Part shown: positions 1 through 64,000 of the stretch, in pieces
Layout of the letters: each line of letters begins with the position of its first letter
How positions within the stretch are numbered: position 1 is the first letter of the stretch
Source of the DNA: an uncultured Chloroflexia bacterium
GTDB taxonomy: Bacteria; Chloroflexota; Limnocylindria; Limnocylindrales; CSP1-4
Direction: 5' to 3'
Length of the DNA: 64,000 nt
NCBI GenBank assembly: GCA_963766735.1
Contig: CAVYBU010000004.1
Span: forward strand, 32,001-96,000
Notes under the pieces: model-generated
What the model saw: only the letters and a program-made list of their open reading frames with translations
Databases searched by the model: none
Told to the model about the DNA's origin: nothing
Made by a program: the position numbers and the translations under genes

Positions 1-399
1 GACATCGCGCAGGGGCGCGAGTTCGTCGAGGAGATGGAGGGGCGCCTGGAAGCGCCGATCACCCAGGGCGGGACCAACGTCTCGGGCGGCCAGCGACAGC
101 GCCTGGCGATCGCCCGGGCGCTCACCCACAAGCCCGACATCTACGTGTTCGATGACAGCTTCTCGGCGCTGGACTTCCGGACCGACGCCCGCCTCCGGGC
201 GGCGCTCGCGCGAGAGCTGGGCGATGCCACGGTGATCATCGTGGCCCAGCGGGTGGGGACGATCCTCCACGCGGACCGGATCGTGGTGCTCGAGGACGGA
301 GGCGTCGCCGGCATCGGCACCCACGAGGAGCTGATGCGGACCTGCGAGACCTACCGGGAGATCGTGCTGTCCCAGGTCACCGAGGAGGAGGCGGCGTGA
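1..399 (+). CDS. ABC exporter ATP-binding/permease subunit, C-terminal part (truncated by the window edge); degenerate-site half of a heterodimer
   Basis: Signature VSGGQRQR, Walker B YVFDDSFSALD (catalytic E replaced by D), switch IVAQR (H replaced by Q). Its stop overlaps the next start. Confidence 0.9.
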   Translation, partial: DIAQGREFVEEMEGRLEAPITQGGTNVSGGQRQRLAIARALTHKPDIYVFDDSFSALDFRTDARLRAALARELGDATVIIVAQRVGTILHADRIVVLEDGGVAGIGTHEELMRTCETYREIVLSQVTEEEAA

Positions 400-2396
400 G
401 CGGCCCGACGGGACGGCAGGGCGGACCCGGCGCCGGTCGCAGGCCGGGCGGCGGCTCGCCGGGCATGGGCATGATGGGCGCGGGCATGCCGGTCGAGAAG
501 TCCAAGAACTTCGGGCCCTCGTTCAGGCGGCTGGTCGGCGAGCTCCGTCCGGAGCGGCTCCTGGTCCTCGCGGTGGTGGTGCTCGGCGTCATCAGCGTCT
601 TCTTCGCCATTCTCGGCCCGAAGATGCTCGGCAGCGCCACCGACATCATCTTCGAGGGCGCGATTGGCAACCAGCTCGGTGCGGCCGGCCTGACCGGCGT
701 CCCCATCGACCAGATCATCGCGCAGCTCAATGACACGGGCCAGACGAACCAGGCCGAGATGCTGGCGAGCATGAACAACGTCGTGCCCGGCCAGGGAATC
801 GACTTCACCGCCCTCGCGACGATCCTGGCGAGCGTCGGGGTGATCTACATCGTGAGCTCTCTCTTCGCGTGGGCCCAGAGCTACATCATGGCCGGCGTCA
901 CGCAACGGACCGTCTACCGGCTGCGCCGGCGGGTCGACGTCAAGCTCGGACGGCTCCCCCTCGCCTACTTCGACGGCCACCCGCGCGGCGACATCCTGTC
1001 CCGCGTCACCAACGACATCGACAACATCAGCCAGACGCTCCAGCAGAGCCTCACCCAGCTGATCACGTCGGTGCTGACCGTGGTCGGGGTGCTGATCATG
1101 ATGCTCACGATCAGCCCGCTCCTGGCCGTGATCTCAGTGCTCGCGGTGCCGGCGTCGATCGTGGTGACCGTGCTCATCGCGTCCCGCTCGCAGAAGCAGT
1201 TCGCCGCCCAGTGGGAGCGAACCGGGACCCTCAACGGTCACGTCGAGGAGATGCACACCGGGCACGCGATCGTGAAGCTGTTCGGGCGCCAGGAGGAGGC
1301 GATCGCCACCTTCGACGAGCAGAACGAGCAGCTCTACCAGGCCTCCTACCGGGCCCAGTTCATCTCCGGGATGATCATGCCGGCGATGACGTTCATCTCC
1401 AACCTCAACTACGTCGCCATCGCCGTCATCGGCGGCGTGCAGGTGGCGAACGGACGGATGTCGCTCGGCGACGTCCAGGCGTTCATCCAGTACTCGCGGC
1501 AGTTCACGATGCCCATCATCCAGGCAGCGTCCATCGTCAACGTGCTACAGAGTGCGGTGGCATCGGCCGAGCGGGTGTTCGAGCTGCTGGACGAGGCCGA
1601 GGAGATCCCGGATCCGGTGGCACCTCGGCGCATGGAGGGACCGGCAACGGGCCGCGTCGCCTTCGAGGATGTGGCCTTCCGGTACATGCCGGACAAGCCG
1701 CTCATCGAGGAGCTGTCGCTGATCGTGGAGCCCGGGCAGACGGTGGCCATCGTGGGGCCGACCGGTGCAGGCAAGACCACGCTCGTGAACCTGCTGATGC
1801 GGTTCTACGACGTGGACCAGGGGCGGATCACCGTGGACGGGATCGATACCCGGGAGCTGACGCGGGACAGCCTGCGCCGCACCTTCGGGATGGTCCTCCA
1901 GGACGCCTGGCTGTTCAACGGCACGATCCGGGACAACGTCACGTACGGTGCCGACGGCGAGGTTGCCGAGGCACGGTTCCACGATGCGGTCGATGCCGCG
2001 CACGTGGACCACTTCGTGCGGACGCTGCCCGACGGGTACGAGACCGTCCTGGACGATGACGCAACCAACGTCTCGGCCGGCGAGAAGCAGCTGCTCACGA
2101 TCGCCCGGGCGTTCCTCTCCGACCCGCCGATCCTGATCCTGGACGAGGCCACGTCGTCGGTGGACACGCGGACCGAGGTGCTTATCCAGCGCGCGATGAA
2201 CCGGCTGATGGAGGGCCGGACGTCGTTCGTGATCGCGCACCGGCTGTCCACGATCCGCGACGCGGACGTGATCCTGGTCATGAACGAGGGCCGGATCCTG
2301 GAGCAGGGCACGCATGAGGTGCTCCTCGCGAAGCAGGGCTTCTACCACGAGCTGTACGCGAGCCAGTTCGAGGAGGCGTTGGACCCGGTGGCGTAG
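396..2396 (+). CDS. ABC exporter permease/ATP-binding subunit (heterodimeric multidrug-type)
   Basis: N-terminal TM domain, Walker A GPTGAGKTT, SAGEKQ signature, ILDEATSSVD, IAHRLST. Confidence 0.93.
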   Translation: MSGPTGRQGGPGAGRRPGGGSPGMGMMGAGMPVEKSKNFGPSFRRLVGELRPERLLVLAVVVLGVISVFFAILGPKMLGSATDIIFEGAIGNQLGAAGLTGVPIDQIIAQLNDTGQTNQAEMLASMNNVVPGQGIDFTALATILASVGVIYIVSSLFAWAQSYIMAGVTQRTVYRLRRRVDVKLGRLPLAYFDGHPRGDILSRVTNDIDNISQTLQQSLTQLITSVLTVVGVLIMMLTISPLLAVISVLAVPASIVVTVLIASRSQKQFAAQWERTGTLNGHVEEMHTGHAIVKLFGRQEEAIATFDEQNEQLYQASYRAQFISGMIMPAMTFISNLNYVAIAVIGGVQVANGRMSLGDVQAFIQYSRQFTMPIIQAASIVNVLQSAVASAERVFELLDEAEEIPDPVAPRRMEGPATGRVAFEDVAFRYMPDKPLIEELSLIVEPGQTVAIVGPTGAGKTTLVNLLMRFYDVDQGRITVDGIDTRELTRDSLRRTFGMVLQDAWLFNGTIRDNVTYGADGEVAEARFHDAVDAAHVDHFVRTLPDGYETVLDDDATNVSAGEKQLLTIARAFLSDPPILILDEATSSVDTRTEVLIQRAMNRLMEGRTSFVIAHRLSTIRDADVILVMNEGRILEQGTHEVLLAKQGFYHELYASQFEEALDPVA

Positions 2397-2462
2397 GGGG
2401 TGCACCCGGCTGTCATGGCCGCCCTGACCCGGGCCCGCCCGCGTCGGGACACCACCCCCAGG

Positions 2463-4274
2463 TCAGGGCACCGCCGTCGGCACCTGCATGACGGGCCATC
2501 CGGCGGTCTGGTCGGGGGGTGTCAGGCCGAGCGCCAGGTACGGGTTCTCCGACGGCCGCAACAGGGCCTCGATGTCGATGCGCTCGATGTCGATGTGCCT
2601 GGCCGGCCTTCCAAGGAGATACCCCTGGCCGGCGTCGATCCCGAGCTCCCGCGCCATCGCGAGCTGGCCCGCTGTCTCGATGCCCTCGGCGACGACGAGC
2701 GCACCAAGGCGCCCGGCGAGGTCGACGAGCGAGCCGAGGACCGCGCGAACAGTCTCCTTCCCGGCACCGGCCTGGACCAGAGACAGGTCGATCTTCACCA
2801 CGTCGAACCGGAACTGGCTCAACAGGCGCAGGCCCGCATTGCCGGCGCCGACATCGTCGACGGCGACCCGGATCCCGGCCGCTCGACACTGCTCGAGCAC
2901 GGCGACGACCCGCGGCACGTCGCTGATGACGTCGCGCTCCGTGACTTCGAGGATCACCCGACTCGGGGCGATGCCCGAGCTCGCGACCATCGCCAGGAAG
3001 CGCGATGCTCCAAACTCGGGCGCCTCGAGCGTCCGAGGTGAGACATTGACCGTGACCAGGGTCGGCTCGGGGATCTCGGCGGCACCGGCCAGGACGGTCG
3101 CCAGGCAGGCCAGGTCGAGCTCCACCACGCGCCCACTGACCTCCGCCGCCGCGAACAGCGCACCCGGGTTCGCGAATGTCGAATCCGGGGCCGTCCTCGT
3201 CAGCCCTTCGAAGCCGATGACCCTGCCGGACTCGAGGTGAATGATGGGCTGGTAGGCGGCATGGAGTGACCGCTGCGCGAGCTCCTTCGCGATGGCCGCA
3301 GAGAGGACCGCACGCCGCTGCTCATCCACCTGCTCGCCGTCGAGCGCCGGGTCCGCCAGCGTCACCGTCGTGCGGCCGGATCGCTTGCCGCGATACAGCG
3401 CGGAGTCCGCGAAGGTCCGGAGCTGCTCGCGATCCCTGGTCTGGGCTGGGAACGACGAGACGCCGGCAGAGAACGAGATCGGTCGCTGGTAGGCACTGTC
3501 GGGTCGGACCTCGAGGCCGGACGCGAGCAGGCGCCGCGCCAGCAGCTGGGCGCCGTCCGCGGCGGTCTGCGGCAGGATGAGCGCGAACTCGTCGCCGCCG
3601 ATCCGGAACGCCCGGTCCGATCGCCGGACCTGGCCCCGGATCAGGCGCCCCACCTCGGCCAGGAGGCTGTCGCCGATGGCATGTCCCTGGGCATCGTTGA
3701 CGAGCTTGAACTCGTCGAGGTCAAGGAGCACCAGCGACAGGTCCTGGTGGTACCGCTGCGCCCTCGAGATCTCGCCTTCGAACGCCTCCTGGAACGCCCG
3801 GTGATTGCCGAGGCCCGTCAGGCCATCGACCAGGGCGAACTCGCGAACTTCCTCGTACGCGTCACGCAGGCGGCCGCGCGACGCGTCGAGCTCGACGGCC
3901 GGTTCGAGGACCCGGCCCGCCATGCGGAGGACCAGGCCCACGAGCAGCGCTCCAACCACCAGGAGGGCGAGCAACGTCGAGGGCTCAACACCCGGACCCG
4001 CGCCGTCGACCGCACGGGTCGCGGCCTGGATCGCGGCAACTGGCAGGATCGCGGCAGCCGTGAGCGCCAGGGCGAGCCGAATCCTCACCAACCGGAGCGA
4101 GCTGCCATCGGCAAGATCGTCGGTCGGCGTGAGTCGCGACAGGGTCTGCGTCGGGCATCCGGGCACCGTGGGCGGGGTTGGAAGGATCCTGTCCGGGATC
4201 GTAGACGGGGTATACGACGGATACCACTGCACCGAACCCCACCAATCGTCACCCCTCCCGGTAGGACCCACCAT
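2463..4274 (-). CDS. Membrane-anchored GGDEF-EAL diguanylate cyclase/phosphodiesterase (true start uncertain, probably downstream of 4274)
   Basis: Two TM segments, DGLTGLGN, RIGGDEF, FEGLTR, EVTE, DDVGAG, VKID, VAEGIET, QGYLLGRP. Confidence 0.9.
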   Translation of the reverse strand: MVGPTGRGDDWWGSVQWYPSYTPSTIPDRILPTPPTVPGCPTQTLSRLTPTDDLADGSSLRLVRIRLALALTAAAILPVAAIQAATRAVDGAGPGVEPSTLLALLVVGALLVGLVLRMAGRVLEPAVELDASRGRLRDAYEEVREFALVDGLTGLGNHRAFQEAFEGEISRAQRYHQDLSLVLLDLDEFKLVNDAQGHAIGDSLLAEVGRLIRGQVRRSDRAFRIGGDEFALILPQTAADGAQLLARRLLASGLEVRPDSAYQRPISFSAGVSSFPAQTRDREQLRTFADSALYRGKRSGRTTVTLADPALDGEQVDEQRRAVLSAAIAKELAQRSLHAAYQPIIHLESGRVIGFEGLTRTAPDSTFANPGALFAAAEVSGRVVELDLACLATVLAGAAEIPEPTLVTVNVSPRTLEAPEFGASRFLAMVASSGIAPSRVILEVTERDVISDVPRVVAVLEQCRAAGIRVAVDDVGAGNAGLRLLSQFRFDVVKIDLSLVQAGAGKETVRAVLGSLVDLAGRLGALVVAEGIETAGQLAMARELGIDAGQGYLLGRPARHIDIERIDIEALLRPSENPYLALGLTPPDQTAGWPVMQVPTAVP

Positions 4275-4330
4275 CGGTGCCCGCGGTGCGGCTTGCCGAA
4301 TTCGATCCTGACCTCATGGCCAGCGCGCTG

Positions 4331-4390
4331 GATCCGGTCGCACAGGCCACTCGGGCCCCTGACCCGGTCGCACAGGCGCTCTCGGGCCCG
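4331..4390. repeat. Imperfect ~30-bp tandem direct repeat (2 copies) in a divergent intergenic region
   Basis: gatccggtcgcacaggccactcgggccc followed by gacccggtcgcacaggcgctctcgggccc. Confidence 0.6.
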
Positions 4391-4490
4391 CCGGACCCGC
4401 CCAAGGGGCCGTCCCTCCCTACCGACGGCGCCGTTCTCGGGCGACGATCAGGACGACGCAGCGTGGCGTCGGAACGCCCAGGGGTGCCCC

Positions 4491-5396
4491 ATGACCAATC
4501 TCGTCGTGGAGGCGGACGGCCTCACCAAGTCCTACGGATCGCGGCGCGGCGTGGAGGACGTCGCGTTCGGCGTGGAGGAGGGCGAGGCCTTCGGCTTCCT
4601 CGGGCCGAACGGGGCCGGCAAGACCACCACGATCCGCCTGCTCATGGGCTTCCTGCGCGCGACCGGCGGCAGCGCGAGGCTGTTCGGCGAGGACGCGTTC
4701 GCACACGCCGCCCGCCTGCACCGGAACGTCGCGTACCTGGGCAGCGACCCCGGGTTCCTCGGCGAGCTGACGAGCGCTGCCCAGCTGGACTACTTCGCGG
4801 AGCTGCGCGGCCTCGCTCGCCGCTGCTGGATGCCGATGGCGGAGCGCCTGGAGCTGGACCCCTCCGTTCGCATCCGCAAGCTGAGCCGAGGCAACCGCCA
4901 GAAGATCGGCGTGGTGGCGGCGTTCATGGGCAGGGAGCCGCTGCTCATCCTCGACGAGCCCACCGGTGGGCTGGACCCGCTGATGCAGCGCGAGTTCCTG
5001 GCCCTTCTCGCGGAGGTGCGCGAGGAGGGTCGAACCGTCTTCCTGTCCAGCCACAACCTGGTCGAGGTCGAGCGGGCGTGCGACCGGGTGGCGATCATCC
5101 GGGACGGCCGGATCGCGGAGATCAGCAACGTCGCCGAGCTCCTTGGTTCGCACTGGCGCTCGATCAACCTCGTCCTCGCCCACCCGCCCGGCGTGGCGGA
5201 TTTCGACCTCCCGAACGTCGAGGTCGCCGCGCTCACCGGTCGCGAGGTGCACCTCATGGTCCGCGGGGATATCAATCCCCTGCTCGCGCGCATCGCCGCC
5301 CACGTCGTGACCGACATCGCGATCACGACGCCCGACGTCGAGGACCTGTTCCTCCGCCAGTACCGGGAAGAGGCCCCCGGGGAGGTGCCGGCATGA
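4491..5396 (+). CDS. ABC-2 type transporter ATP-binding protein
   Basis: MTNLVVEADGLTKSYG, GPNGAGKTT, LSRGNRQK, LILDEPTGGLD, SSH. Confidence 0.9.
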   Translation: MTNLVVEADGLTKSYGSRRGVEDVAFGVEEGEAFGFLGPNGAGKTTTIRLLMGFLRATGGSARLFGEDAFAHAARLHRNVAYLGSDPGFLGELTSAAQLDYFAELRGLARRCWMPMAERLELDPSVRIRKLSRGNRQKIGVVAAFMGREPLLILDEPTGGLDPLMQREFLALLAEVREEGRTVFLSSHNLVEVERACDRVAIIRDGRIAEISNVAELLGSHWRSINLVLAHPPGVADFDLPNVEVAALTGREVHLMVRGDINPLLARIAAHVVTDIAITTPDVEDLFLRQYREEAPGEVPA

Positions 5397-6187
5397 CCGC
5401 CTTCCGCATGGAGCTCCGCCGCAACCGGTCGCTCACCGTCTGGCTCGGCGTGACCATGGCGGCGTACGGGGCAATCATGGCCGCCATGTACCCGGTCATG
5501 CTCGAGAACGACAAGCTGTTCACGGAATACATGCAGACCTTCCCCCAGGAGTTCCTCGCCGCCTTCGGCATGACCGGCTCGCTCTCGGACCCGGGTGTCT
5601 TCTACACCACGTACATCTCGTCCTGGCTGTGGCCGATCATGGCCGCAGCCATGGCGCTCCTGTTCGGGACGCGGGTGGCGGTAGACCTGGACCGCGGGTT
5701 CCTGGACCTGCCGCTCGCCACGCCCGTCTCGCGCATCCGGTACCTCACGGCTTCGATCCTGGGCCAGGCCATCGCGATGGCGGTGCTGACCGTGGCAACG
5801 GTCGGCGGCCTGTGGGTCGTGGGGCAGATGGTGGGGGCGGCATTCGATCCCGGTCGGTTCGCCCTTGCCGGCGTGCTGTCATGGCTCTTCGGGTGCGCGA
5901 TCGCCGGAGTCACGACGCTGCTCGGGGTGCTGACCCTCAGCCGCGGGCGGACGTCCGGGATCGTGTCCGGCGTCCTGATCGCCATGTACCTGTTGTACGT
6001 CGTGACCCAGATCAGCGCGGACCTGGCCTGGCTTGCGCCGGCGTCGGCGTGGGACCACTTCCGAACCACCGAGCTGATCGACGGGGGCACCCTCCCGCTG
6101 GGCGATTTCGCCCTGTTCGCGGGCATCGCGCTCGCGGGCTGGCTGGGTGCGCTCTGGGCGTTCCGGCGCCGCGACCTGGCTGCCTGA
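5393..6187 (+). CDS. ABC-2 type transporter permease
   Basis: ATGA overlap with the ATPase gene; about 6 TM helices; ends FRRRDLAA. Confidence 0.85.
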   Translation: MTAFRMELRRNRSLTVWLGVTMAAYGAIMAAMYPVMLENDKLFTEYMQTFPQEFLAAFGMTGSLSDPGVFYTTYISSWLWPIMAAAMALLFGTRVAVDLDRGFLDLPLATPVSRIRYLTASILGQAIAMAVLTVATVGGLWVVGQMVGAAFDPGRFALAGVLSWLFGCAIAGVTTLLGVLTLSRGRTSGIVSGVLIAMYLLYVVTQISADLAWLAPASAWDHFRTTELIDGGTLPLGDFALFAGIALAGWLGALWAFRRRDLAA

Positions 6188-6231
6188 ACCGGCCGGGCCG
6201 CCTCCCGACGGGCGCGGCCGCCTCCCGTCGA

Positions 6232-8250
6232 TCAGGCGCCGGACTTGAGCACCTGGTCTACAACGGCCAGGATCTCGTCCCCGTACTTCTCGATGCGCGC
6301 GGGACCCATGCCCTTGACCCGGGCCAGCCCGGAGAGCGTTCGCGGGCGGACGTCGGCGATGGCCTTGAGCGTGTCGTTGGGGGCGATCACGTAGGCCGGC
6401 ACGTCATCGGCGCGGGCATGGAGGAGGCGCCACTCGCTCAGCGCGGCGAAGAACGGGTCGTCCGAGCCGCCTGCCGCCGGTCGTCTGGTCTGGGGAGGCG
6501 GGCCTGGCAGGACCCGGACGCGATCCCCGGGCCGGGCGGGCCGCGGCCTGATGTCCAGCAGGAACCGGCTGGGCCGGCGCTTGCTCTCGCGCCCCCGCGT
6601 GTCACGCCGCTCCGCCCAGGACAGGACGAGGTGGAGCCTGGCGCGCGTGATCCCCACGTAGAGGAGTCTCCGTTCCTCCTCCAGCGCGTCCTCGTCGTCG
6701 ACCGCCTGGCGGATGGGCAGGGTCCCCTCCTCCAGCGCGGGCAGGAAGACCGCGTCCCACTCCAGGCCCTTCGCCCGGTGGTAGGTGAGCAGGTTGACGC
6801 CGTCTGCGGAGCCCTCCCGCTCGCGCGCGGCGCGGGCCTCCAGCTCGCCGATGACGCTCGCCGCATCGGCGGCCGGGTCCGCGCCCGTCACCGACTCCAC
6901 GATCTCGCGCAGCGTCTCCAGCGATGCCTGCCGTTCGCGAGCCTCGTCCCCCTCGGTGGCTGCCGGCTCCTCCTCGTAGCCCACGGCCTCCACCCAGCGC
7001 TCGACGATCGCGGCGACCAGGTCATCCCCGGTCCCCTCCGGCCGCGGGCTCCGCCGGAGGGCCAACATCGCTCCGCGAACCTCCGGCCGGTCGTAGAAGC
7101 GGATGCCGCGCACCTGGTACGCGATCCCCGCGCGCGTCAGGGCCTCCTCGATCGACGCCAGCTGCGCATTCATCCGGACCAGCACCGCGATCTCCGCGGG
7201 CAGGATCCCCTCGTTCATCCGGACCCGGATCCATGTCGCGAGGGCGCCCAGCTCCGCCTCTGCCGTGGCGTGCTTCGCGACCGTGGGCGCCGGGCCGTCC
7301 GGCCGCGTGGCCACCAGCCGCTTGTCACGGCCGTCCGCGGCGATCAGCCGGTTCGCCAGCTCCAGCACCTGGGGCGTGGAGCGGTAGTTGCGGACGAGGA
7401 CGACCTCCCGGGTTCCGGGCCAGCGGGCGGCGAACGTGGTGAGGTACTCCGAGGATGCCCCGGTGAAGGTGTAGATCGTCTGGTCCTCGTCCCCCACCAC
7501 GCAGACGTCGCGGCGTTCTCCCAGCCACAGCTCCAGCAGGCGCTCCTGGAGCGGGTTGGTGTCCTGGTACTCGTCCACGCTGAACCAGCTCTTCCGGGCG
7601 CGGACGGTGGCGGCCGCGTCCTCGTCCAGCTCGAGCAGCTTCACCGTCTCGACCAGCAGGTCGTCGAAATCCATCCGGTTCGCGCGTGTCTTGGCGCGTT
7701 CGTAGCCCTCGTAGGTGCGGACGAACAGGTCCACCGGGATCGGCGGCTCCCGGCCGGCGGCTGCCGCGGCCGCCGCATACTCCTTCGGACCGATCCGGCG
7801 GGTCTTCGCCCACTCGATCTCATCCGCGAGGTCCTTGGACGGCGTGAACCGGTAGTGACCGGGCAGCTGGCGGGCGAGGCGGCCGATGATCGGCAGCTTG
7901 GAGTCCAGCAGCTCCGGGAGCGGCGCGTCCTCGTGGCGAGACGCCCAGAAGTGGCGCAGCTGGCTCAGGGCGTGAGCGTGGAAGGTGCGCGCCGTGACGC
8001 CGGGGAGACCCAGCGACCGAAGCCGTTCCACCATCTCGGTGGCGGCCTTCTCGGTGAACGTGACCACCAGCACCTGGTCCGCCGGCACCACGTCCGTCGC
8101 GATCGCATACGCCGTGCGGCGGCTGATGACCCGCGTCTTGCCGGATCCGGCGCCCGCCAGGATGGCCACCGGCCCGCTCGTGGCCATGACGGCGTCACGC
8201 TGCTCGGCATCGAGGTCTTCGAGAAGGGTATCGGGATCGAGGCGCGGCAC
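6232..8250 (-). CDS. uvrD2: UvrD2-like SF1 DNA helicase with C-terminal HRDC domain
   Basis: AGAGSGKT, VDEYQD, VGDEDQTIY, NYRS, HRAKGLEW, EERRLLYVGITRA; HRDC-like tail (LSEWR..VPAYVIAPNDTL..GMGPARIEKYG). GTG start lies 6 nt after a TATGGT -10 box. Confidence 0.9.
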   Translation of the reverse strand: MPRLDPDTLLEDLDAEQRDAVMATSGPVAILAGAGSGKTRVISRRTAYAIATDVVPADQVLVVTFTEKAATEMVERLRSLGLPGVTARTFHAHALSQLRHFWASRHEDAPLPELLDSKLPIIGRLARQLPGHYRFTPSKDLADEIEWAKTRRIGPKEYAAAAAAAGREPPIPVDLFVRTYEGYERAKTRANRMDFDDLLVETVKLLELDEDAAATVRARKSWFSVDEYQDTNPLQERLLELWLGERRDVCVVGDEDQTIYTFTGASSEYLTTFAARWPGTREVVLVRNYRSTPQVLELANRLIAADGRDKRLVATRPDGPAPTVAKHATAEAELGALATWIRVRMNEGILPAEIAVLVRMNAQLASIEEALTRAGIAYQVRGIRFYDRPEVRGAMLALRRSPRPEGTGDDLVAAIVERWVEAVGYEEEPAATEGDEARERQASLETLREIVESVTGADPAADAASVIGELEARAAREREGSADGVNLLTYHRAKGLEWDAVFLPALEEGTLPIRQAVDDEDALEEERRLLYVGITRARLHLVLSWAERRDTRGRESKRRPSRFLLDIRPRPARPGDRVRVLPGPPPQTRRPAAGGSDDPFFAALSEWRLLHARADDVPAYVIAPNDTLKAIADVRPRTLSGLARVKGMGPARIEKYGDEILAVVDQVLKSGA

Positions 8251-8379
8251 GATCCGACCATAGCAGGGGTGGCTCACTCGCGGCTCACCCCTGCCGGGCG
8301 CGTGTCGGCGCCTTCAGGCAGATCCCCGCTCAGGCAGACTCCAACTCAGGGGCCGCCCGCACCCAGCGGCCGCCTCCGC

Positions 8380-9303
8380 TCAGCGACCCGCCGCGAACGC
8401 CTCCGCCGCGGCCGAGAGGCGGGCCACCTCGTCGTCGGCCAGGACCAGGTCAGCGGCTGCGGCGTTCAGCTCGAGCTGCTCCAGCGTGCGGGCGCCGGGG
8501 ATTGCGATCGTGTTCGGGTGCGCCAGCACCCAGGCAAGCGCAATCTGTGCCGGCACCGCGTCGTGGGCGGCCGCAACCTCGCGCACGGCCTCGGCGAGCG
8601 GCTCGAATCCTCTCGTCCTGCGCGCGGGGCGCGACAAGCGTCGGAAGTCCCGGACCGCGTACCAGTCCTGGTCCGCCGCCAGGAGGCCCTGCGCCAGCGG
8701 CGAGTACGCCACCACGAGTCGGTCCATGGCGGCCGCATAGGGCACGAGATCGCTCGCCGGGCCCGGATCGACCAGGCTGAACTTGACCTGGTTGGCGATG
8801 ACTGGCGCCCGCAGCGCACGCTCGGCCTCCTGCCACTGGGCCAGCGAGTAGTTCGACACGCCCACGCGGCGCACCAGTCCCTCCGCCACCAGGGGCCGCA
8901 TCGACTGCATCACGCGCCGGACCGAGACGAAGGGATTGGGCCAGTGCGCGTAGTAGAGGTCGAGGGCGTCCTGTCGGAGGCGGCGCCGACTGCCGGCCGC
9001 CTGCCAGGCGACGATCCGCTCCGCAGGAGCGAGCGGCATCAGCTTCGTGGCGACGGTGAGCCGGGCGCGTTCCTCTGCGGGCATGCCCTCCAGGACCTCC
9101 CCGATGATCCGCTCCGAGTGCCCGGGCCCATACGCCTCGGCGGTGTCGATCATGGTGACGTCCAGCTCGATCGCCCGGCGGAGCAGCGCCGGCGCGGTCT
9201 CGCGCGCGTACGCCTCGCCGTACCCCCACTCGCGGCTGCCGAACTGCCAGGTGCCCAGGCCGATCCGCGACACGCGGAGGCCATCGATCTCGATGTCTCT
9301 CAT
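8380..9303 (-). CDS. Aldo/keto reductase
   Basis: IGLGTWQ, IDTAEAYG..SE, ATK, LDLYYAHWP, GVSNY, NQV, AYSPLAQG, IPGA. Confidence 0.9.
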   Translation of the reverse strand: MRDIEIDGLRVSRIGLGTWQFGSREWGYGEAYARETAPALLRRAIELDVTMIDTAEAYGPGHSERIIGEVLEGMPAEERARLTVATKLMPLAPAERIVAWQAAGSRRRLRQDALDLYYAHWPNPFVSVRRVMQSMRPLVAEGLVRRVGVSNYSLAQWQEAERALRAPVIANQVKFSLVDPGPASDLVPYAAAMDRLVVAYSPLAQGLLAADQDWYAVRDFRRLSRPARRTRGFEPLAEAVREVAAAHDAVPAQIALAWVLAHPNTIAIPGARTLEQLELNAAAADLVLADDEVARLSAAAEAFAAGR

Positions 9304-9383
9304 GGGTTCGAGCATATCGGCGATCGCGGGTCGAGGCAGGTGGAGGCGGGTCGAGACGCGGCACCTCCCAGCCGCTTTTCGGC

Positions 9384-9815
9384 CTACGTTCCCGTCAGCG
9401 GGTTCCGCCAGCGGATCTCGGTGAAGCGGGCAAAGTCCGTGTCGGTCGAGATGACCTCCGCGCCGTGCTCGATCGCCAGGGCCGCGAGATGGGCGTCCGG
9501 GATCAGCTTGCCGGCGGCGCGATACCGACGAACGAGATCCCCAAGGACGGCGGCATGACGATCCGTGGGCAAGGGGATCCATGCGGCAGGGGCGGCGAGC
9601 CAGTCCTCGACCAGGCTCCAGGCATCGCCCGGCGCCATCGGCTTCTTGACCACTCGCGGGTTGGTAGCGAGACGGACGAACCCGGTGAGCGACTCCCACG
9701 GCAGGCCAACCCGGCGGTTGCCGTTCAGCGCCTCCTCGAGCCACGCCGACGCTCGCTCGTGCTCCGGCGCGGCCTCGCTTGCCGCGAAGAACAGGACGTT
9801 CGTGTCGACGATCAT
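9384..9815 (-). CDS. vapC: VapC-family PIN-domain toxin
   Basis: MIVDTNVL, IPDAHLAALAIEH, STDTDFARF. Confidence 0.92.
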   Translation of the reverse strand: MIVDTNVLFFAASEAAPEHERASAWLEEALNGNRRVGLPWESLTGFVRLATNPRVVKKPMAPGDAWSLVEDWLAAPAAWIPLPTDRHAAVLGDLVRRYRAAGKLIPDAHLAALAIEHGAEVISTDTDFARFTEIRWRNPLTGT

Positions 9816-10045
9816 CAGCGGTGCGCCGGGCCCTCGGCCAGCTCGAGCGCCTCTGCCGTGTCACGGACGTCGATGCCGATCCCCATGTCCACGGATCGCT
9901 GGCGAAACCGCTCCCGAGCTCCTGGGGCCTGAAGGCCTGCGCGCGCGAGCTCGTTCAGGGCTTCGCTCAGCCCGAGGCCTCGTTCCCGCCGGAGCCGCTG
10001 GATCGCCGCGACGACGTCGTCGTCCAGGTTCACGGTCGTGCGCAT
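9815..10045 (-). CDS. vapB: VapB-like ribbon-helix-helix antitoxin
   Basis: MRTTVNLDDDV...LSEALNELAR; coupled to vapC; start lies 7 nt after TAGACT. Confidence 0.85.
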   Translation of the reverse strand: MRTTVNLDDDVVAAIQRLRRERGLGLSEALNELARAGLQAPGARERFRQRSVDMGIGIDVRDTAEALELAEGPAHR

Positions 10046-10195
10046 GTCCGCGAGTCTAGCATCGTGATGCGTCATCGTCGTCATCTCCATGCCGATCCGT
10101 AGGGTCGCCCACATCATCGCAGCGGCCGCTTATCCGCCGCTCAACGGGCGACTCTGTGACAGACAGGTGGCACTGGCGCGGCCCAGGATCCGCAC

Positions 10196-10429
10196 ATGAA
10201 CTGGTTCAAGCGCCAACCCGGGCCGTCGGTCAGGGTCCGGGAGCCGCACGCACGCCCGCTGGACGAGGACGCCCTCAACGCCCTGGCCTTCGCCTGCACC
10301 ACCTGCGGTCGCACGGACCTGCCGGAGGCCGGCGACTGGGACCCTCCCATCTGCCAGGAGTGCGACGCCGCGATCAACGAGGACGCAATCCGAGAGGAGT
10401 TGGACCGCGACCCGGACGGGGCCTGGTAG
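10196..10429 (+). CDS. Small acidic zinc-ribbon-like hypothetical protein
   Basis: 77 aa with CTTC and CQEC pairs; fills the gap between two TA modules. Confidence 0.55.
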   Translation: MNWFKRQPGPSVRVREPHARPLDEDALNALAFACTTCGRTDLPEAGDWDPPICQECDAAINEDAIREELDRDPDGAW

Positions 10430-10446
10430 TCCTCGCCGCACTGGTT

Positions 10447-10851
10447 CTACGACTCAGCTGTCGCGCCATCCACGGCGGCGGGGACGTCCAGCCCCAGCTG
10501 CCTCGCCAGCGCTGCGCGCACCCGTCCGCGCAGGGCGGGTTCCGTCACGAACTGTGTCCGTCCGCCGATGTCAATGGTCGTGACGCGCGAGAGGTCGATC
10601 GTGCGAACCTGGTGACAGAGGATCACCGCGCCCTTCGTCTGTCCGGCATGACCGGCTGGAATGGCAACCTCGCCCGGGTACCGAGGCGCCCTCGCCGAGA
10701 TCGGGCAGACCGTGGCCATGCCGGATCCATGGAAGGGCTCATGCGACACGACGAGCGCCCGCCGCTGGCCCCTCTGCTCGTGGCCGACGGTGCCGGGCTC
10801 GAGATCAACGATCACGATCGCCCAGCGGAGCGGAGTCACTCGACGGGCCAT
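10447..10851 (-). CDS. PemK/MazF-family endoribonuclease toxin
   Basis: VDLEPGTVGHEQRGQRRALVVS, VCPIS, ILCHQVRTID. Confidence 0.88.
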   Translation of the reverse strand: MARRVTPLRWAIVIVDLEPGTVGHEQRGQRRALVVSHEPFHGSGMATVCPISARAPRYPGEVAIPAGHAGQTKGAVILCHQVRTIDLSRVTTIDIGGRTQFVTEPALRGRVRAALARQLGLDVPAAVDGATAES

Positions 10852-11093
10852 TCGACGGGGCCGTCCAGCTCGGCGGCGAGCGTCCCCATCTCGCGGCGGA
10901 ACTCCTCATCGCGCGCCGCGGCGGACCAGCGCCCGGCCTCCTCGCGATCCCGCACACCGCGGTAGAGGTGCTCGATCGCCATCTCCACGACCGCGTCCTG
11001 GCTCTGCGCAAGATCCCCGCGCGCCGCAAGGTCCCGCACGTGGGCCACGGCCTCCTGGCTGAGGTTGTACGTGCGCTTCGTCTTCGTGCTCAT
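10836..11093 (-). CDS. Putative antitoxin of the MazF-like toxin
   Basis: MSTKTKRTYNLSQEAV (RHH-like) with an acidic C-terminus; overlaps the toxin start. Confidence 0.75.
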   Translation of the reverse strand: MSTKTKRTYNLSQEAVAHVRDLAARGDLAQSQDAVVEMAIEHLYRGVRDREEAGRWSAAARDEEFRREMGTLAAELDGPVEWPVE

Positions 11094-11100
11094 GGACCCA

Positions 11101-11128
11101 ATAGTTACACGTCGATCTGACGTGTCAA
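11101..11128 (-). promoter_or_regulatory. Sigma70-type promoter with overlapping inverted-repeat operator (TA autoregulation)
   Basis: TTGACA-N16-AACTAT on the minus strand; perfect inverted repeat ACACGTC-N5-GACGTGT at 11107-11125. Confidence 0.7.
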
Positions 11129-11253
11129 TACGGACGTTCATCCGCGGGATCGGAGACCGAAGGCTCTCATGGCCGAATCCTGGCAGCCGGCGCTTGCCTG
11201 GCGCTTCCTTGGGCGACCTGGGGGCCGCGGGCACGGCGACCGGAAGCCGCCGC

Positions 11254-13357
11254 TCACTCCCCCCGGGTTGAGACCGCCGCCAGCGCGAACGGCAGCACGG
11301 GACCCGCGCCGTGCTCGCGGAGCAGGGACCCGGCAACCGTCAGCGTCCAGCGCGAGTCCACGAGGTCGTCCACCAGCAGCACCGGCCCGGACCGCACCCG
11401 CGAACCCGGACCCCCAGCCTCTGCCGTGCATTCGCGGCCTGCTGGGCGCTGTTCGCCATCTCCGCCTGCGGCGGGCCCGTCGAGGACGTCAGACATGCCA
11501 CGTACGGCAGCGCCAGCATCGAGGCCAGCCGTTCCGCGAACGCCTCCACCAGCCCCGGGCGCGTCGACCGAGGGCACGCAGGTCACCCACTCCGGCATCG
11601 GGCTCGGACGCCATCGACCCCGGATGACCTCCATCGCGGCGCCGGCCAGGTGGTCCTCGAACCGCGCGCTCGGCCCGCCATCCGAACGCCCGGCCGCATC
11701 CGAACGCCCGTGCCCGCCGCCGGCCAACCCGCGCGCCACGTCCCTCCCCCACCCCGGGTCACCGAGCATGCACAGCGCCCGCCCGATCTCGTTCGGTGTC
11801 GCGATCTTTGCCCCCTCCGGCCACTGGCGCCGGGGTTCGATGCCCCGCACGTCCCGCCGCAGGAACGCAACCGCGTCCTGCACCAGCTCCGGGGAGACGG
11901 ACCGCGGCCAGCGCACCCCGCCGTCATTCGCACAGTGGCCGCACTCCCCCGCCGAGGGGTCATTGAGCAGCCGGCCCAGGAACTCCATCCGGCAGCCCGT
12001 CGTGTCCACGTACGCCTGCATCGATGCCAGCTCCCGCCGCCGCGCCTCCAGCACCGCGGCCACCCACGCCTCGTCCTGCTCCCATGCCATCGCCGTCCGG
12101 TGGAAGCGCCCGCGCTCGCGGGCAACGGCACCATCGACCTCCAGCAGCTTGAGCGCCTTCTCGATCTGCCCGTACGGCAGGTTCACCTGCGCCTGGAGGC
12201 CGCGGATCGTCGCCGACTCGACCTTCTCCAGCGCCGCCAGGATGTCCTTCATCCGCGCCGCCGGCGGGAAGGCCGTGGACAGGAAGTACTCGGCGATCGC
12301 GTCGTCCTCGCGCCCCGACAGCAGGATCCCGTACGCCCGTTCCACCGCCCGGCCCGCGCGGCCCACCTGCTGGTAGTAGGCGATGGGCGAGCCCGGCCGC
12401 TGGTAGTGCACGACGAAACCGAGATCAGGCTTGTCGAACCCCATCCCCAGCGCCACCGTCGCCACCAGCGCCTTGAGCCTGTTCGCGAGCAGGTCTCCCT
12501 CGAGCGACCTCCCGCTCCTCGGGCGCGATGTCCGCGCTGTACGGGCGCGCGTCGATGCCCGCGGCCGCGGAGCCAGCCCGACACCCGCTGCGTGTCCGCG
12601 ACCGTGAGGCAGTACACGATCCCGGCGCCCGGCATCCCCGGCAGGTGCTCCGCCAGCCACGCGAGCCGCTCCGCCTGGTCACGCAGCGGGATCGCATCGA
12701 GGTGCAGCGTGTCCCGGGCGAGCGGGCCCCGGATCAGGGCCACGTCGTCGCCCAGCTGCTTGGCCACGTCCTCCACCACCCGGTCGTTGGCAGTGGCCGT
12801 GGTGCCGAGGATGGGCACGGCGGGCCCGAGCATCGGCAGCAGCCGGCCGATGCGCCGGTAGTCCGGCACGAACTCGTGGCCCCAGTCGCTGATGCAGTGC
12901 GCCTCGTCCACCACGAACATGCCGATCGTGCGCTGGATCGTCGGCAGCAGGCGGCCCGCGAAGTCCTCGTTGGCGAACCGCTGGGCGGACACGAACAGGA
13001 CGTCGATGCGGTCCTGCGCCAGGTCCTCCTCGATCGCCGCCCAGTCGTCGCGGTTGGCGGAGTTGATGGTCACCGCACGGAGGCCCAGGCGGTCCGCCGC
13101 ATCGATCTGGTTCCGCATGAGGCTGAGCAGCGGGCTGACGATGAGCGTCGGCCCGTGGCCTGCATCCCGGCGCACGCGCGTGGCGATCCAGTAGACGAGG
13201 CTCTTGCCCCACCCGGTCCGCTCCACGACCAGGGTGCGGGAGCCGTCCCGGACCACGGCCTCGATGGCCTCGCGCTGGCCCTCGCGGAAGCGCGGCGCCC
13301 GGCACCGAGCATTGTCTCGAGGTGGACCTGGAGGGCGTCGGGGACGGGGATCGTCAT
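11254..13357 (-). pseudogene. RecQ-family helicase with C-terminal phosphoribosyltransferase-like domain (RqlH-like), broken by several frameshifts (real or sequencing error)
   Basis: Pieces in different frames: RTGWGKS, SPLLSLM, VVDEAHCISDWGH, TATAN, VATVALGMGFDKPD, YYQQVGRAGR, Zn-binding CRM..CGHC, VLLVDDLVDSRWT. Confidence 0.85.
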
Positions 13358-13441
13358 CGGGTGAGGCTACCCGGTTCCCGCGTTGGGGCGTTCCAGTCGA
13401 ATGCGATCAGGCGATCCCGTCATTGCGGCGGGCGCATGCCG

Positions 13442-14392
13442 TCAGTCCTCGGCCTCGACCGGCACCGTCGTCGGCTTCTTCTGCTCGAGCACCGTCCGCA
13501 CCAGCTCCAGGGGCCGGATGCCCAGGATGAGCGTGAGCGACGCGAACACCAGCACGGAACCCAGCAGGAACGTCGGCGAGATCGACTCCGACAGGAACAG
13601 CGCGCCCCAGAGCACGCCGAAGACCGGGTTGAGGAAGGTCACCGTGCTCGTCGCCATCGGGCCGACATCGCGATTGAGGCGGAACAGGATCGGCCAGGCA
13701 ATCGCCGTGGACAGGATCGAGATGCCGAGCACCGCGACCACGGCCTCGGTGGTGATCGTCACCTCGCCCACCGATGCCGCGGCGAACGGCAGCAGCATCA
13801 GGGTGGCGGCGATGAGCTGGCCGGCTGCCAGCTGGATCGGGGGCTGCGGGCCCATACGCCGGCGGATGTAGGTGAGCGCGATCCCGTACGAGGCGGCGGC
13901 GATCGTGGCCGCGATGACACCGACGAGGGCATCGGGGGTCAGGTGGAGGCCCCCAAGGCCCACGATGATCCCAACCCCGGAGAACCCGATGGCGATCGCG
14001 CCCACCCGCCGCGCGGTCAGCGGCTGACGGGCCCAGACCACCAGGATCATCGCCGTCCACAGAGGCGTCGTCGCGTTGATGATCGAGCCCATGCCAGCCG
14101 TGATCGAGCGCTCCGCGAACGAGAACAGCGCGAACGGGATGGCCGCCATGAACAGCCCCACGAACGCGTAGTGGCGCCACGACTCCCGCATCGCCGCCAG
14201 CCGTGCCCGGCCCACGAACGGCAGCAGGATCAGGGATGCGATTGCCACCCGCAGGAACGCGACGACGAGCGCCGGCAGCTCCGGCGCCGCCATCCGCATG
14301 AACAGGAACGCCCCGCCGAAGGCCGCGCCGCAGTAGACCAATGAGGCGATGACGGCGACGTTGGGCGTCGGGGACGAGGCCGGGCGGGACAC
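13442..14392 (-). CDS. EamA/DMT-family transporter
   Basis: About 10 TM helices in two EamA repeats; start lies 6 nt after TAGGGT. Confidence 0.85.
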   Translation of the reverse strand: MSRPASSPTPNVAVIASLVYCGAAFGGAFLFMRMAAPELPALVVAFLRVAIASLILLPFVGRARLAAMRESWRHYAFVGLFMAAIPFALFSFAERSITAGMGSIINATTPLWTAMILVVWARQPLTARRVGAIAIGFSGVGIIVGLGGLHLTPDALVGVIAATIAAASYGIALTYIRRRMGPQPPIQLAAGQLIAATLMLLPFAAASVGEVTITTEAVVAVLGISILSTAIAWPILFRLNRDVGPMATSTVTFLNPVFGVLWGALFLSESISPTFLLGSVLVFASLTLILGIRPLELVRTVLEQKKPTTVPVEAED

Positions 14393-14499
14393 CAGAAGAC
14401 CCTAACAGCACCAGGCAAGTGCGGGAGCACCGCACAGGTCCGGGAGCCGAAGTGCCGTCCCCATCTTGCCAGCAACCCAGCATGCTGTACCATCGACCG

Positions 14500-14754
14500 A
14501 TGAAGGTGACGTTCGACCTCGATCCAGACCTGTACCGCTCGCTCAAGGTGGAGGCCGCACGCGCGGACCGGAGCGTGCGCGACGTCGTGGCGGACGCCAT
14601 CAAGGCATGGCTGGAGCACCGTGAGGAGGCCGAGGACCGGGCTTCGGCGGCAGAGGCCCTGGAGGAATACCGGCGCGACGGCGGCACCGCGGCGGCGGCA
14701 TTCTTCGAGCACCTGGCGGCCGAAGCACGCGCGGAGTACGGGTCAGATACCTGA
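14500..14754 (+). CDS. RHH-type antitoxin
   Basis: MKVTFDLDPDLYRSLKVEAARADRSVRDVV; TTGCCA-N16-TACCAT promoter ends 6 nt before the ATG; TGATG coupling to the toxin. Confidence 0.8.
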   Translation: MKVTFDLDPDLYRSLKVEAARADRSVRDVVADAIKAWLEHREEAEDRASAAEALEEYRRDGGTAAAAFFEHLAAEARAEYGSDT

Positions 14755-15026
14755 TGCCAGGCGTCCCCTACCGTGTGGACATCGCCCCGGCAGCGTCCCG
14801 CCAGCTGCGCCGCCTTCCCCCGGGCGACGCCGCCAGGCTGCGCGGCCCCATCCTCGCCCTCGGCATGGAGCCACGCCCGCCCGGGGCCACGCGCCTCGTC
14901 GACAGCGAATGGTGGCGGCTGCGTGTCGGAGACCTGCGGGTCGTCTACGCGATCGATGACGGCACGCGGGTTGTGGTCGTCCTGCGCGCGGCGCGCCGCA
15001 ACGAGAGCACCTACCGAGACCGGTAG
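14754..15026 (+). CDS. RelE/ParE-family toxin
   Basis: YRVDIAPAASRQL..PRPPG..WRLRVGDLRVVYAIDD..R..TYR. Confidence 0.88.
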   Translation: MPGVPYRVDIAPAASRQLRRLPPGDAARLRGPILALGMEPRPPGATRLVDSEWWRLRVGDLRVVYAIDDGTRVVVVLRAARRNESTYRDR

Positions 15027-15037
15027 AGGTCAGCGGA

Positions 15038-15337
15038 TCAGGCCGGTTGCCGGGGGCGGAGGAACGGCGCCGGACGCCGGCTGGACTCGTCTGGCGGCGT
15101 GGGTCCATCCCAGATGAGGGTCTCGGGGGCGATGTCGATCGCTCCCGGCCACACGAGCGTCCCGTAGTCCACACGCACCTGTCGGAACAGGCTCTCGTCG
15201 GCGGCAATCCGCTCGAACAGCGGCCCGTGCAGCAGGTCGCCCAGGTCGCGAACGACCACCTCCCCGTCTGACAGCGTCAGGCGGACGGCGCGTCCTTCCA
15301 GCGGTTCGACGGCGGCGATCTCGATCATCGCGGTCAT
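15038..15337 (-). CDS. DUF2442-family protein (putative antitoxin)
   Basis: VEPLEGRAVRLTLSDG..LFRQVRVDYGTLVWPGAIDIAPETL. Confidence 0.8.
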   Translation of the reverse strand: MTAMIEIAAVEPLEGRAVRLTLSDGEVVVRDLGDLLHGPLFERIAADESLFRQVRVDYGTLVWPGAIDIAPETLIWDGPTPPDESSRRPAPFLRPRQPA

Positions 15338-15338
15338 G

Positions 15339-15600
15339 CTAGTCGAGGGGATCGATCGCGGCCAGCGGCAAGCTGCGCGCGCGCCCGCGCCCAGTCCTCG
15401 AGCAGCTCGCTTCTCGTGTCTCGCGGCCCAGACGCAGACCAGGGCCAAGCGCCCGAGCCGGCAGCGAGCCCGCCAGGACGATGCCGTCCACGGTGATCAC
15501 CGCCGCATGCTCCGCCGTAGCGCGCGTGGAAGTGCGGCGGAGCGTGGTCGTTGTAGTTGAGCGTGATGACGATCCCGTAGAAGCGCGAGACCTCGGGCAT
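15339..15600 (-). pseudogene. DUF4160-family putative toxin, about 4 single-base frameshifts
   Basis: MPEVSRFYGIVITLNYNDHAPPHFHARYG, then in shifted frames EHAAVITVDGIVLAGSLPARAL, ELLEDWARAR, PLAAIDPLD*. Confidence 0.8.
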
Positions 15601-15745
15601 TCGCCGGACGCTACCGGCCTGCACTCTGCCCGCGCTTATGCCGGTATTCGACGGCGCCAGACCACGCGCCCTTGACGGGGGCGCCCAAGATCAGGGAAAC
15701 GCAGCGTCCGCTCCGCAGCCGAACCCCAGGGCAGGAGGGCCCGCG

Positions 15746-16081
15746 ATGCACCCGATGACAAGCGCCGAGATCGACACGATGTTCGATGTGCTGGTCGAGA
15801 CCTGTGGCGCCGCTCCCGAGACGAGGTATGCGTTCGTCGAGGGCATCGAACGGCAGCTCGCGACGGCTGCCGCGGGCTCGACCGAGCCCGCCTCCTTCAT
15901 GATCGGCGGCTACCTGGGGCCCGGGGGCACGGTCGTCATCGATGACGACGGGATCACGGTCACCGCGATCGACGACACGCCGCGTGTGCGTACCGTGATC
16001 AAGCGCGCCAACGCATCGCTCGCCCGGCTGTACGCGAGCCTCGGGGCGACACAGGCCGAGGTACCGGGAACGGGCGGCTGA
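15746..16081 (+). CDS. Hypothetical protein
   Basis: GGAGG RBS; 111 aa. A diverged copy of its 3' end recurs at 18065-18183. Confidence 0.65.
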   Translation: MHPMTSAEIDTMFDVLVETCGAAPETRYAFVEGIERQLATAAAGSTEPASFMIGGYLGPGGTVVIDDDGITVTAIDDTPRVRTVIKRANASLARLYASLGATQAEVPGTGG

Positions 16082-16216
16082 CCCAGGCGGCCCGCCCCGC
16101 GGGCGACGAGCGGCCACTCATGGACCGTCTACCGCGGGGCGCTCCGCTCGCGAGGCCGGTCAACGATGCGGAGGCCGACCGAGCGGAGGACCCGGGTGAC
16201 GTCCTCCGGGTATGGC
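15963..16216. repeat. Copy 1 of a diverged direct repeat (hypothetical-gene 3' end plus DUF2283 3' end)
   Basis: Aligns by eye with 18065-18401. Confidence 0.9.
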
Positions 16217-16359
16217 AGGCCTTCCAGGCGAACGCCGTGGCGTCGCGGTGACAGGATCTCGATACCGATGACAGAGCCGTCGGCGGCGTAGTTGATGCCG
16301 CGGGCGTCATCGAGGCGGACCTGGTGATCCCACGGCGCGTCGCTCAGCGTCAGGTACGC
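16129..16359 (-). pseudogene. 5'-truncated DUF2283-family gene (TA-associated)
   Basis: Translated by hand: AYLTLSDAPWDHQVRLDDARGINYAADGSVIGIEILSPRRHGVRLEGLPYPEDVTRVLRSVGLRIVDRPRERSAPR*. An in-frame TGA lies immediately upstream and there is no start codon. Confidence 0.7.
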
Positions 16360-16499
16360 TCACTTGATCCCCTCATCAACCCCCGTTCGGACGATGACGA
16401 GCACACGTCGGTGACGAAGCGAGCTGTTGGGGAGCACCAGCCCAACGGAGCCTCGGCGAGGGCCTGGCTACCACACTCTGTGCAGGTGTCCTGCCGGGC

Positions 16500-16757
16500 T
16501 CAGCTCGCCCGGACCAGCGCAGGCTGCGGGTACTCCTGAAGGACGTCCTGGGTGTCCCAGTCCGCGTCTCCACACCAGCCCTGGATCTCGTCCTTGACGA
16601 GCGTGCCGGACACGATGTCCTCGCCCTGGACGAACAGGATGCGCTTGCCAGAGGCCGCGATCGCCTCGAAGGGAGTCTGGTCATGGATGACCAGGTCCGA
16701 GAGGATCAGGCGGCCGGCGCCGTCGAGGTGATTGAAGTCAGCCTGGATCGTGATCAT
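16500..16757 (-). CDS. Small acidic hypothetical protein, candidate immunity protein/antitoxin
   Basis: MITIQADFNHLDGAGRL... 85 aa; ATGA overlap with the upstream gene. Confidence 0.65.
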   Translation of the reverse strand: MITIQADFNHLDGAGRLILSDLVIHDQTPFEAIAASGKRILFVQGEDIVSGTLVKDEIQGWCGDADWDTQDVLQEYPQPALVRAS

Positions 16758-17119
16758 GTCGGCGTCCCTCGCCACCGCTTCTCTTTCGGAACCGGGTTGA
16801 GCTGCGGCTCCGAAAGGATGCTGTCGAGCTGCTCGGCCGTCAAGCCGTACAGGTTGCAGTGGCATGGCGGCTCATCGGGTTCGTCCGTCGGTCCCAACCA
16901 ACCTCCCGCGGCGCGAACCATCCCGAAAGTGGTCCGCCGGATGCGGTTGTTCCGGACCGAGGCGGCGAGCTCCTCGAATGCGACGCCCGGACGGGAGACG
17001 ACCGAGAAGCCGCCGGATCGCTGAATGGCGTTCCTCATCTCCTCGAGCGTGTTGACGCCACCTCGAACCACAACGGTGGCATCGGGCCAGGTGCCTGGGT
17101 CTGAGACGTCGTACGCCAT
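16754..17119 (-). CDS. Stand-alone polymorphic-toxin-like domain protein (possibly ADP-ribosyltransferase-like)
   Basis: VVVRGG..GFSVVS..EELA..TTFGMVRAAGG..HCNLYGLT..NP pattern, which I recall from RHS C-terminal domains (recall only, not searched). Confidence 0.5.
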   Translation of the reverse strand: MAYDVSDPGTWPDATVVVRGGVNTLEEMRNAIQRSGGFSVVSRPGVAFEELAASVRNNRIRRTTFGMVRAAGGWLGPTDEPDEPPCHCNLYGLTAEQLDSILSEPQLNPVPKEKRWRGTPT

Positions 17120-17368
17120 TCGCCGAAGGGCCCTTCCCACTGGAAGCCCGACGAGACTCGCCGGATGGCCCGACCATAGGCCTCCCCACTTCGCTGCGGC
17201 TCAACCACGCGGCTAGCCTGGCGCTGAGTGCCTGCCATCCAGGGCTCATCGAAGGTCTCGTGCTTGCCGATCCGACGCCCGGACGCGAGACCCGTCGATG
17301 CGGATCCACTCGAACGTCGACCGACCATCGGGCCCCGACAGGCTCCAGGTCATCTCCCGGATGCCGAG

Positions 17369-17746
17369 TCAGGCCGCGACCGTCCTCGTGCCGTAGTGGG
17401 CGAAGACGGGGTCGCGCGTGACGACCGCGGCGTCCAGACGGAGGGCCTGCACGACCAGCATCCGGTCGAAGGGATCCCGGTGGTGCGGGTCCAGGCTCCC
17501 TGCCCGCTCGCCATCGGACGCGAGGATCGGGGCTTCGGTGAAGCCCTCCGAGGCAAGGGCACCCACGAGGTCATCGGGCGCCTGAAGCTTGCCCAGGGCC
17601 CGCTTCACGGAGATCTCCCAGACCGTCGCCGCGCTGACGAGGACCTCGTTGGCGGGATCCGAGATCAGGTCGCGGGCTGACTGGCCGAGAGAAGGGTCGT
17701 CCGCAAGCCACCAGAGCAGCGCGTGGGCGTCAAGAAGGAGCCTCAT
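17369..17746 (-). CDS. vapC: VapC-family PIN toxin
   Basis: MRLLLDAHALLWW, VSAATVWEI, HRDPFDRMLVVQA, VTRD. Confidence 0.92.
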   Translation of the reverse strand: MRLLLDAHALLWWLADDPSLGQSARDLISDPANEVLVSAATVWEISVKRALGKLQAPDDLVGALASEGFTEAPILASDGERAGSLDPHHRDPFDRMLVVQALRLDAAVVTRDPVFAHYGTRTVAA

Positions 17747-17991
17747 CCCTCGAACGCGTCGAGCAGCCACGGGTCCGTCGTGTCGAAGTCCGGAGCGAGA
17801 CGGACCTGGCCGCGCCACCGACCGGGGCGTCGGGCTTCCGTGCGAGCGTGCAGCGGGACCAGCCGGGCAACCGGGCGACCTGCTCGGGCGATCAGGATCT
17901 CCTCGCCGCTCTCTGCGCGCTCGACCAGGCGCGACAGGTGCGTCTTCGCCTCGTGGATGTTGACGGCATTCGCCACCTTCTTGGGCTCCAT
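17743..17991 (-). CDS. Phd/YefM-family antitoxin
   Basis: VNIHEAKTHLSRLVERAESGEEILIARAGRPVARL; upstream TTGACG-N17-TAAGTT promoter with a GGACTAA direct repeat. Confidence 0.92.
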   Translation of the reverse strand: MEPKKVANAVNIHEAKTHLSRLVERAESGEEILIARAGRPVARLVPLHARTEARRPGRWRGQVRLAPDFDTTDPWLLDAFEG

Positions 17992-18064
17992 GGTTAGTCC
18001 AACTTAGTCCGGTGCGGCCTGGGCGTCAAGGTCACCGTAGCGGTGGTCGCTTCGCTGCGACTCT

Positions 18065-18401
18065 CCGCGATCGACGACAGCCCGCAGGTGCGCGTCGTGA
18101 TCAAGCGCGCCAACGCATCGCTCGCCCGGTTGTACGCGAGCCTGGGGACGATCCAGGCCGAGGCACCGGGGGCGGGCGGTTGACCCGGGCGGCCCGCCCC
18201 GCGGGCGGCGATCGGCCATTCATGGACCGTCGATACGCCGGGCTCACGCGAGCCAACGTGGCGAGAGCCGACCAGACCCTATGGGATCCAATCCCACTGC
18301 TCACCATTGCGGTCCTACCGGGCAGCACTCGCTCGCGAGGCCGGTCGACGATGCGGAAGCCGACCGAGCGCAGGACCCGGGTGACCTCCTCCGGGTATGG
18401 C
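18065..18401. repeat. Copy 2 of the diverged repeat, with an extra ~85 bp (about 18232-18314)
   Basis: Encodes SAIDDSPQVRVVIKRANASLARLYASLGTIQAEAPGAGG* on + and PYPEEVTRVLRSVGFRIVDRPRE on -. Confidence 0.9.
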
Positions 18402-18409
18402 TCCGTAGC

Positions 18410-19321
18410 CTACGAAGCGGCCAAGAACTCCTGGTAGCGCCGTTCGAGGCGCGCCGGGTCTGGGAGTTCCGCGAATCGGCGTGGCAGATAGATGCGCGCC
18501 TCGTGGATCTGCTGCAACCCGACAACGAGCATGGGTCCGTCTCGCTCGGTCAGAATCGATGGCCGAACCTCGATCACGTAGTCCGGGCGGATCGCGAAGA
18601 ACAGCTGATCGAACGCCGCATGATGCAGTTTGCAGAGGGCGACGCCGTTGCTGACCACGGGCTCGCCTTCCGGGTCTCGATCCGGCGTGATGTGGGCGGC
18701 ATCCAGTAGCGATTGGTGCCGAAGCAGGCATAGGGCACAGCGCTCTTGGTAGGCGCGGAGCACCCGTTCTCGAAACACCACCTGGTGGAGCCGCTGCCTA
18801 ACTGTTCGCGTGACGTACGCTCGTCGAGCATCGATGTTGGCGTTCGCGTAGGTATCTGCAGTGGTAGCGGCCTGGAGGACTCCTGAGAGATCATCGAGCT
18901 GGATCGTGAACGTACCTTCCGCGGGGTGATCGTCAACGACGAACGCTGGGTACATCGCAACATATGAACCCGGGCGTACGCAATGGAAGTAGACGAAGGG
19001 GACCTGCTCCACCATCGCTCGACGGAGGCCGCGATTGGCCCAATGATCCGGTCCAGCATCGCGGTACGCGTACCTAAGCCGTCCTGTCCGATCGTCGAAG
19101 GTATCCGAGTAGGGCCCGTTGCAGACGGTTGTCGCACTGATCGGCAGGTCGCAGGCTGCTGGCTTCCAGATCCCCTGGGCGCCTATGAGGGGAATGCTGC
19201 GTCCGTTCAGCGCGAACCCAGCAAGACTCGCCCGCGACAAGGCCTCGCCAAATTCCTGGCGCTGTTCGGTTAACCACTCGAAGACAGCCAGCCGTATGGG
19301 CGCGTCAGCGAAACCGATCAT
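18410..19321 (-). CDS. HNH endonuclease with N-terminal SRA/PUA-like domain (putative modification-dependent restriction enzyme)
   Basis: RLHQVVFRERVLRAY, CALC, LDAAHI, NGVALCKLHHAAFD; N-terminal IWKP..GPYSD..YAYR..N.GLRRAM..PFVYF; visibly lower GC than the flanks. Confidence 0.82.
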   Translation of the reverse strand: MIGFADAPIRLAVFEWLTEQRQEFGEALSRASLAGFALNGRSIPLIGAQGIWKPAACDLPISATTVCNGPYSDTFDDRTGRLRYAYRDAGPDHWANRGLRRAMVEQVPFVYFHCVRPGSYVAMYPAFVVDDHPAEGTFTIQLDDLSGVLQAATTADTYANANIDARRAYVTRTVRQRLHQVVFRERVLRAYQERCALCLLRHQSLLDAAHITPDRDPEGEPVVSNGVALCKLHHAAFDQLFFAIRPDYVIEVRPSILTERDGPMLVVGLQQIHEARIYLPRRFAELPDPARLERRYQEFLAAS

Positions 19322-19403
19322 GTCGCCAGGATAGACCTGGGGGCAGCCATTCGAATGCCGCCTGCCTCCACGCCTTCGCGAATCAAGCGGTCCTCGTCCC
19401 CCA

Positions 19404-22400
19404 TCACGCCCGCTCCGGGCACATCGCCCGATAGTCACACCACTGGCACGGCCAGCCCGGCGTCGCGGTGAACTCCCCGGCGCGGATCGGACGCACGCGA
19501 GCCAGGATCTCGTCCCGGGCGGCATCCAGCTCCGCGTCATTGCGTGACGCGCTCATCCGGAGCGCCGACTCCGTGAAGTAGAGCGTCACCTTCTCCGGCG
19601 TGCCCAGGTCCAGCGCGTCCCGGCAGGCCAGTGCGTAGATGGCCAGCTGCAGGCTCTCGCTGACGTCCTTCTGGCTGCTGACCTTGCCGGTCTTGTAGTC
19701 GATGACCTCCAGGCCACCGCCGGGAAGCCGGTCGATGCGGTCGATCTCGCCGAACACCCGCACGGGCTCGCTGCCGTCGCCGGGATCCAGGACCAGGGTG
19801 AACTCGAGCTCCTCGTAGAGAGCCTCGCCCACGCCCTCCAGCTCGCCGGTCCAGAAGTTGCCCAGCAGGTTGTCCACCTTGCGCCCGAAGGAGTCCTCGG
19901 TGGCCTTGTCGCCGAACTTGGCAGGCACCCAGCGCTCCCGGAAGAGGCGCTCGAGGTCCTCGCGCGTGGGCGGGGGCTCGCCACGGGCGGCCCGATCGCG
20001 ACGCTCCTTCGTGAACGCCTCGAAGGCCTCGTGCGCGGTGGAGCCGAAGGTGAGCGCTCCGACGGGCCGGTCGGGGGACGGCATGCGGTAGACGTACTTG
20101 AAGGCGTACTTCAGCGGGCACTTCTCGTAGGTCTCGAGGGCGGTGTAGCTGAACGAGGGCGGCAGGGGCGCAACGGCGAGGAGGTTGGCGCCGGCGCCGG
20201 TGTCCAGCGCGATGGACCGGAACGTGAACGGGTCAAGGCCGGCCTCCCGTGCCTCGTCCGCGCTCAGGGCGGCGCTTCGGCCGAGGTCCGCAAGGCGGGC
20301 GGCATAGGCGGCACGGGCCTCGGTGGCCTCCGGGTCGTCCGCGGCGGTGGCCTCCAGGAGGCCGACGAGCTCCGCGGCCCGCAGGCGGATGACGAGGCGA
20401 CGCTCGCGCGCGGTGGGGAGCGGCATGACGCGGCGGGCGGCGGCCAGGGCGGCGGCTTCGCCGCCGATGACATCACCGGCCTCGCCCTCGTCGCCCGCGT
20501 CCCCCTCACCGGCCTCCCCTGCCCCGTCGGCTTCGGCCGCCTCCACGGAGACGCGGTCGATACGGGTGATCTCCGAGCCGGCGTCGGTCATCAGCTCCGC
20601 CACGAACTGGGACGGCGCCTTGGCCCCGGTGCCCCCGTGCGTGGCCAGGATCAGCCGCTCCTGGGCCCGGGTCATTGCCACGTACAGCAGGCGCCGCTCC
20701 TCGTCCGTGTGGATGTCGCCCGCTGGAACCTGCTCACGGAGCAGCTCGCGCGGGAACCAGCCGGAGCCCATCTCGCGGACCGGCCACTCCCCCTCCAGCA
20801 GGTGCGGGACGATGACGATCGGGAACTCCAGCCCCTTGGCCTGGTGGAGGGTCATGAGGCGGACACCGTCCACGTCCTCGGTCAGCTCCACGCTGGTGGG
20901 CAGCTCCCCGCCGGCGGCCTTGTACGCGTCCAGGTAGCCCGTGAAGTCCACGAGGCACCCGTCGGGGTGTGCGGCCTGCCAGTCCGCGGCGAACCGCATG
21001 AAGCCCGCGATGTTGGCGACAGAGCGCTTGGACTCCAGGGTCCCCACCGCCAGCAGGTCCAGGATCTGACCCGTGCGCTCCAGGTAGCGGAGGAGGATGG
21101 TGGACGGGCCGTCCCGGAAGGTGCGGGGGTTGAGCTCGTCGACGGTCTCCAGGAGCGCGCGGAGCTTGGCCCGGGTCTCGGGCGGGGTGGCGTCGTTGTC
21201 CCGCAGGGCCGCCGCGGTCTCCAGCAGGTGGGGCTGGCGGGCGGCGTCCCGGGCCCGGGTGATCTCCAGGATCTCGATGGCACCCAGGCGCCACGGGCCG
21301 GCGGTCATCATGCGCACGAGGGCGGCGTCGTCGTGGGGGTCCGCCACGGCACGCAGGCCCTGCTCCAGGTCCCGGATCTCCGGGGTCTCGAACAGGGAGA
21401 GGCCGCCCACCACGGTGTACGGGATGTCCTCGTCCCGCAGGCGGGCGACGATGGCGTCGCGATGCTTGTGCTTCCGGTACAGGATGGCGATGTCGGTCCA
21501 GCGGGGGCCGCCGGCGCCTGGACCGGCCAACGACTTGATCGCGTCGACGATGGCGACGGCCTCGTCCTCCGCGCCCGCGCACACGAGGAGCTGGACCGGG
21601 ACGCCCGCAGCGCGATCGGTCCGGAGGCGCTTGTCCGGCTCGAAGCGCGTCTCGTTGCACTCGATCAGGCGGTTGGCGACGGTCAGCACGTGGGCGACGG
21701 AGCGGAAGTTCTGGTCGATGCGGAGCCGCAGCGGCGATCCGGGCGGCAAGCCTGACCGGTCGTGCGCGGGCGGGCGCGAGAACCGCACGTCGAACTCCGC
21801 GAATGCGGCGAAGCTGGCACCCCGGAAGCGGTAGATCGACTGGTCGTCGTCCCCCACCACCATCACGTTGTCCGGGACGGTCCGGCGTGCGGCCCAGGAG
21901 CTCGATGAGCTCGATCTGGGCGACGTTGGCGTCCTGGAACTCGTCCACCAGGATGTAGCGGAACTGGCGCTGCCAACGCCTCAGCACGTTCGGGCGCGTC
22001 TTGAACAGGGTGGTGGCGAGCGCAGATCTGCTCCCCGAAGTCCAGGGCACCGCGCCGGCCGAGCTCGTCCTGGTAGGCGTGGTAGACGCGGGCGATCTCG
22101 GTCAGCCGCAGGATCTCCAGGGCGGCGCCATCGCGAACGTAGGTGGCGGCGAGCTGGTCGATGCGGTCCTGATCGTCCTGCCCGAAGTGGCCTCGGCCGT
22201 GGGCGCGACCGTCGGCGGCGATGGACCGGCGGGCCTCGCGGTCGGCGGTCCGCTCGTGCTCATCGGGGCGGTACTTCTTGACCTCCAGGCCCGCCGCCTC
22301 GGCGCGCTCGCTCGCCCGCACGCGGGCGTAGTCGCCGCGGACGTCGCGCACGGGCTTGAGGTGGCCGACAAGCTCAAGGTGCTGCGCCTCGGCCTCGTAA

Positions 22401-23020
22401 TCGCCGTAGCGTCGTTCGTACTCATCGCGCTCGGCGGCCACGAAGGCGTCGAACTCCTCGGGCGTCACCAGCTCGTCCTTCGCCCGGTTGATGAACGTGA
22501 CGAAGTCCCCGAGCGCGCGATCCCCGTGATAGATGAGTCCCAGGGTGGGCCGCAGGTCCCGCAGCAGGAGCAGCTGGCCGACGCCGTCCAGCACGTCCGG
22601 CCGCGCGGGGAGATTGGCGTCCGCGGCGCTCTCGGTGAGGACCCGCTGGCAGAAGCTGTGGAAGTTGCTCACGCTCATGCGAGCCCGGACGGCCGGACCG
22701 ACGGCCGCGTCCAGGCGCTCCTGGAGCTCGCGGGCGGCCTTGACGTTGTAGGTCAGGACCAGGAGCTGCTCGGGAACGAGGGACGCATCGAACGGGTTGT
22801 CGTGCCGCCCGGGCTCCGCCGCCAGCAGCCCGCCGGCCGTCGCCTGCACGTCCCCCTTCGTCTCCAGGAGCCAGCGCACCCGCTCCACGATGACGCGCGT
22901 CTTGCCCGTTCCGGCGCCCGCGATGACCACTATGGGTCCATCGCCCGCCTCGACGATGGCGCGCTGCTCCGGCGTCAGCTCCGCGTGCTCGGGCGCCACC
23001 TCCCCACCCGCCGGCGTCAT
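19404..23020 (-). CDS. UvrD-type helicase fused to a PD-(D/E)XK nuclease with Fe-S cysteines (AdnB/AddB-like); two apparent frameshifts near 21870 and 22020
   Basis: AGAGTGKT, LVDEFQD (third frame), VGDDDQSIYRFRGA, NFRS, HQAKGLEF, EERRLLYVAMTRA, CPLKY, GEIDRID, IDYKTG, QLAIY, CQWCDYRAMC. Confidence 0.85.
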
Positions 23021-23039
23021 CCCCCGCGCGCCGCCGGGA

Positions 23040-23567
23040 TCACCCGGGCTCGCCCCGAAGGGCTGCCGCCTTGAGGTGCGTGCTGCAGCACCAGCCACCG
23101 TCCACCGGGTGCCGGCCGGGGTTCCTGCACGAGGACCCGTCACGGTTCGGGATGATGCACGGCTCCTCGGCCGGTGGCGTCGCGGCCGAGGACCCGTCTC
23201 CGGCACCCGCCTGCGACGCCTGCGCCGCGGCAGCCGCCCTGCCCGACGCCCCGATCCGGGCCAGCGCCTGCTGCGCGACGTCCGTCCAGTCCGGCACCCG
23301 GCTCGCGATCCGCCGGAGGGCGGCGGCGGCGCCCACGTCGTCCGCCGACTTCCCGACAGCCTCCAGCACCGTGATCGCGAAACCCGGTGATCGCCCCGCC
23401 TCGATCCAGGCATCCATCGCAACGACGGCGTCGGCGCCGTAGGCGGCAACCTGGTCCCGGAATTCGATCCGCGTCTCCGGCGGCGCGCTCGCCGCGGCCT
23501 CGATCAGGCGCTCGAGCGCCGGCTCCGGCTCATGCTTCGGCTTGCGTGTGGTGCCTTTCGACGTCAT
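23040..23567 (-). CDS. Hypothetical helical (HEAT-like) protein with C-terminal Cys/His cluster
   Basis: Helical repeats followed by CIIPNRDGSSCRNP..WCCSTH. Confidence 0.6.
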   Translation of the reverse strand: MTSKGTTRKPKHEPEPALERLIEAAASAPPETRIEFRDQVAAYGADAVVAMDAWIEAGRSPGFAITVLEAVGKSADDVGAAAALRRIASRVPDWTDVAQQALARIGASGRAAAAAQASQAGAGDGSSAATPPAEEPCIIPNRDGSSCRNPGRHPVDGGWCCSTHLKAAALRGEPG

Positions 23568-23581
23568 GTGTCCGTCCTGTC

Positions 23582-24094
23582 TCAATACCGGTACAGCGAT
23601 GCTATGAACGGTACCCGGTTGTAGATCCAGAGCCCAAGTGGCATCGTCAGGATCAGGACGATGAACAGGAAGCCGATCGTCATGACCGCGGCCGATGCCC
23701 ACCAGCCGACGAACAGGAACCAGATGAAGCGGATCGGCCAGGCGGTCTGGCGGATACCGGTCTCCATCAGCATCAAGCCCCCGGCGGGGTCCGCTGTCCA
23801 GTATGTCGCCTTCGTCCTCGGACGGAGCGTCAAGTATGTCGGCACGTGGTTGACGAGGTAGATGCCGAGCGGCAGCCCGATGATCGTGATCATGGCGAAC
23901 CAGGCGAGGGCGGACACGACGGCGGTCAGCCACCAGCCCACAAAGACGAACCAGAGGGCGCGCACGAGAAGGCCGGGCCCGCGCTGGGTCTCGACCGGCA
24001 TCGGCTGGAGCTGGTTCGGTGGCGGCGGAACCTGGCTCGGCGGCGGGACCTGGTACGGCGGCGGCTGGAGTTGGTTCGGCGGCGGCGGGTTCAT
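23582..24094 (-). CDS. YccF-domain membrane protein with Pro/Gln-rich N-terminal repeats
   Basis: Two repeats of RxxWFxFVGWW..IxxxPLG; N-terminal PPPNQLQ/PPPYQV/PPPSQV repeats. Confidence 0.8.
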   Translation of the reverse strand: MNPPPPNQLQPPPYQVPPPSQVPPPPNQLQPMPVETQRGPGLLVRALWFVFVGWWLTAVVSALAWFAMITIIGLPLGIYLVNHVPTYLTLRPRTKATYWTADPAGGLMLMETGIRQTAWPIRFIWFLFVGWWASAAVMTIGFLFIVLILTMPLGLWIYNRVPFIASLYRY

Positions 24095-25869
24095 GCGTCC
24101 CTCATCATCGACGAGTCCCGTGACAGCTCTCGTGGCACGGCATCGGCGTCCCCCCGCAGCGTTTCGGCCAGCCCCGGCGGCGCGATGACCACCAGGTGCG
24201 CCGTCGCCCGTGTCAGCGCGGTGTAGAGCAGCTGGTCCAGGCGCTCGCCGGACTCGGGCAGCTCGCACAGGATGATCACCGGCCTCTCCAGGCCCTTGAA
24301 CCGGCGGATGGTCTCGAACTGGACGATGCCGGCGTCGGGCGGCGCGTCCGGGATCTCCTCGGCCGGCAGGCCCAGCGAGGTGCCGCCCTCATCGATCGCC
24401 CCGTTCCACAGCTCCACGTTGCCATAGCGGCGCTTCTTCCAGACCTCGCTCCTGGTCGCGGACGCGCCCGACAGCACCGCGATGTGCCACGGGCGGATCT
24501 CCTCCTCCTCGAGCAGGCGGTGGAGCTGCTTGCGCACGGCCTCCACGGTGTCGCGCCCCGGCTCCGCCGCCACGATCACGGGCTTGCGGCCTGCCTCTGT
24601 CACCGCATAGGGCTCCGTGGGGCCGTGATAGAAGCGGGCCGCCAGCTCCGCGACGGGCGCCGGCGAGCGGTAGTCCTCGAACAGCTCCAGGCGGTCCAGG
24701 CCCAGCTCCGCCACGCGATCGTCCCGGTAGAGCGCCTGACCGGGATCGTGGAAGACCCACAGGACACCGTCGGCCGGGTCGTGGAGGAGGAACTCCAGGG
24801 AGGTCAGCCAGGCGGGCTCGAAGTCCTGGCCCTCGTCGATGACGATGGCGTGGAACCGTTCGTCGGGAAGCCTGTCGATCGCCGCGTCCAGCGCGCCCGG
24901 GAGGGTGACGTCCCACCAGTCACGGGGGAGGTCGGCGGGCTTGGCGGGGAGCACGCGCGCCTGTGTCCCCAGCCGCTCACACAGCCGGTGGAACGTGGTC
25001 ACGACCGGGCGCCGGTCGGCAGGCTCGCCGTCCTCGTCGATCTCGCGGCCGACCGCGGTGGCCAGCGGCTGGTTGAAGCAGACGAACAGCGTCCGGAAGC
25101 CTTCGCGCGCGAGGCGGCGCGCCCGCTCCACGGCCACGAGGCTCTTGCCGCTCCCCGCGGGCCCCACGATCTCCAGGCGGCGCTTCGCCCGGTTCTGGTT
25201 GAGCACGATCTTCTGGGCGCGCGAGGCGTCGACCAGGCGGTCGCGGCCCTCCTCGACATCGCGGCGGATGAGGCGGTGGAGCGCAACCGTGGGAGCGAGG
25301 TACTCGTGGACGCGCTCCGCCTGGGCATCGGAGAGGGGCCGGCCGCGGGTTCCGTCGCCGGTCCACCAGTCCCACGCTCGCTCCAGGGCCTTCCGCGCGG
25401 TCGTCGCATCGGTCAGCGCCGCCGCGTCCAGGATGATCTCGGGTGTGGCATCGGGCCCCAGGAGGACGTGGCCCGCAGGGAGGCTGGCGAGGTCCGCATC
25501 GGGGAAGGCGACCGCGTGACCTGCCCTCGGACGGTCGCCACCCGTCACGCCCAACAGCTCCCCGATCGCGCCGACCAGGTCGTGCTTGGCGTCCTCGGCC
25601 TGCTCGAAGGGGCTGCGCGTCAGCGGGTGGCCGCCGATGAACCAGCGGTTGTGGGCGTCCCGGGACGGCTCGCCGGACTTGACCTCGATCACGAGCAGGC
25701 CGTGCTCCGGGTGCACGATGACGAGGTCAGCCTCGCCGTCGTGAGCGGGACCGGTTGGCCGGGTGCGGGCGACGAAGCGCACGTTCGCGTAGCAGCGCGC
25801 CTCCGGGGGCAGGGCGGCACGGATCCGCTCCTCCGCGATCCGTTCGGCGCGATCCCCGAGGTCCCCCAC
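24091..25869 (-). CDS. NERD nuclease plus SF1 (UvrD-like) helicase
   Basis: GEADLVIVHPEHGLLVIEVKSG, SPFEQA, GPAGSGKS, IDEGQD, DYRS, RFKGLE, LYTALTRA. Confidence 0.88.
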   Translation of the reverse strand: MGDLGDRAERIAEERIRAALPPEARCYANVRFVARTRPTGPAHDGEADLVIVHPEHGLLVIEVKSGEPSRDAHNRWFIGGHPLTRSPFEQAEDAKHDLVGAIGELLGVTGGDRPRAGHAVAFPDADLASLPAGHVLLGPDATPEIILDAAALTDATTARKALERAWDWWTGDGTRGRPLSDAQAERVHEYLAPTVALHRLIRRDVEEGRDRLVDASRAQKIVLNQNRAKRRLEIVGPAGSGKSLVAVERARRLAREGFRTLFVCFNQPLATAVGREIDEDGEPADRRPVVTTFHRLCERLGTQARVLPAKPADLPRDWWDVTLPGALDAAIDRLPDERFHAIVIDEGQDFEPAWLTSLEFLLHDPADGVLWVFHDPGQALYRDDRVAELGLDRLELFEDYRSPAPVAELAARFYHGPTEPYAVTEAGRKPVIVAAEPGRDTVEAVRKQLHRLLEEEEIRPWHIAVLSGASATRSEVWKKRRYGNVELWNGAIDEGGTSLGLPAEEIPDAPPDAGIVQFETIRRFKGLERPVIILCELPESGERLDQLLYTALTRATAHLVVIAPPGLAETLRGDADAVPRELSRDSSMMRDA

Positions 25870-25965
25870 GCGTCCGTCCCCTCCGCTGCTGGCCCTGGGG
25901 GCGACCCTAGCAGCGCGCGTCGGGTGCAGTCCAGTCCGTCCGGCCCGTCGCGACGGCGAACGGTG

Positions 25966-26526
25966 TCAGTGGGCGAGACAGGCGTTGATCTGCACCAGCT
26001 CCTCGGTGGCGTCGAACCGGAGCTCGAGCGAGCCGTACGGCTCATCGCTGTACATGTAGACGAACGTGGGCGTGCCGTAGGCGTCCGTGATCAGCCGCGG
26101 GTCCCCGAGCGCGGTCGTGATCTCGTCGATGCCCTCGTGCCAGCGCAACCCTTGGGGCATGGGACCCCCGTACTCGCCAAAGACGCTGGTGCCTGCGTAG
26201 ACCGAGACGACCCGCGCGACGTAGTCGAGCGTCGTGACCGCGCTCCAGTTCGCGCAGATGACCCGGTAGCCGTCGCCGATCGCGAGCGGCACGGTCTCGC
26301 AGCCGGTCCGGTCGACGGTCGATCCCAGGCACGGGATGGGGTTCTCCGTCGTGCCCGCGCCGAACGCGACACCCGGATCGAAACGGATGCCGAGCTGGCC
26401 GAGGATCCCGCCCACGATGAGAACGTCGATGCCCAGGACGATCGCGCCCAGCAGCAGCCATGGTCTTGGCCGTCGTCCACGCGGGGGTTGCGTCAAGAAT
26501 TCAACGACGGTCTTCACGGCGATCAC
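25966..26526 (-). CDS. Hypothetical membrane-anchored exported protein
   Basis: One TM helix, then a Cys-containing domain with LGDP; GAGAGG RBS before the GTG. Confidence 0.55.
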   Translation of the reverse strand: MIAVKTVVEFLTQPPRGRRPRPWLLLGAIVLGIDVLIVGGILGQLGIRFDPGVAFGAGTTENPIPCLGSTVDRTGCETVPLAIGDGYRVICANWSAVTTLDYVARVVSVYAGTSVFGEYGGPMPQGLRWHEGIDEITTALGDPRLITDAYGTPTFVYMYSDEPYGSLELRFDATEELVQINACLAH

Positions 26527-26784
26527 CGGCCTCTCGGGCCCTCTACCTACTTCATCACGGTCATCGTGCCCGATCGAGTCGTCATGATCGAGTGCCTTCA
26601 GTTGACAAGGCGCGGGCACAACGATGGACGGAAGGCCGAGACGGGGACTTCCGGATCCTGTCCTTCCTGACCAGTGCCATCGGGCAACCGAAACGCACCC
26701 CCCGGCGTCTGCACCCCAACAGGACCGGACGATGGGCTCCGCCGGTCCGTCAGGCAGCACCGGAGCCCGGAACGGGACGCCACC

Positions 26785-27573
26785 ATGGACACCACACCCA
26801 ACCCCACCCGCAACCGCTCGACGGCCGGCTGGATGTCGATTGCCGCTGTCGCGGCGCTCGCCGTCGGCCTGCTCGCCGGCCCTGCGCTCGCCGCCGTCAT
26901 CGCCCCGCGCACGTACCCGGTCGTACCCGGCGCGCCATCGGACCAGGCGGTCGAGCACACCATCTCGGTCGCAGGCAGCGGCAAGGTCACGGTCATCCCT
27001 GATATGGCGACCATCCGCCTCGGCGTCGTGGTAGAGCGCAAGACCGCGAAGGACGCCCGCGAGGCCGCCGCCGCCGCCATGACGAGGGTCGTCGACGCCG
27101 TCCGCAAGCTGGGCATCGCCGACAAGGACATCGCCACCGCCAACGTGTCGCTCAACCCCGTCTACGACTACCCGACCAACGCCGCCGCGAAGATCCGCGG
27201 CTACCAGCTCAACAACACCATCACGATCACGGTTCGTGACCTCGACAAGCTCAGCGACGTCCTCGACAACGGCGTCACCGCCGGCGCCAACTCCGTGGAC
27301 GGCATCAGCTTCGACGTGGCCGATCGCGCCGCCGCCGAGGCCAATGCCCGCGAGGCTGCGGTCAAGGATGCGAAGGCCAAGGCCGACACGCTCGCGAACG
27401 GGCTGGGCGTCCGGATCACCGGCGTCGCCTCCATCTCCGAGTCCGTCTCAACTCCGGTCTGGTACAGCCCGGAATACGGCGCGGTCGCCGCTGACCGGGC
27501 GGCCGAGACCCCGGTCCTCCCGGGCTCGACCGACGTGGTGATCAACGTCCAGGTGTCGTTCCTGATCCCGTAG
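26785..27573 (+). CDS. SIMPL (DUF541) domain protein
   Basis: ISVAGSGKVTVIPDMATIRLGV, LNPVYDY, GY, GANSVDGISF, AVKDAKAKADTLA. Confidence 0.9.
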   Translation: MDTTPNPTRNRSTAGWMSIAAVAALAVGLLAGPALAAVIAPRTYPVVPGAPSDQAVEHTISVAGSGKVTVIPDMATIRLGVVVERKTAKDAREAAAAAMTRVVDAVRKLGIADKDIATANVSLNPVYDYPTNAAAKIRGYQLNNTITITVRDLDKLSDVLDNGVTAGANSVDGISFDVADRAAAEANAREAAVKDAKAKADTLANGLGVRITGVASISESVSTPVWYSPEYGAVAADRAAETPVLPGSTDVVINVQVSFLIP

Positions 27574-27604
27574 GCGCCGCGAGCCCCAACGAGCAGGCGA
27601 TCCA

Positions 27605-27667
27605 GTCGTACCGTGTCTTGACGCTGGTCGTACCGCCGTTCATACTCAATCAATGACTCAGTACGAC
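27605..27667 (+). promoter_or_regulatory. Sigma70 promoter and operator repeats of the TA operon
   Basis: TTGACG(27618)-N17-CATACT(27641); GTCGTACCG at 27605 and 27627; inverted GTACGAC at 27661. Confidence 0.7.
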
Positions 27668-28006
27668 CAGCGTCCGGAGCCTGGCGAATCCGCGGGCCCG
27701 GATGGAACCAGGCTCCCCAGCGCGCGGGATGCCCTCGAGCCCTACCTTGCCGCCGCGGAGGCGGGGCCGTTCACGAAGCTCTCGATCAGCCTCCCGGAGC
27801 CGCTCATTGCCACGGTCCGGGAGGTGTCCGATCAGACGGGCGTCAGCGTGAGCGGCGTGATTGCGGCCAGCCTCCGCCGCCTCCTGGACGAGGTTCTGCA
27901 GGCCAGGATCGACGCTGCTCTGGAGGAGGACCGGGAGGAGAACCTGGCCTGGGCCCGGGCCGCGGCACCGGGCGACGCACTCCTGCTGCGAGATCTCGAG
28001 TGGTAG
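27653..28006 (+). CDS. RHH-type antitoxin
   Basis: TKLSISLPEPLI..VSVSGVIAASLRR; overlaps the toxin start. Confidence 0.75.
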   Translation: MTQYDQRPEPGESAGPDGTRLPSARDALEPYLAAAEAGPFTKLSISLPEPLIATVREVSDQTGVSVSGVIAASLRRLLDEVLQARIDAALEEDREENLAWARAAAPGDALLLRDLEW

Positions 28007-28380
28007 CCATCGGCCAGGGTGCACCAGGCACGCGTCCTCGCCGCGGAGACATCCACCTGGTGCAGTTCCCGGACCTGGGGGGCCACGTGCTTCGCGGACC
28101 TCACCCGGCCGTGATCGTCTCCTCGGACCGCCTCAACCGGCCCGACGGCACCATCCTCGTCTGTTCACTCACCAGCAGAGGCGGGGCAGATCCTGCCTGG
28201 GTGCCGCCCTATCTTGTTCGGGTCGCGCGCCGCGAGAGCGGCCTCGACCGCGACGGATGGGTCAAGTGCGACCAGGTCTTCACAAGACCCGCGAACTGGC
28301 TCGGCCCGAAGCTCGGCCGCCTCGCCCCAGGGGCACTGGCCCGCGTGGACGCCTCACTTCGGTTCGTCCTGGCGCTGTAG
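28000..28380 (+). CDS. PemK/MazF-family toxin
   Basis: RRGDIHLVQF..GPHPAVIVSSD..LVCSLTS..SGLDRDGWVKCDQV..LGRL. Confidence 0.88.
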   Translation: MVAIGQGAPGTRPRRGDIHLVQFPDLGGHVLRGPHPAVIVSSDRLNRPDGTILVCSLTSRGGADPAWVPPYLVRVARRESGLDRDGWVKCDQVFTRPANWLGPKLGRLAPGALARVDASLRFVLAL

Positions 28381-28566
28381 GCGCCTGGGGTACGAGCCTG
28401 CACACCGCTGGGCGGACCACGTCGCGGCGCCCTGATCCACCGTCCGCCCCAGGTCGTGGAGGCCCGGGGCCATCCGGGCACCGCACGCTTCCGCCCGGCA
28501 GGAGTCTTGGCATCACGACGGCCTTCGTGCAGGATGTCCGCAGCACATCGCACGTCCAGGAGGACC

Positions 28567-30816
28567 ATGCACCGACCGCTCCTCGTCATCACCCTCGCCA
28601 TCGCAGGCGCCCTCGCGCTCGCCGGCATCCAGCCGCCGCACGCGTCCGCGGCCGAGGGCTACGGCGAGACCGGGACCACGGTCTACGCGCTGGACCCGGC
28701 GAAGGGCCTGCTGCGGGTCACCGTGACGCTGAAGGTCACCAACAGCACCCCGGACACCAGCGAGCCGTACACCTGCCTCAAGTACAGCACCGACTGGTTC
28801 CCGATCCCCTACCTCGCCACCTGCTACGAAACGACCCGCTACGCCCTGACGACGACCACGGCGCTGGTCGAGAACGAGGCGGATTCGATCAGGGCGGAAT
28901 CCGGCGGCAAGCGGCTCGAGGTGAGTACCGGGGCCGCGGGTGTCTCGTATCGCGCCGTCACCATCGCCTTCCCGGAGCTGCTCTACGGCAAGACCCGGAC
29001 GGTCACCCTCACGTACACGGTCAAGGGCGGCGGACCCCGGAGCGCGACGTCCACCAGGACGATGCAGGCCTTCGCCAACTTCTGCGCCATCGCCAACGGC
29101 GCGGACAAGGGCTCGGTGACGGTCCGCATTCCGAAGGCATTCAAGGTCGACACGACCGGCAAGAAGCTGAAGTCGAAGGTCGTGGGCAAGGACCGCGTCT
29201 TCACCAGCGGCTCGATCGCCCACCCGACGGACTGGTTCGCCTGCTTCACCGGCACGAACAAGGCGGGCTTCAAGACGCAGAAGCTGACCGGGCCCGACGG
29301 TCGAACGATCCAGCTGCGCTCCTGGCCCGAGGACCCCGCGTGGGCGAAGGGCGTCCGCGCCGACGTCGCGTCCAGCCTGCCCCAGCTCGAGCGCCTGACC
29401 GGAACGGGCATGAATGGAACGATGGCCCTCAACGTCCAGGAGTCGTCCACGGGCGACCGGTACGCCGGGTTCTACGACGCGGAGACGAACACGGTCACGG
29501 TTGACGAGGACTTCAGCCAGCCGTCGCTGGTGGAGCACGAGCTGGCCCACGTCTGGTTCAACGGCGCGCAGTTCAAGGAGACCTGGCTCAGCGAGGGCTT
29601 CGCCGAGTGGGCGGCGCGCAGCGTGAGCGAGGACGATGTGGGTTGCTCCCGACCCGACGCCCCGCCCTCGAGCATCACGCTGGCGAAGTGGCGCTACCTC
29701 GCGCCTCGCGCCGGCCCGGCGGAGCGCGAGGCCGTCGCAGACCAGTACCAGGCCGCCTGCTACGTGGTCACGGCAATCGCGACCACCGCGGGCGAGGAGC
29801 GGATGACGGCCGTGGTCTCGGCCCTGCTCGGGCGGCGAGACCCGTACTCCATCGACGCTGCAGCGACGCGCGCGACACCCGTGGCCACGTGGAGGGACTG
29901 GCTGGACGCGGTGGACGAGCTCGCGCTCGCGCCTTCCGGCGCGTCGGAGGGTCTGGCGTCGGACCTGCTCCTCGAGTACGGGGTCGCAACCGACCGGGCC
30001 CTGCTGGCCAGGCGGGCGGAGGTCAGGCTGGCGTACCGGGAGCTGCTTGGGACGGTGGACGGCTGGGTCGTGCCGCCGGTCGTGCGCGCGCCCCTGGCCA
30101 CCTGGACATTCGACGCGGCCGGGTCCGCGATCGAGGCCGCGGGTCGCACCTGGGAGCTGACCGGCGAGACGGACACCGTGCTCGAGGGTGTGGACGCGCG
30201 CCACGGCCCGGCCGCCGAGGCATGGGAAGGCGCGGCGACGCTCGCCGACCTGGAGGCGGCGACGGACCTTGCGGAGCGGCAGCTCAACGCGGCACGGGAC
30301 GTGGCCGACGTCCTGGCGCTGGTCGACCGGCCGCTCGACGTCGTGCAGCAGGTGGGCCTGTTCGGGGTGCAGATCCCAAGCCCGGACGCGGCCATCCCGG
30401 CGGTCCGTGCGGGGGATGGGGACGCGGTTGCCGGGATCACCGCGGAGGTCCGGGCCACCCTCGCCGGCCTGCGGGCGACCGGGCAGCAGCGGATCGCCAT
30501 CGGGGGCGTCACCCTGTCCCTCCTCCTGGCCCTGCTCGCGGGGTTCGTGGTCTGGCGGGCGCGCACCAACTCGCGCCGCCGGGCCGCCGGGCACGCGGCC
30601 GCCACGGTCGTCGCCACATCTGCTGGTCACCAGCGTGTTCCGGAGTCCACCGACGCCGCCCGGCAGCCGTGGTCCGTGAACCCCCTGGACGATTCACCAA
30701 CGCAGGTCTGGGCCGGGCCGATCGTGCCCACCGAAGCCGATCCGGATCCCGAGATCGGGACGCTGGTGCGCTCGGCCCCGCAGCCCCAGGAGCCGCCTCA
30801 CACACCCTGGCCCTGA
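28567..30816 (+). CDS. Exported, C-terminally membrane-anchored zinc metallopeptidase (gluzincin/M1-like)
   Basis: Signal peptide, HELAHVW plus WLSEGFAEW, C-terminal TM helix and Pro-rich tail. Confidence 0.75.
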   Translation: MHRPLLVITLAIAGALALAGIQPPHASAAEGYGETGTTVYALDPAKGLLRVTVTLKVTNSTPDTSEPYTCLKYSTDWFPIPYLATCYETTRYALTTTTALVENEADSIRAESGGKRLEVSTGAAGVSYRAVTIAFPELLYGKTRTVTLTYTVKGGGPRSATSTRTMQAFANFCAIANGADKGSVTVRIPKAFKVDTTGKKLKSKVVGKDRVFTSGSIAHPTDWFACFTGTNKAGFKTQKLTGPDGRTIQLRSWPEDPAWAKGVRADVASSLPQLERLTGTGMNGTMALNVQESSTGDRYAGFYDAETNTVTVDEDFSQPSLVEHELAHVWFNGAQFKETWLSEGFAEWAARSVSEDDVGCSRPDAPPSSITLAKWRYLAPRAGPAEREAVADQYQAACYVVTAIATTAGEERMTAVVSALLGRRDPYSIDAAATRATPVATWRDWLDAVDELALAPSGASEGLASDLLLEYGVATDRALLARRAEVRLAYRELLGTVDGWVVPPVVRAPLATWTFDAAGSAIEAAGRTWELTGETDTVLEGVDARHGPAAEAWEGAATLADLEAATDLAERQLNAARDVADVLALVDRPLDVVQQVGLFGVQIPSPDAAIPAVRAGDGDAVAGITAEVRATLAGLRATGQQRIAIGGVTLSLLLALLAGFVVWRARTNSRRRAAGHAAATVVATSAGHQRVPESTDAARQPWSVNPLDDSPTQVWAGPIVPTEADPDPEIGTLVRSAPQPQEPPHTPWP

Positions 30817-30852
30817 CGCCGGAGCGGGACCGGATGACGGTACCCTTCGGCC

Positions 30853-31821
30853 GTGGCCCCTGACCCCGCCCCGAGCGCCGTGACCCAGTCCGCCGTGCAC
30901 GGCAGGACCGCCGCCGTCGCCCTGCTCGTGCTCCTGACGCTCGTCTGGGGCGTGCACTGGGTGGTCGTCAAGGCGGGCCTGGACTACATGCCACCCCTGA
31001 CGTACGGGACGCTGCGGCTGCTCACCGGCCTGCTCACGATGCTCGCGATCCTGGGAGCCCGTCGGCGGATCCGTCGACCACCGCGCGCGGACCTGCCGAT
31101 CGTGGCCTCGGTGGGGCTGGCCCAGATCGCGGCCGGCGTCGTGGTCATGAACCTCGCGCTCCAGGTGGTCCCGGCCGGCCGCTCGTCGGTGCTGGTGTAC
31201 GCGATGCCGCTCTGGGTCGCGGTCCTCCTCTGGTTGCTGTTCGGGGTTCGGCCGCGCCGCAACGAGCTCGTCGGCCTGTTCCTGGGGATGTCGGGGATCC
31301 TGGTCCTCGTGAACCCGACCGTCATCGACTGGGGCGTTCCCGCGGAGCTCGCCGGGACGCTTGCGCTCATCGCCAACGGCATCCTGTGGGCCGGGGTCGC
31401 GATCCACATCCGGCGCCACACCTGGGTTTCGACGCCGCTGGACCTCCAGCCGTGGATGCTCCTGGTGGCCCTGGTGCCAGTGACCGCTGCCGCGCTCGTC
31501 CTGGAGTCCGGGCGCTCGGTCCAATGGGAGCTGGCCACCGTCCTGGTGCTCCTCTACAGCGGCCCGCTCGCGACCGGGTTCGCCAACTGGGCGAGCCAGT
31601 CGATCACGCGCTCGCTCGGACCGCTCGCCTCCGCGATGGGCTTCCTGGCGACGCCGGTCGTGGGCCTCGCGTGTGGCGCGTTGTTCCTGCATGAGTCCCT
31701 GGGGCTCATCGACATCGCGGGCTTCGCCCTGGTGCTGGGCGGCATCGCGGCGACCTCGCTGTTCCCGCCGCGTCCGGCCTCGGACGAGACGGCGAGCGGG
31801 CCGGCCGAAGCCGTCAGGTAA
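30853..31821 (+). CDS. EamA/DMT-family transporter
   Basis: About 10 TM helices; LVWGVHW..PPL..LR pattern. Confidence 0.85.
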   Translation: MAPDPAPSAVTQSAVHGRTAAVALLVLLTLVWGVHWVVVKAGLDYMPPLTYGTLRLLTGLLTMLAILGARRRIRRPPRADLPIVASVGLAQIAAGVVVMNLALQVVPAGRSSVLVYAMPLWVAVLLWLLFGVRPRRNELVGLFLGMSGILVLVNPTVIDWGVPAELAGTLALIANGILWAGVAIHIRRHTWVSTPLDLQPWMLLVALVPVTAAALVLESGRSVQWELATVLVLLYSGPLATGFANWASQSITRSLGPLASAMGFLATPVVGLACGALFLHESLGLIDIAGFALVLGGIAATSLFPPRPASDETASGPAEAVR

Positions 31822-31890
31822 CCCGCCCGACGCGGGAGCGGATTCACCCTCCGCGGTCCGGGCGGCGTGCTACCGTTGGGTGGTCTACCC

Positions 31891-31993
31891 GCCACGCGGT
31901 CGCGAAGCCGGTGCGAAACCGGCACAGTCCCGCTACGGTGATCGACCTCCACCCGAAGGTGGACGTCGGAAGTCCGATCGCCGACCACGTGGC
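31891..31993 (+). ncRNA. Cobalamin riboswitch
   Basis: GAAGCCGGTGCGAAACCGGCACAGTCCCGCTACGGTGA...AAGTCCGA..GCC core; terminal pairing GCCACG/CGTGGC; directly upstream of btuF. Confidence 0.85.
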
Positions 31994-32141
31994 CTAGCCG
32001 CTAAGACCCTCGTGAGAAAGGGGACAGGCAGGCATGTACCACTCCGACTGACGCCTCGCGTGTGCACGCGCCCGCCACCTTCCCGGCGACGGCGCTCCTC
32101 CTTGACGGCTCTCCGTTCACGTCATTCACGCGAGGTTTCCG

Positions 32142-33176
32142 ATGTCCCGATTCCGCCGAACGCCGGTGGCCGCGTCCCCAATCCTGGTTGCATTCCTGGT
32201 CGCGCTGCTAGCGGGTGCCTGCACCGGCGGCGCGTCATCCACGCCCGACACGGCGCCCGGAACACCGGCCGACACCGTCCCGGCTGCCACCCCCGCCCCT
32301 GTCTCCACACCTGCTCCCAGCGCGAGCCCCGCGGCCGCGTTCCCGGTCACGGTGACCGGCTTTGACGGCACCGAGGTGGTCATCGAGTCACGGCCGGAGC
32401 GGATCGTGTCGCTCACGCCCGCCGCCACCGAGACCCTGTTCGCGATCGGCGCCGGCGACCGGATCGTCGGCCGGTCCGAGGATCCCAACCCCTATCCCGT
32501 CGAGGCGGCGGACATCCCCGCCCTCACCAGCATGATGGCCGTGGACCTCGAACAGGTCGTGGCGCTCGAGCCCGACCTCGTGATCGCGGGCGGGCTCGGG
32601 TTCACCCCGGACGAGGCGGTGACCCAGCTGCGGAACGCGGGGATCCCCGTGGTTGTCGTGTACGCCATGGATGTGGCCGGAGTGCTGGACGACATCCGGA
32701 CCATCGGCAAGGTCTCGGGCGATGAGGAGGCCGCGAACGCCCTCGCCGACGGCATGCGGTCGGACATCGACGCCATCGCCGCGGCGGCCACCGCTACCGG
32801 AGCGGCGCGTCCGAGCGTGTTCTACGAGATCGACGCGTCGGGCGACATCTACGGCCCGGCTGACAACTCGTTCATCGCCGAGATGGTCTACCTCGCGGGC
32901 GGCGATCCGATCACGACCGGGAGCCCGGACGTGTACTCCATCCCGCTGGAGCGTCTCATCCAGGCCAACCCCGAGGTCATCCTGCTGGGCGATGCGGCCT
33001 ACGGGGTGACACCCGAGGCCGTTGCCGGCCGGACCGGTTGGGGAACCATGGCAGCAGTCGCGTCCGGGGCTGTCCGCCCGGTGGACGACGTCGTGATCAC
33101 GCGGCCGGGACCGCGCCTCGGTGAGGGTCTCCGCGCCCTCGCCACGGCGATCAACCCCGGCGTGACGCTGCCGTAG
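32142..33176 (+). CDS. btuF: Cobalamin ABC transporter substrate-binding lipoprotein
   Basis: Lipobox LAGAC, PERIVSLTPAATETLFAIG, EPDLVI, RPGPRL. Confidence 0.85.
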   Translation: MSRFRRTPVAASPILVAFLVALLAGACTGGASSTPDTAPGTPADTVPAATPAPVSTPAPSASPAAAFPVTVTGFDGTEVVIESRPERIVSLTPAATETLFAIGAGDRIVGRSEDPNPYPVEAADIPALTSMMAVDLEQVVALEPDLVIAGGLGFTPDEAVTQLRNAGIPVVVVYAMDVAGVLDDIRTIGKVSGDEEAANALADGMRSDIDAIAAAATATGAARPSVFYEIDASGDIYGPADNSFIAEMVYLAGGDPITTGSPDVYSIPLERLIQANPEVILLGDAAYGVTPEAVAGRTGWGTMAAVASGAVRPVDDVVITRPGPRLGEGLRALATAINPGVTLP

Positions 33177-33186
33177 GCCGCGGCGG

Positions 33187-34269
33187 ATGACGGGCAGGGC
33201 GATGCGCCTGTCGCGACCCTGGACCGGGGTACGGCTGCGCATCGGACGGCTCGGGCAGCGGCCCGGGATGCTTGCCGCCGGTGGCGTGGTCGCCCTGCTG
33301 GTCGTGATGATGCTGGCCGTGGCCGCCGGCTCGGTCAGCATCGAGCCGGCCACGACCCTGGCGGTCATTCTTCGTGCCATCGGTCTCCCGGTCACGGAGA
33401 CCTGGGCGCCAAGCACGACGGTCATCGTCATGGACCTGCGGGTCCCGCGGGTCCTGACCGCCGCCGTGGTCGGCGGGGGCCTCGCGGTCGCCGGCGCCAC
33501 GTTCCAGGGCCTGCTCCGCAACCCGCTGGCCGACCCGTACGTGCTGGGCTCGGCGAGCGGCGCCGCCCTGGGAGCGGCGATCGCGGTGCTCATCCCCGTC
33601 CAGATCGCAATCCTCCAGCTGGGACTCCTGAACCTGCTCGCCTTCGCCGGCGCGCTCGGCGCAACGGCCGCGGTGGTCGCCATCGGGCATGCCAGGGGGA
33701 TGGGCTCCATGACCACCCTGCTGCTGACCGGCTACGCGATCAGCTCCCTGCTGGCTGCAGGCCTGGCGATGGCCATGTACGCCTCCGGCACGGAGCTGCG
33801 CCAGATCTTCGACTTCCTGCTCGGCGGCCTCAGCGGCTCAACGTGGACACGGCTGGCCATCGCAGCACCGCTCGTGATCGGGGCCACGGTGGCGATCCAG
33901 TGGCGCGCGGGCGCCCTGGACGGCATGCTGCTCGGCGAGGAGGCGGCCGCGCACCTGGGCGTGAACGTCGGTCGGGAGCGCACGGTCCTGCTGGGCCTCG
34001 GCTCGCTGGCGACGGCCGCCGCGGTCGCGATCAGCGGCCTGATCGGTTTCGTCGGCCTGGTCGCCGCACATGCCGTCAGGCTGGTGGTGGGACCCGAGGC
34101 ACGCCGCGTGATCCCGCTCTCTGCCCTCTTCGGCGCGATCCTCCTGGTGATGGCGGACCTCATCGCGCGGCTCCTGGGCGAGATCCCCGTGGGCGTCGTG
34201 ACGGCCTTGATCGGCGCCCCGATCTTCGTCTGGCTGCTGGTCCGCAGCCGGTCCGCCTACGAGGTATGA
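33187..34269 (+). CDS. btuC: Cobalamin ABC transporter permease (FecCD/BtuC)
   Basis: LRVPRV, QGLLRNPLADPYVLG, GEEAAAHLGV, GLIGFVGL, PVGVVTALIGAP. Confidence 0.9.
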   Translation: MTGRAMRLSRPWTGVRLRIGRLGQRPGMLAAGGVVALLVVMMLAVAAGSVSIEPATTLAVILRAIGLPVTETWAPSTTVIVMDLRVPRVLTAAVVGGGLAVAGATFQGLLRNPLADPYVLGSASGAALGAAIAVLIPVQIAILQLGLLNLLAFAGALGATAAVVAIGHARGMGSMTTLLLTGYAISSLLAAGLAMAMYASGTELRQIFDFLLGGLSGSTWTRLAIAAPLVIGATVAIQWRAGALDGMLLGEEAAAHLGVNVGRERTVLLGLGSLATAAAVAISGLIGFVGLVAAHAVRLVVGPEARRVIPLSALFGAILLVMADLIARLLGEIPVGVVTALIGAPIFVWLLVRSRSAYEV

Positions 34270-35147
34270 GCGCGATGGCCGAGACCACCGACTCCGCGCC
34301 CAGAACCTCGGACGCCGCCCTCCATGCCGGCGACCCGCCGTCCATCCGGCTGGCCGGGGTGAGCGCCGGGTATCGCGGCCGCCGGGTGCTCCACGACCTG
34401 AACCTCGAGATCGCGCCGGCCGAGCGCATCGTCCTGGTGGGCCCGAACGGCGCCGGCAAGTCCACCATGCTGCGCGTCCTGACGGGAGTGGTGGTACCGG
34501 ACACGGGCACGGTCCACCTGGGCGACGATCTGCTCGCCTCGTTCGACCGGCGGTCGATCGCCCGCAGGATCGCCGTCGTGCCGGGGGGCGCCACTCTGCC
34601 GTTCTCGACCCAGGTGGCCGGGGTGGTGGCCCTCGGCCGGCTTCCGTACATGGATCCGTTCCACGGACCCGGCGAGGCGGACCGGCTTGCCGTCGACGTC
34701 GCCATCGAGGCCACGGGGATCGGCCACCTCCGCGACCGCGACGTGCATGAGCTGTCGCTCGGAGAACGCCAGCTGGTCCTGGTCGCCATGGCCGTCGCCC
34801 AGCACACCCCGATCCTCATCCTCGACGAGCCCACGGTGCACCTCGACCTCCAGCACCAGGTGGCGATGATGGAGCTGCTGGCGACCCTGAACCGCGACCA
34901 CCGGATGACGGTCATCGCGGTCCTCCATGACATCGCCCTCGCGGCGCACTTCTTCGACCGGATGGTCGTCCTGGACAAGGGACGGATCGTGGCCGACGGC
35001 GCGCCGGAGCACGTCCTCACCGGCGGCACCCTGCGCACGACGTTCGGCGTGGAGCCGGCGCTGTTCGCCAGCCTCGCCGGAGCGCTTGGCGGGCCTGCCG
35101 CGAACGGGCATGGGCCTACCCTGGACCCGCCGGGCGCGGACTCGTGA
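34266..35147 (+). CDS. btuD: Cobalamin ABC transporter ATPase
   Basis: [28 protein letters not shown]. Confidence 0.85.
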   Translation: MSAMAETTDSAPRTSDAALHAGDPPSIRLAGVSAGYRGRRVLHDLNLEIAPAERIVLVGPNGAGKSTMLRVLTGVVVPDTGTVHLGDDLLASFDRRSIARRIAVVPGGATLPFSTQVAGVVALGRLPYMDPFHGPGEADRLAVDVAIEATGIGHLRDRDVHELSLGERQLVLVAMAVAQHTPILILDEPTVHLDLQHQVAMMELLATLNRDHRMTVIAVLHDIALAAHFFDRMVVLDKGRIVADGAPEHVLTGGTLRTTFGVEPALFASLAGALGGPAANGHGPTLDPPGADS

Positions 35148-35184
35148 GCAGCAACCCTGCCCCGCCAACGCCGGGCGCGACGTC

Positions 35185-36003
35185 GTGAGCAGCAGCCCCG
35201 CTGCGTCCTCGCCGGGCCTGGACATCGTGGCCGAGATCCGCGCCGCAACGGCGCTCCTGACCCGGCTGCCGGTCCGCCTGCCAGAGGGCAGGACCGGATC
35301 CGCGGCCTTCGCGGCCGTGGGTGCCGCGCTCGGGGCGCTGGCGGCCTTGCCCGCCGCCCTGCTGGCGGGGATCGCCCCGGTCCTGGGCGCGATGCTCGCG
35401 CTGGGCGCGATCGAGCTCGCGACGGGCTTCCTCCACCTCGACGGCCTCGCCGACACGGCCGACGCGCTCGCGGCCCCGGATCCGTCGCGTGCCGAGGCGG
35501 CCCGGAAGGACCCCCGGATCGGCTCTGCCGGCGCGGGCGCCATCGTCATCGTCCTGGGTGCCGCGGCGGGAGCCCTGGTCGCGATCCCGGCCTCGGCGGT
35601 GGTCGGAGCGCTGGTCGTGGCGGGAGCCGCGTCGCGAGCGGTCCCGGCCGTCGCCGCTCCCCTGATCGGCCGGTCAGGGGCACCGGAGCCGGGATTCGGG
35701 GCCTGGTTTGCAGCTGGGTCGGGACGCGGCGGAGCGGTGGCCTCGCTCATCGTCAGTGGCGTTGTGACCATCCTTGCCGCCACGGCCGGGTGGATGCTGG
35801 CGCCGGGCCCCGGGCCGGACACGGTCACCGTTGTCGCGCCCGTCCTGGGCCTCGCCGCCGGCCTGGCGGCCGGGCTGGCCCTGTGCGCCGGCCTCCGGGC
35901 GCGGTTCGGCCACCTCGTCGGCGACCACTACGGGGCATCCATCGAGGTTGGGTTCCTGGCGGCGCTGGCCGCCCAGGCGATCGCCTGGGGCGTGGTGAGG
36001 TGA
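35185..36003 (+). CDS. cobS: Adenosylcobinamide-GDP ribazoletransferase (start approximate)
   Basis: LLTRLP, TGFLHLDGLADTAD, KDPRIGSAG, GDHYGA. Confidence 0.85.
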   Translation: MSSSPAASSPGLDIVAEIRAATALLTRLPVRLPEGRTGSAAFAAVGAALGALAALPAALLAGIAPVLGAMLALGAIELATGFLHLDGLADTADALAAPDPSRAEAARKDPRIGSAGAGAIVIVLGAAAGALVAIPASAVVGALVVAGAASRAVPAVAAPLIGRSGAPEPGFGAWFAAGSGRGGAVASLIVSGVVTILAATAGWMLAPGPGPDTVTVVAPVLGLAAGLAAGLALCAGLRARFGHLVGDHYGASIEVGFLAALAAQAIAWGVVR

Positions 36004-36635
36004 GCGCTGCGCCGCGCGAGAGCGGGAAGCTGATCGCATTCGCCCGACACGGTGAGACGGCCTGGACGGGCAAGCGGTTCGCCGGTCAGAGCGACCTCCC
36101 GCTCACCGACCGCGGACGTGAGAGCGCCGCGTCCCTGGCCGCCCGCGTCGTGAGGTCCGGCGTGGTGGACGACCCGGCATCGGTCATCGTCGCGAGCCCG
36201 CTCCGCCGCGCCCGGGAGACCGCCCAGATCGTGGCGGAGGCCGTGGACCGGCCGGTGGAGACCGATCCTCGATGGATGGAGGTGGGCTTCGGCTCCGTCG
36301 AGGGCCTCACCTTCGACGAGGCGAGCATCGCCTGGCCGGCGATCACTGCCCGCATGGGCGCGGGCGACGTGGCGGTCGACTGGCCGGACGGCGAGACATG
36401 GCTCGGCGTTCTCGAGCGAGTTGCCGCGGCCCTCGATGACGTCCTCGGGCGGGACGTGCCGGTCCTGGTCGTCGGTCACGGCATCGCGATCCGGGCGGCG
36501 CTCACGGTGCTGGTGGGCACGACCGCGGAGCCGGACAGCATCCCCGGGCTGTCCCCGGCAGGATTGATCGTCGCCAGGAGGTCGTCCCGAGGCTGGGTCC
36601 TGGAGACGCCCGGAGTCGATGGGGACCAGGCCTGA
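36000..36635 (+). CDS. cobC: Histidine phosphatase (alpha-ribazole phosphatase-like)
   Basis: RHGET, SPLRRARETA, E..FG, VGHG; cob operon context. Confidence 0.75.
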   Translation: MSAAPRESGKLIAFARHGETAWTGKRFAGQSDLPLTDRGRESAASLAARVVRSGVVDDPASVIVASPLRRARETAQIVAEAVDRPVETDPRWMEVGFGSVEGLTFDEASIAWPAITARMGAGDVAVDWPDGETWLGVLERVAAALDDVLGRDVPVLVVGHGIAIRAALTVLVGTTAEPDSIPGLSPAGLIVARRSSRGWVLETPGVDGDQA

Positions 36636-37270
36636 TGGGCCGCCTGGAGCTGGTCACGGGTGGGGCGCGGAGCGGCAAGAGCGCATTCGCCGAGGGCCGC
36701 GCGCTCACGCTGGCGGAGGCACGGGGCCCGGCGGCCGTCGTCACCTACGTCGCCACCGCGCTCGCCTCCGACAGCGAGATGGAGGCGCGGATCGCCCATC
36801 ACCGTGCACGACGCCCGACGGCGTGGCTGTCGGTGGAGGCCCCGATGCAGCTCGCGGAGGCCCTCGTGGATGCCTGCGTCTCCTCCGACGTGGTGCTGGT
36901 GGACTGCCTGGCGGTGTGGACGGCCAACCGCCTGCTTGCGCTCGGCGATCCCGAGGCATCGGACGGTCCGTCCCCGCCGGCCTGGTGGCGGGAAGTCGCC
37001 GAGCTGGAGGTGATCCTCGTGGCGGAATGCGAGGCGGCGCTCGACTCGGTCGGTATCGGCACCGCGGACGTGGTCCTCGTCACCAACGAGGTGGGCCTGG
37101 GGCTGGTGCCGCCGACGCCGATCGGGCGCGCCTACCGGGACCTCCTCGGCCGCCTCAACCAGCACCTGGCGCGCCGTGCCGATGCCGTCCACCTGGTCGT
37201 CGCCGGCTTCGCGCTCGACCTTGCCACCCTCGCCACCCCGATCCCCAGAGGAGATGACCTTGTCCGCTGA
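36635..37270 (+). CDS. cobU: Adenosylcobinamide kinase/guanylyltransferase
   Basis: GGARSGKS, YVATA, EM..RI..H, LVDCL, VTNEVGLG, RDLLGRLNQ. Confidence 0.93.
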   Translation: MGRLELVTGGARSGKSAFAEGRALTLAEARGPAAVVTYVATALASDSEMEARIAHHRARRPTAWLSVEAPMQLAEALVDACVSSDVVLVDCLAVWTANRLLALGDPEASDGPSPPAWWREVAELEVILVAECEAALDSVGIGTADVVLVTNEVGLGLVPPTPIGRAYRDLLGRLNQHLARRADAVHLVVAGFALDLATLATPIPRGDDLVR

Positions 37271-38339
37271 CGACCTCCATGCGAGGATCGCGGCCACCAT
37301 CGCCCGGATGCCGCTGCCCGACGAGGCGGCGGCAGCAGCAGCGCGGGAGCGCCAGGTCCAGCTCACCAAGCCGGCCGGCAGCCTCGGCCGCCTGGAGGAC
37401 CTGGCCATCCAGGTGGCCGCGACGACAGGCCGCCCGCGCCCGCGCCTGCCCCGCAAGGCGGTGGTCGTGATGGCGGCCGATCACGGCGTCACCATCGAGG
37501 GCGTGTCCGCGTATCCCGCCGACGTGACCCCCCAGATGGTCGCCAACTTCCTGCGCGGGGGCGCAGCCATCAACGCGCTCGCGCGGGTTGCCGGCGCGCG
37601 GGTCGTGGTCGTGGACATGGGGGTGGCGGTCGAGATGCCGGCGCTCCCGGGGCTCGTGTCCGCGCGGGTGGGTCCCGGGACGCGGAACATGGCTGCCGGC
37701 CCGGCGATGACCCGGGACGAGGCGGCCCAGGCCGTGGCGACGGGGATCCTCATCGCCGAAGGGCTCGTCGCCGACGGCGTCGACCTGGTCGCAACGGGTG
37801 ACATGGGGATCGGCAACACCACCGCGTCGGCCGCCATCACGGCGGTCATCACCGGGACCTCGCCATCCCTCGTCACGGGCCGGGGGACCGGCATCGACGA
37901 CGAGGGCCTCGCGCACAAGACGTCCGTCGTGGAGCGGGCGATCGCGGTCAACGCCCCGGACCCCGCGGACGGCCTCGGCGTGCTCGCCGCCGTCGGCGGC
38001 TTCGAGATCGGCGGACTGGCCGGCGTCATCCTGGGGGCCGCCTCGCTGCGGGTGCCCGTGCTGCTCGACGGGTTCATCTCGGGCGCCGCCGCACTCGTCG
38101 CCGCGACCATGTGCCCCGCCGTGCGTCCCCATCTCGTCGCGTCACACCGGTCCGTGGAGCTCGGCCACCGTGCGGCGCTGGAGTGGCTCGGCCTGGTCCC
38201 CCTCCTGGATCTCGACCTCCGCCTGGGCGAGGGAACGGGCGCCGCCCTGGCGATGCCGGTGATCGACGGCGCCCTCGCGGCCCTCGACGAGATGGCGACC
38301 TTTGCCGAGGCTGCCGTGGCCGGTCCGCTCGAGGCCTGA
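37254..38339 (+). CDS. cobT: Nicotinate-nucleotide:dimethylbenzimidazole phosphoribosyltransferase
   Basis: LTKPAGSLGRLE, ADHGV, GDMGIGNTT, GGFEI, LRLGEGTGA. Confidence 0.95.
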   Translation: MTLSADDLHARIAATIARMPLPDEAAAAAARERQVQLTKPAGSLGRLEDLAIQVAATTGRPRPRLPRKAVVVMAADHGVTIEGVSAYPADVTPQMVANFLRGGAAINALARVAGARVVVVDMGVAVEMPALPGLVSARVGPGTRNMAAGPAMTRDEAAQAVATGILIAEGLVADGVDLVATGDMGIGNTTASAAITAVITGTSPSLVTGRGTGIDDEGLAHKTSVVERAIAVNAPDPADGLGVLAAVGGFEIGGLAGVILGAASLRVPVLLDGFISGAAALVAATMCPAVRPHLVASHRSVELGHRAALEWLGLVPLLDLDLRLGEGTGAALAMPVIDGALAALDEMATFAEAAVAGPLEA

Positions 38340-38404
38340 TCCGGCGTCGCGGATCGAGTCCGCCCGAAGCCTGGTCCGAGGTCGTGGGCCGACTCGGCCC
38401 GCAA

Positions 38405-38450
38405 GTTGCGCACAACGCGTCTTGACCTCGTCCCAGGTGCGTATTACGCT
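38405..38450 (+). promoter_or_regulatory. Sigma70 promoter and near-palindromic candidate operator upstream of the IclR gene
   Basis: GTTGCGCACAAC (38405-38416); TTGACC(38422)-N17-TACGCT(38445); ATG 7 nt later. Confidence 0.65.
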
Positions 38451-38457
38451 GCCATCC

Positions 38458-39222
38458 ATGGCACGGATCCAGTCGCTCGACCGCGGTCTCCGCATTCTCG
38501 ATGCGCTCGCCGAGGCCGATGCGGACCCGGTGCGGCGGGACCGCGGCGTGCCGCTCTCGGTCATCACCGCTGAGCTGGACGTCCACAAGACCACCGCCCT
38601 GCGCCTCGTCCAGACGCTCGTCGCATCCGGCTATGCCGCACCCGCGGAGGGTCGAGGCAGCTACCGGCTGGGACCTGCGATGAGCCGGGACCATGACCTC
38701 GCGGCCGGGACCGAGCGCCTGAAGCGCATGGCCAGGCCGTACCTCGAGGACCTGGTGGTCCAGACCGGGGAGTGCGCCCACGCGGCCGTCGCCGACGGCG
38801 ATCGGGCGCTGGTGATCGACGACGTGGAGACGGACCAGCCGCTACGGGTTGTTCCCGCACCCGGCCGGCACGTCCCGCTCCACTGCACGTCGGCCGGCAA
38901 GTGCCTGCTGGCGTTCGGGTCGGCCGAGATGCCGGAGTCCCTTCCGCAGCGGACGGCACGCACGATCACCAGCGCGACCACGCTTCGCGTGCATCTCGGT
39001 GAGATCCGGGATCGGGGCTACGCGGTCGACGACGAGGAGAACGATCCCCACACGCGCTGCATCTCGGCTCCCGTGTTCGGGACGAATGGAATGCCGATCG
39101 GCTGCATCGGCATCGACGCACCCAGCGTCCGGCTCACCGCCGAGCGCATCCCCGCAGCAGCGGCGCTCGTCGCGGACGCGGCCCGACGGCTGTCACACGC
39201 ACTTGGAGGCGGGCGCCCGTAA
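38458..39222 (+). CDS. IclR-family transcriptional regulator
   Basis: IQSLDRGLRIL, KTTALRLVQTL, PLHCTSAGK, GYAVDDEE, CISAPV. Confidence 0.92.
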   Translation: MARIQSLDRGLRILDALAEADADPVRRDRGVPLSVITAELDVHKTTALRLVQTLVASGYAAPAEGRGSYRLGPAMSRDHDLAAGTERLKRMARPYLEDLVVQTGECAHAAVADGDRALVIDDVETDQPLRVVPAPGRHVPLHCTSAGKCLLAFGSAEMPESLPQRTARTITSATTLRVHLGEIRDRGYAVDDEENDPHTRCISAPVFGTNGMPIGCIGIDAPSVRLTAERIPAAAALVADAARRLSHALGGGRP

Positions 39223-39264
39223 CAGCGGGCTTCCCGGACGATCACAGGTCCTGGAGGATTGGGC

Positions 39265-41175
39265 ATGACCACGATTCGACTCACGACCGGACAGGCGGTC
39301 GTCAACTACCTGGCCAACCAGTACGTCGAGCGGGACGGCATCGAGCACCGCTTCTTCGCCGGCCTCTGGGGCATCTTCGGGCACGGCAACATCGGCGGCG
39401 TCGCCCAGGCGGTCCAGCAGGCGGAGGCCGGCTTCCCGTACTACCTGTGCCGGAACGAGCAGGCGATGGTCCACGCCGCCGTGGGCTACGCCAAGCTCAA
39501 GAACCGCCTCGGTGCGTTCGCGTGCCTGACCTCGATCGGGCCCGGCGCGACCAACATGGTCACCGGCGCCGCTTCGGCGACGATCAACCACGTGCCGGTG
39601 CTGCTGCTCGCGGGCGACGCCTTCGCGGAGCGCGTCCAGTCCCCCGTCCTCCAGCAGCTGGAGCACCCGGGATCACAGGACACCAGCGCGAACGACACGT
39701 TCCGCCCTGTCGTCCGCTACTGGGACCGGATCAACCGACCCGAGCAGGTGATCACGGCGCTGCCCGAGGTCATGCGGATCCTGACCTCGCCCGCCGACAC
39801 GGGCGCGGTCTTCCTCGGCCTGCCGCAGGACATCCAGACCTACGCGTTCGACTTCCCGGAGGAGATGTTCGCGAAGCGGGTCTGGTCGATCGCGCGCAAC
39901 CGGCCCGACCGCGGCCTCGTGGAGGCTGCCGCACGGTGGATCCGCGAGAGCCGGCGCCCCGTGATCTTCGCTGGTGGCGGCGTCCGCTACAGCGAGGCGA
40001 CCGACGCGCTGCGGAGCTTCGCCGAGCAGACGGGGATCCCCGTCGCGGAGACCCACGCAGGCAAGGGCTCGCTCCCCTACGACCACCCCCTGAGCCTCGG
40101 CGGGGCGGGCGTCTCGGGGACGCTGGCCGCCAACATCATCGCGCCCGAGGCGGACCTGGTGATCGGCATCGGGACACGGTTCACGGACTTCCCCACCGCG
40201 TCCAAGACGGCGTTCCAGGATCCGGACGTCCGCTTCATCAACATCAACGTCGCCGAGTTCGATGCCTTCAAGCACGCCGCGGTGCCGCTGGTCGGCGACG
40301 CCCGGGCGACGCTGGAGGAGCTGGCGGTGGCCGTCGGGGACTTCTCGACCGCGCCCGAATACCGGGAGCGTGTCGCTGCCCTGAACAAGGAGTGGGACGC
40401 CGAGGTGGAGCGCGTGTACGCCCACAGCGTCGGCGACATCCTCACCCAGGGCGAGGTCATCGGCGCCGTGGAGGCCTCCGCGGATGCGCGCGACGTGGTC
40501 GTGACGTCCGCGGGCAGCCTGCCGGGCGACCTGCTGAAGCTCTGGCGCTCGCGCGACGCCGCCAGCTACCAGGTGGAGTACGGCTACTCGACCATGGGCT
40601 ATGAGATCGCCGGCGGCCTCGGAGCCAAGCAGGCCGCGCCCGACCGCGAGGTCTACGTGATGGTCGGCGACGGCTCGTTCCAGATGATGAGCTCCGAGAT
40701 CACCACCGCGGTCCAGGAGGGTCTCAAGCTCATCGTCGTTCTCGTGGACAACAAGGGCTTCTCCAGCGTCGGGCGCGTGTCCGAGCAGGTGGGCGCCGAG
40801 GGCTTCGGCTGCCACTACCGTCTCCGGGGACCCTCCGGTGCCTACGACGGTCCGGAGATGCAGCTCGACTTCGTCAGGATCTGCCAGGGGATGGGCGCCA
40901 AGGCACTGGAGGTCAAGACCCTCCCCGACCTCCGGGCGGCCCTCGCGGACGCCCGCGCCGGCACCGAGACGGTCTGCATCGTGGTCCAGACGGACTGGGA
41001 CGAGCGGGTCCGCGGCTACGCCAACTCCTGGTGGGAGATGGCCACGCCACAGGTCTCGGAGATGCCCGCGGTGAACGCCGCCCGCGAGGAGTTCGACCGC
41101 AACAAGGGGCGCCAGCGCTACCTGATGATCCCCGGCGCACCCTACTCCCGGGCGTCGGCCGACACGGACTCCTAG
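39265..41175 (+). CDS. iolD: THcHDO hydrolase (TPP-dependent), copy 1
   Basis: GIFGHGN, NEQAMVHAA, TSIGPGATNM, PVLQQLE, AGSLPGDL, EYGYSTMGYEI, GDGS. Confidence 0.92.
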   Translation: MTTIRLTTGQAVVNYLANQYVERDGIEHRFFAGLWGIFGHGNIGGVAQAVQQAEAGFPYYLCRNEQAMVHAAVGYAKLKNRLGAFACLTSIGPGATNMVTGAASATINHVPVLLLAGDAFAERVQSPVLQQLEHPGSQDTSANDTFRPVVRYWDRINRPEQVITALPEVMRILTSPADTGAVFLGLPQDIQTYAFDFPEEMFAKRVWSIARNRPDRGLVEAAARWIRESRRPVIFAGGGVRYSEATDALRSFAEQTGIPVAETHAGKGSLPYDHPLSLGGAGVSGTLAANIIAPEADLVIGIGTRFTDFPTASKTAFQDPDVRFININVAEFDAFKHAAVPLVGDARATLEELAVAVGDFSTAPEYRERVAALNKEWDAEVERVYAHSVGDILTQGEVIGAVEASADARDVVVTSAGSLPGDLLKLWRSRDAASYQVEYGYSTMGYEIAGGLGAKQAAPDREVYVMVGDGSFQMMSSEITTAVQEGLKLIVVLVDNKGFSSVGRVSEQVGAEGFGCHYRLRGPSGAYDGPEMQLDFVRICQGMGAKALEVKTLPDLRAALADARAGTETVCIVVQTDWDERVRGYANSWWEMATPQVSEMPAVNAAREEFDRNKGRQRYLMIPGAPYSRASADTDS

Positions 41176-41179
41176 GGTC

Positions 41180-42277
41180 ATGGACACGCCCGATACCGCG
41201 TCCAGCCTCCTCCTGGACACCGTGCGCACCACTCCCACGGAGTTCTGGAACGATTCGTGCGCCTCCGATGAGCTGGAGCACGCGATCGCCGACGGCGCCA
41301 CGGGCGCCACCTCGAACCCGCCGCTCGTCCTCGACGTGCTGCGCAGGGAGCCGGAGCCCTGGGCCCGCCGGGCCCGCGAGCTGTACGCGGCGTTTCCCAC
41401 TGCAACCGAGGCGGACCTGTCGTGGCGGATCGCGGAGGAGATCGCGGTCCGCGGAGCGAAACTGCTGGAGCCGGTCTTCGAGCGGACCGCGGGACGCCAG
41501 GGGCGCCTGTCGATCCAGGTGAGCCCCGTGCTCTACCGCGACGCCGGGGCGATGGTCGAGCAGGCAGCCCGGTTTGCCGGGCTCGCTCCCAACCTGCAGG
41601 TGAAGCTGCCGGTGACGACCGCGGGCATCGCCGCGATCGAGGAGGCGACGGCCCGGGGTATCAACGTCAACGCGACGGTCAACTTCACGGTGGCGGGCGC
41701 CATCGCGGTGGCCGAGGCCGTGGAGCGGGGGCTTGGGCGCCGGGCGGCCGGCGGTCACGACGTGACGATCCTCCACCCGGTCTGCACGCTGATGGTGGGC
41801 AGGCTGGAGGACTGGATGAGGGTGGTCTGCGAGCGCGACGGCATCCTGATCACCCCAGGCCGCACGGACTGGGCGGGCGTGGCCGCGTTCAAGCGTGCCT
41901 ACGCCATCTATCGGGAGCGCGGGTACCGGACCCGCCTCCTGGGTGGGGCGTTCCGCAACCACCTCCCGTGGTCACAGCTCATCGGCGGGGACATCGTCCT
42001 GACGATCCCTCCGGCGTGGCAGCGGCTGGTCAATGCGTCTTCGATGGAGGTCGTGTCCCGGATCGACGAGCCCGTGGATGACGCGATCCTCGCGGAGCTG
42101 CTCGACAGGATCCCCGACTTCCGGCGGGCGTACGAGCCGGACGGGCTGGCGCCGGGCGAGCTGGAGGGCTACGGCGCCGCCGTCAGGACCCTGCGCCAGT
42201 TCGTCGCCGCCTACCATGACCTGCAGGCACAGGTCCGCGACTTCGTGCTCCCAAACCCCGATCGCCAGGCCCGCTGA
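41180..42277 (+). CDS. Atypical transaldolase-family protein, copy 1
   Basis: WNDS, GATSNP, Schiff-base VKLP, NVNAT; 4 nt downstream of iolD. Confidence 0.85.
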   Translation: MDTPDTASSLLLDTVRTTPTEFWNDSCASDELEHAIADGATGATSNPPLVLDVLRREPEPWARRARELYAAFPTATEADLSWRIAEEIAVRGAKLLEPVFERTAGRQGRLSIQVSPVLYRDAGAMVEQAARFAGLAPNLQVKLPVTTAGIAAIEEATARGINVNATVNFTVAGAIAVAEAVERGLGRRAAGGHDVTILHPVCTLMVGRLEDWMRVVCERDGILITPGRTDWAGVAAFKRAYAIYRERGYRTRLLGGAFRNHLPWSQLIGGDIVLTIPPAWQRLVNASSMEVVSRIDEPVDDAILAELLDRIPDFRRAYEPDGLAPGELEGYGAAVRTLRQFVAAYHDLQAQVRDFVLPNPDRQAR

Positions 42278-42305
42278 GGAACCCTGACCGGGGTTCGGGA
42301 GGGCG

Positions 42306-42363
42306 CAGGTCCAGCCGCCCCAGGTCCCGCCGCCCCAGGTCCAGCCGCCCCAGATCGCCGCCC
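42306..42363. repeat. 15-bp tandem repeat (3 copies plus 1 degenerate copy)
   Basis: CAGGTCC(A/C)GCCGCCC x3, then CAGATCGCCGCCC, ending just before the -35 box. Confidence 0.85.
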
Positions 42364-42364
42364 C

Positions 42365-42407
42365 TTGACGCGGCTGGATTGCTGATCTAACGTAGGCAAT
42401 CGATTAC
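42365..42407 (+). promoter_or_regulatory. Sigma70 promoter with LacI-type operator
   Basis: TTGACG-N17-TAACGT; GCAATCGATTAC at 42396-42407. Confidence 0.8.
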
Positions 42408-42535
42408 ACAGACACGCCGGAGGCGATCTCGCGCATGCACAACCGATCGCATCGCCCCCGATCGCGCGTCGGTTCCGGAGGCCAGTGCCGGGTCGTCACT
42501 GTCCGCCTCCGGCGTCCATCGGTCGGGTCTCGCTG

Positions 42536-43582
42536 ATGGACAAGACGGCCCGTCCCACCATCAGCGACGTCGCCGAACGCGCGGGCGTGTCCACCGCCAC
42601 GGTCAGCCGCGTCCTCGCGGGCATCGGCCGCTCCCGACCCGACACCGCAGCGGCCGTGGTCGCTGCAGCCGATGAGCTCGGCTACCGCCCCTCGGGCGTC
42701 GCGCGCTCGCTGCGCATGCAGCGGACGCGAACATTCGGGCTGATCGTCTCCGACATCCAGAACCCGTTCTTCCCCGAGCTTGTCCAGGCCGTGGACGACG
42801 CGGCGCGCGCCGTCGACTACTCGATCCTGCTCGGCAGCGCCGCCTACGACGAGAAGCGCGCCGTGCACTACCTGGACCTCATGGTGGACCGCCGCGTCGA
42901 CGGGATGATCGTGGCATCCAGCCTGATCTCGGACACGAGCTGGCGATGGCTGCTCGCCTCCCCCGTTCCGGTCATCGTCGTCAACGTCGAGCCACCGGAC
43001 CACCGTGTTCCCGCCATCGTGAGCGACAACGAGGGCGGCAGTCGGCAGGCCGTGGAGCACCTCGTCGGGCTCGGGCATCGACGGATCGGCTACATCCGTG
43101 GGCCGCAGACGTTCACCGCGGCGGCGCCCCGGCTCGAGGGCTTTCACCAGGCGTGTGCGGATGCCGGGCTGGCACCGGACGACCTGGCGATCCTGCGCGG
43201 CGATGGCCAGGTCGAGGGTGGCGAGCTGGCCGCGGCGCAGATGCTGGTGCAGGCGCCGTGGGTGACGGCGATCGCCTGCTACAACGACCTCACCGCCATC
43301 GGTGCGCTCCAGGCCCTGAGGGCGGCCGGTCGCCGCGTGCCTGGAGACATCAGCGTCATCGGCTTCGACGACATCGCCGCCGCCTCGTGGGTCGTGCCCG
43401 CGCTGACGACGATCGGCCAGGCAAAGGCCGACATGGGCCGGCTCGCAGTCGAATACCTGGTCCGGGCCCTCGAGGGCGGTGCGTCCGAGCCGGTGCCGGA
43501 GGTGCGCCGCCTGGCGCTCGCGCTCCGGGTCCGGGAGTCAACGGGCCCCGCGCCCGTGTCCGCTGGGGCACCTGACCGGTAG
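42536..43582 (+). CDS. LacI-family transcriptional regulator (likely regulator of the cyclitol genes)
   Basis: [48 protein letters not shown]. Confidence 0.93.
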
Positions 43583-43653
43583 CGCCGTCACCACATGTCG
43601 TCAATCGCCACGACCCCGATCGCCGGGGCATCGTGACAACAAGGAGTCACCAC

Positions 43654-44553
43654 ATGGTTCGGATAGCGAACGCTCCCTGCTCCTGGGGCGTCATCGAAGG
43701 CATCGAGGGTGACCGGAACGGGTACCGCCGCGTGATCGACGAGATCGCCGAGACGGGCTACGCCGGAACCGAGCTTGGTGACTGGGGCTTCATGCCCACT
43801 GACCCGGAAGAGCTCCGGAGCGAGCTCGATGCCCGCGGACTTGCCCTGGTCGCGTCTTTCTCGGTTCCCGTCCTCCAGGACGCGGCCCGCCACCGGGAGA
43901 GCGCTGATGAGGCGGTCAGGATAGGCAAGCTGCTGGCCGCCGTCGGCGGCCCGGACACCCTGATCGTCCTGGGCAACGATCCGTACGGCGATCCCGTCCG
44001 TGGCGGGATGGCCGGCCGGATCACCGCCGAGCAGGGTATGAGCGAGGAGCAGTGGAAGGTCTTCGCGGAGGGCGCCAACTACCTCGCCGGCCGAGTCAGG
44101 GACGAAGCCGGCATCCGCACGGTCATCCACCAGCACATGGGCACGCTGATCGAGACCGGGGACGAGGTCCGCCGCCTTCTCGAGATGACGGATCCGTCCC
44201 TCCTGGGAGCCTGCCTCGACACCGGGCACTGGACGTTCGGGACGGGCGGAGACCCGGTGGCTGCCGTCCGTGAGCTGGGCGACCGCATCTGGCACGTCCA
44301 CTTCAAGGACTGCGACCCGGCCGTCATGGCCGCGTCCCGCGAGCAGGGGTGGGACGGGCTCACCTCCACCGGACACGGCGTGTTCTGCGAGCTCGGCAAG
44401 GGCTGCGTGGATTTCCCTGGCGTGCTGCGAGCGCTCGACGAGATTGGCTACGACGGCTGGATCGTCGTGGAGCAGGACATCCTGCCCGGCATGGGCATGC
44501 CTCGCGAGAGCGCCCGCCGCAACCGCGAGTACCTGGGGTCCATCGGCGTCTGA
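43654..44553 (+). CDS. IolE-like inosose dehydratase / xylose-isomerase-like TIM barrel, copy 1
   Basis: APCSWG, GTELG, HQHMGT, LDTGH, HVHFKD, ELGKG, VEQD. Confidence 0.8.
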
Positions 44554-44700
44554 CGCCCCTCCCTGCGCGCCGGGCGACACCCCTGCCGTCCGGCGCGCTT
44601 CCCCCGCGGGCCGACCGTACTCCATCGCGGGGCCGCGTCAGCGCGTCGCAGCGTCATCGATTGCGGCGCAGCGGCTGCCGCACGGCTTCGTCAAACCAAC

Positions 44701-44722
44701 TGCCCGCCGGGACCGGCGGGCA
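44701..44722. terminator. GC-rich hairpin between convergent genes
   Basis: TGCCCGCCGG-GA-CCGGCGGGCA perfect inverted repeat. Confidence 0.5.
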
Positions 44723-44766
44723 GCAATCGGGTGGTGGGTCAGCCCGCGTGGGTCAGGCCCGGTTGG

Positions 44767-45627
44767 TCAACTGCTGGCTGGCGACTGCGAACTGGCGTCG
44801 GCGAGAGCCTCGAGCTCGAGCGTCAGCTCATGGAGCTCACTGCCGCCGCCCATGTAGCCGTGAAGCCGCTCGGAGTCGATCTCACCACGTTTGAAGGTGC
44901 CCGAGATTCGTCCCCGTGAGAGCACGGTGAACGTGTCCCCGATCGGCAGGGCGTGGAGCACGTTGTGGGTGATGAACACGACGCCCAGGCCACGGTTCCG
45001 CGCGGCGATGATGTGCCGCAGTACGGTCGCCGCCTGCTTGACGCCCAGCGCCGAGGTGGGCTCGTCGAGGATGAGGACCTTCGCGCCGAAGTACTCCGCG
45101 CGGGCGATGGCCAGCGTCTGGCGTTCGCCACCCGACAGAGTGCCGACCGCCTGGCTGGTGTCGCGGACGTCGATCCCGATCCGCGCCATCTCCTCCTTGG
45201 CGACGCGGTCGGCCATGCCGCCGTCCCATCGCCGGAGCGGACCGTACCCGACGGTGGGCTCGTTCCCCAGGAAGAAGTTTCGGCTGATGCTCATGAGCGG
45301 CATCACCGACAGATCCTGGTACACGGTCGCGACGCCGGCGTCGAGCGCCTCCCGGGGCGCCGAGAAGCGGACGTCCTTGCCGTCCACGGCGAGCGTCCCC
45401 TTGTCGGGCGCGAACACGCCCGAGAGGATCTTGATCAGCGTGGACTTGCCGGCACCGTTGTCGCCCAGCAGGCACACGATCTTGCCGGCGTGAACGGCAA
45501 GCGACACGTCCTCCACCGCAACGACGGCGCCGAAGTACTTGGAGACGTTGCGCGCCTCGAGCAGCGCCGGGCCCTCGGGCGCGGTTGCCGACGTCGCCGG
45601 GGCGAGGGTATCGACTCGGGGTTCCAT
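44767..45627 (-). CDS. Sugar ABC transporter ATP-binding protein
   Basis: [34 protein letters not shown]. Confidence 0.92.
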
Positions 45628-45643
45628 GATGGTCGGCCCTCCC

Positions 45644-46702
45644 TCAGCGCAGGCCGGCGAAACGGCGCCGGATCCAGTTGTTGAGTACCACCGCGATGAG
45701 CAGCAACGACCCGAGGGCGACGTTGTACCAGTCGGCGTTGATGCCCGCGAAGAAGATGCCGATCTGGGCCATGCCCAGGGCGGCCGCACCGATGGCGGTG
45801 CCAACCACCGAGCCGTAGCCGCCGACCAGCAGCGTGCCGCCGATGACGGCGGTTGTGATGGCGCGCAGCTCCATGCCCTGGCCGCGCAGCACGTCCGAGG
45901 AGTAGTAGGTCATCGACTGGATCGCCGCCAGCACCGCCGCCGAGAGGGCGGTGCCCGCAAACAGCATGATCTTCACGCGGGCCACCGGGACGCCGAGGTT
46001 GCGTGCCGCGACCGCAGAGCCGCCGACGCCGGCAATCCAGTTGCCGAACGACGTTCGCGAGTACACATAGGCCCCGAAAGCCGCGATGACGACCCACCAC
46101 AGGATCGAGACCTTGATGTCGCCACCCATGGGCAACGTGATGCTCGCCCGGAACAGCTGGGCGATGGGATCGGCGTCGATGACGGCCCGGTCGATCGGGA
46201 TGTATGTGATGTTGGTGATCTCGGCGGTGGCGACGATCGTGATGCCCTTGATGATGAACAGCGTGGCCAGCGTGACGATGAACGACGGCAGGCCGGTCCG
46301 CACCACGATGAGGCCATTCATGACGCCCAGCAGCGTCGTCAACAGCATCGAGATCCCGATGGCCGCCCACACCGGAGTGCCGAGCTCGGTGATGCAGATG
46401 CCGGTCACGATGCCCGCGAACCCGACCAGCGAACCGACCGAGAGGTCGAACTCGCCGGCGATCATGAGCAGCGCCACCGCCGTGCCGAGGATCCCGATCT
46501 GGGCGGCGACGTCGAGATAGCTCAACGTGCCTTCGGGGGTCAGGAACCCGCTGCTTCCTCCAAGGATCGCGAACACGACCCACACGAACACCACGATGAT
46601 CGCCGCACCCGCCGCGGGGCGGGCGAGGATGCGCTCGTACAGCGGGATGTGGCGAAGTCGCGAGTTCTGTCCCGACGTTGTCCCGGGTGTCTCTGCCATC
46701 AC
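45644..46702 (-). CDS. Sugar ABC transporter permease (RbsC-like)
   Basis: [36 protein letters not shown]. Confidence 0.92.
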
Positions 46703-46724
46703 CTACCTCCGGCGAGAAACCGGA

Positions 46725-46749
46725 CGGGGCCGGCCGTTGGCCGGCCCCG
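46725..46749. terminator. Intercistronic hairpin after the binding-protein gene
   Basis: CGGGGCCGGCC-GTT-GGCCGGCCCCG. Confidence 0.55.
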
Positions 46750-46782
46750 CCCAGGCACGTTACGTGGTGAGGTTCGAGCCCG

Positions 46783-47811
46783 TCAGCGGAGCCCGGCGGC
46801 GGCGAGTGAGATCACGTCGGCCGCGTCGGCCTGGGTGACGAACCCGGGGCCGGTCATGATCAGGCCGGTCCCATCGCCGGTGGGCAGGTTCTTGGTCTGG
46901 ATGTACTGGATCATGAACATCAGGGAGTCATAGCCCTGGATGTACTGCTGCTGGTCGACGGCGAACTCCATGTTCCCGTCCTTGATCGCGTTGAGCACGT
47001 CGGTGGACAGGTCGAAGGTCGCGGTGCGGATCGTGCCGGTCAGGCCGGCCTCCTCGACCGCCAGCAGCATCGGAGACGCTGCAGACGGGCCCAGGGTCAG
47101 GATGCCGTCGATCGTCGGATCGGCCTGGAACGCCGCCTTGATCGTCGCCGTGATCCCGGCCGGGTCAGAGATCTGGCCCGTGAGGACCTTGTCGCTGCCG
47201 TCAACGCCCATGCCATCGAAGAAGCCGTTGCAGCGGTCGGTCAGCGCCTGGTTGGCGACCTCCTGGTTGAAGCAGACCGGGTTCTTGACCCCGGCCTCCT
47301 TGAACTTGGTCCCGGCGCCGAGGCCGGCCTCGTACTCCGTCTGGCCGACGTGGGCGATGAGGCCGAGCTCCTTGAAAACGGTGGAGCCGGAGTTGATCGA
47401 GATGACCGGGATCCCGGCGGCGACGGCCTTCTGGATGGACGGCCCGAGTGCCTCGGCATTCGGGATCGACACGATCAGGCCCGACGGCTTCTTGGCGATG
47501 GCCGCGTCGATGAGCTGCGACATCTTGACGTAGTCGCTCTCGGCATCGGGGGCGCTGTAGTTGTACGTGATCCCGAAGTCCGAGGCGGCGTTCTTGAAGC
47601 CGTTGCGGACCACGCCCCAGAACCCGTCCACGGCCTGGCCGTGGGTCACGACCTCGATGCTGATGTTGTCACGGGTGACCAGGACGCCATCGGCGTCAGC
47701 GCCACCACCGCCACCACCCGCGTCGCTCGCGGCGGGCTCCGACGACCCGCAGGCGGCGACGAGGATCGCGACGCCGGCAAGTGCGACAAGTGCCCTGCTT
47801 CGCAGAAACAT
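46783..47811 (-). CDS. Sugar (inositol-type) ABC substrate-binding lipoprotein
   Basis: Lipobox VAAC, VVTHG..DGFWGVVRNG, GIPVISINSG, VDQQQYIQGY, TGPGFVT. Confidence 0.88.
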   Translation of the reverse strand: MFLRSRALVALAGVAILVAACGSSEPAASDAGGGGGGADADGVLVTRDNISIEVVTHGQAVDGFWGVVRNGFKNAASDFGITYNYSAPDAESDYVKMSQLIDAAIAKKPSGLIVSIPNAEALGPSIQKAVAAGIPVISINSGSTVFKELGLIAHVGQTEYEAGLGAGTKFKEAGVKNPVCFNQEVANQALTDRCNGFFDGMGVDGSDKVLTGQISDPAGITATIKAAFQADPTIDGILTLGPSAASPMLLAVEEAGLTGTIRTATFDLSTDVLNAIKDGNMEFAVDQQQYIQGYDSLMFMIQYIQTKNLPTGDGTGLIMTGPGFVTQADAADVISLAAAGLR

Positions 47812-48083
47812 GCTCGTGCTCCTCCATGTTCCGGGGCGACCTGCCCCGTGTTGCTCCCTGGGTGCCAGATGCGGCGCCCCCCGAGCGGGATGGCCGTGCG
47901 CCCGCAACCGCTCGCCTGCCGCATCGTTGGTGCTTACCGATCCTTTGTCAACCGGGAGTTTGCACCATCCAAGAGGCGCGGTGGCGGCGTACCCGTCGCA
48001 TCGCCGACCGCTCCCGGGCGTGTCGGCCCGGTCCGGCGCTACGATGGTGCTCGAGGTCCGCCACATCGACGCCACGATACTGT

Positions 48084-48095
48084 GTAATCGGTTAC
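48084..48095. promoter_or_regulatory. LacI-type operator
   Basis: GTAATCGGTTAC in the divergent ABC/dehydrogenase intergenic region. Confidence 0.75.
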
Positions 48096-48207
48096 CTGTG
48101 AAGCCCCAAACTGTCGCCACGGGAACCGCCTCGAAGCATCAGCTGCTCCGCGTGGCTGTGTGCGGAGCCGGTCGTACCGGACAGACAGCGCGAACGAGGA
48201 GGCCCAG

Positions 48208-49356
48208 ATGAGCAACACGGTCCGGATCGGCATCGTGGGCACCAGCTGGTGGGCCGACGCCATGTACCTGCCGGCGCTCACGAACCACCCGCTGGCGGAC
48301 GTGCGGGGCGTGGTGGGCGGCACCCGCGCGGAGCACACCCGCGAGTTCGCGGCGCAGTGGGGCATTCCCGGCGCATACGACACGCTCGACGCCATGCTCG
48401 CTGCGGAGCCGCTCGACGCGCTGGTGATCCTGAGTCCCAACGTGCATCACTTTCCGTACACGATGGCGGCGCTCGAGCGCGGACTCCACGTCCTGTGCGA
48501 GAAGCCGCTGGCCTTGACCTCTGCAGAGGCCCGCCTGATGACCGAGGCCGCCGAGCGGGCCGGCGTCGTCACCATGGTGCCGTTCACATACCGCTTCATG
48601 CCGGTCAACCGCTATCTCAAGGAGCTCGTGGACGAGGGCTACATCGGGCGCCCGTACCACCTGAACATGCGCTACTACACCGGCTACGGGCGATCTGGCG
48701 AGTACAGCTGGCGCTTCGACGTCGACCAGGCAGGCTCCGGCGTCACCGGTGACCTGGCGTCACACTGGGCCTACCTGGCGCGCTGGTTCTATGGCGAGAT
48801 CTCGGCCGTCACTGCCGTGTTCGGCCATGCCGTGCCGCGGGCGCCGAGGCCCGACGGCGTCCCGTTCACCGCGGGCGAGGACTCCGCCATGATCCTGCTG
48901 GAATTCGAGAACGGTGCGACCGGATCGCTTCACGTGTCCTCCGTGGCGTACGCGCCCGGTCCGTTCGGGCAGCGCCATGAGATGGACCTGCACGGCAGCG
49001 ATGGCAGCCTGCACGCGATCACGGACTGGGACCTCGTCCAGCGGGTGGACGGCTGCCGGGCGGACGAGCCCGCGACCCATGAGCTACCGATCCCGGACCG
49101 CCTGTTCGGTGGTGCCCGCCGCGACACGGTCGGCAACACCTACAAGGACACGTTCCGCCAGGCCGACCACATGGCGCGCGGGTTCGTCACGGCGATCGCC
49201 CAGCGGACGCCGGCCTCCCCCGACTTCCGCGACGGCCTGGCCGTTCAGCGTGTGCTGGACGCGGCGGGCCGCAGCGCTCGCGAGGGGCGGCGCGTTTCCA
49301 TCGCGGAAATCGTCGCCGACGGGGCCTCGGCGGTGGATCCGGCACACCCGTCGTGA
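48208..49356 (+). CDS. Gfo/Idh/MocA-family oxidoreductase
   Basis: IGIVGT, HVLCEKPL, GDLASH, ED.A, PDFRDG. Confidence 0.9.
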   Translation: MSNTVRIGIVGTSWWADAMYLPALTNHPLADVRGVVGGTRAEHTREFAAQWGIPGAYDTLDAMLAAEPLDALVILSPNVHHFPYTMAALERGLHVLCEKPLALTSAEARLMTEAAERAGVVTMVPFTYRFMPVNRYLKELVDEGYIGRPYHLNMRYYTGYGRSGEYSWRFDVDQAGSGVTGDLASHWAYLARWFYGEISAVTAVFGHAVPRAPRPDGVPFTAGEDSAMILLEFENGATGSLHVSSVAYAPGPFGQRHEMDLHGSDGSLHAITDWDLVQRVDGCRADEPATHELPIPDRLFGGARRDTVGNTYKDTFRQADHMARGFVTAIAQRTPASPDFRDGLAVQRVLDAAGRSAREGRRVSIAEIVADGASAVDPAHPS

Positions 49357-49435
49357 GGGCCCCGACCCTCGGACGACGCGTTGGCCGTGATCAACGCCGG
49401 GATCCCCTCGTGCCCGGCTACCGTCCAGGCTGACG

Positions 49436-50581
49436 ATGAACTCCCGCGAGCGCATCACCGCGGCCCTCTCCCACCGCGAGGCGGACCGCATCCCGATCGA
49501 CCTCGGCGGGACGATGGTCACCTCGATCACCATGGCCGCCTACCTTCCCCTGCGCAAGCACCTCGGGATGCCCGATGAGCCGGTCGCCGTCTCTGATCTC
49601 GTCCAGCAGCTGCCGTACCTGGGCGAGGACCTGCTGGACCGCATGGGCTCCGATGTCCGGGCCGTCCTCCTGCCGCCGGAGATGGTGCAGCCGCCCGAGC
49701 TGATCGACGACGGCGACTACTGGGGGTGGGTGGACCCGTGGGGCGCGAAGCTCCGGATGCCCAAGCGGAACGGCCTGTACTTCGACTGGGTCGGCCACCC
49801 ACTGGCGGACCTCACGGACGAGTCGCTCGACGACTACCGGTGGCCGGCGTTCGAATCGTCCGCGAACCTCGCGGCCATGCGGGAGCAGGCGCTCGGCCTC
49901 CACACGACAACCGACTTCGCGCTGGCCGGCACCGCCAGCATTGGCGGCGGGATCTTCGAGCAGGCATGCCGTCTCGTGGGCACGGAGCAGTTCATGATGG
50001 CGATGCTCACCGATCGAGCCGTTGCCGATCGCCTGCTCGAGCAGCTCACCGAGCACTACATCGAGGCGGTGACCCGGCAGCTCGACGCATTCGGCGAGTT
50101 CCTGGACGTCGTTCAGTACGGCGACGATCTCGCCTCCCAGCAGACGTGGCTGATCAGCCCCGACACCTACGTCGCGATGATCAAGCCGCGCCAGCACCGC
50201 CTGTTCGAGGCGGTCAGGTCCAGGACCTCCGCGAAGCTCATGTTCCACAGCTGCGGCGCCGTCTTCGACGTCATCCCGCACCTGATCGACATCGGGGTGG
50301 ATGTGGTCAACCCGGTCCAGGTCTCGGCGAGAGGCATGGACACGGCGCGGCTCAAGTCGGCCTACGGCAGGGACATCGTGTTCTGGGGTGGCGGGGTCGA
50401 CACCCAGGGCGTGCTGCCGTTTGGGAGCGAGGACGACGTCCGTGCGGAGGTCGTCAGGCGCATCGAGGACCTGGCTCCCGGTGGCGGCTTCGTGTGGGCA
50501 CCGGTCCACAACGTGCAGGCGGGGGTTCCTCCCGCGAACATCGTCGCCGCGTTCGACACCGCCCGCACCTACGGGCTGTAG
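49436..50581 (+). CDS. URO-D/MtaA-CmuA superfamily protein (not true HemE)
   Basis: SRERI..ADRIPID, GDDLASQ, FHSCG, NPVQ, WGGGVDTQ, PGGGFV..HNVQ..PPANI; lacks the HemE RQAGR motif. Confidence 0.8.
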   Translation: MNSRERITAALSHREADRIPIDLGGTMVTSITMAAYLPLRKHLGMPDEPVAVSDLVQQLPYLGEDLLDRMGSDVRAVLLPPEMVQPPELIDDGDYWGWVDPWGAKLRMPKRNGLYFDWVGHPLADLTDESLDDYRWPAFESSANLAAMREQALGLHTTTDFALAGTASIGGGIFEQACRLVGTEQFMMAMLTDRAVADRLLEQLTEHYIEAVTRQLDAFGEFLDVVQYGDDLASQQTWLISPDTYVAMIKPRQHRLFEAVRSRTSAKLMFHSCGAVFDVIPHLIDIGVDVVNPVQVSARGMDTARLKSAYGRDIVFWGGGVDTQGVLPFGSEDDVRAEVVRRIEDLAPGGGFVWAPVHNVQAGVPPANIVAAFDTARTYGL

Positions 50582-50595
50582 CCCGAGGGCGACCG

Positions 50596-51390
50596 TCAGG
50601 AGCGGCTGAACGCGGTCCGGAACCGCTCCAGCGCCACCACGTCGTCGCCGCTCGCGAACGATTCCAGGCCCACCACGCCCCGGTAGCCGATGTCCTCGAG
50701 GGCCGTGGCCACAGCCGGCCAGTTGACTTCGCCCGTTCCCGGCTCCATCCGCCCGGGGACGTCCGCCACCTGGATCTCCCCGATGAGCGGCCCGGCCGTG
50801 CGCACGAGCTCGACCAGGTTCCCCTCCCCGATCTGGGCGTGGTACAGGTCCAGCATCATCCGCACGCCCGGTCGGTCGAGCGTCCCGACCAGGGTCATCG
50901 TGTCCTCGGCCCGCCCGAAGGGAACGCCGGGGTGGTCGGTGTGGAGATTGAGGTTCTCGAGGCAGAACACCACGCCGTTGGCCTCGCCGAGGTCGGCCAG
51001 CTCCTCGAGCGTCCGGTAGGCGTTGAGCCACATCCGGCCGGTCGTCACGGCCTGGGGCCGGAATGGGAGACCGCCACGCGACCCGTCCAGCTCCGCGCCG
51101 TGGACGACCAGGCGCGGGCAGTTGAGCTTCTTCGCGGCCTCCACCGAGAGCTTCGCGGTGCGCACCATCTCGCGACCGCCATCGGCGTCGTACAGGTCCC
51201 CGTGGACGTAGCCGGTCATCGTGGACCACGTGGCCCCGATCGACGCCACGGCCTCGAGGTCCTTGGCGGTCCAGTCCCACATCTCGACCTGGAAGCCAAG
51301 CTCGTGGATCCTGCGTACCCGGTCCAGGTACGGGAGGTCGAGGAACACCATCTCAGTCGTGACGGCCAGCGGGAACATCGGGGTGCTCAT
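50596..51390 (-). CDS. Hydroxypyruvate-isomerase-like TIM barrel (possible inosose isomerase)
   Basis: LENLN..DHPG, MLDLYHAQIGEGN, QVADVPGRMEPGTGEVN, GLE. Confidence 0.82.
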   Translation of the reverse strand: MSTPMFPLAVTTEMVFLDLPYLDRVRRIHELGFQVEMWDWTAKDLEAVASIGATWSTMTGYVHGDLYDADGGREMVRTAKLSVEAAKKLNCPRLVVHGAELDGSRGGLPFRPQAVTTGRMWLNAYRTLEELADLGEANGVVFCLENLNLHTDHPGVPFGRAEDTMTLVGTLDRPGVRMMLDLYHAQIGEGNLVELVRTAGPLIGEIQVADVPGRMEPGTGEVNWPAVATALEDIGYRGVVGLESFASGDDVVALERFRTAFSRS

Positions 51391-51454
51391 GGGGGGTTCT
51401 CCTTCCCGAGAAGATGCTCCGAGCGGGTCCTGCAGACTCGAAACACCGCTGATC

Positions 51455-51466
51455 GTAATCGATTGC
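51455..51466. promoter_or_regulatory. LacI-type operator
   Basis: GTAATCGATTGC upstream of the isomerase gene. Confidence 0.75.
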
Positions 51467-51644
51467 GTCGCGCGGGTTCGTCCCCGCTCACGGCTGGACA
51501 CGTCCCATTCCCTGTGCCGGGGACCGGCCGAGCGACCGCGAACGATGCAGGGCGGTGACGACGGACGAGCGGCGAGAGCGGACGTTGGGATGCCTGCGTC
51601 GCGGCTCGACCACCTTGCGCGGACGCCAACCGGACGCATACCAT

Positions 51645-51656
51645 GTAATCGGTTAC
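51645..51656. promoter_or_regulatory. LacI-type operator
   Basis: GTAATCGGTTAC directly after a TACCAT -10 box upstream of iolG. Confidence 0.75.
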
Positions 51657-51702
51657 CTGCGAAGCCCAAGCCGTCGCCGCAGGACCCTCTTGGAGGCCTC
51701 AC

Positions 51703-52701
51703 ATGCTTCGCGTGGCTTTGTTCGGAGCCGGCCGTATCGGCCAGGTTCATGCACGCTCCGTCGCCGAGTCCGGTGGTGCCCAGCTGGCCTGGGTCTGCGA
51801 TCCCATCGAAGGGGCGGCAACGACCCTGGCGGGCAGCCACGGAGCGCGCGCGAGCGCAGAGCCCCAGGATGCGCTCGAGGACCCGAGCGTCGATGCCGTC
51901 CTGATCGCCTCATCCACCCCGACCCACGTCGACCTGATCCGGCGCTCGGTGCTCGCCGGCAAGAAGGTCTTGTGCGAGAAGCCGATCGACCTCGACATGG
52001 GGGCCATCGACCAGTGCTGGCGCGATATCGCCGGCCATGCGCCGTTCGTGATGCTCGGCTTCAACCGGCGCTTCGACCCCTCGTTCCGCGAAGTCCGCGA
52101 GCGGGTCGCGGCCGGCGAGATCGGGCCGATTCGCGCCCTGCGGGTCATCAGCCGCGATCCCGCGCCGCCGCCGGCCGCCTACCTCGGCGTGTCCGGGGGC
52201 ATGTTCCGCGACATGACGATCCACGACTTCGACATGGCCCGCTTCCAGCTGGGCGAGATCGTCGAGGTCCAGGCGATGACGTCCACGAACGGACTCGAGA
52301 TGTTCGAGGCCGTCAACGATCATGCCCAGGCGATCGTGGTGATGCGTGCGGCGTCGGGTGCCTTGTGCACGATCGTCAACAGCCGCAGCTGCGCCTACGG
52401 CTACGACCAGCGCCTCGAGGCGTTCGGAGACCTCGGGTCGCTCGAGGCCGGCAACATGACCGCCACGACAGTCCGCGCCTTCAGCGCCTCGGAAACGGAG
52501 GCGGCGGGCCCCGTCCTGAACTTCTTCCTGGAGCGCTACATGCCGGCCTACAAGGCGGAGTTCGCCGAGTTCCTGGCGGCGATCAATGAGGATCGCGCCC
52601 CGTCCGTGGGATTCGCCGACGGCCGCGCCGCCCTCGTCCTCGCCGAGGCGGCAGGCGAGAGCGTTGCGACCGGGCGGGCTGTCCCGATCCCCGGCGCCTG
52701 A
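51703..52701 (+). CDS. iolG: myo-inositol 2-dehydrogenase
   Basis: GAGRIG, CEKPID, GFNRRFDP, SRDP, DMTIHDFD, YGYDQRLE, FFLERY. Confidence 0.88.
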   Translation: MLRVALFGAGRIGQVHARSVAESGGAQLAWVCDPIEGAATTLAGSHGARASAEPQDALEDPSVDAVLIASSTPTHVDLIRRSVLAGKKVLCEKPIDLDMGAIDQCWRDIAGHAPFVMLGFNRRFDPSFREVRERVAAGEIGPIRALRVISRDPAPPPAAYLGVSGGMFRDMTIHDFDMARFQLGEIVEVQAMTSTNGLEMFEAVNDHAQAIVVMRAASGALCTIVNSRSCAYGYDQRLEAFGDLGSLEAGNMTATTVRAFSASETEAAGPVLNFFLERYMPAYKAEFAEFLAAINEDRAPSVGFADGRAALVLAEAAGESVATGRAVPIPGA

Positions 52702-52805
52702 CGCAACCCACCGGCGGCTGATCCGCCCGCCTGCCGGTCCGGCAACCGGCGGGCGCTGCGGACAGTTGCCCCGGACCGTGAGCGCTGGGCCCGGCGTCCG
52801 GGCTG

Positions 52806-53837
52806 CTAGGCGGTCACCTCGTCCAGGCGGACGGGCCGGTTCTCGCGCCAGCTCCTGGTGCAGGCCACGGCGAGGCGCAGCGTCTCGAACGCATCGTCCG
52901 GCCCCGGCTTCGGCGTGCGACCGGCCCCCAGGTCCGCGAAGAAGACCTCCAGCTCGCGCCGGTAGGCGATCTCGAAGCGGTCCATGAAGTCGCCGTAGAG
53001 GTCGCCCTCCGCGGCCACCTTGCGGAAGTGCGTCGCAGGGGTCTTCTGGCCGCCGTCCACAACCACCTTGCCCACGGCGCCCGCGACCTCGGCCCGAATG
53101 TCGTAGCCCCAGGTGGAGTGCCGGGCCGTCTCGACCACGCCCAGGGCCCCGTTGCGGAACTTCATCATGATCACGGACGTGTCCCAGTCGTCCGCCTTCG
53201 CGAAGCGGTCGTCGAACAGGACCGACGCCCAGGCATGGACCTCCTCCACCTCGCCCACCAGGAACCGGGCCACGTCGAGGTCATGGACGGACATGTCCAG
53301 GAACGAGCCGCCGCAGGTCAGCAGGAACTCGAGGGGCGGCGGATTGGTGTCCCGCGAGAGGGCGCGAAACTGCTCGATCCGGCCCAGCTCACCGCTGTCG
53401 ATCAGCTGCTTGGCTCGCTCGTAGCCGGGGTCGAAGCGGCGCATGAACCCGACCTGGACCGGGATCCCGGTCTCGCGCCAGAGATCCACGATCCGCGCGG
53501 TGTCGGCCAGCTCCTGGGCAATCGGCTTCTCGGTCCAGACCGCCTTTCCGGCGCGCAGCGCGGCCTCGATCAGCTCGGCGTGGGTCGTGGTGGGCGTGAC
53601 GATCACGACGGCGTCCACGTCAGGATCGTGAACCGCCTCCATCGGGTCGGTGGAGGCGCGCCGGGCCCGGGCGAGATCTCGCCCGCGTTCCGCCGCCCCC
53701 GCGTCCGGGTCCGCGACGACGATCACGTTCGCGTTGGGGATCGCCCCCAGGTTGCGGACGTGGACCCGGCCCATCCGGCCGGCACCGAGCACGGCCACGC
53801 CGATGTTGTTGGGATCCCTGAGCGTGAAGCTGCCCAT
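52806..53837 (-). CDS. Inositol-2-dehydrogenase-like Gfo/Idh/MocA protein
   Basis: GAGRMG, EKPI, GFMRRFDP, DMSVHDLD, GYDIRAE. Confidence 0.85.
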   Translation of the reverse strand: MGSFTLRDPNNIGVAVLGAGRMGRVHVRNLGAIPNANVIVVADPDAGAAERGRDLARARRASTDPMEAVHDPDVDAVVIVTPTTTHAELIEAALRAGKAVWTEKPIAQELADTARIVDLWRETGIPVQVGFMRRFDPGYERAKQLIDSGELGRIEQFRALSRDTNPPPLEFLLTCGGSFLDMSVHDLDVARFLVGEVEEVHAWASVLFDDRFAKADDWDTSVIMMKFRNGALGVVETARHSTWGYDIRAEVAGAVGKVVVDGGQKTPATHFRKVAAEGDLYGDFMDRFEIAYRRELEVFFADLGAGRTPKPGPDDAFETLRLAVACTRSWRENRPVRLDEVTA

Positions 53838-53951
53838 CAGAACTCCTTGCGGGCCTCGTGGCCCATCAGTCTGCGTCCACGACGTCCGCCTGCACGATGC
53901 GGCTCGGGCGTGGATCCGTGAAGCGTCAGGTTCGAGGCTGCGCGGCTTCCA

Positions 53952-54836
53952 TCAGCCGGTGCCGGCTCCGACCAGCAGCGCCTCCAGGTACTCGCGGTTC
54001 TTGCGTGCCGTGATCATCGGGCTGCCCGGGGTTGTGTCCTGCTCCAGGACAAACCAACCGTCGTAGCCGCGCCCGAGCAGATTTGCCACGACCTCGGGTA
54101 CCTGCGCGATCCCCTCCCCCAGCGGCGGGAAGATGAAGGTCTTGAGCGCGGTGCCGAAGCTCCAGCCCTCGGCCCTGGCCTTCGCCAGGACCTTGCCGTC
54201 GACGTCCTTGAGGTGGATGTGGGCGACGCGGTCGCCGTACCGGTCCAGCATCGCCAGGCTGTTGCCGCCCCCGTAGGCGAGGTGCCCGATGTCCAGGCAC
54301 CAGCCCACCTTCGTCGGATCCGTCTCGTCCAGGAGGCGGGCGGTCTCCGCAGGGGTCTCGACATACGTGCCCACGTGATTGTGGAAGACGACCTTCATGC
54401 CCAGGGGCACGAGGTTGTCGGCAAGGTCGTGGAGCCCCGCGGCCAGGTTCCGCCACTGCGCGTCGGTCAGGCCGTTCGGCTCATCCACGTGCCCCGCTTC
54501 TCCGCGGCGCCGGTCATCCCCGCCCTCCGCGGCGATCAGGAGCCGGCCACCGGTGGCGTGAAGCCGGCGGGCGATCTCCATGGCCTTCGCCATCTCGGCG
54601 TCGTAGCGATCGGCATCGCGGAAGCCCAGGCCCACGAACGCGCCGACCATGTCCAGGCCGCGGGCGTCGAGCGCCTCCTTCAGCTCGGCGGGGTCCTCGG
54701 GCATGCCCGGGCCCCACTCGGTGGCGTCGTACCCGGCCTCCACGAACTCGTCCATCATCTGCCGGTACGGAAGCCAGGCCCGGTACTCCGGGACATCGGG
54801 GCTGTTCCAGTTGACGGGCGCGGTCGCGATCCTCAC
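53952..54836 (-). CDS. IolE-like inosose dehydratase, copy 2
   Basis: APVNW, HNHVGT, LDIGH, HIHLKD, PLGEG, LEQD; coupled to iolD copy 2. Confidence 0.8.
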   Translation of the reverse strand: MRIATAPVNWNSPDVPEYRAWLPYRQMMDEFVEAGYDATEWGPGMPEDPAELKEALDARGLDMVGAFVGLGFRDADRYDAEMAKAMEIARRLHATGGRLLIAAEGGDDRRRGEAGHVDEPNGLTDAQWRNLAAGLHDLADNLVPLGMKVVFHNHVGTYVETPAETARLLDETDPTKVGWCLDIGHLAYGGGNSLAMLDRYGDRVAHIHLKDVDGKVLAKARAEGWSFGTALKTFIFPPLGEGIAQVPEVVANLLGRGYDGWFVLEQDTTPGSPMITARKNREYLEALLVGAGTG

Positions 54837-56719
54837 AGCAGCTCCCTCCGCTGGTTGCCCACGGCCGTCTCATACCGCTCGCGGGCGCCGCGGACTCCGT
54901 CCTGCGCGCTCACGGCAGCCGGCGGCACGTCCCACCATCCTTCGTAGCCGGGCGCCCGCTTCTCGGGCGAGACGGCGACATGGATCACGGTGATCCGGTC
55001 GGCTGCGCGGGCCGCGGCCAGGGCGGCCCGGATGTCATCCTCGGTGCGCGCGTAGAGGGCGAGGGCGCCCATCGACTCCGCGTGCTTCTTGAAATCCACC
55101 GGCACGTAGCCGCCCGTGAGGCGATTGCGCGCCGGATCGCGGAACCGCAGCTCGTTGCCGAACTGCCCGATCCCCACGCTCGCGGCGAGATCCTTGATGC
55201 ACTGGAAGCCGTGGTTGTCGAAGACGACGACCGTGATCCTGATCCCCTCGGCGACCGCGGTCACGATCTCGGAGTTGAGCATCAGGTAGGTGCCGTCGCC
55301 GATGGCGACCACCACCTCACGTTCCGGCTCGGCAAGCTTGACGCCAAGGCCGGCCGGGATCTCGTAGCCCATGCACGAGTAGCCGTACTCGAGGTGGTAG
55401 GCCTTGGAGTCCTCGGGCCGCCACAGCTTGAGCAGGTCGCCCGGAAGGCTGCCGGCGGCACAGACGACCGTGGCATGGCCGCCAACCGCGTCGTTGACGA
55501 TGCCGATGACCTCGGGCTGGGCCAGCTCCTCGGTCTCGCCGTTTGGCGTGCGGTGATAGTCGACGCGGGCGTCCCACTCGGCCTTGAGGTCCGTGACCCG
55601 TTGCCGGTACTCCGGCGAGGTGCCCGGGTGGCCGGCTTCCGCCAGCGCGGCCGTGATGGCGGTCAGCGCCTCGCGGGCATCTGCGACCACCGGCACGGAG
55701 CGGAGCTTGGCCGCGTCGAACCCGTTGACGTTGATGCCCACGAAGGACACGTCGGGATCCTGGAACTGGGCCTTGGAGGCCGTGACAAAGTCGCCCAGGC
55801 GCGTGCCGACGGCGATCACGAGGTCCGCGTCGCGCGCGAGCCGGTTGGCGGCGAGACCCCCGGCGGCGCCGACCGGGCCCGCGTTGAGGGGATGGTTCCA
55901 GGGCAGGACGCCCTTGCCCGCCTGGGACTCCGTGACCGGGATCCCGAACCTGGTGGCGAGGTCGTCGAGAGCCGCCTCCGCCCCGGAGTAGATGGCGCCA
56001 CCGCCGGCGATGATGATCGGCCGCGCGGCGGCGCGGATGAGGTCCACGACCTCAGCGACGACCGCCTCGTCCGGACGGGGCCGCCGGACGCGCCAGACAC
56101 GGCGCTCGAAGAAGCGCTCCGGCCAGTCGTAGACCTCGGACTGCACGTCCTCGGGCAGGGAGATCGTCACGGCGCCGGTCTCGGCCGGGTCGGTCAGGAC
56201 GCGGAAGGCCTCCGGGAGGCTGGACAGCAGCTGTTCGGGGCGGGAGATGCGGTCGAAGTAGCGGGAGACGGGGCGGAAGGCATCGGAGGCAGAGACGTCG
56301 CGCTCCACCGGGTGCTCGACCTGCTGGAGCACCGGGTCCGGGAGGCGGTTGGCGAAGTAGTCGCTGGGGAACAGCAGCACCGGCAACCGGTTGATGGTGG
56401 CACCCGCGGCGCCGGTGATCATGTTCGTGGCGCCCGGGCCAATGGACGAGGTGCAGGCGAACGTCTGGAGGCGGTTCTTGTGCTTCGCGTACGCGGCAGC
56501 CAGGTGCACCTGCGCCTGCTCGTTCTGCGGGCGGTAGTAGGGCATCTCGCACTCGTCGCCGAGCTCCTCGAGAGCCTGCCCCAGGCCGGCGACGTTGCCG
56601 TGCCCGAAGATGCCCCAGACACCGGCGATGAAACGGGACTGGACCCCGTCCCGCTCCACGTACTGCTCCGCCATGAAGCGGACGATCGCCTGCCCGACGG
56701 TCAGCTGAACCGTGCCCAC
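54833..56719 (-). CDS. iolD: THcHDO hydrolase, copy 2
   Basis: GIFGHGNVAG, NEQ, TSSIGPGATNM, DPVLQQ, AGSLPGDL, EYGYSCMGYEI; GAGGAG RBS before the GTG at 56719. Confidence 0.92.
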   Translation of the reverse strand: MGTVQLTVGQAIVRFMAEQYVERDGVQSRFIAGVWGIFGHGNVAGLGQALEELGDECEMPYYRPQNEQAQVHLAAAYAKHKNRLQTFACTSSIGPGATNMITGAAGATINRLPVLLFPSDYFANRLPDPVLQQVEHPVERDVSASDAFRPVSRYFDRISRPEQLLSSLPEAFRVLTDPAETGAVTISLPEDVQSEVYDWPERFFERRVWRVRRPRPDEAVVAEVVDLIRAAARPIIIAGGGAIYSGAEAALDDLATRFGIPVTESQAGKGVLPWNHPLNAGPVGAAGGLAANRLARDADLVIAVGTRLGDFVTASKAQFQDPDVSFVGINVNGFDAAKLRSVPVVADAREALTAITAALAEAGHPGTSPEYRQRVTDLKAEWDARVDYHRTPNGETEELAQPEVIGIVNDAVGGHATVVCAAGSLPGDLLKLWRPEDSKAYHLEYGYSCMGYEIPAGLGVKLAEPEREVVVAIGDGTYLMLNSEIVTAVAEGIRITVVVFDNHGFQCIKDLAASVGIGQFGNELRFRDPARNRLTGGYVPVDFKKHAESMGALALYARTEDDIRAALAAARAADRITVIHVAVSPEKRAPGYEGWWDVPPAAVSAQDGVRGARERYETAVGNQRRELL

Positions 56720-56787
56720 TGATCGCTCCTCTCGACTCACTCGAACCCACCTGGCTCACTCGACCGGGATAGATCGTCTCATACCGT

Positions 56788-56799
56788 GCAATCGATTAC
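56788..56799. promoter_or_regulatory. LacI-type operator
   Basis: GCAATCGATTAC upstream of iolD copy 2. Confidence 0.75.
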
Positions 56800-56992
56800 A
56801 AGGTCCAGGGACCCCGGCAGGACCGCCGATGCCCATAGGCTAGTATTGGAGTCCTGCCGCTGTGCGCCGTTCCCGCTGTCCCCGGCCCGGCCCCAAGGAG
56901 ATCACGATGCCCAGGCTGCGATCGGCACAACGTTCCACGAGGGACTCGCTGCCGACGGGACCCGGGCAGGCGGCCGAGGCACGGGCCTTGGG

Positions 56993-57643
56993 ATGACCCG
57001 TCCCTTCGTGTTCTGGGGCTGCCACGAGATCCGCGAGAACCTCGGCGTGCGCGCGGACACCGTGCTTGAGCTCGCGGAGCACCTCCGGACGATCGACTCG
57101 GATTCGATCTTCTACCACTCCGTCCGGTGCCTGATGCGCCACCAGGCCGGCCGCAATGCCTATCCCGACGACTTCGCCCGCTGGGTCGCGCAGGAGGCGG
57201 GCGACCCGGAGCTGGCCGAGCGACTGGCCCTGTTCTCGCCCTTCGACCTGCCATCGATCGAGGACTTCCGGGCGCACCTCATCGCCATCATCGAGGATCA
57301 CCTCGACTCCTCACCCGTTGCCCGGGTCACCGCCCGGACGCCGTTCCGCTTCCTGCGGGGGCACATGGCCACGCTGCCCATCGGGCTCGACGCCGATGAC
57401 CTCTCAACCCTCCGGGCCGGTCTGGCAGCGGTTGACGAGAGCTCCATCTACTTCCACACGGTGGAGTCGCCCGGTGAGCGGGGCGATTGGCGCAACGACA
57501 TCGCCGCCTGGGTGGACGCGGACCTCGGGCTGCCCACCCTGACCATCCGCCTTGCGGAGGTGGACCCGTTCGTGGCCGGCCTGGGACACACCAGGAGCCT
57601 GCTCCTCGCGGCGATCGACGGCTACTCAGGCGAGACGGCATGA
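56993..57643 (+). CDS. DUF5752 / OrfY-like TreT-associated protein
   Basis: Two internal repeats PFxF..SIxxH..DxAxWV; ATGA coupling to treT. Confidence 0.75.
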   Translation: MTRPFVFWGCHEIRENLGVRADTVLELAEHLRTIDSDSIFYHSVRCLMRHQAGRNAYPDDFARWVAQEAGDPELAERLALFSPFDLPSIEDFRAHLIAIIEDHLDSSPVARVTARTPFRFLRGHMATLPIGLDADDLSTLRAGLAAVDESSIYFHTVESPGERGDWRNDIAAWVDADLGLPTLTIRLAEVDPFVAGLGHTRSLLLAAIDGYSGETA

Positions 57644-58902
57644 CGATGCCCCGCAGGGACCCCACCCGCACCGGTTCGGGGATGGGCGCCGCGTCTCATC
57701 CGCTCGCACAGTACGAGGGCCTGGCCGCGCCTGGGACCCTTCGACTGGCAAGGCACCTGGCCGGGGACCTCGCCGGACACTCGTTCCTGCACATCAACGC
57801 GACCAAGCGGGGCGGAGGCGTCGCGGAGATCCTCGAGCGCATCCTGCCACTCCTGGACGAACTCGGGATCCGGACCCGCTGGGAGGTGATCAGCGGGGAG
57901 CCCGAGTTCTACGTCGCCACGAAGAGGATGCACAACGCCCTCCAGGGCTCGAAGGAGCCGCTGACCACCGCGGACCAGGAGGTCTACAACGAGACGAACC
58001 GGCAGGCGATCGGGACGCTTGACCTGGACGCCGAGCTGGCGATGATCCACGATCCCCAGCCTGCGGGGCTGATCGACGGCCGGCCGAACGGTGCCCGATG
58101 GATCTGGCGCTGCCACATCGACCTCTCCGCCCCCCAACGCGCGGCGTGGGGGTTCCTCGAGCCGAACGTCGCCCGCTATGACGGCACGGTCTTCCACCTC
58201 GCTGCCTTCGCCCGAAGGCTCCCCGTCCCCACGTACCTGATCCACCCGAGCATCGACCCGCTGTCGGCCAAGAACCGGGAGATGGCGCGCCCGGAGGTCG
58301 AGCGCCGCCTGGAGGCGATGGGCGTCCCGTTCGATCGGCCACTGATCGTCCAGGTCTCGCGGTTCGACCCGTTCAAGGACCCGGTCGGCGTGATCGACGC
58401 GTACCGGCTGGTCCGCAGGTTCCAGGACGCCGTCCTCGTCCTGGCGGGCGGGTCCGCGGACGACGACCCGGAGGGCGCGGAGGTGCTGGCCCGGGTCAGG
58501 GAGGCGGCGAACGGCGAGCCCGACATCCACGTGCTCGAGCTTCCGCCCGATGCCCACGAGGACATCAACGCCCTCCAGACGGCCGCCACGGTCGTGGTCC
58601 AGAAGTCTCTCCGGGAAGGCTTCGGCCTGACCGTGGCCGAGGCGATGTGGAAGGGCAAGGCGGTCGTCGGCGGCGCCGTCGGCGGGGTCGCCGTCCAGAT
58701 CGAGGACGGGGTGACGGGTCTCCTCGTCCACTCGGTGGAGGGGGCGGCGTATGCGCTGCGTCGCCTGCTGGGAGACGCCGAGCTGCGGGATGGCATGGGT
58801 GCGCTGGCCCGGGAGCACGCTCGGCGGAACATCCTCATCACCCGGCACCTGGTGGACTACCTGCTCCTGCTCCGCCTCCAGCTGGAGGCATCCCGTGGCT
58901 GA
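57640..58902 (+). CDS. treT: Trehalose glycosyltransferring synthase (GT4)
   Basis: GGGVAEIL, TKRMHNALQG, IHDPQP, WRCHID, QVSRFDPFKD, QKSLREGFGLTVAEAMWK. Confidence 0.88.
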   Translation: MTMPRRDPTRTGSGMGAASHPLAQYEGLAAPGTLRLARHLAGDLAGHSFLHINATKRGGGVAEILERILPLLDELGIRTRWEVISGEPEFYVATKRMHNALQGSKEPLTTADQEVYNETNRQAIGTLDLDAELAMIHDPQPAGLIDGRPNGARWIWRCHIDLSAPQRAAWGFLEPNVARYDGTVFHLAAFARRLPVPTYLIHPSIDPLSAKNREMARPEVERRLEAMGVPFDRPLIVQVSRFDPFKDPVGVIDAYRLVRRFQDAVLVLAGGSADDDPEGAEVLARVREAANGEPDIHVLELPPDAHEDINALQTAATVVVQKSLREGFGLTVAEAMWKGKAVVGGAVGGVAVQIEDGVTGLLVHSVEGAAYALRRLLGDAELRDGMGALAREHARRNILITRHLVDYLLLLRLQLEASRG

Positions 58903-61120
58903 CCGCCTGGTCGTGGTCGCGAACCGACTGCCCCTCACCGTGCGGCGGACCGGTGGGCGGTGGCATGGTGAGCGAAGCAGCGGCGGGCTCGTCGCGGCGC
59001 TCTCGCCGGTCCTGGAGCGGGTCGAGGGCCTGTGGATCGGCTGGCCGGGCGATGCCCTCTCGGGCGATCTCACGGGACGGGCAGAGCTCCTGGAGTCGCT
59101 GGAGCGCGAGCAGTCGCTCGCGTCCGTGGACCTGCCCCCGAAGATCAGCCGGGCGTTCTACGAGGGATACAGCAACAACACCCTGTGGCCGCTCCTGCAC
59201 GGGTTCCCGTCCCGGGTGACGTTCGATCGGGAGGCCTACCATGCCTATCGTGACGCGAACGGCCGGTTTGCAGCCGCCGTGCTGGACCGGCTTCGGCCGG
59301 ACGACCTCGTCTGGGTGCACGACTACCAGCTCATGCTCGTGCCGAACCTCCTCCGCGAGCAGCGGCCCGACGTGCGCGTCGCGTTCTTCCTCCACATCCC
59401 GTTCCCGCCGCCGGAGGTCTTCCGGATCCTTCCCCAGCGCGAGGAGCTCCTGACCGGGCTGCTCGGAGCGGACGTCATCGGCTTCCAGACGCACGAGCAC
59501 CTCGGGGCCTTCCGACGGGCCCTCCTGCAGGTCCTGGGCATCGAGAGCCGCATGGATCGGGTCGAGATCGACGGACGAACCGTCGCGCTGGAGGCTCGGC
59601 CGATCGGGATCGTGCCCGACGAATGGGAGCGGCTCGTGACCGCCGACGCCGATGTTGCCCGCCGGATCCGCGAGATCCATGGCCGCCACGCCGGGCGGAA
59701 GCTCGTCTTCGCCGTCGACCGCCTTGACTACACGAAAGGGATCCCGGAGCGTCTCCGCACGTTCCACCATTTCCTGGTCTCGCGGCCGGAATGGCGGGGC
59801 AAGGTGACGCTGATCCAGGTGGCCGTCCCGTCGCGAGAGCGGATCGCGAGGTACGCGGCGCTTCGGCGCGAAGTCAACGAGGTGGTCGGCGAGATCAACG
59901 GCGAGCTCGGTACCGCGGAGTGGAATCCCATCATCTACCTCCGCCGCTCGGTGTCGCGTGCGGAGCTTGCAGCCTTGTATGCGGCCGCAGACGTCGGCTG
60001 GGTCGCGTCGCTCCGGGACGGCATGAACCTCGTGGCCAAGGAGTTCGTGGCCTGCCAGCAGGACCGGGCGGGGGTCCTGCTGCTGAGCGAGTTCGCGGGC
60101 GCGGCCGGTGAGATGGGCGAAGCGATCCGGGTCAATCCCTACGATGAGACCGGCTCCGCCGCTGCGCTCGAGCGAGCTCTGACGATGACCGACGAGGAGC
60201 GCCGGGAGCGGCAGGAGGCCCTGCTGTATCGCGTCCGCCAGAACAGCGCGGTCGCCTGGGCGGAGCGATCCGTGGCGGACCTCGAGCGGACCGTCGCCGA
60301 GCGGAGCCTGAGCCCCGGGGCAATCCCAGCTCCTCCGATCGTGGAGATCCGTCGCGCCTACCGGGCCGCGGCTCACCGCGCCTGCTATCTCGACTACGAC
60401 GGCACCCTCACCCCCCTCGTTGCCCGCCCGGCCGATGCGGTACCCGGGCCGGCGGTCGTCGACATCGTCACGGCGTTGGCGCGCAACCGAAAGACGACGC
60501 TCGTCATCGTCTCGGGCCGGCCCGCCGCAGATCTCGAACGCTGGTTCGGCCACGTCGAGGGGGCATGGCTTGCAGCGGAGCACGGGGCCCTGCTCCGGGA
60601 GCCCGGAGGACACGATTGGCGCCCGCTTCGACCGGGAGCCGACAACGAGTGGAAGTCCCGCGTTCGACCGGTGCTGGACCACTTTGCCGAGCGCGCCCCG
60701 GGGAGCAGGGTCGAGGAGAAGGAGTACGCGCTGGCCTGGCACTTCCGGCTGGTCGAACGGGAGTTCGGCGACTGGCTGGCGAACGAGCTCGCGGTGGCGC
60801 TCGACCAGCAGCTGGCTGGCACCGAGCTCGCCGTGCTCCGCGGCAACAAGGTCGTCGAGGTCCGTTTCGCGTGGGCGAACAAGGGCGAGGTGGCCGCTCA
60901 CGTCCGTGCGGCAGGTCCAACGCCGGCGTTCGAGATCGCGATCGGCGATGACCGGACGGACGAAGACCTGTTCGAGCGCCTCCCCGAGGAGGCCTACACG
61001 ATCCGCGTCGGGCCCGGCTCCACCAGGGCGCGCTTCCGCATCGCCGGTCCGGAGGCTGTGATCGGGCTGCTGGCCAGCATCGTCGCCCGGCGCACCGGGG
61101 GCGCCGCTCCAGGTCCCTGA
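58895..61120 (+). CDS. Bifunctional trehalose-6-phosphate synthase/phosphatase (OtsA-OtsB fusion)
   Basis: [45 protein letters not shown]; HAD domain [21 protein letters not shown]. Confidence 0.93.
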
Positions 61121-61129
61121 ACATGCAGA

Positions 61130-61164
61130 AGCCGGCCCCGGACCCGAGGGTCGCGAGGCCGGCT
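61130..61164. terminator. Hairpin between convergent operons
   Basis: AGCCGGCC ... GGCCGGCT. Confidence 0.45.
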
Positions 61165-61178
61165 CCGTGCGGCAGGTC

Positions 61179-62705
61179 CTAGGAGTTGCCGGGGAAGACC
61201 AGGCTCAGCGGCCCCTGCTTGCCGGGCTCGGGCCAGCGCTCGGTGACCATCTTCTGCTGGGTGAAGAAGCGGACACCGTCCTCACCGCGCATGGCCATGT
61301 CGCCGATCGCCGATTCCTTGGCGCCCGAGAAGCTCATGTAGCCGGCCGGGACCGGGATCGGCACGTTGACGCCGATCATCGGGACCTCGACCTCGAGCTT
61401 GAACCGCCGGGCCGCGCCGCCGTCGGTCGTGAACACCGCGGTGCCGTTGGCGTACTTGTGGTCGTTGATGAGCTTGAGGCCTTCCTCGAACGTGTCGGCG
61501 TACACGATTCCGAAGACCGGGCCGAAGATCTCCTCCTGGTAGACCTGCATGCTCGGGGTGACGTGGTCGAACAGCGTCACGCCGAGGAAGAAGCCATCGG
61601 GATTGGGACCCTCGAACGTCCGGCCGTCGACCAGGAGCTCGGCTCCCTCCGCCTCGCCGACGCCGATCCACTTGATGATCGACTCGCGGTGGTCGTTGCT
61701 GTAGATCGGGCCCATGTCGACGCCCGCGTCCATGCCGTTGCCGATCTTGAGCCGTGCGATCCGCTCCATGATCTTGGGCTTGAGGCGCTCGCCGGTGTCG
61801 CCGACCGCGATCAGCAACGTCTGGGCCATGCAACGCTCGCCGGCGGAGCCGAAGCCCGCCGCGACCGCCGCGTCCGCGGCAAGATCCATGTCCGCGTCCG
61901 GCAGGACGAGCATCGCGTTCTTGGCGCTGGTGTAGGACCCGACGCGCTTGCCGCGCTTGGTCCCCTCCTCGTAGACATACCGGCCGACGGCCGTGGAGCC
62001 GACGAACTGGATCGCGCGGATGTCCTCGTGCTCGACGATCGCCTTGACCGCCTCCCGGCCCCCATAGACGACGTTCAAGGTGCCGTCGGGGCCACCGGCC
62101 TGCGTCCACAGCTCGGCCTGGAGCTGCGTGGCGCCGGGCGTGTGGGAGGACGGCTTGAAGACGACCGTGTTCCCGCACATCAGGGCGATCGGGTAGATCC
62201 AGGTCGGGACCATCACCGGGAAGTTGAACGGCGTGATCGCCGCCACCACGCCCAGCGGCTGGCGCAACGTGAACGCGTCCACGTTGGTGGAGACATTGGG
62301 GCTCATCATGCCGGCCAGGTGGCCCGGCAGGCCGCACGCGAAGTCCACGGTCTCCAGGCCGCGGAGGACCTCGGCCAGGGCATCCGGGAAGGTCTTGCCG
62401 TGGTCGCGCGTGATGAGCGCGGCCAGCTCTTCGCGATGCTCGTACATGAGGCCGCGGAACGCGAAGAAGATGTTGGAGCGGGCGATGAGCGGCATGTCGC
62501 GCCAGGCCGGGAAGGCAGCCTTCGCAGCGGCCACCGCCTGGTCGACCTCTGCCACGCCACCGCGCGGCACGCGGGCGAAGACCTGACCGGTCGCCGGGTT
62601 GGTGATGGGGCCGGTCTGGTCGGGCAGGACCTCGACGGCCGTGCCGTTGATCCAGTGCGAGAGGATCGGCAGGACCGCCGTCTGGTCAGGAGTTTCGATC
62701 GCCAC
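61179..62705 (-). CDS. iolA: CoA-acylating (methyl)malonate-semialdehyde dehydrogenase
   Basis: ITPFNFP, FVGST, AKN, GSAGERCMA, EEIFGP, GVNVPIPVP. Confidence 0.92.
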   Translation of the reverse strand: MAIETPDQTAVLPILSHWINGTAVEVLPDQTGPITNPATGQVFARVPRGGVAEVDQAVAAAKAAFPAWRDMPLIARSNIFFAFRGLMYEHREELAALITRDHGKTFPDALAEVLRGLETVDFACGLPGHLAGMMSPNVSTNVDAFTLRQPLGVVAAITPFNFPVMVPTWIYPIALMCGNTVVFKPSSHTPGATQLQAELWTQAGGPDGTLNVVYGGREAVKAIVEHEDIRAIQFVGSTAVGRYVYEEGTKRGKRVGSYTSAKNAMLVLPDADMDLAADAAVAAGFGSAGERCMAQTLLIAVGDTGERLKPKIMERIARLKIGNGMDAGVDMGPIYSNDHRESIIKWIGVGEAEGAELLVDGRTFEGPNPDGFFLGVTLFDHVTPSMQVYQEEIFGPVFGIVYADTFEEGLKLINDHKYANGTAVFTTDGGAARRFKLEVEVPMIGVNVPIPVPAGYMSFSGAKESAIGDMAMRGEDGVRFFTQQKMVTERWPEPGKQGPLSLVFPGNS

Positions 62706-62752
62706 GTGCTGTGCCTCCGGTGTGATGTGGGTCCGAGAGATGGAGTTTCGGG

Positions 62753-63847
62753 TCAGGCCGGCTTGACGTCCGGGTTCGGCAGGACGATGTCGCGTACGAC
62801 GGCCTGGAGATCATGGTACGACGAGACGAAGCCGCGCAGCGTGCGCGCGGTGGCTCCGAAGCCCTCGAACTCCGCGGGCACCATGCCATCGGGCTCGTAG
62901 GCGCGGACGAAATCCGGGACCCGGCGCTGCAGATCGTCGATGAGCTGGGGATCGACGGGGACGTCGATCCGGCTGGCGGGCTCGATGCCCGAGGCGTTGA
63001 ACCGGACCTGCCAGGGGTACGGCATCGTGAGGACGACGTCGCCGCCCACGAGCTCGGTCCAATGGAGCCGGTGGCGGTACGCCGCCGCCAGCAGCCGGGT
63101 CCGGTACCCGCGTTCCTGGAAGATGCCGTAGGCGCGCTTGAACGCGGCGATGCCCGCCCAGTTGGCGGCAGACGGGTCGAGGGCGATGCTGTCCTTCTCG
63201 ACGAGCACCTTGATCCAGTCGTCCAGGCGCCCGATCATCAGCGAGCAGACCGGGCTGAACCGGCTGGTGTCGCCGCCAGCCTGCTCGTACCGGCGCAGGC
63301 CCCGCTCCACCGCCTCGGCCGCAGCGATGCACTGGGCAACGGTGAAGACAACCGTGACGTTGGCAACGACGCCCCGCGCCGTGGCGTCCTCCACGGCCTG
63401 GAGGCCGGCTGCAGTACACGGAAACTTGACCTGGATGTTCGGAGCCAGGGTGCTGAAGTGGACCGCCTGCTCGACCATGCGGTCGGGGGTGCGGTAGTTG
63501 GCAGGGTTCGTCTGCAGCGACAGCCTGCCCTTGCGGCCGTCCTCCTGCTCGAACACCGGCGCCAGGACCCCGGCGCCACGAGCGCCCATCTCCTCGATCA
63601 GCGCCCAGGTGAGCTCGACCTCGGACCAGGTGGGGTTGGCGGCCGCCATCTCGCGGACGCGCGGCACCCAGTGGTCCTTCTCCTTCTTCATCACCTCGAC
63701 CACGATCACGGGGTTCGAGGTGGCGCCGGTCCCGCCGCGCTCGACGGCGTAGGCGAGCTCTGCGATCGCGCAGGAGTCGTTCCAGAAGTCGGTGGGCGTC
63801 TGCTCCACCATGCGGGATAGCGGGCTGTTGACCGTGATCAGGGTCAT
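62753..63847 (-). CDS. Atypical transaldolase-family protein, copy 2
   Basis: WNDS, GATSNP, QVKFP, NVT; ATGA-coupled to iolB and directly upstream of iolA. Confidence 0.85.
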   Translation of the reverse strand: MTLITVNSPLSRMVEQTPTDFWNDSCAIAELAYAVERGGTGATSNPVIVVEVMKKEKDHWVPRVREMAAANPTWSEVELTWALIEEMGARGAGVLAPVFEQEDGRKGRLSLQTNPANYRTPDRMVEQAVHFSTLAPNIQVKFPCTAAGLQAVEDATARGVVANVTVVFTVAQCIAAAEAVERGLRRYEQAGGDTSRFSPVCSLMIGRLDDWIKVLVEKDSIALDPSAANWAGIAAFKRAYGIFQERGYRTRLLAAAYRHRLHWTELVGGDVVLTMPYPWQVRFNASGIEPASRIDVPVDPQLIDDLQRRVPDFVRAYEPDGMVPAEFEGFGATARTLRGFVSSYHDLQAVVRDIVLPNPDVKPA

Positions 63848-64000
63848 CGGGTGGCGTCCTCCGTGGCCGCAACGGGTGCGGCCGGATCCCAGTTCATCAA
63901 CCAGGCGTGGTCGGGGTCGAGCGTGAAGTACCAGGCTCGGTTGGGGCCGGCCATCACGTTGAGGTAGTAGCAGTCGTACCCATGGGGCGCACCCACCGGG
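63844..64000 (-). CDS. iolB: 5-deoxy-glucuronate isomerase, C-terminal fragment (truncated by the window edge)
   Basis: Hand translation PVGAPHGYDCYYLNVMAGPNRAWYFTLDPDHAW... matches the IolB C-terminal motif; absent from the ORF track. Confidence 0.85.
   Translation of the reverse strand, partial: PVGAPHGYDCYYLNVMAGPNRAWYFTLDPDHAWLMNWDPAAPVAATEDATR

Follow-up and report, generated by a model that had tools for sequence, protein, structure and literature searches.

How is 2-deoxy-5-keto-D-gluconate (DKG) cleaved in an inositol gene cluster that has neither the usual kinase nor the usual aldolase? Myo-inositol catabolism, a pathway found in textbooks, serves as a marker when genomes are surveyed and in automated pathway prediction. 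In its canonical form, in Bacillus subtilis, Salmonella, and Caulobacter, DKG is processed by the PfkB-family DKG kinase IolC and a class II (IolJ) or DUF2090-type aldolase. In a metagenome-assembled genome (MAG) of an uncultured soil Chloroflexota, we analyzed a stretch of 64,000 nucleotides (the window) in which a transaldolase-family gene, TAL1, lies between iolB and iolA. The genes concerned are listed below, in window numbering.

38302..39222, plus strand: IclR-family regulator, upstream of IolD1-TAL2
39259..41175, plus strand: IolD1, trihydroxycyclohexane-1,2-dione hydrolase (TIGR04377, 852.6 bits; cut-off, 715)
41180..42277, plus strand: TAL2, Q-type paralog of TAL1, 365 aa
42485..43582, plus strand: LacI-family regulator
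43633..44553, plus strand: IolE1, IolE-like inosose dehydratase (TIGR04379, 182.8 bits, below the cut-off of 290)
44767..48120, minus strand: sugar-type ABC importer, comprising ATPase, permease, and rhizopine/inositol-type binding protein
48160..49356, plus strand: Gfo/Idh/MocA oxidoreductase
50596..51840, minus strand: xylose-isomerase-like TIM-barrel protein (IolI/IolO-like)
51703..52701, plus strand: IolG, inositol 2-dehydrogenase (TIGR04380, 378.6 bits; cut-off, 355)
52806..53837, minus strand: IolG-like dehydrogenase 2 (TIGR04380, 333.9 bits)
53952..54836, minus strand: IolE2, inosose dehydratase (TIGR04379, 217.1 bits)
54833..56740, minus strand: IolD2 (TIGR04377, 884.9 bits)
61179..62705, minus strand: iolA, CoA-acylating malonate/methylmalonate-semialdehyde dehydrogenase, 508 aa (TIGR01722, 611.7 bits; cut-off, 448.5; PF00171)
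62753..63847, minus strand: TAL1, Q-type transaldolase family, 364 aa (PF00923, 124.7 bits), candidate DKG transaldolase/aldolase
63844..64000, minus strand: 3' end of iolB, 5-deoxy-glucuronate isomerase (TIGR04378, two frames)

IolG, IolE, IolD, IolA, and IolB are all present, together with a transporter; the IolB gene is frameshifted. A first-pass annotation had described TAL1 as coupled to iolB and preceding iolA, and the layout bears this out: iolB ends and TAL1 begins within a shared ATGA at 63844 to 63847, and iolA follows TAL1 after a gap of 47 bp. The paralog that it reported behind iolD is TAL2, which starts 4 nt past the end of IolD1 and is 57% identical to TAL1 over 356 residues. 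Two gene sets run in parallel in the window, IolD1/IolE1/TAL2 and IolD2/IolE2/TAL1. An MtaA-like methyltransferase gene, adjoining corrinoid genes, is also found in the window.

The first-pass annotation saw no IolC or IolJ among these genes, and the same holds for the genome as a whole. The MAG comprises 3.6 Mb and is 93.85% complete, so that a missing gene is one not found, and no more than that. IolC (TIGR04382; cut-off, 300) was not found in it, the best matches scoring 77.8, 74.4, and 73.1 bits, on contigs C11, C17, and C3; its three PfkB genes reach 78.2, 74.7, and 79.5 bits against the IolC cut-off, and one of them looks ribokinase-like. A DUF2090 aldolase was likewise not found in the whole MAG, and the window's contig has no PfkB or class II aldolase gene. 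The single class II aldolase of the genome (contig C2, 47.6 bits) has no known iol neighbors and is, by sequence, indistinguishable from a housekeeping aldolase. The annotation's own counter-case, in which iolC and iolJ lie just beyond the window and generally accompany this TAL clade, turned out negative.

TAL1 is a member of the transaldolase superfamily, matching PF00923 over residues 21 to 279 (124.7 bits; gathering score, 27); every source that names the protein calls it "transaldolase" or "transaldolase family protein." It nevertheless falls below every NCBIfam cut-off for transaldolases and FSA, scoring 113.1 bits against 367 for TIGR00876, 79 against 233.75 for NF002881, and 43.5 against 396.2 for TIGR00874 (all canonical transaldolase models), and 48.2 against 245.95 for the FSA model TIGR00875. 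At 364 aa, it is also longer than the short FSA enzymes (∼220 aa). An AlphaFold model (pLDDT, 95.7) has a full-length transaldolase fold. The top Foldseek matches were all transaldolases; the best was 3r5e from Corynebacterium glutamicum (TM, 0.82), and 3clm from Neisseria gonorrhoeae (TM, 0.80) shares the same fold, although identity to the canonical long transaldolases is at most 22%.

The active site combines conserved and altered positions. Lys141, the Schiff-base lysine, aligns, in 3r5e and 3clm, with the lysine of the "IKIP" strand, and all 32 aligned relatives have it. Alignment to PDB transaldolases and 34 relatives shows that Asp24, Asn45, Thr165, Arg207, and Arg258 are conserved along with it in the TAL1 branch, and the Schiff-base Lys, Asp, Asn, Thr, and Arg are shared with the canonical long enzymes. 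The catalytic Glu (Glu96 in TalB, Glu93 in Neisseria, the latter in the naming of PDB 7oey) is replaced by Gln112, an exchange present in all 34 diverse relatives compared and invariant in what we call the Q-type branch. The genome's own housekeeping transaldolase, a canonical enzyme encoded on C30 (228.2 bits), keeps the Glu, and each of five relatives also has such a Glu-type enzyme; TAL1 is an additional paralog. Met204 occupies the position of TalB Phe178 and FSA Tyr131. From motif spacing, we take S202-x-M204-x-x-R207 of TAL1 to correspond to S176/F178/R181 of TalB. TAL2 matches TAL1 in both the Gln and the Met.

By its sequence, then, TAL1 is not a canonical transaldolase. Like FSA, it has a Gln at the Gln59 position; FSA and the engineered TalB variants F178Y and E96Q/F178Y are dihydroxyacetone-utilizing Schiff-base enzymes with a 3S,4R preference (PMC13259622 and PMC3962226). 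Unlike FSA, TAL1 has Met204 in place of the Tyr131 proton shuttle, the roles of Gln59 and Tyr131 being those given in PMC13259622. Ketoses of 3S,4R configuration are the substrates of TalB and FSA, the anionic tail being bound by R181 (PMC3962226). Given the changes from Glu to Gln112 and from Tyr131 to Met204, the chemistry of TAL1 could differ from both the TalB and the FSA models. As part of the kinase-free reading set out below, which we consider rather probable as a whole, TAL1 would be a Schiff-base (class I) aldol enzyme from a divergent Q-type lineage within the transaldolase/FSA superfamily. The Q-type family comprises 328 clusters at 50% identity (E ≤ 1e-30) across phyla, with members whose source names include Oligoflexales, a gammaproteobacterial MAG, and a Lentisphaerota isolate. 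Fused forms occur in protein libraries: P0129 (655 aa) joins a xylose-isomerase-like barrel to TAL, and P0147 joins TAL to KduI/IolB.

We propose that TAL1 probably cleaves unphosphorylated DKG to malonate semialdehyde, replacing both IolC and IolJ; its substrate, products, and acceptor are what we infer from the gene content, synteny, residues, and phyletic pattern observed. IolG, IolE, and IolD would open the ring to yield 5-deoxy-glucuronate, which IolB would convert to DKG. Read from its keto end, DKG is 5-deoxy-D-fructuronate, with the 3S,4R configuration of fructose. An imine would link Lys141 to the keto carbon of DKG that carries no phosphate; cleavage between C3 and C4 (ketose numbering) would follow, and the malonate semialdehyde set free would be turned into acetyl-CoA and CO2 by the adjoining IolA. 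The bound dihydroxyacetone would then, on balance, be passed to GAP to give F6P, as in the sulfofructose transaldolase route; its release as free dihydroxyacetone is quite conceivable as well. A Dak1 dihydroxyacetone kinase was not found in the genome, and the sole Dak2 protein, a frame of 589 aa counted from stop to stop, is probably not a dihydroxyacetone kinase; a glycerol kinase is present, however, so that free dihydroxyacetone could still be released. The first-pass annotation had suggested that an ATP-dependent step is skipped. The saving is only nominal, because F6P needs one ATP at phosphofructokinase on its way to triose phosphate and free dihydroxyacetone needs a kinase; net ATP is unchanged, and the cost shifts to phosphofructokinase or a triose kinase.

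TAL1 would occupy the same place in the pathway and the operon as IolC with IolJ or a DUF2090-type aldolase, and likewise supply malonate semialdehyde to IolA. It differs in being a single enzyme of an unrelated family, without phosphorylation of DKG; in its predicted Schiff-base rather than metal-dependent catalysis; and in a C3 product that would be F6P or dihydroxyacetone, not DHAP. The closest analogy in logic is SftT of the sulfo-TAL sulfoglycolysis pathway (BmSF-TAL; PDB 8bc3), which takes dihydroxyacetone from a fructose analogue with a non-phosphate anionic tail, the aldehyde being oxidized by a neighboring dehydrogenase. The likeness between the proteins is at the superfamily level only (32.7 bits, E = 3.9e-7, residues 109 to 196): SftT is an FSA/TalC-type enzyme of ∼220 aa acting on a sulfonate, whereas TAL1 is of the long type, has Gln112 and Met204, and would act on a carboxylate. 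Literature searches found no description of such an enzyme or of a kinase-free step, in agreement with the first-pass annotation, which knew of no account of the route.

The gene order recurs in relatives. Among the 80 top-ranking related loci, TAL is directly preceded by iolB in 39; counting just the 78 that extend 900 bp or more upstream, the figure is 38. iolA comes directly after TAL in 41 of the 68 that extend 1.7 kb or more downstream, and both genes flank TAL in 22 of the 66 loci informative on both sides. A quick IQ-TREE run, from which L044 was excluded for an internal stop, separated a clade I, iolB-linked with start/stop overlap in 38 of 43 rows, from a sister clade (clade II), ∼70% identical, in which 36 of 39 rows (two rows being library outgroups) have no iolB directly upstream; many sister-clade loci keep iolA downstream of TAL. 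Gene-family clustering of 31 clade-I loci revealed no recurring kinase, and the LacI family of 42485..43582 was found again in 26 of them. Other Chloroflexota families show the same association: G200 has a single operon, IolG-IolE-ABC importer-IolA-TAL-IolD-IolB, without a kinase, and the orders IolD-IolB-TAL, TAL-IolB, and IolB-TAL occur in G065, G142, and G024, respectively. In the canonical genomes G094 and G121, IolC takes the position of TAL, adjoining IolB and IolD. A contig from an RNA library crosses the iolB/TAL junction of a relative, which is weak support for the proposed route. A divergent query (P0143) gave only three loci, one of them usable (L097), with no iol genes within 4.5 kb; upstream of it are a MarR-like gene, a CBM9 protein, and a short-chain dehydrogenase. 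A PEP-utilizer protein found beside clade-II TALs was considered as a triose kinase and dropped as unsupported. Its similarity is confined to the C-terminal two thirds of PEP-synthase/rifampicin-phosphotransferase-like proteins, its 441-aa neighbor has no Pfam, NCBIfam, or PDB match, and in this genome it lies on C30, among Mo-hydroxylase genes and far from any TAL.

We surveyed 251 Chloroflexota genomes for IolD (over cut-off), IolB (E ≤ 1e-20), and TAL (at least 50% identity). Among the 23 with both IolB and IolD, 7 have TAL, 12 have IolC over the cut-off, and none has both, an anticorrelation that the first-pass annotation had asked for and that is only suggestive, since related genomes are not independent. 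The rest comprise one with IolC at 294.7 bits, one with a partial IolC beside IolD/IolB, and two with neither. IolC exceeds the cut-off in none of the 17 TAL genomes; two of these, G154 and G199 (one genus, 6 to 10% contamination), encode both a homolog of DUF2090 and a PfkB resembling IolC (226 to 235 bits), and in this genus TAL does not adjoin IolB. No third solution was recognized in nine IolB regions from IolB-positive genomes with neither TAL nor IolC: eight contain an IolB-like gene alone, without other iol genes, and the ninth, in G007, reads IolD-IolE-IolG-IolB, followed by nothing recognizable. Four of the five TAL genomes without IolB (G088, G058, G221, and G034) also have no IolD over the cut-off, and IolB was not found in the genomes behind L056, L081, and L083. 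As some genomes pair TAL with IolA but have neither IolB nor IolD, the family is not inositol-specific, and the Q-type substrate range would be wider than DKG, or something else. Tentatively, the family may act on non-phosphorylated acidic ketoses in general, the iol members converting DKG and GAP to malonate semialdehyde and F6P and the sister clade feeding IolA from a non-inositol source. The idea that a TAL/FSA-type enzyme acts on unphosphorylated DKG gains from synteny, from the absence of a recognizable kinase, and from the 3S,4R configuration of DKG; it has to be qualified in that the enzyme is neither canonical nor inositol-specific and that iolB is frameshifted.

Other explanations have to be weighed against cleavage of unphosphorylated DKG. 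Were TAL1 an ordinary pentose-phosphate transaldolase acting on F6P/S7P, it would merely rebalance carbon, and DKG would be handled otherwise or not at all. The uniform annotation and the full transaldolase fold agree with such a role, but a Glu-type enzyme already serves this genome and the five relatives, Gln replaces Glu in 34 of 34 relatives, the scores are far under the equivalog cut-offs, and the conserved position next to iolB/iolA or iolA/iolD would be left without a rationale; we consider this very unlikely. IolJ alone might have been replaced, with an unrecognized non-PfkB kinase or a distant PfkB making DKG-6-phosphate, from which TAL would cleave or transfer. R207 and R258 of the anion site are kept and would fit either a carboxylate or a phosphate, and three PfkB genes lie elsewhere in the genome. 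That these score only ∼75 to 79 bits against the IolC cut-off of 300, that one is ribokinase-like and none is on the window's contig, and that the 31 clade-I loci show no recurring kinase and the complete G200 operon has none make this improbable. It is unlikely, too, that the Q-type enzyme uses another non-phosphorylated ketose or keto-acid yielding the IolA substrate, with the iolB link as one application, or a methylated or isomeric inositol intermediate. The sister clade, with TAL and IolA but no IolB or IolD, fits this idea, as do the two parallel gene sets and the MtaA-like methyltransferase by the corrinoid genes; set against it are the iolB linkage of clade I, with start/stop overlap, in 38 of 43 rows and the fact that DKG is, to our knowledge, the only product of IolB and the sole six-carbon precursor of malonate semialdehyde in the pathway.

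The route could also be dead in this strain, with iolB a pseudogene. Of iolB, no more than the final 52 codons fall within the window; the gene extends to ∼64714 (window numbering) and is read in two frames (TIGR04378, 218.5 bits for model positions 94 to 247 and 57.9 bits for 3 to 105). The split is due to one extra base at window position 64325 (+1), relative to L012, a 96%-identical relative with an intact iolB, and it affects the sole iolB of the genome. The extra base is missing from L012 and from the close contigs of runs X2 and X4, from two other studies; the frameshift is thus confined to this assembly and reflects either an error or a pseudogene peculiar to the strain. Several related long-contig MAGs have a similarly split iolA or iolD, suggesting assembly indel errors, and both halves of iolB keep a coding-type GC3, so that we doubt that the pathway is broken here.

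A 2022 inositol survey requires iolB, iolC, iolD, and iolE (PMC9430895). Surveys with this requirement would score such organisms as incomplete and miss inositol use in abundant soil Chloroflexota. If our reading is true, the textbook pathway has a kinase-free ending, the carboxylate counterpart of the sulfo-TAL route. Its confirmation would assign a first function to a large uncharacterized part of the transaldolase superfamily, reveal a Gln/Met active site as a natural solution distinct from those of TalB and FSA, and supply a biocatalyst accepting non-phosphorylated acidic ketoses.

The iolB, TAL1, and iolA genes lie in that order on the minus strand of the studied genome (3.6 Mb in 35 contigs, completeness 93.85%, contamination 4.22%). 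Judged by how its nearest protein and DNA relatives are named, the genome falls in the class Limnocylindria (Chloroflexota). The first-pass annotation had described a transaldolase-family gene coupled to iolB and ahead of iolA, with a paralog after iolD at 41180, and it was right on both points: an ATGA overlap joins the iolB stop to the TAL1 start, 47 bp separate TAL1 from iolA, and the paralog, TAL2, starts 4 nt past the first IolD gene. The positions in the window are as follows.

iolB, minus strand, final 52 codons within the window
62753-63847, minus strand, TAL1, transaldolase-family protein of 364 aa
61179-62705, minus strand, iolA
56786-61120, trehalose island between iolD2 and iolA, encoding a DUF5752 protein, a TreT-like trehalose synthase, and a fused OtsA-OtsB
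41180-42277, TAL2, paralog 57% identical to TAL1

The remainder of the 38- to 64-kb stretch encodes two IolD proteins, two IolE-like proteins, two IolG proteins, one more Gfo/Idh oxidoreductase, an IolI/IolO-like barrel, a sugar ABC importer with a rhizopine-type binding protein, and IclR and LacI regulators. The insert between iolD2 and iolA is shorter in related loci, or of other content. Within the iol gene set there is also an MtaA/CmuA-like methyltransferase of the URO-D family (49436-50581, plus strand), a few kb from corrinoid genes at 32142-38339 (a BtuF/BtuC-like importer, CobS, and CobT); together these may hint at a corrinoid-dependent step in which methyl-inositols, such as pinitol, would be O-demethylated before the ring is oxidised. 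In another Chloroflexota genome (G025, locus L107), a 41% identical homolog of the methyltransferase is encoded 6 kb away from an IolB-like gene.

The genome has a single iolB, whose matches to the IolB model fall in two different frames. Alignment with the intact iolB of a 96% identical relative (L012) located one extra base at position 64325 in window numbering (L006:2325). The extra base is absent from contigs of two public runs, from two different studies, that are 96 to 97% identical to the stretch, and similar splits of iolA and iolD occur in related long-contig MAGs. On these grounds we attribute the frameshift to faulty assembly or to a lesion private to this genome, rather than to the system itself. 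The genes that immediately precede iolB (97157-103019 of contig C4, which carries the window at 32001-96000) have a near-duplicate on contig C32, and tblastn hits the two contigs equally; either the assembly is redundant here or the bin contains a second strain.

A search of the whole genome for IolC (TIGR04382, cut-off 300 bits) returned only generic PfkB proteins, at 77.8, 74.4, and 73.1 bits, all on other contigs, one of them ribokinase-like. DUF2090, which supplies the aldolase part of the bifunctional IolC, was not found, and the sole class II aldolase is on contig C2. The refuting condition named in the first-pass annotation, iolC and iolJ just outside the window, was therefore not borne out, as far as a 94% complete genome can show.

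The same 251 Chloroflexota genomes were searched for each gene. TAL at 50% identity or more was found in 17, and IolB, IolD, and IolC exceeded their cut-offs in 50, 43 (counting G227, flagged as unpublished and used for no other result), and 12, respectively. Because related genomes are not independent, co-occurrence is given as plain counts for the 23 genomes with IolD over the cut-off and an IolB match at an E value of ≤1e-20: TAL is present in 7 and IolC in 12, none has both, and 2 have neither. In the other two, IolC scores 294.7 bits or is a partial gene beside IolD and IolB. The association of TAL with iol genes holds outside the class as well, with the orders IolD-IolB-TAL (G065), TAL-IolB (G142), and IolB-TAL (G024), and with a single kinase-free operon, IolG-IolE-importer-IolA-TAL-IolD-IolB-Gfo, in G200. 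Canonical genomes carry IolC in the TAL slot (IolB-IolC-IolD-IolA in G094 and IolB-IolC in G121). The G200 operon ends in an aldo/keto reductase gene (locus L116, 4818-5675, minus strand), conceivably a handler of free dihydroxyacetone or of an aldehyde product.

Among the best 80 related loci, all of Chloroflexota-type sequence, iolB is directly upstream of TAL in 39; iolA is directly downstream in 41 of the 68 loci that extend far enough on that side, and both genes flank TAL in 22 of the 66 loci scorable for both flanks. A quick maximum-likelihood tree resolved two TAL clades (SH-aLRT support, 95). Clade I, which includes TAL1, is iolB linked in 38 of 43 rows. Clustering of all genes at 31 clade I loci gave IolB, LacI, IolD, TAL, IolA, IolE, Gfo, and IolG as recurring families, plus unrelated upstream genes, and no recurring kinase. 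Clade II has 39 rows, including two library outgroups, and in 36 rows the locus lacks an iolB immediately ahead of TAL. This sister clade (L057 to L091; about 70% identical) is paired with iolA and not with iolB. A cluster encoding a 595-aa PEP-utiliser and a Mo-hydroxylase is nearby in 36 of the 41 loci without iolB but in none of the 39 with iolB. One MAG carries both TAL types (L050 and L073), and the clades are therefore paralogs. The PEP-utiliser is PRK08296-like, without an ATP-grasp domain, and directly follows TAL on the same strand at L045 and L046; the Mo-hydroxylase belongs to a xanthine-dehydrogenase-family cluster, whose counterpart region in the studied genome is C30:225207-233111.

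TAL1 matches Pfam TAL_FSA at 124.7 bits and falls far under all NCBIfam transaldolase and FSA cut-offs. A separate canonical transaldolase is encoded on contig C30 (228.2 bits), as it is in all five relatives checked. The AlphaFold model of TAL1 (pLDDT 95.7) superposes on long transaldolases, with a TM score of 0.82 to 3r5e. Residues were mapped by alignment with solved transaldolases and 34 relatives (31 to 86% identity). The Schiff-base lysine (Lys141), Asp24, Asn45, Thr165, Arg207, and Arg258 are kept; the catalytic glutamate (E93 in the Neisseria transaldolase, per PDB entry 7oey) is replaced by Gln112 across the whole branch, and Met204 occupies the position of TalB Phe178 and FSA Tyr131. 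FSA shares the glutamine but uses Tyr131 as its proton shuttle (PMC13259622). In TalB, F178Y alone gives a DHA-dependent aldolase, and R181 binds phosphate (PMC3962226). Given Gln112 and Met204, the predicted active site of TAL1 is of neither the TalB nor the FSA type. The branch is large: a search of one representative per 50%-identity cluster yielded 4089 clusters at an E value of ≤1e-3 and 328 at ≤1e-30. Its source names are only "transaldolase (family protein)," and the members whose source is named belong to Chloroflexota, Oligoflexales, a Gammaproteobacteria MAG, and a Lentisphaerota isolate. Two library proteins with the glutamine join TAL to a xylose-isomerase-like barrel of the IolE/IolI type (P0129, 655 aa) or to a KduI/IolB domain (P0147, 566 aa); each could be a real fusion or an artefact of a gene called through a frameshift.

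IolB converts 5-deoxy-glucuronate to 2-deoxy-5-keto-gluconate (DKG), which, read from the keto end, is CH2OH-CO-CHOH-CHOH-CH2-COO-, or 5-deoxy-D-fructuronate. Its configuration is D-threo (3S,4R), as transaldolase and FSA need, and this fits the canonical aldolase IolJ being a fructose-bisphosphate-aldolase homologue. In the proposed reaction, Lys141 would form an imine with DKG, and C3-C4 cleavage would yield malonate semialdehyde, the IolA substrate. The dihydroxyacetone carbanion would stay on the enzyme, to be transferred to GAP, giving F6P, or protonated, giving DHA. Neither outcome is clearly indicated by the Gln/Met active site; no Dak1-type DHA kinase was found in the genome, and a glycerol kinase is present. 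We lean modestly toward transfer.

The first-pass proposal that a TAL replaces IolC and IolJ draws support from synteny and from the lack of overlap with IolC among the sampled genomes; the iolB-less sister clade and the DUF2090 genes in two TAL genomes speak against it. Those two genomes, of the same genus, also carry a sub-cut-off IolC-like kinase. Six of the 17 TAL genomes are without IolB, and four of five such genomes checked are also without IolD over the cut-off. Similarly, IolB is unmatched at an E value of ≤1e-20 in 20 of the 43 IolD genomes, including seven from genus g61 and another four from g25, with several closed genomes among them. All three groups count against a clean picture, and the last probably means that yet another pathway ending exists.

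The iolB-TAL1-iolA feature is genuine, coherent, and well conserved; most likely, an uncharacterised transaldolase-like enzyme here completes inositol catabolism without a kinase. Comparative genomics, the entire basis for assigning DKG cleavage to TAL1, makes that role reasonably probable. The first-pass annotation was aware of no description of such a route; a full-text literature search likewise found no paper tying a transaldolase-family enzyme to inositol catabolism, and "transaldolase" has zero occurrences in the main text of a 2022 genome survey (PMC9430895). The kinase-free ending is thus undescribed in the searchable literature. One ATP is spent either way, at phosphofructokinase or at triose kinase, so that the TAL variant would save genes but not energy.
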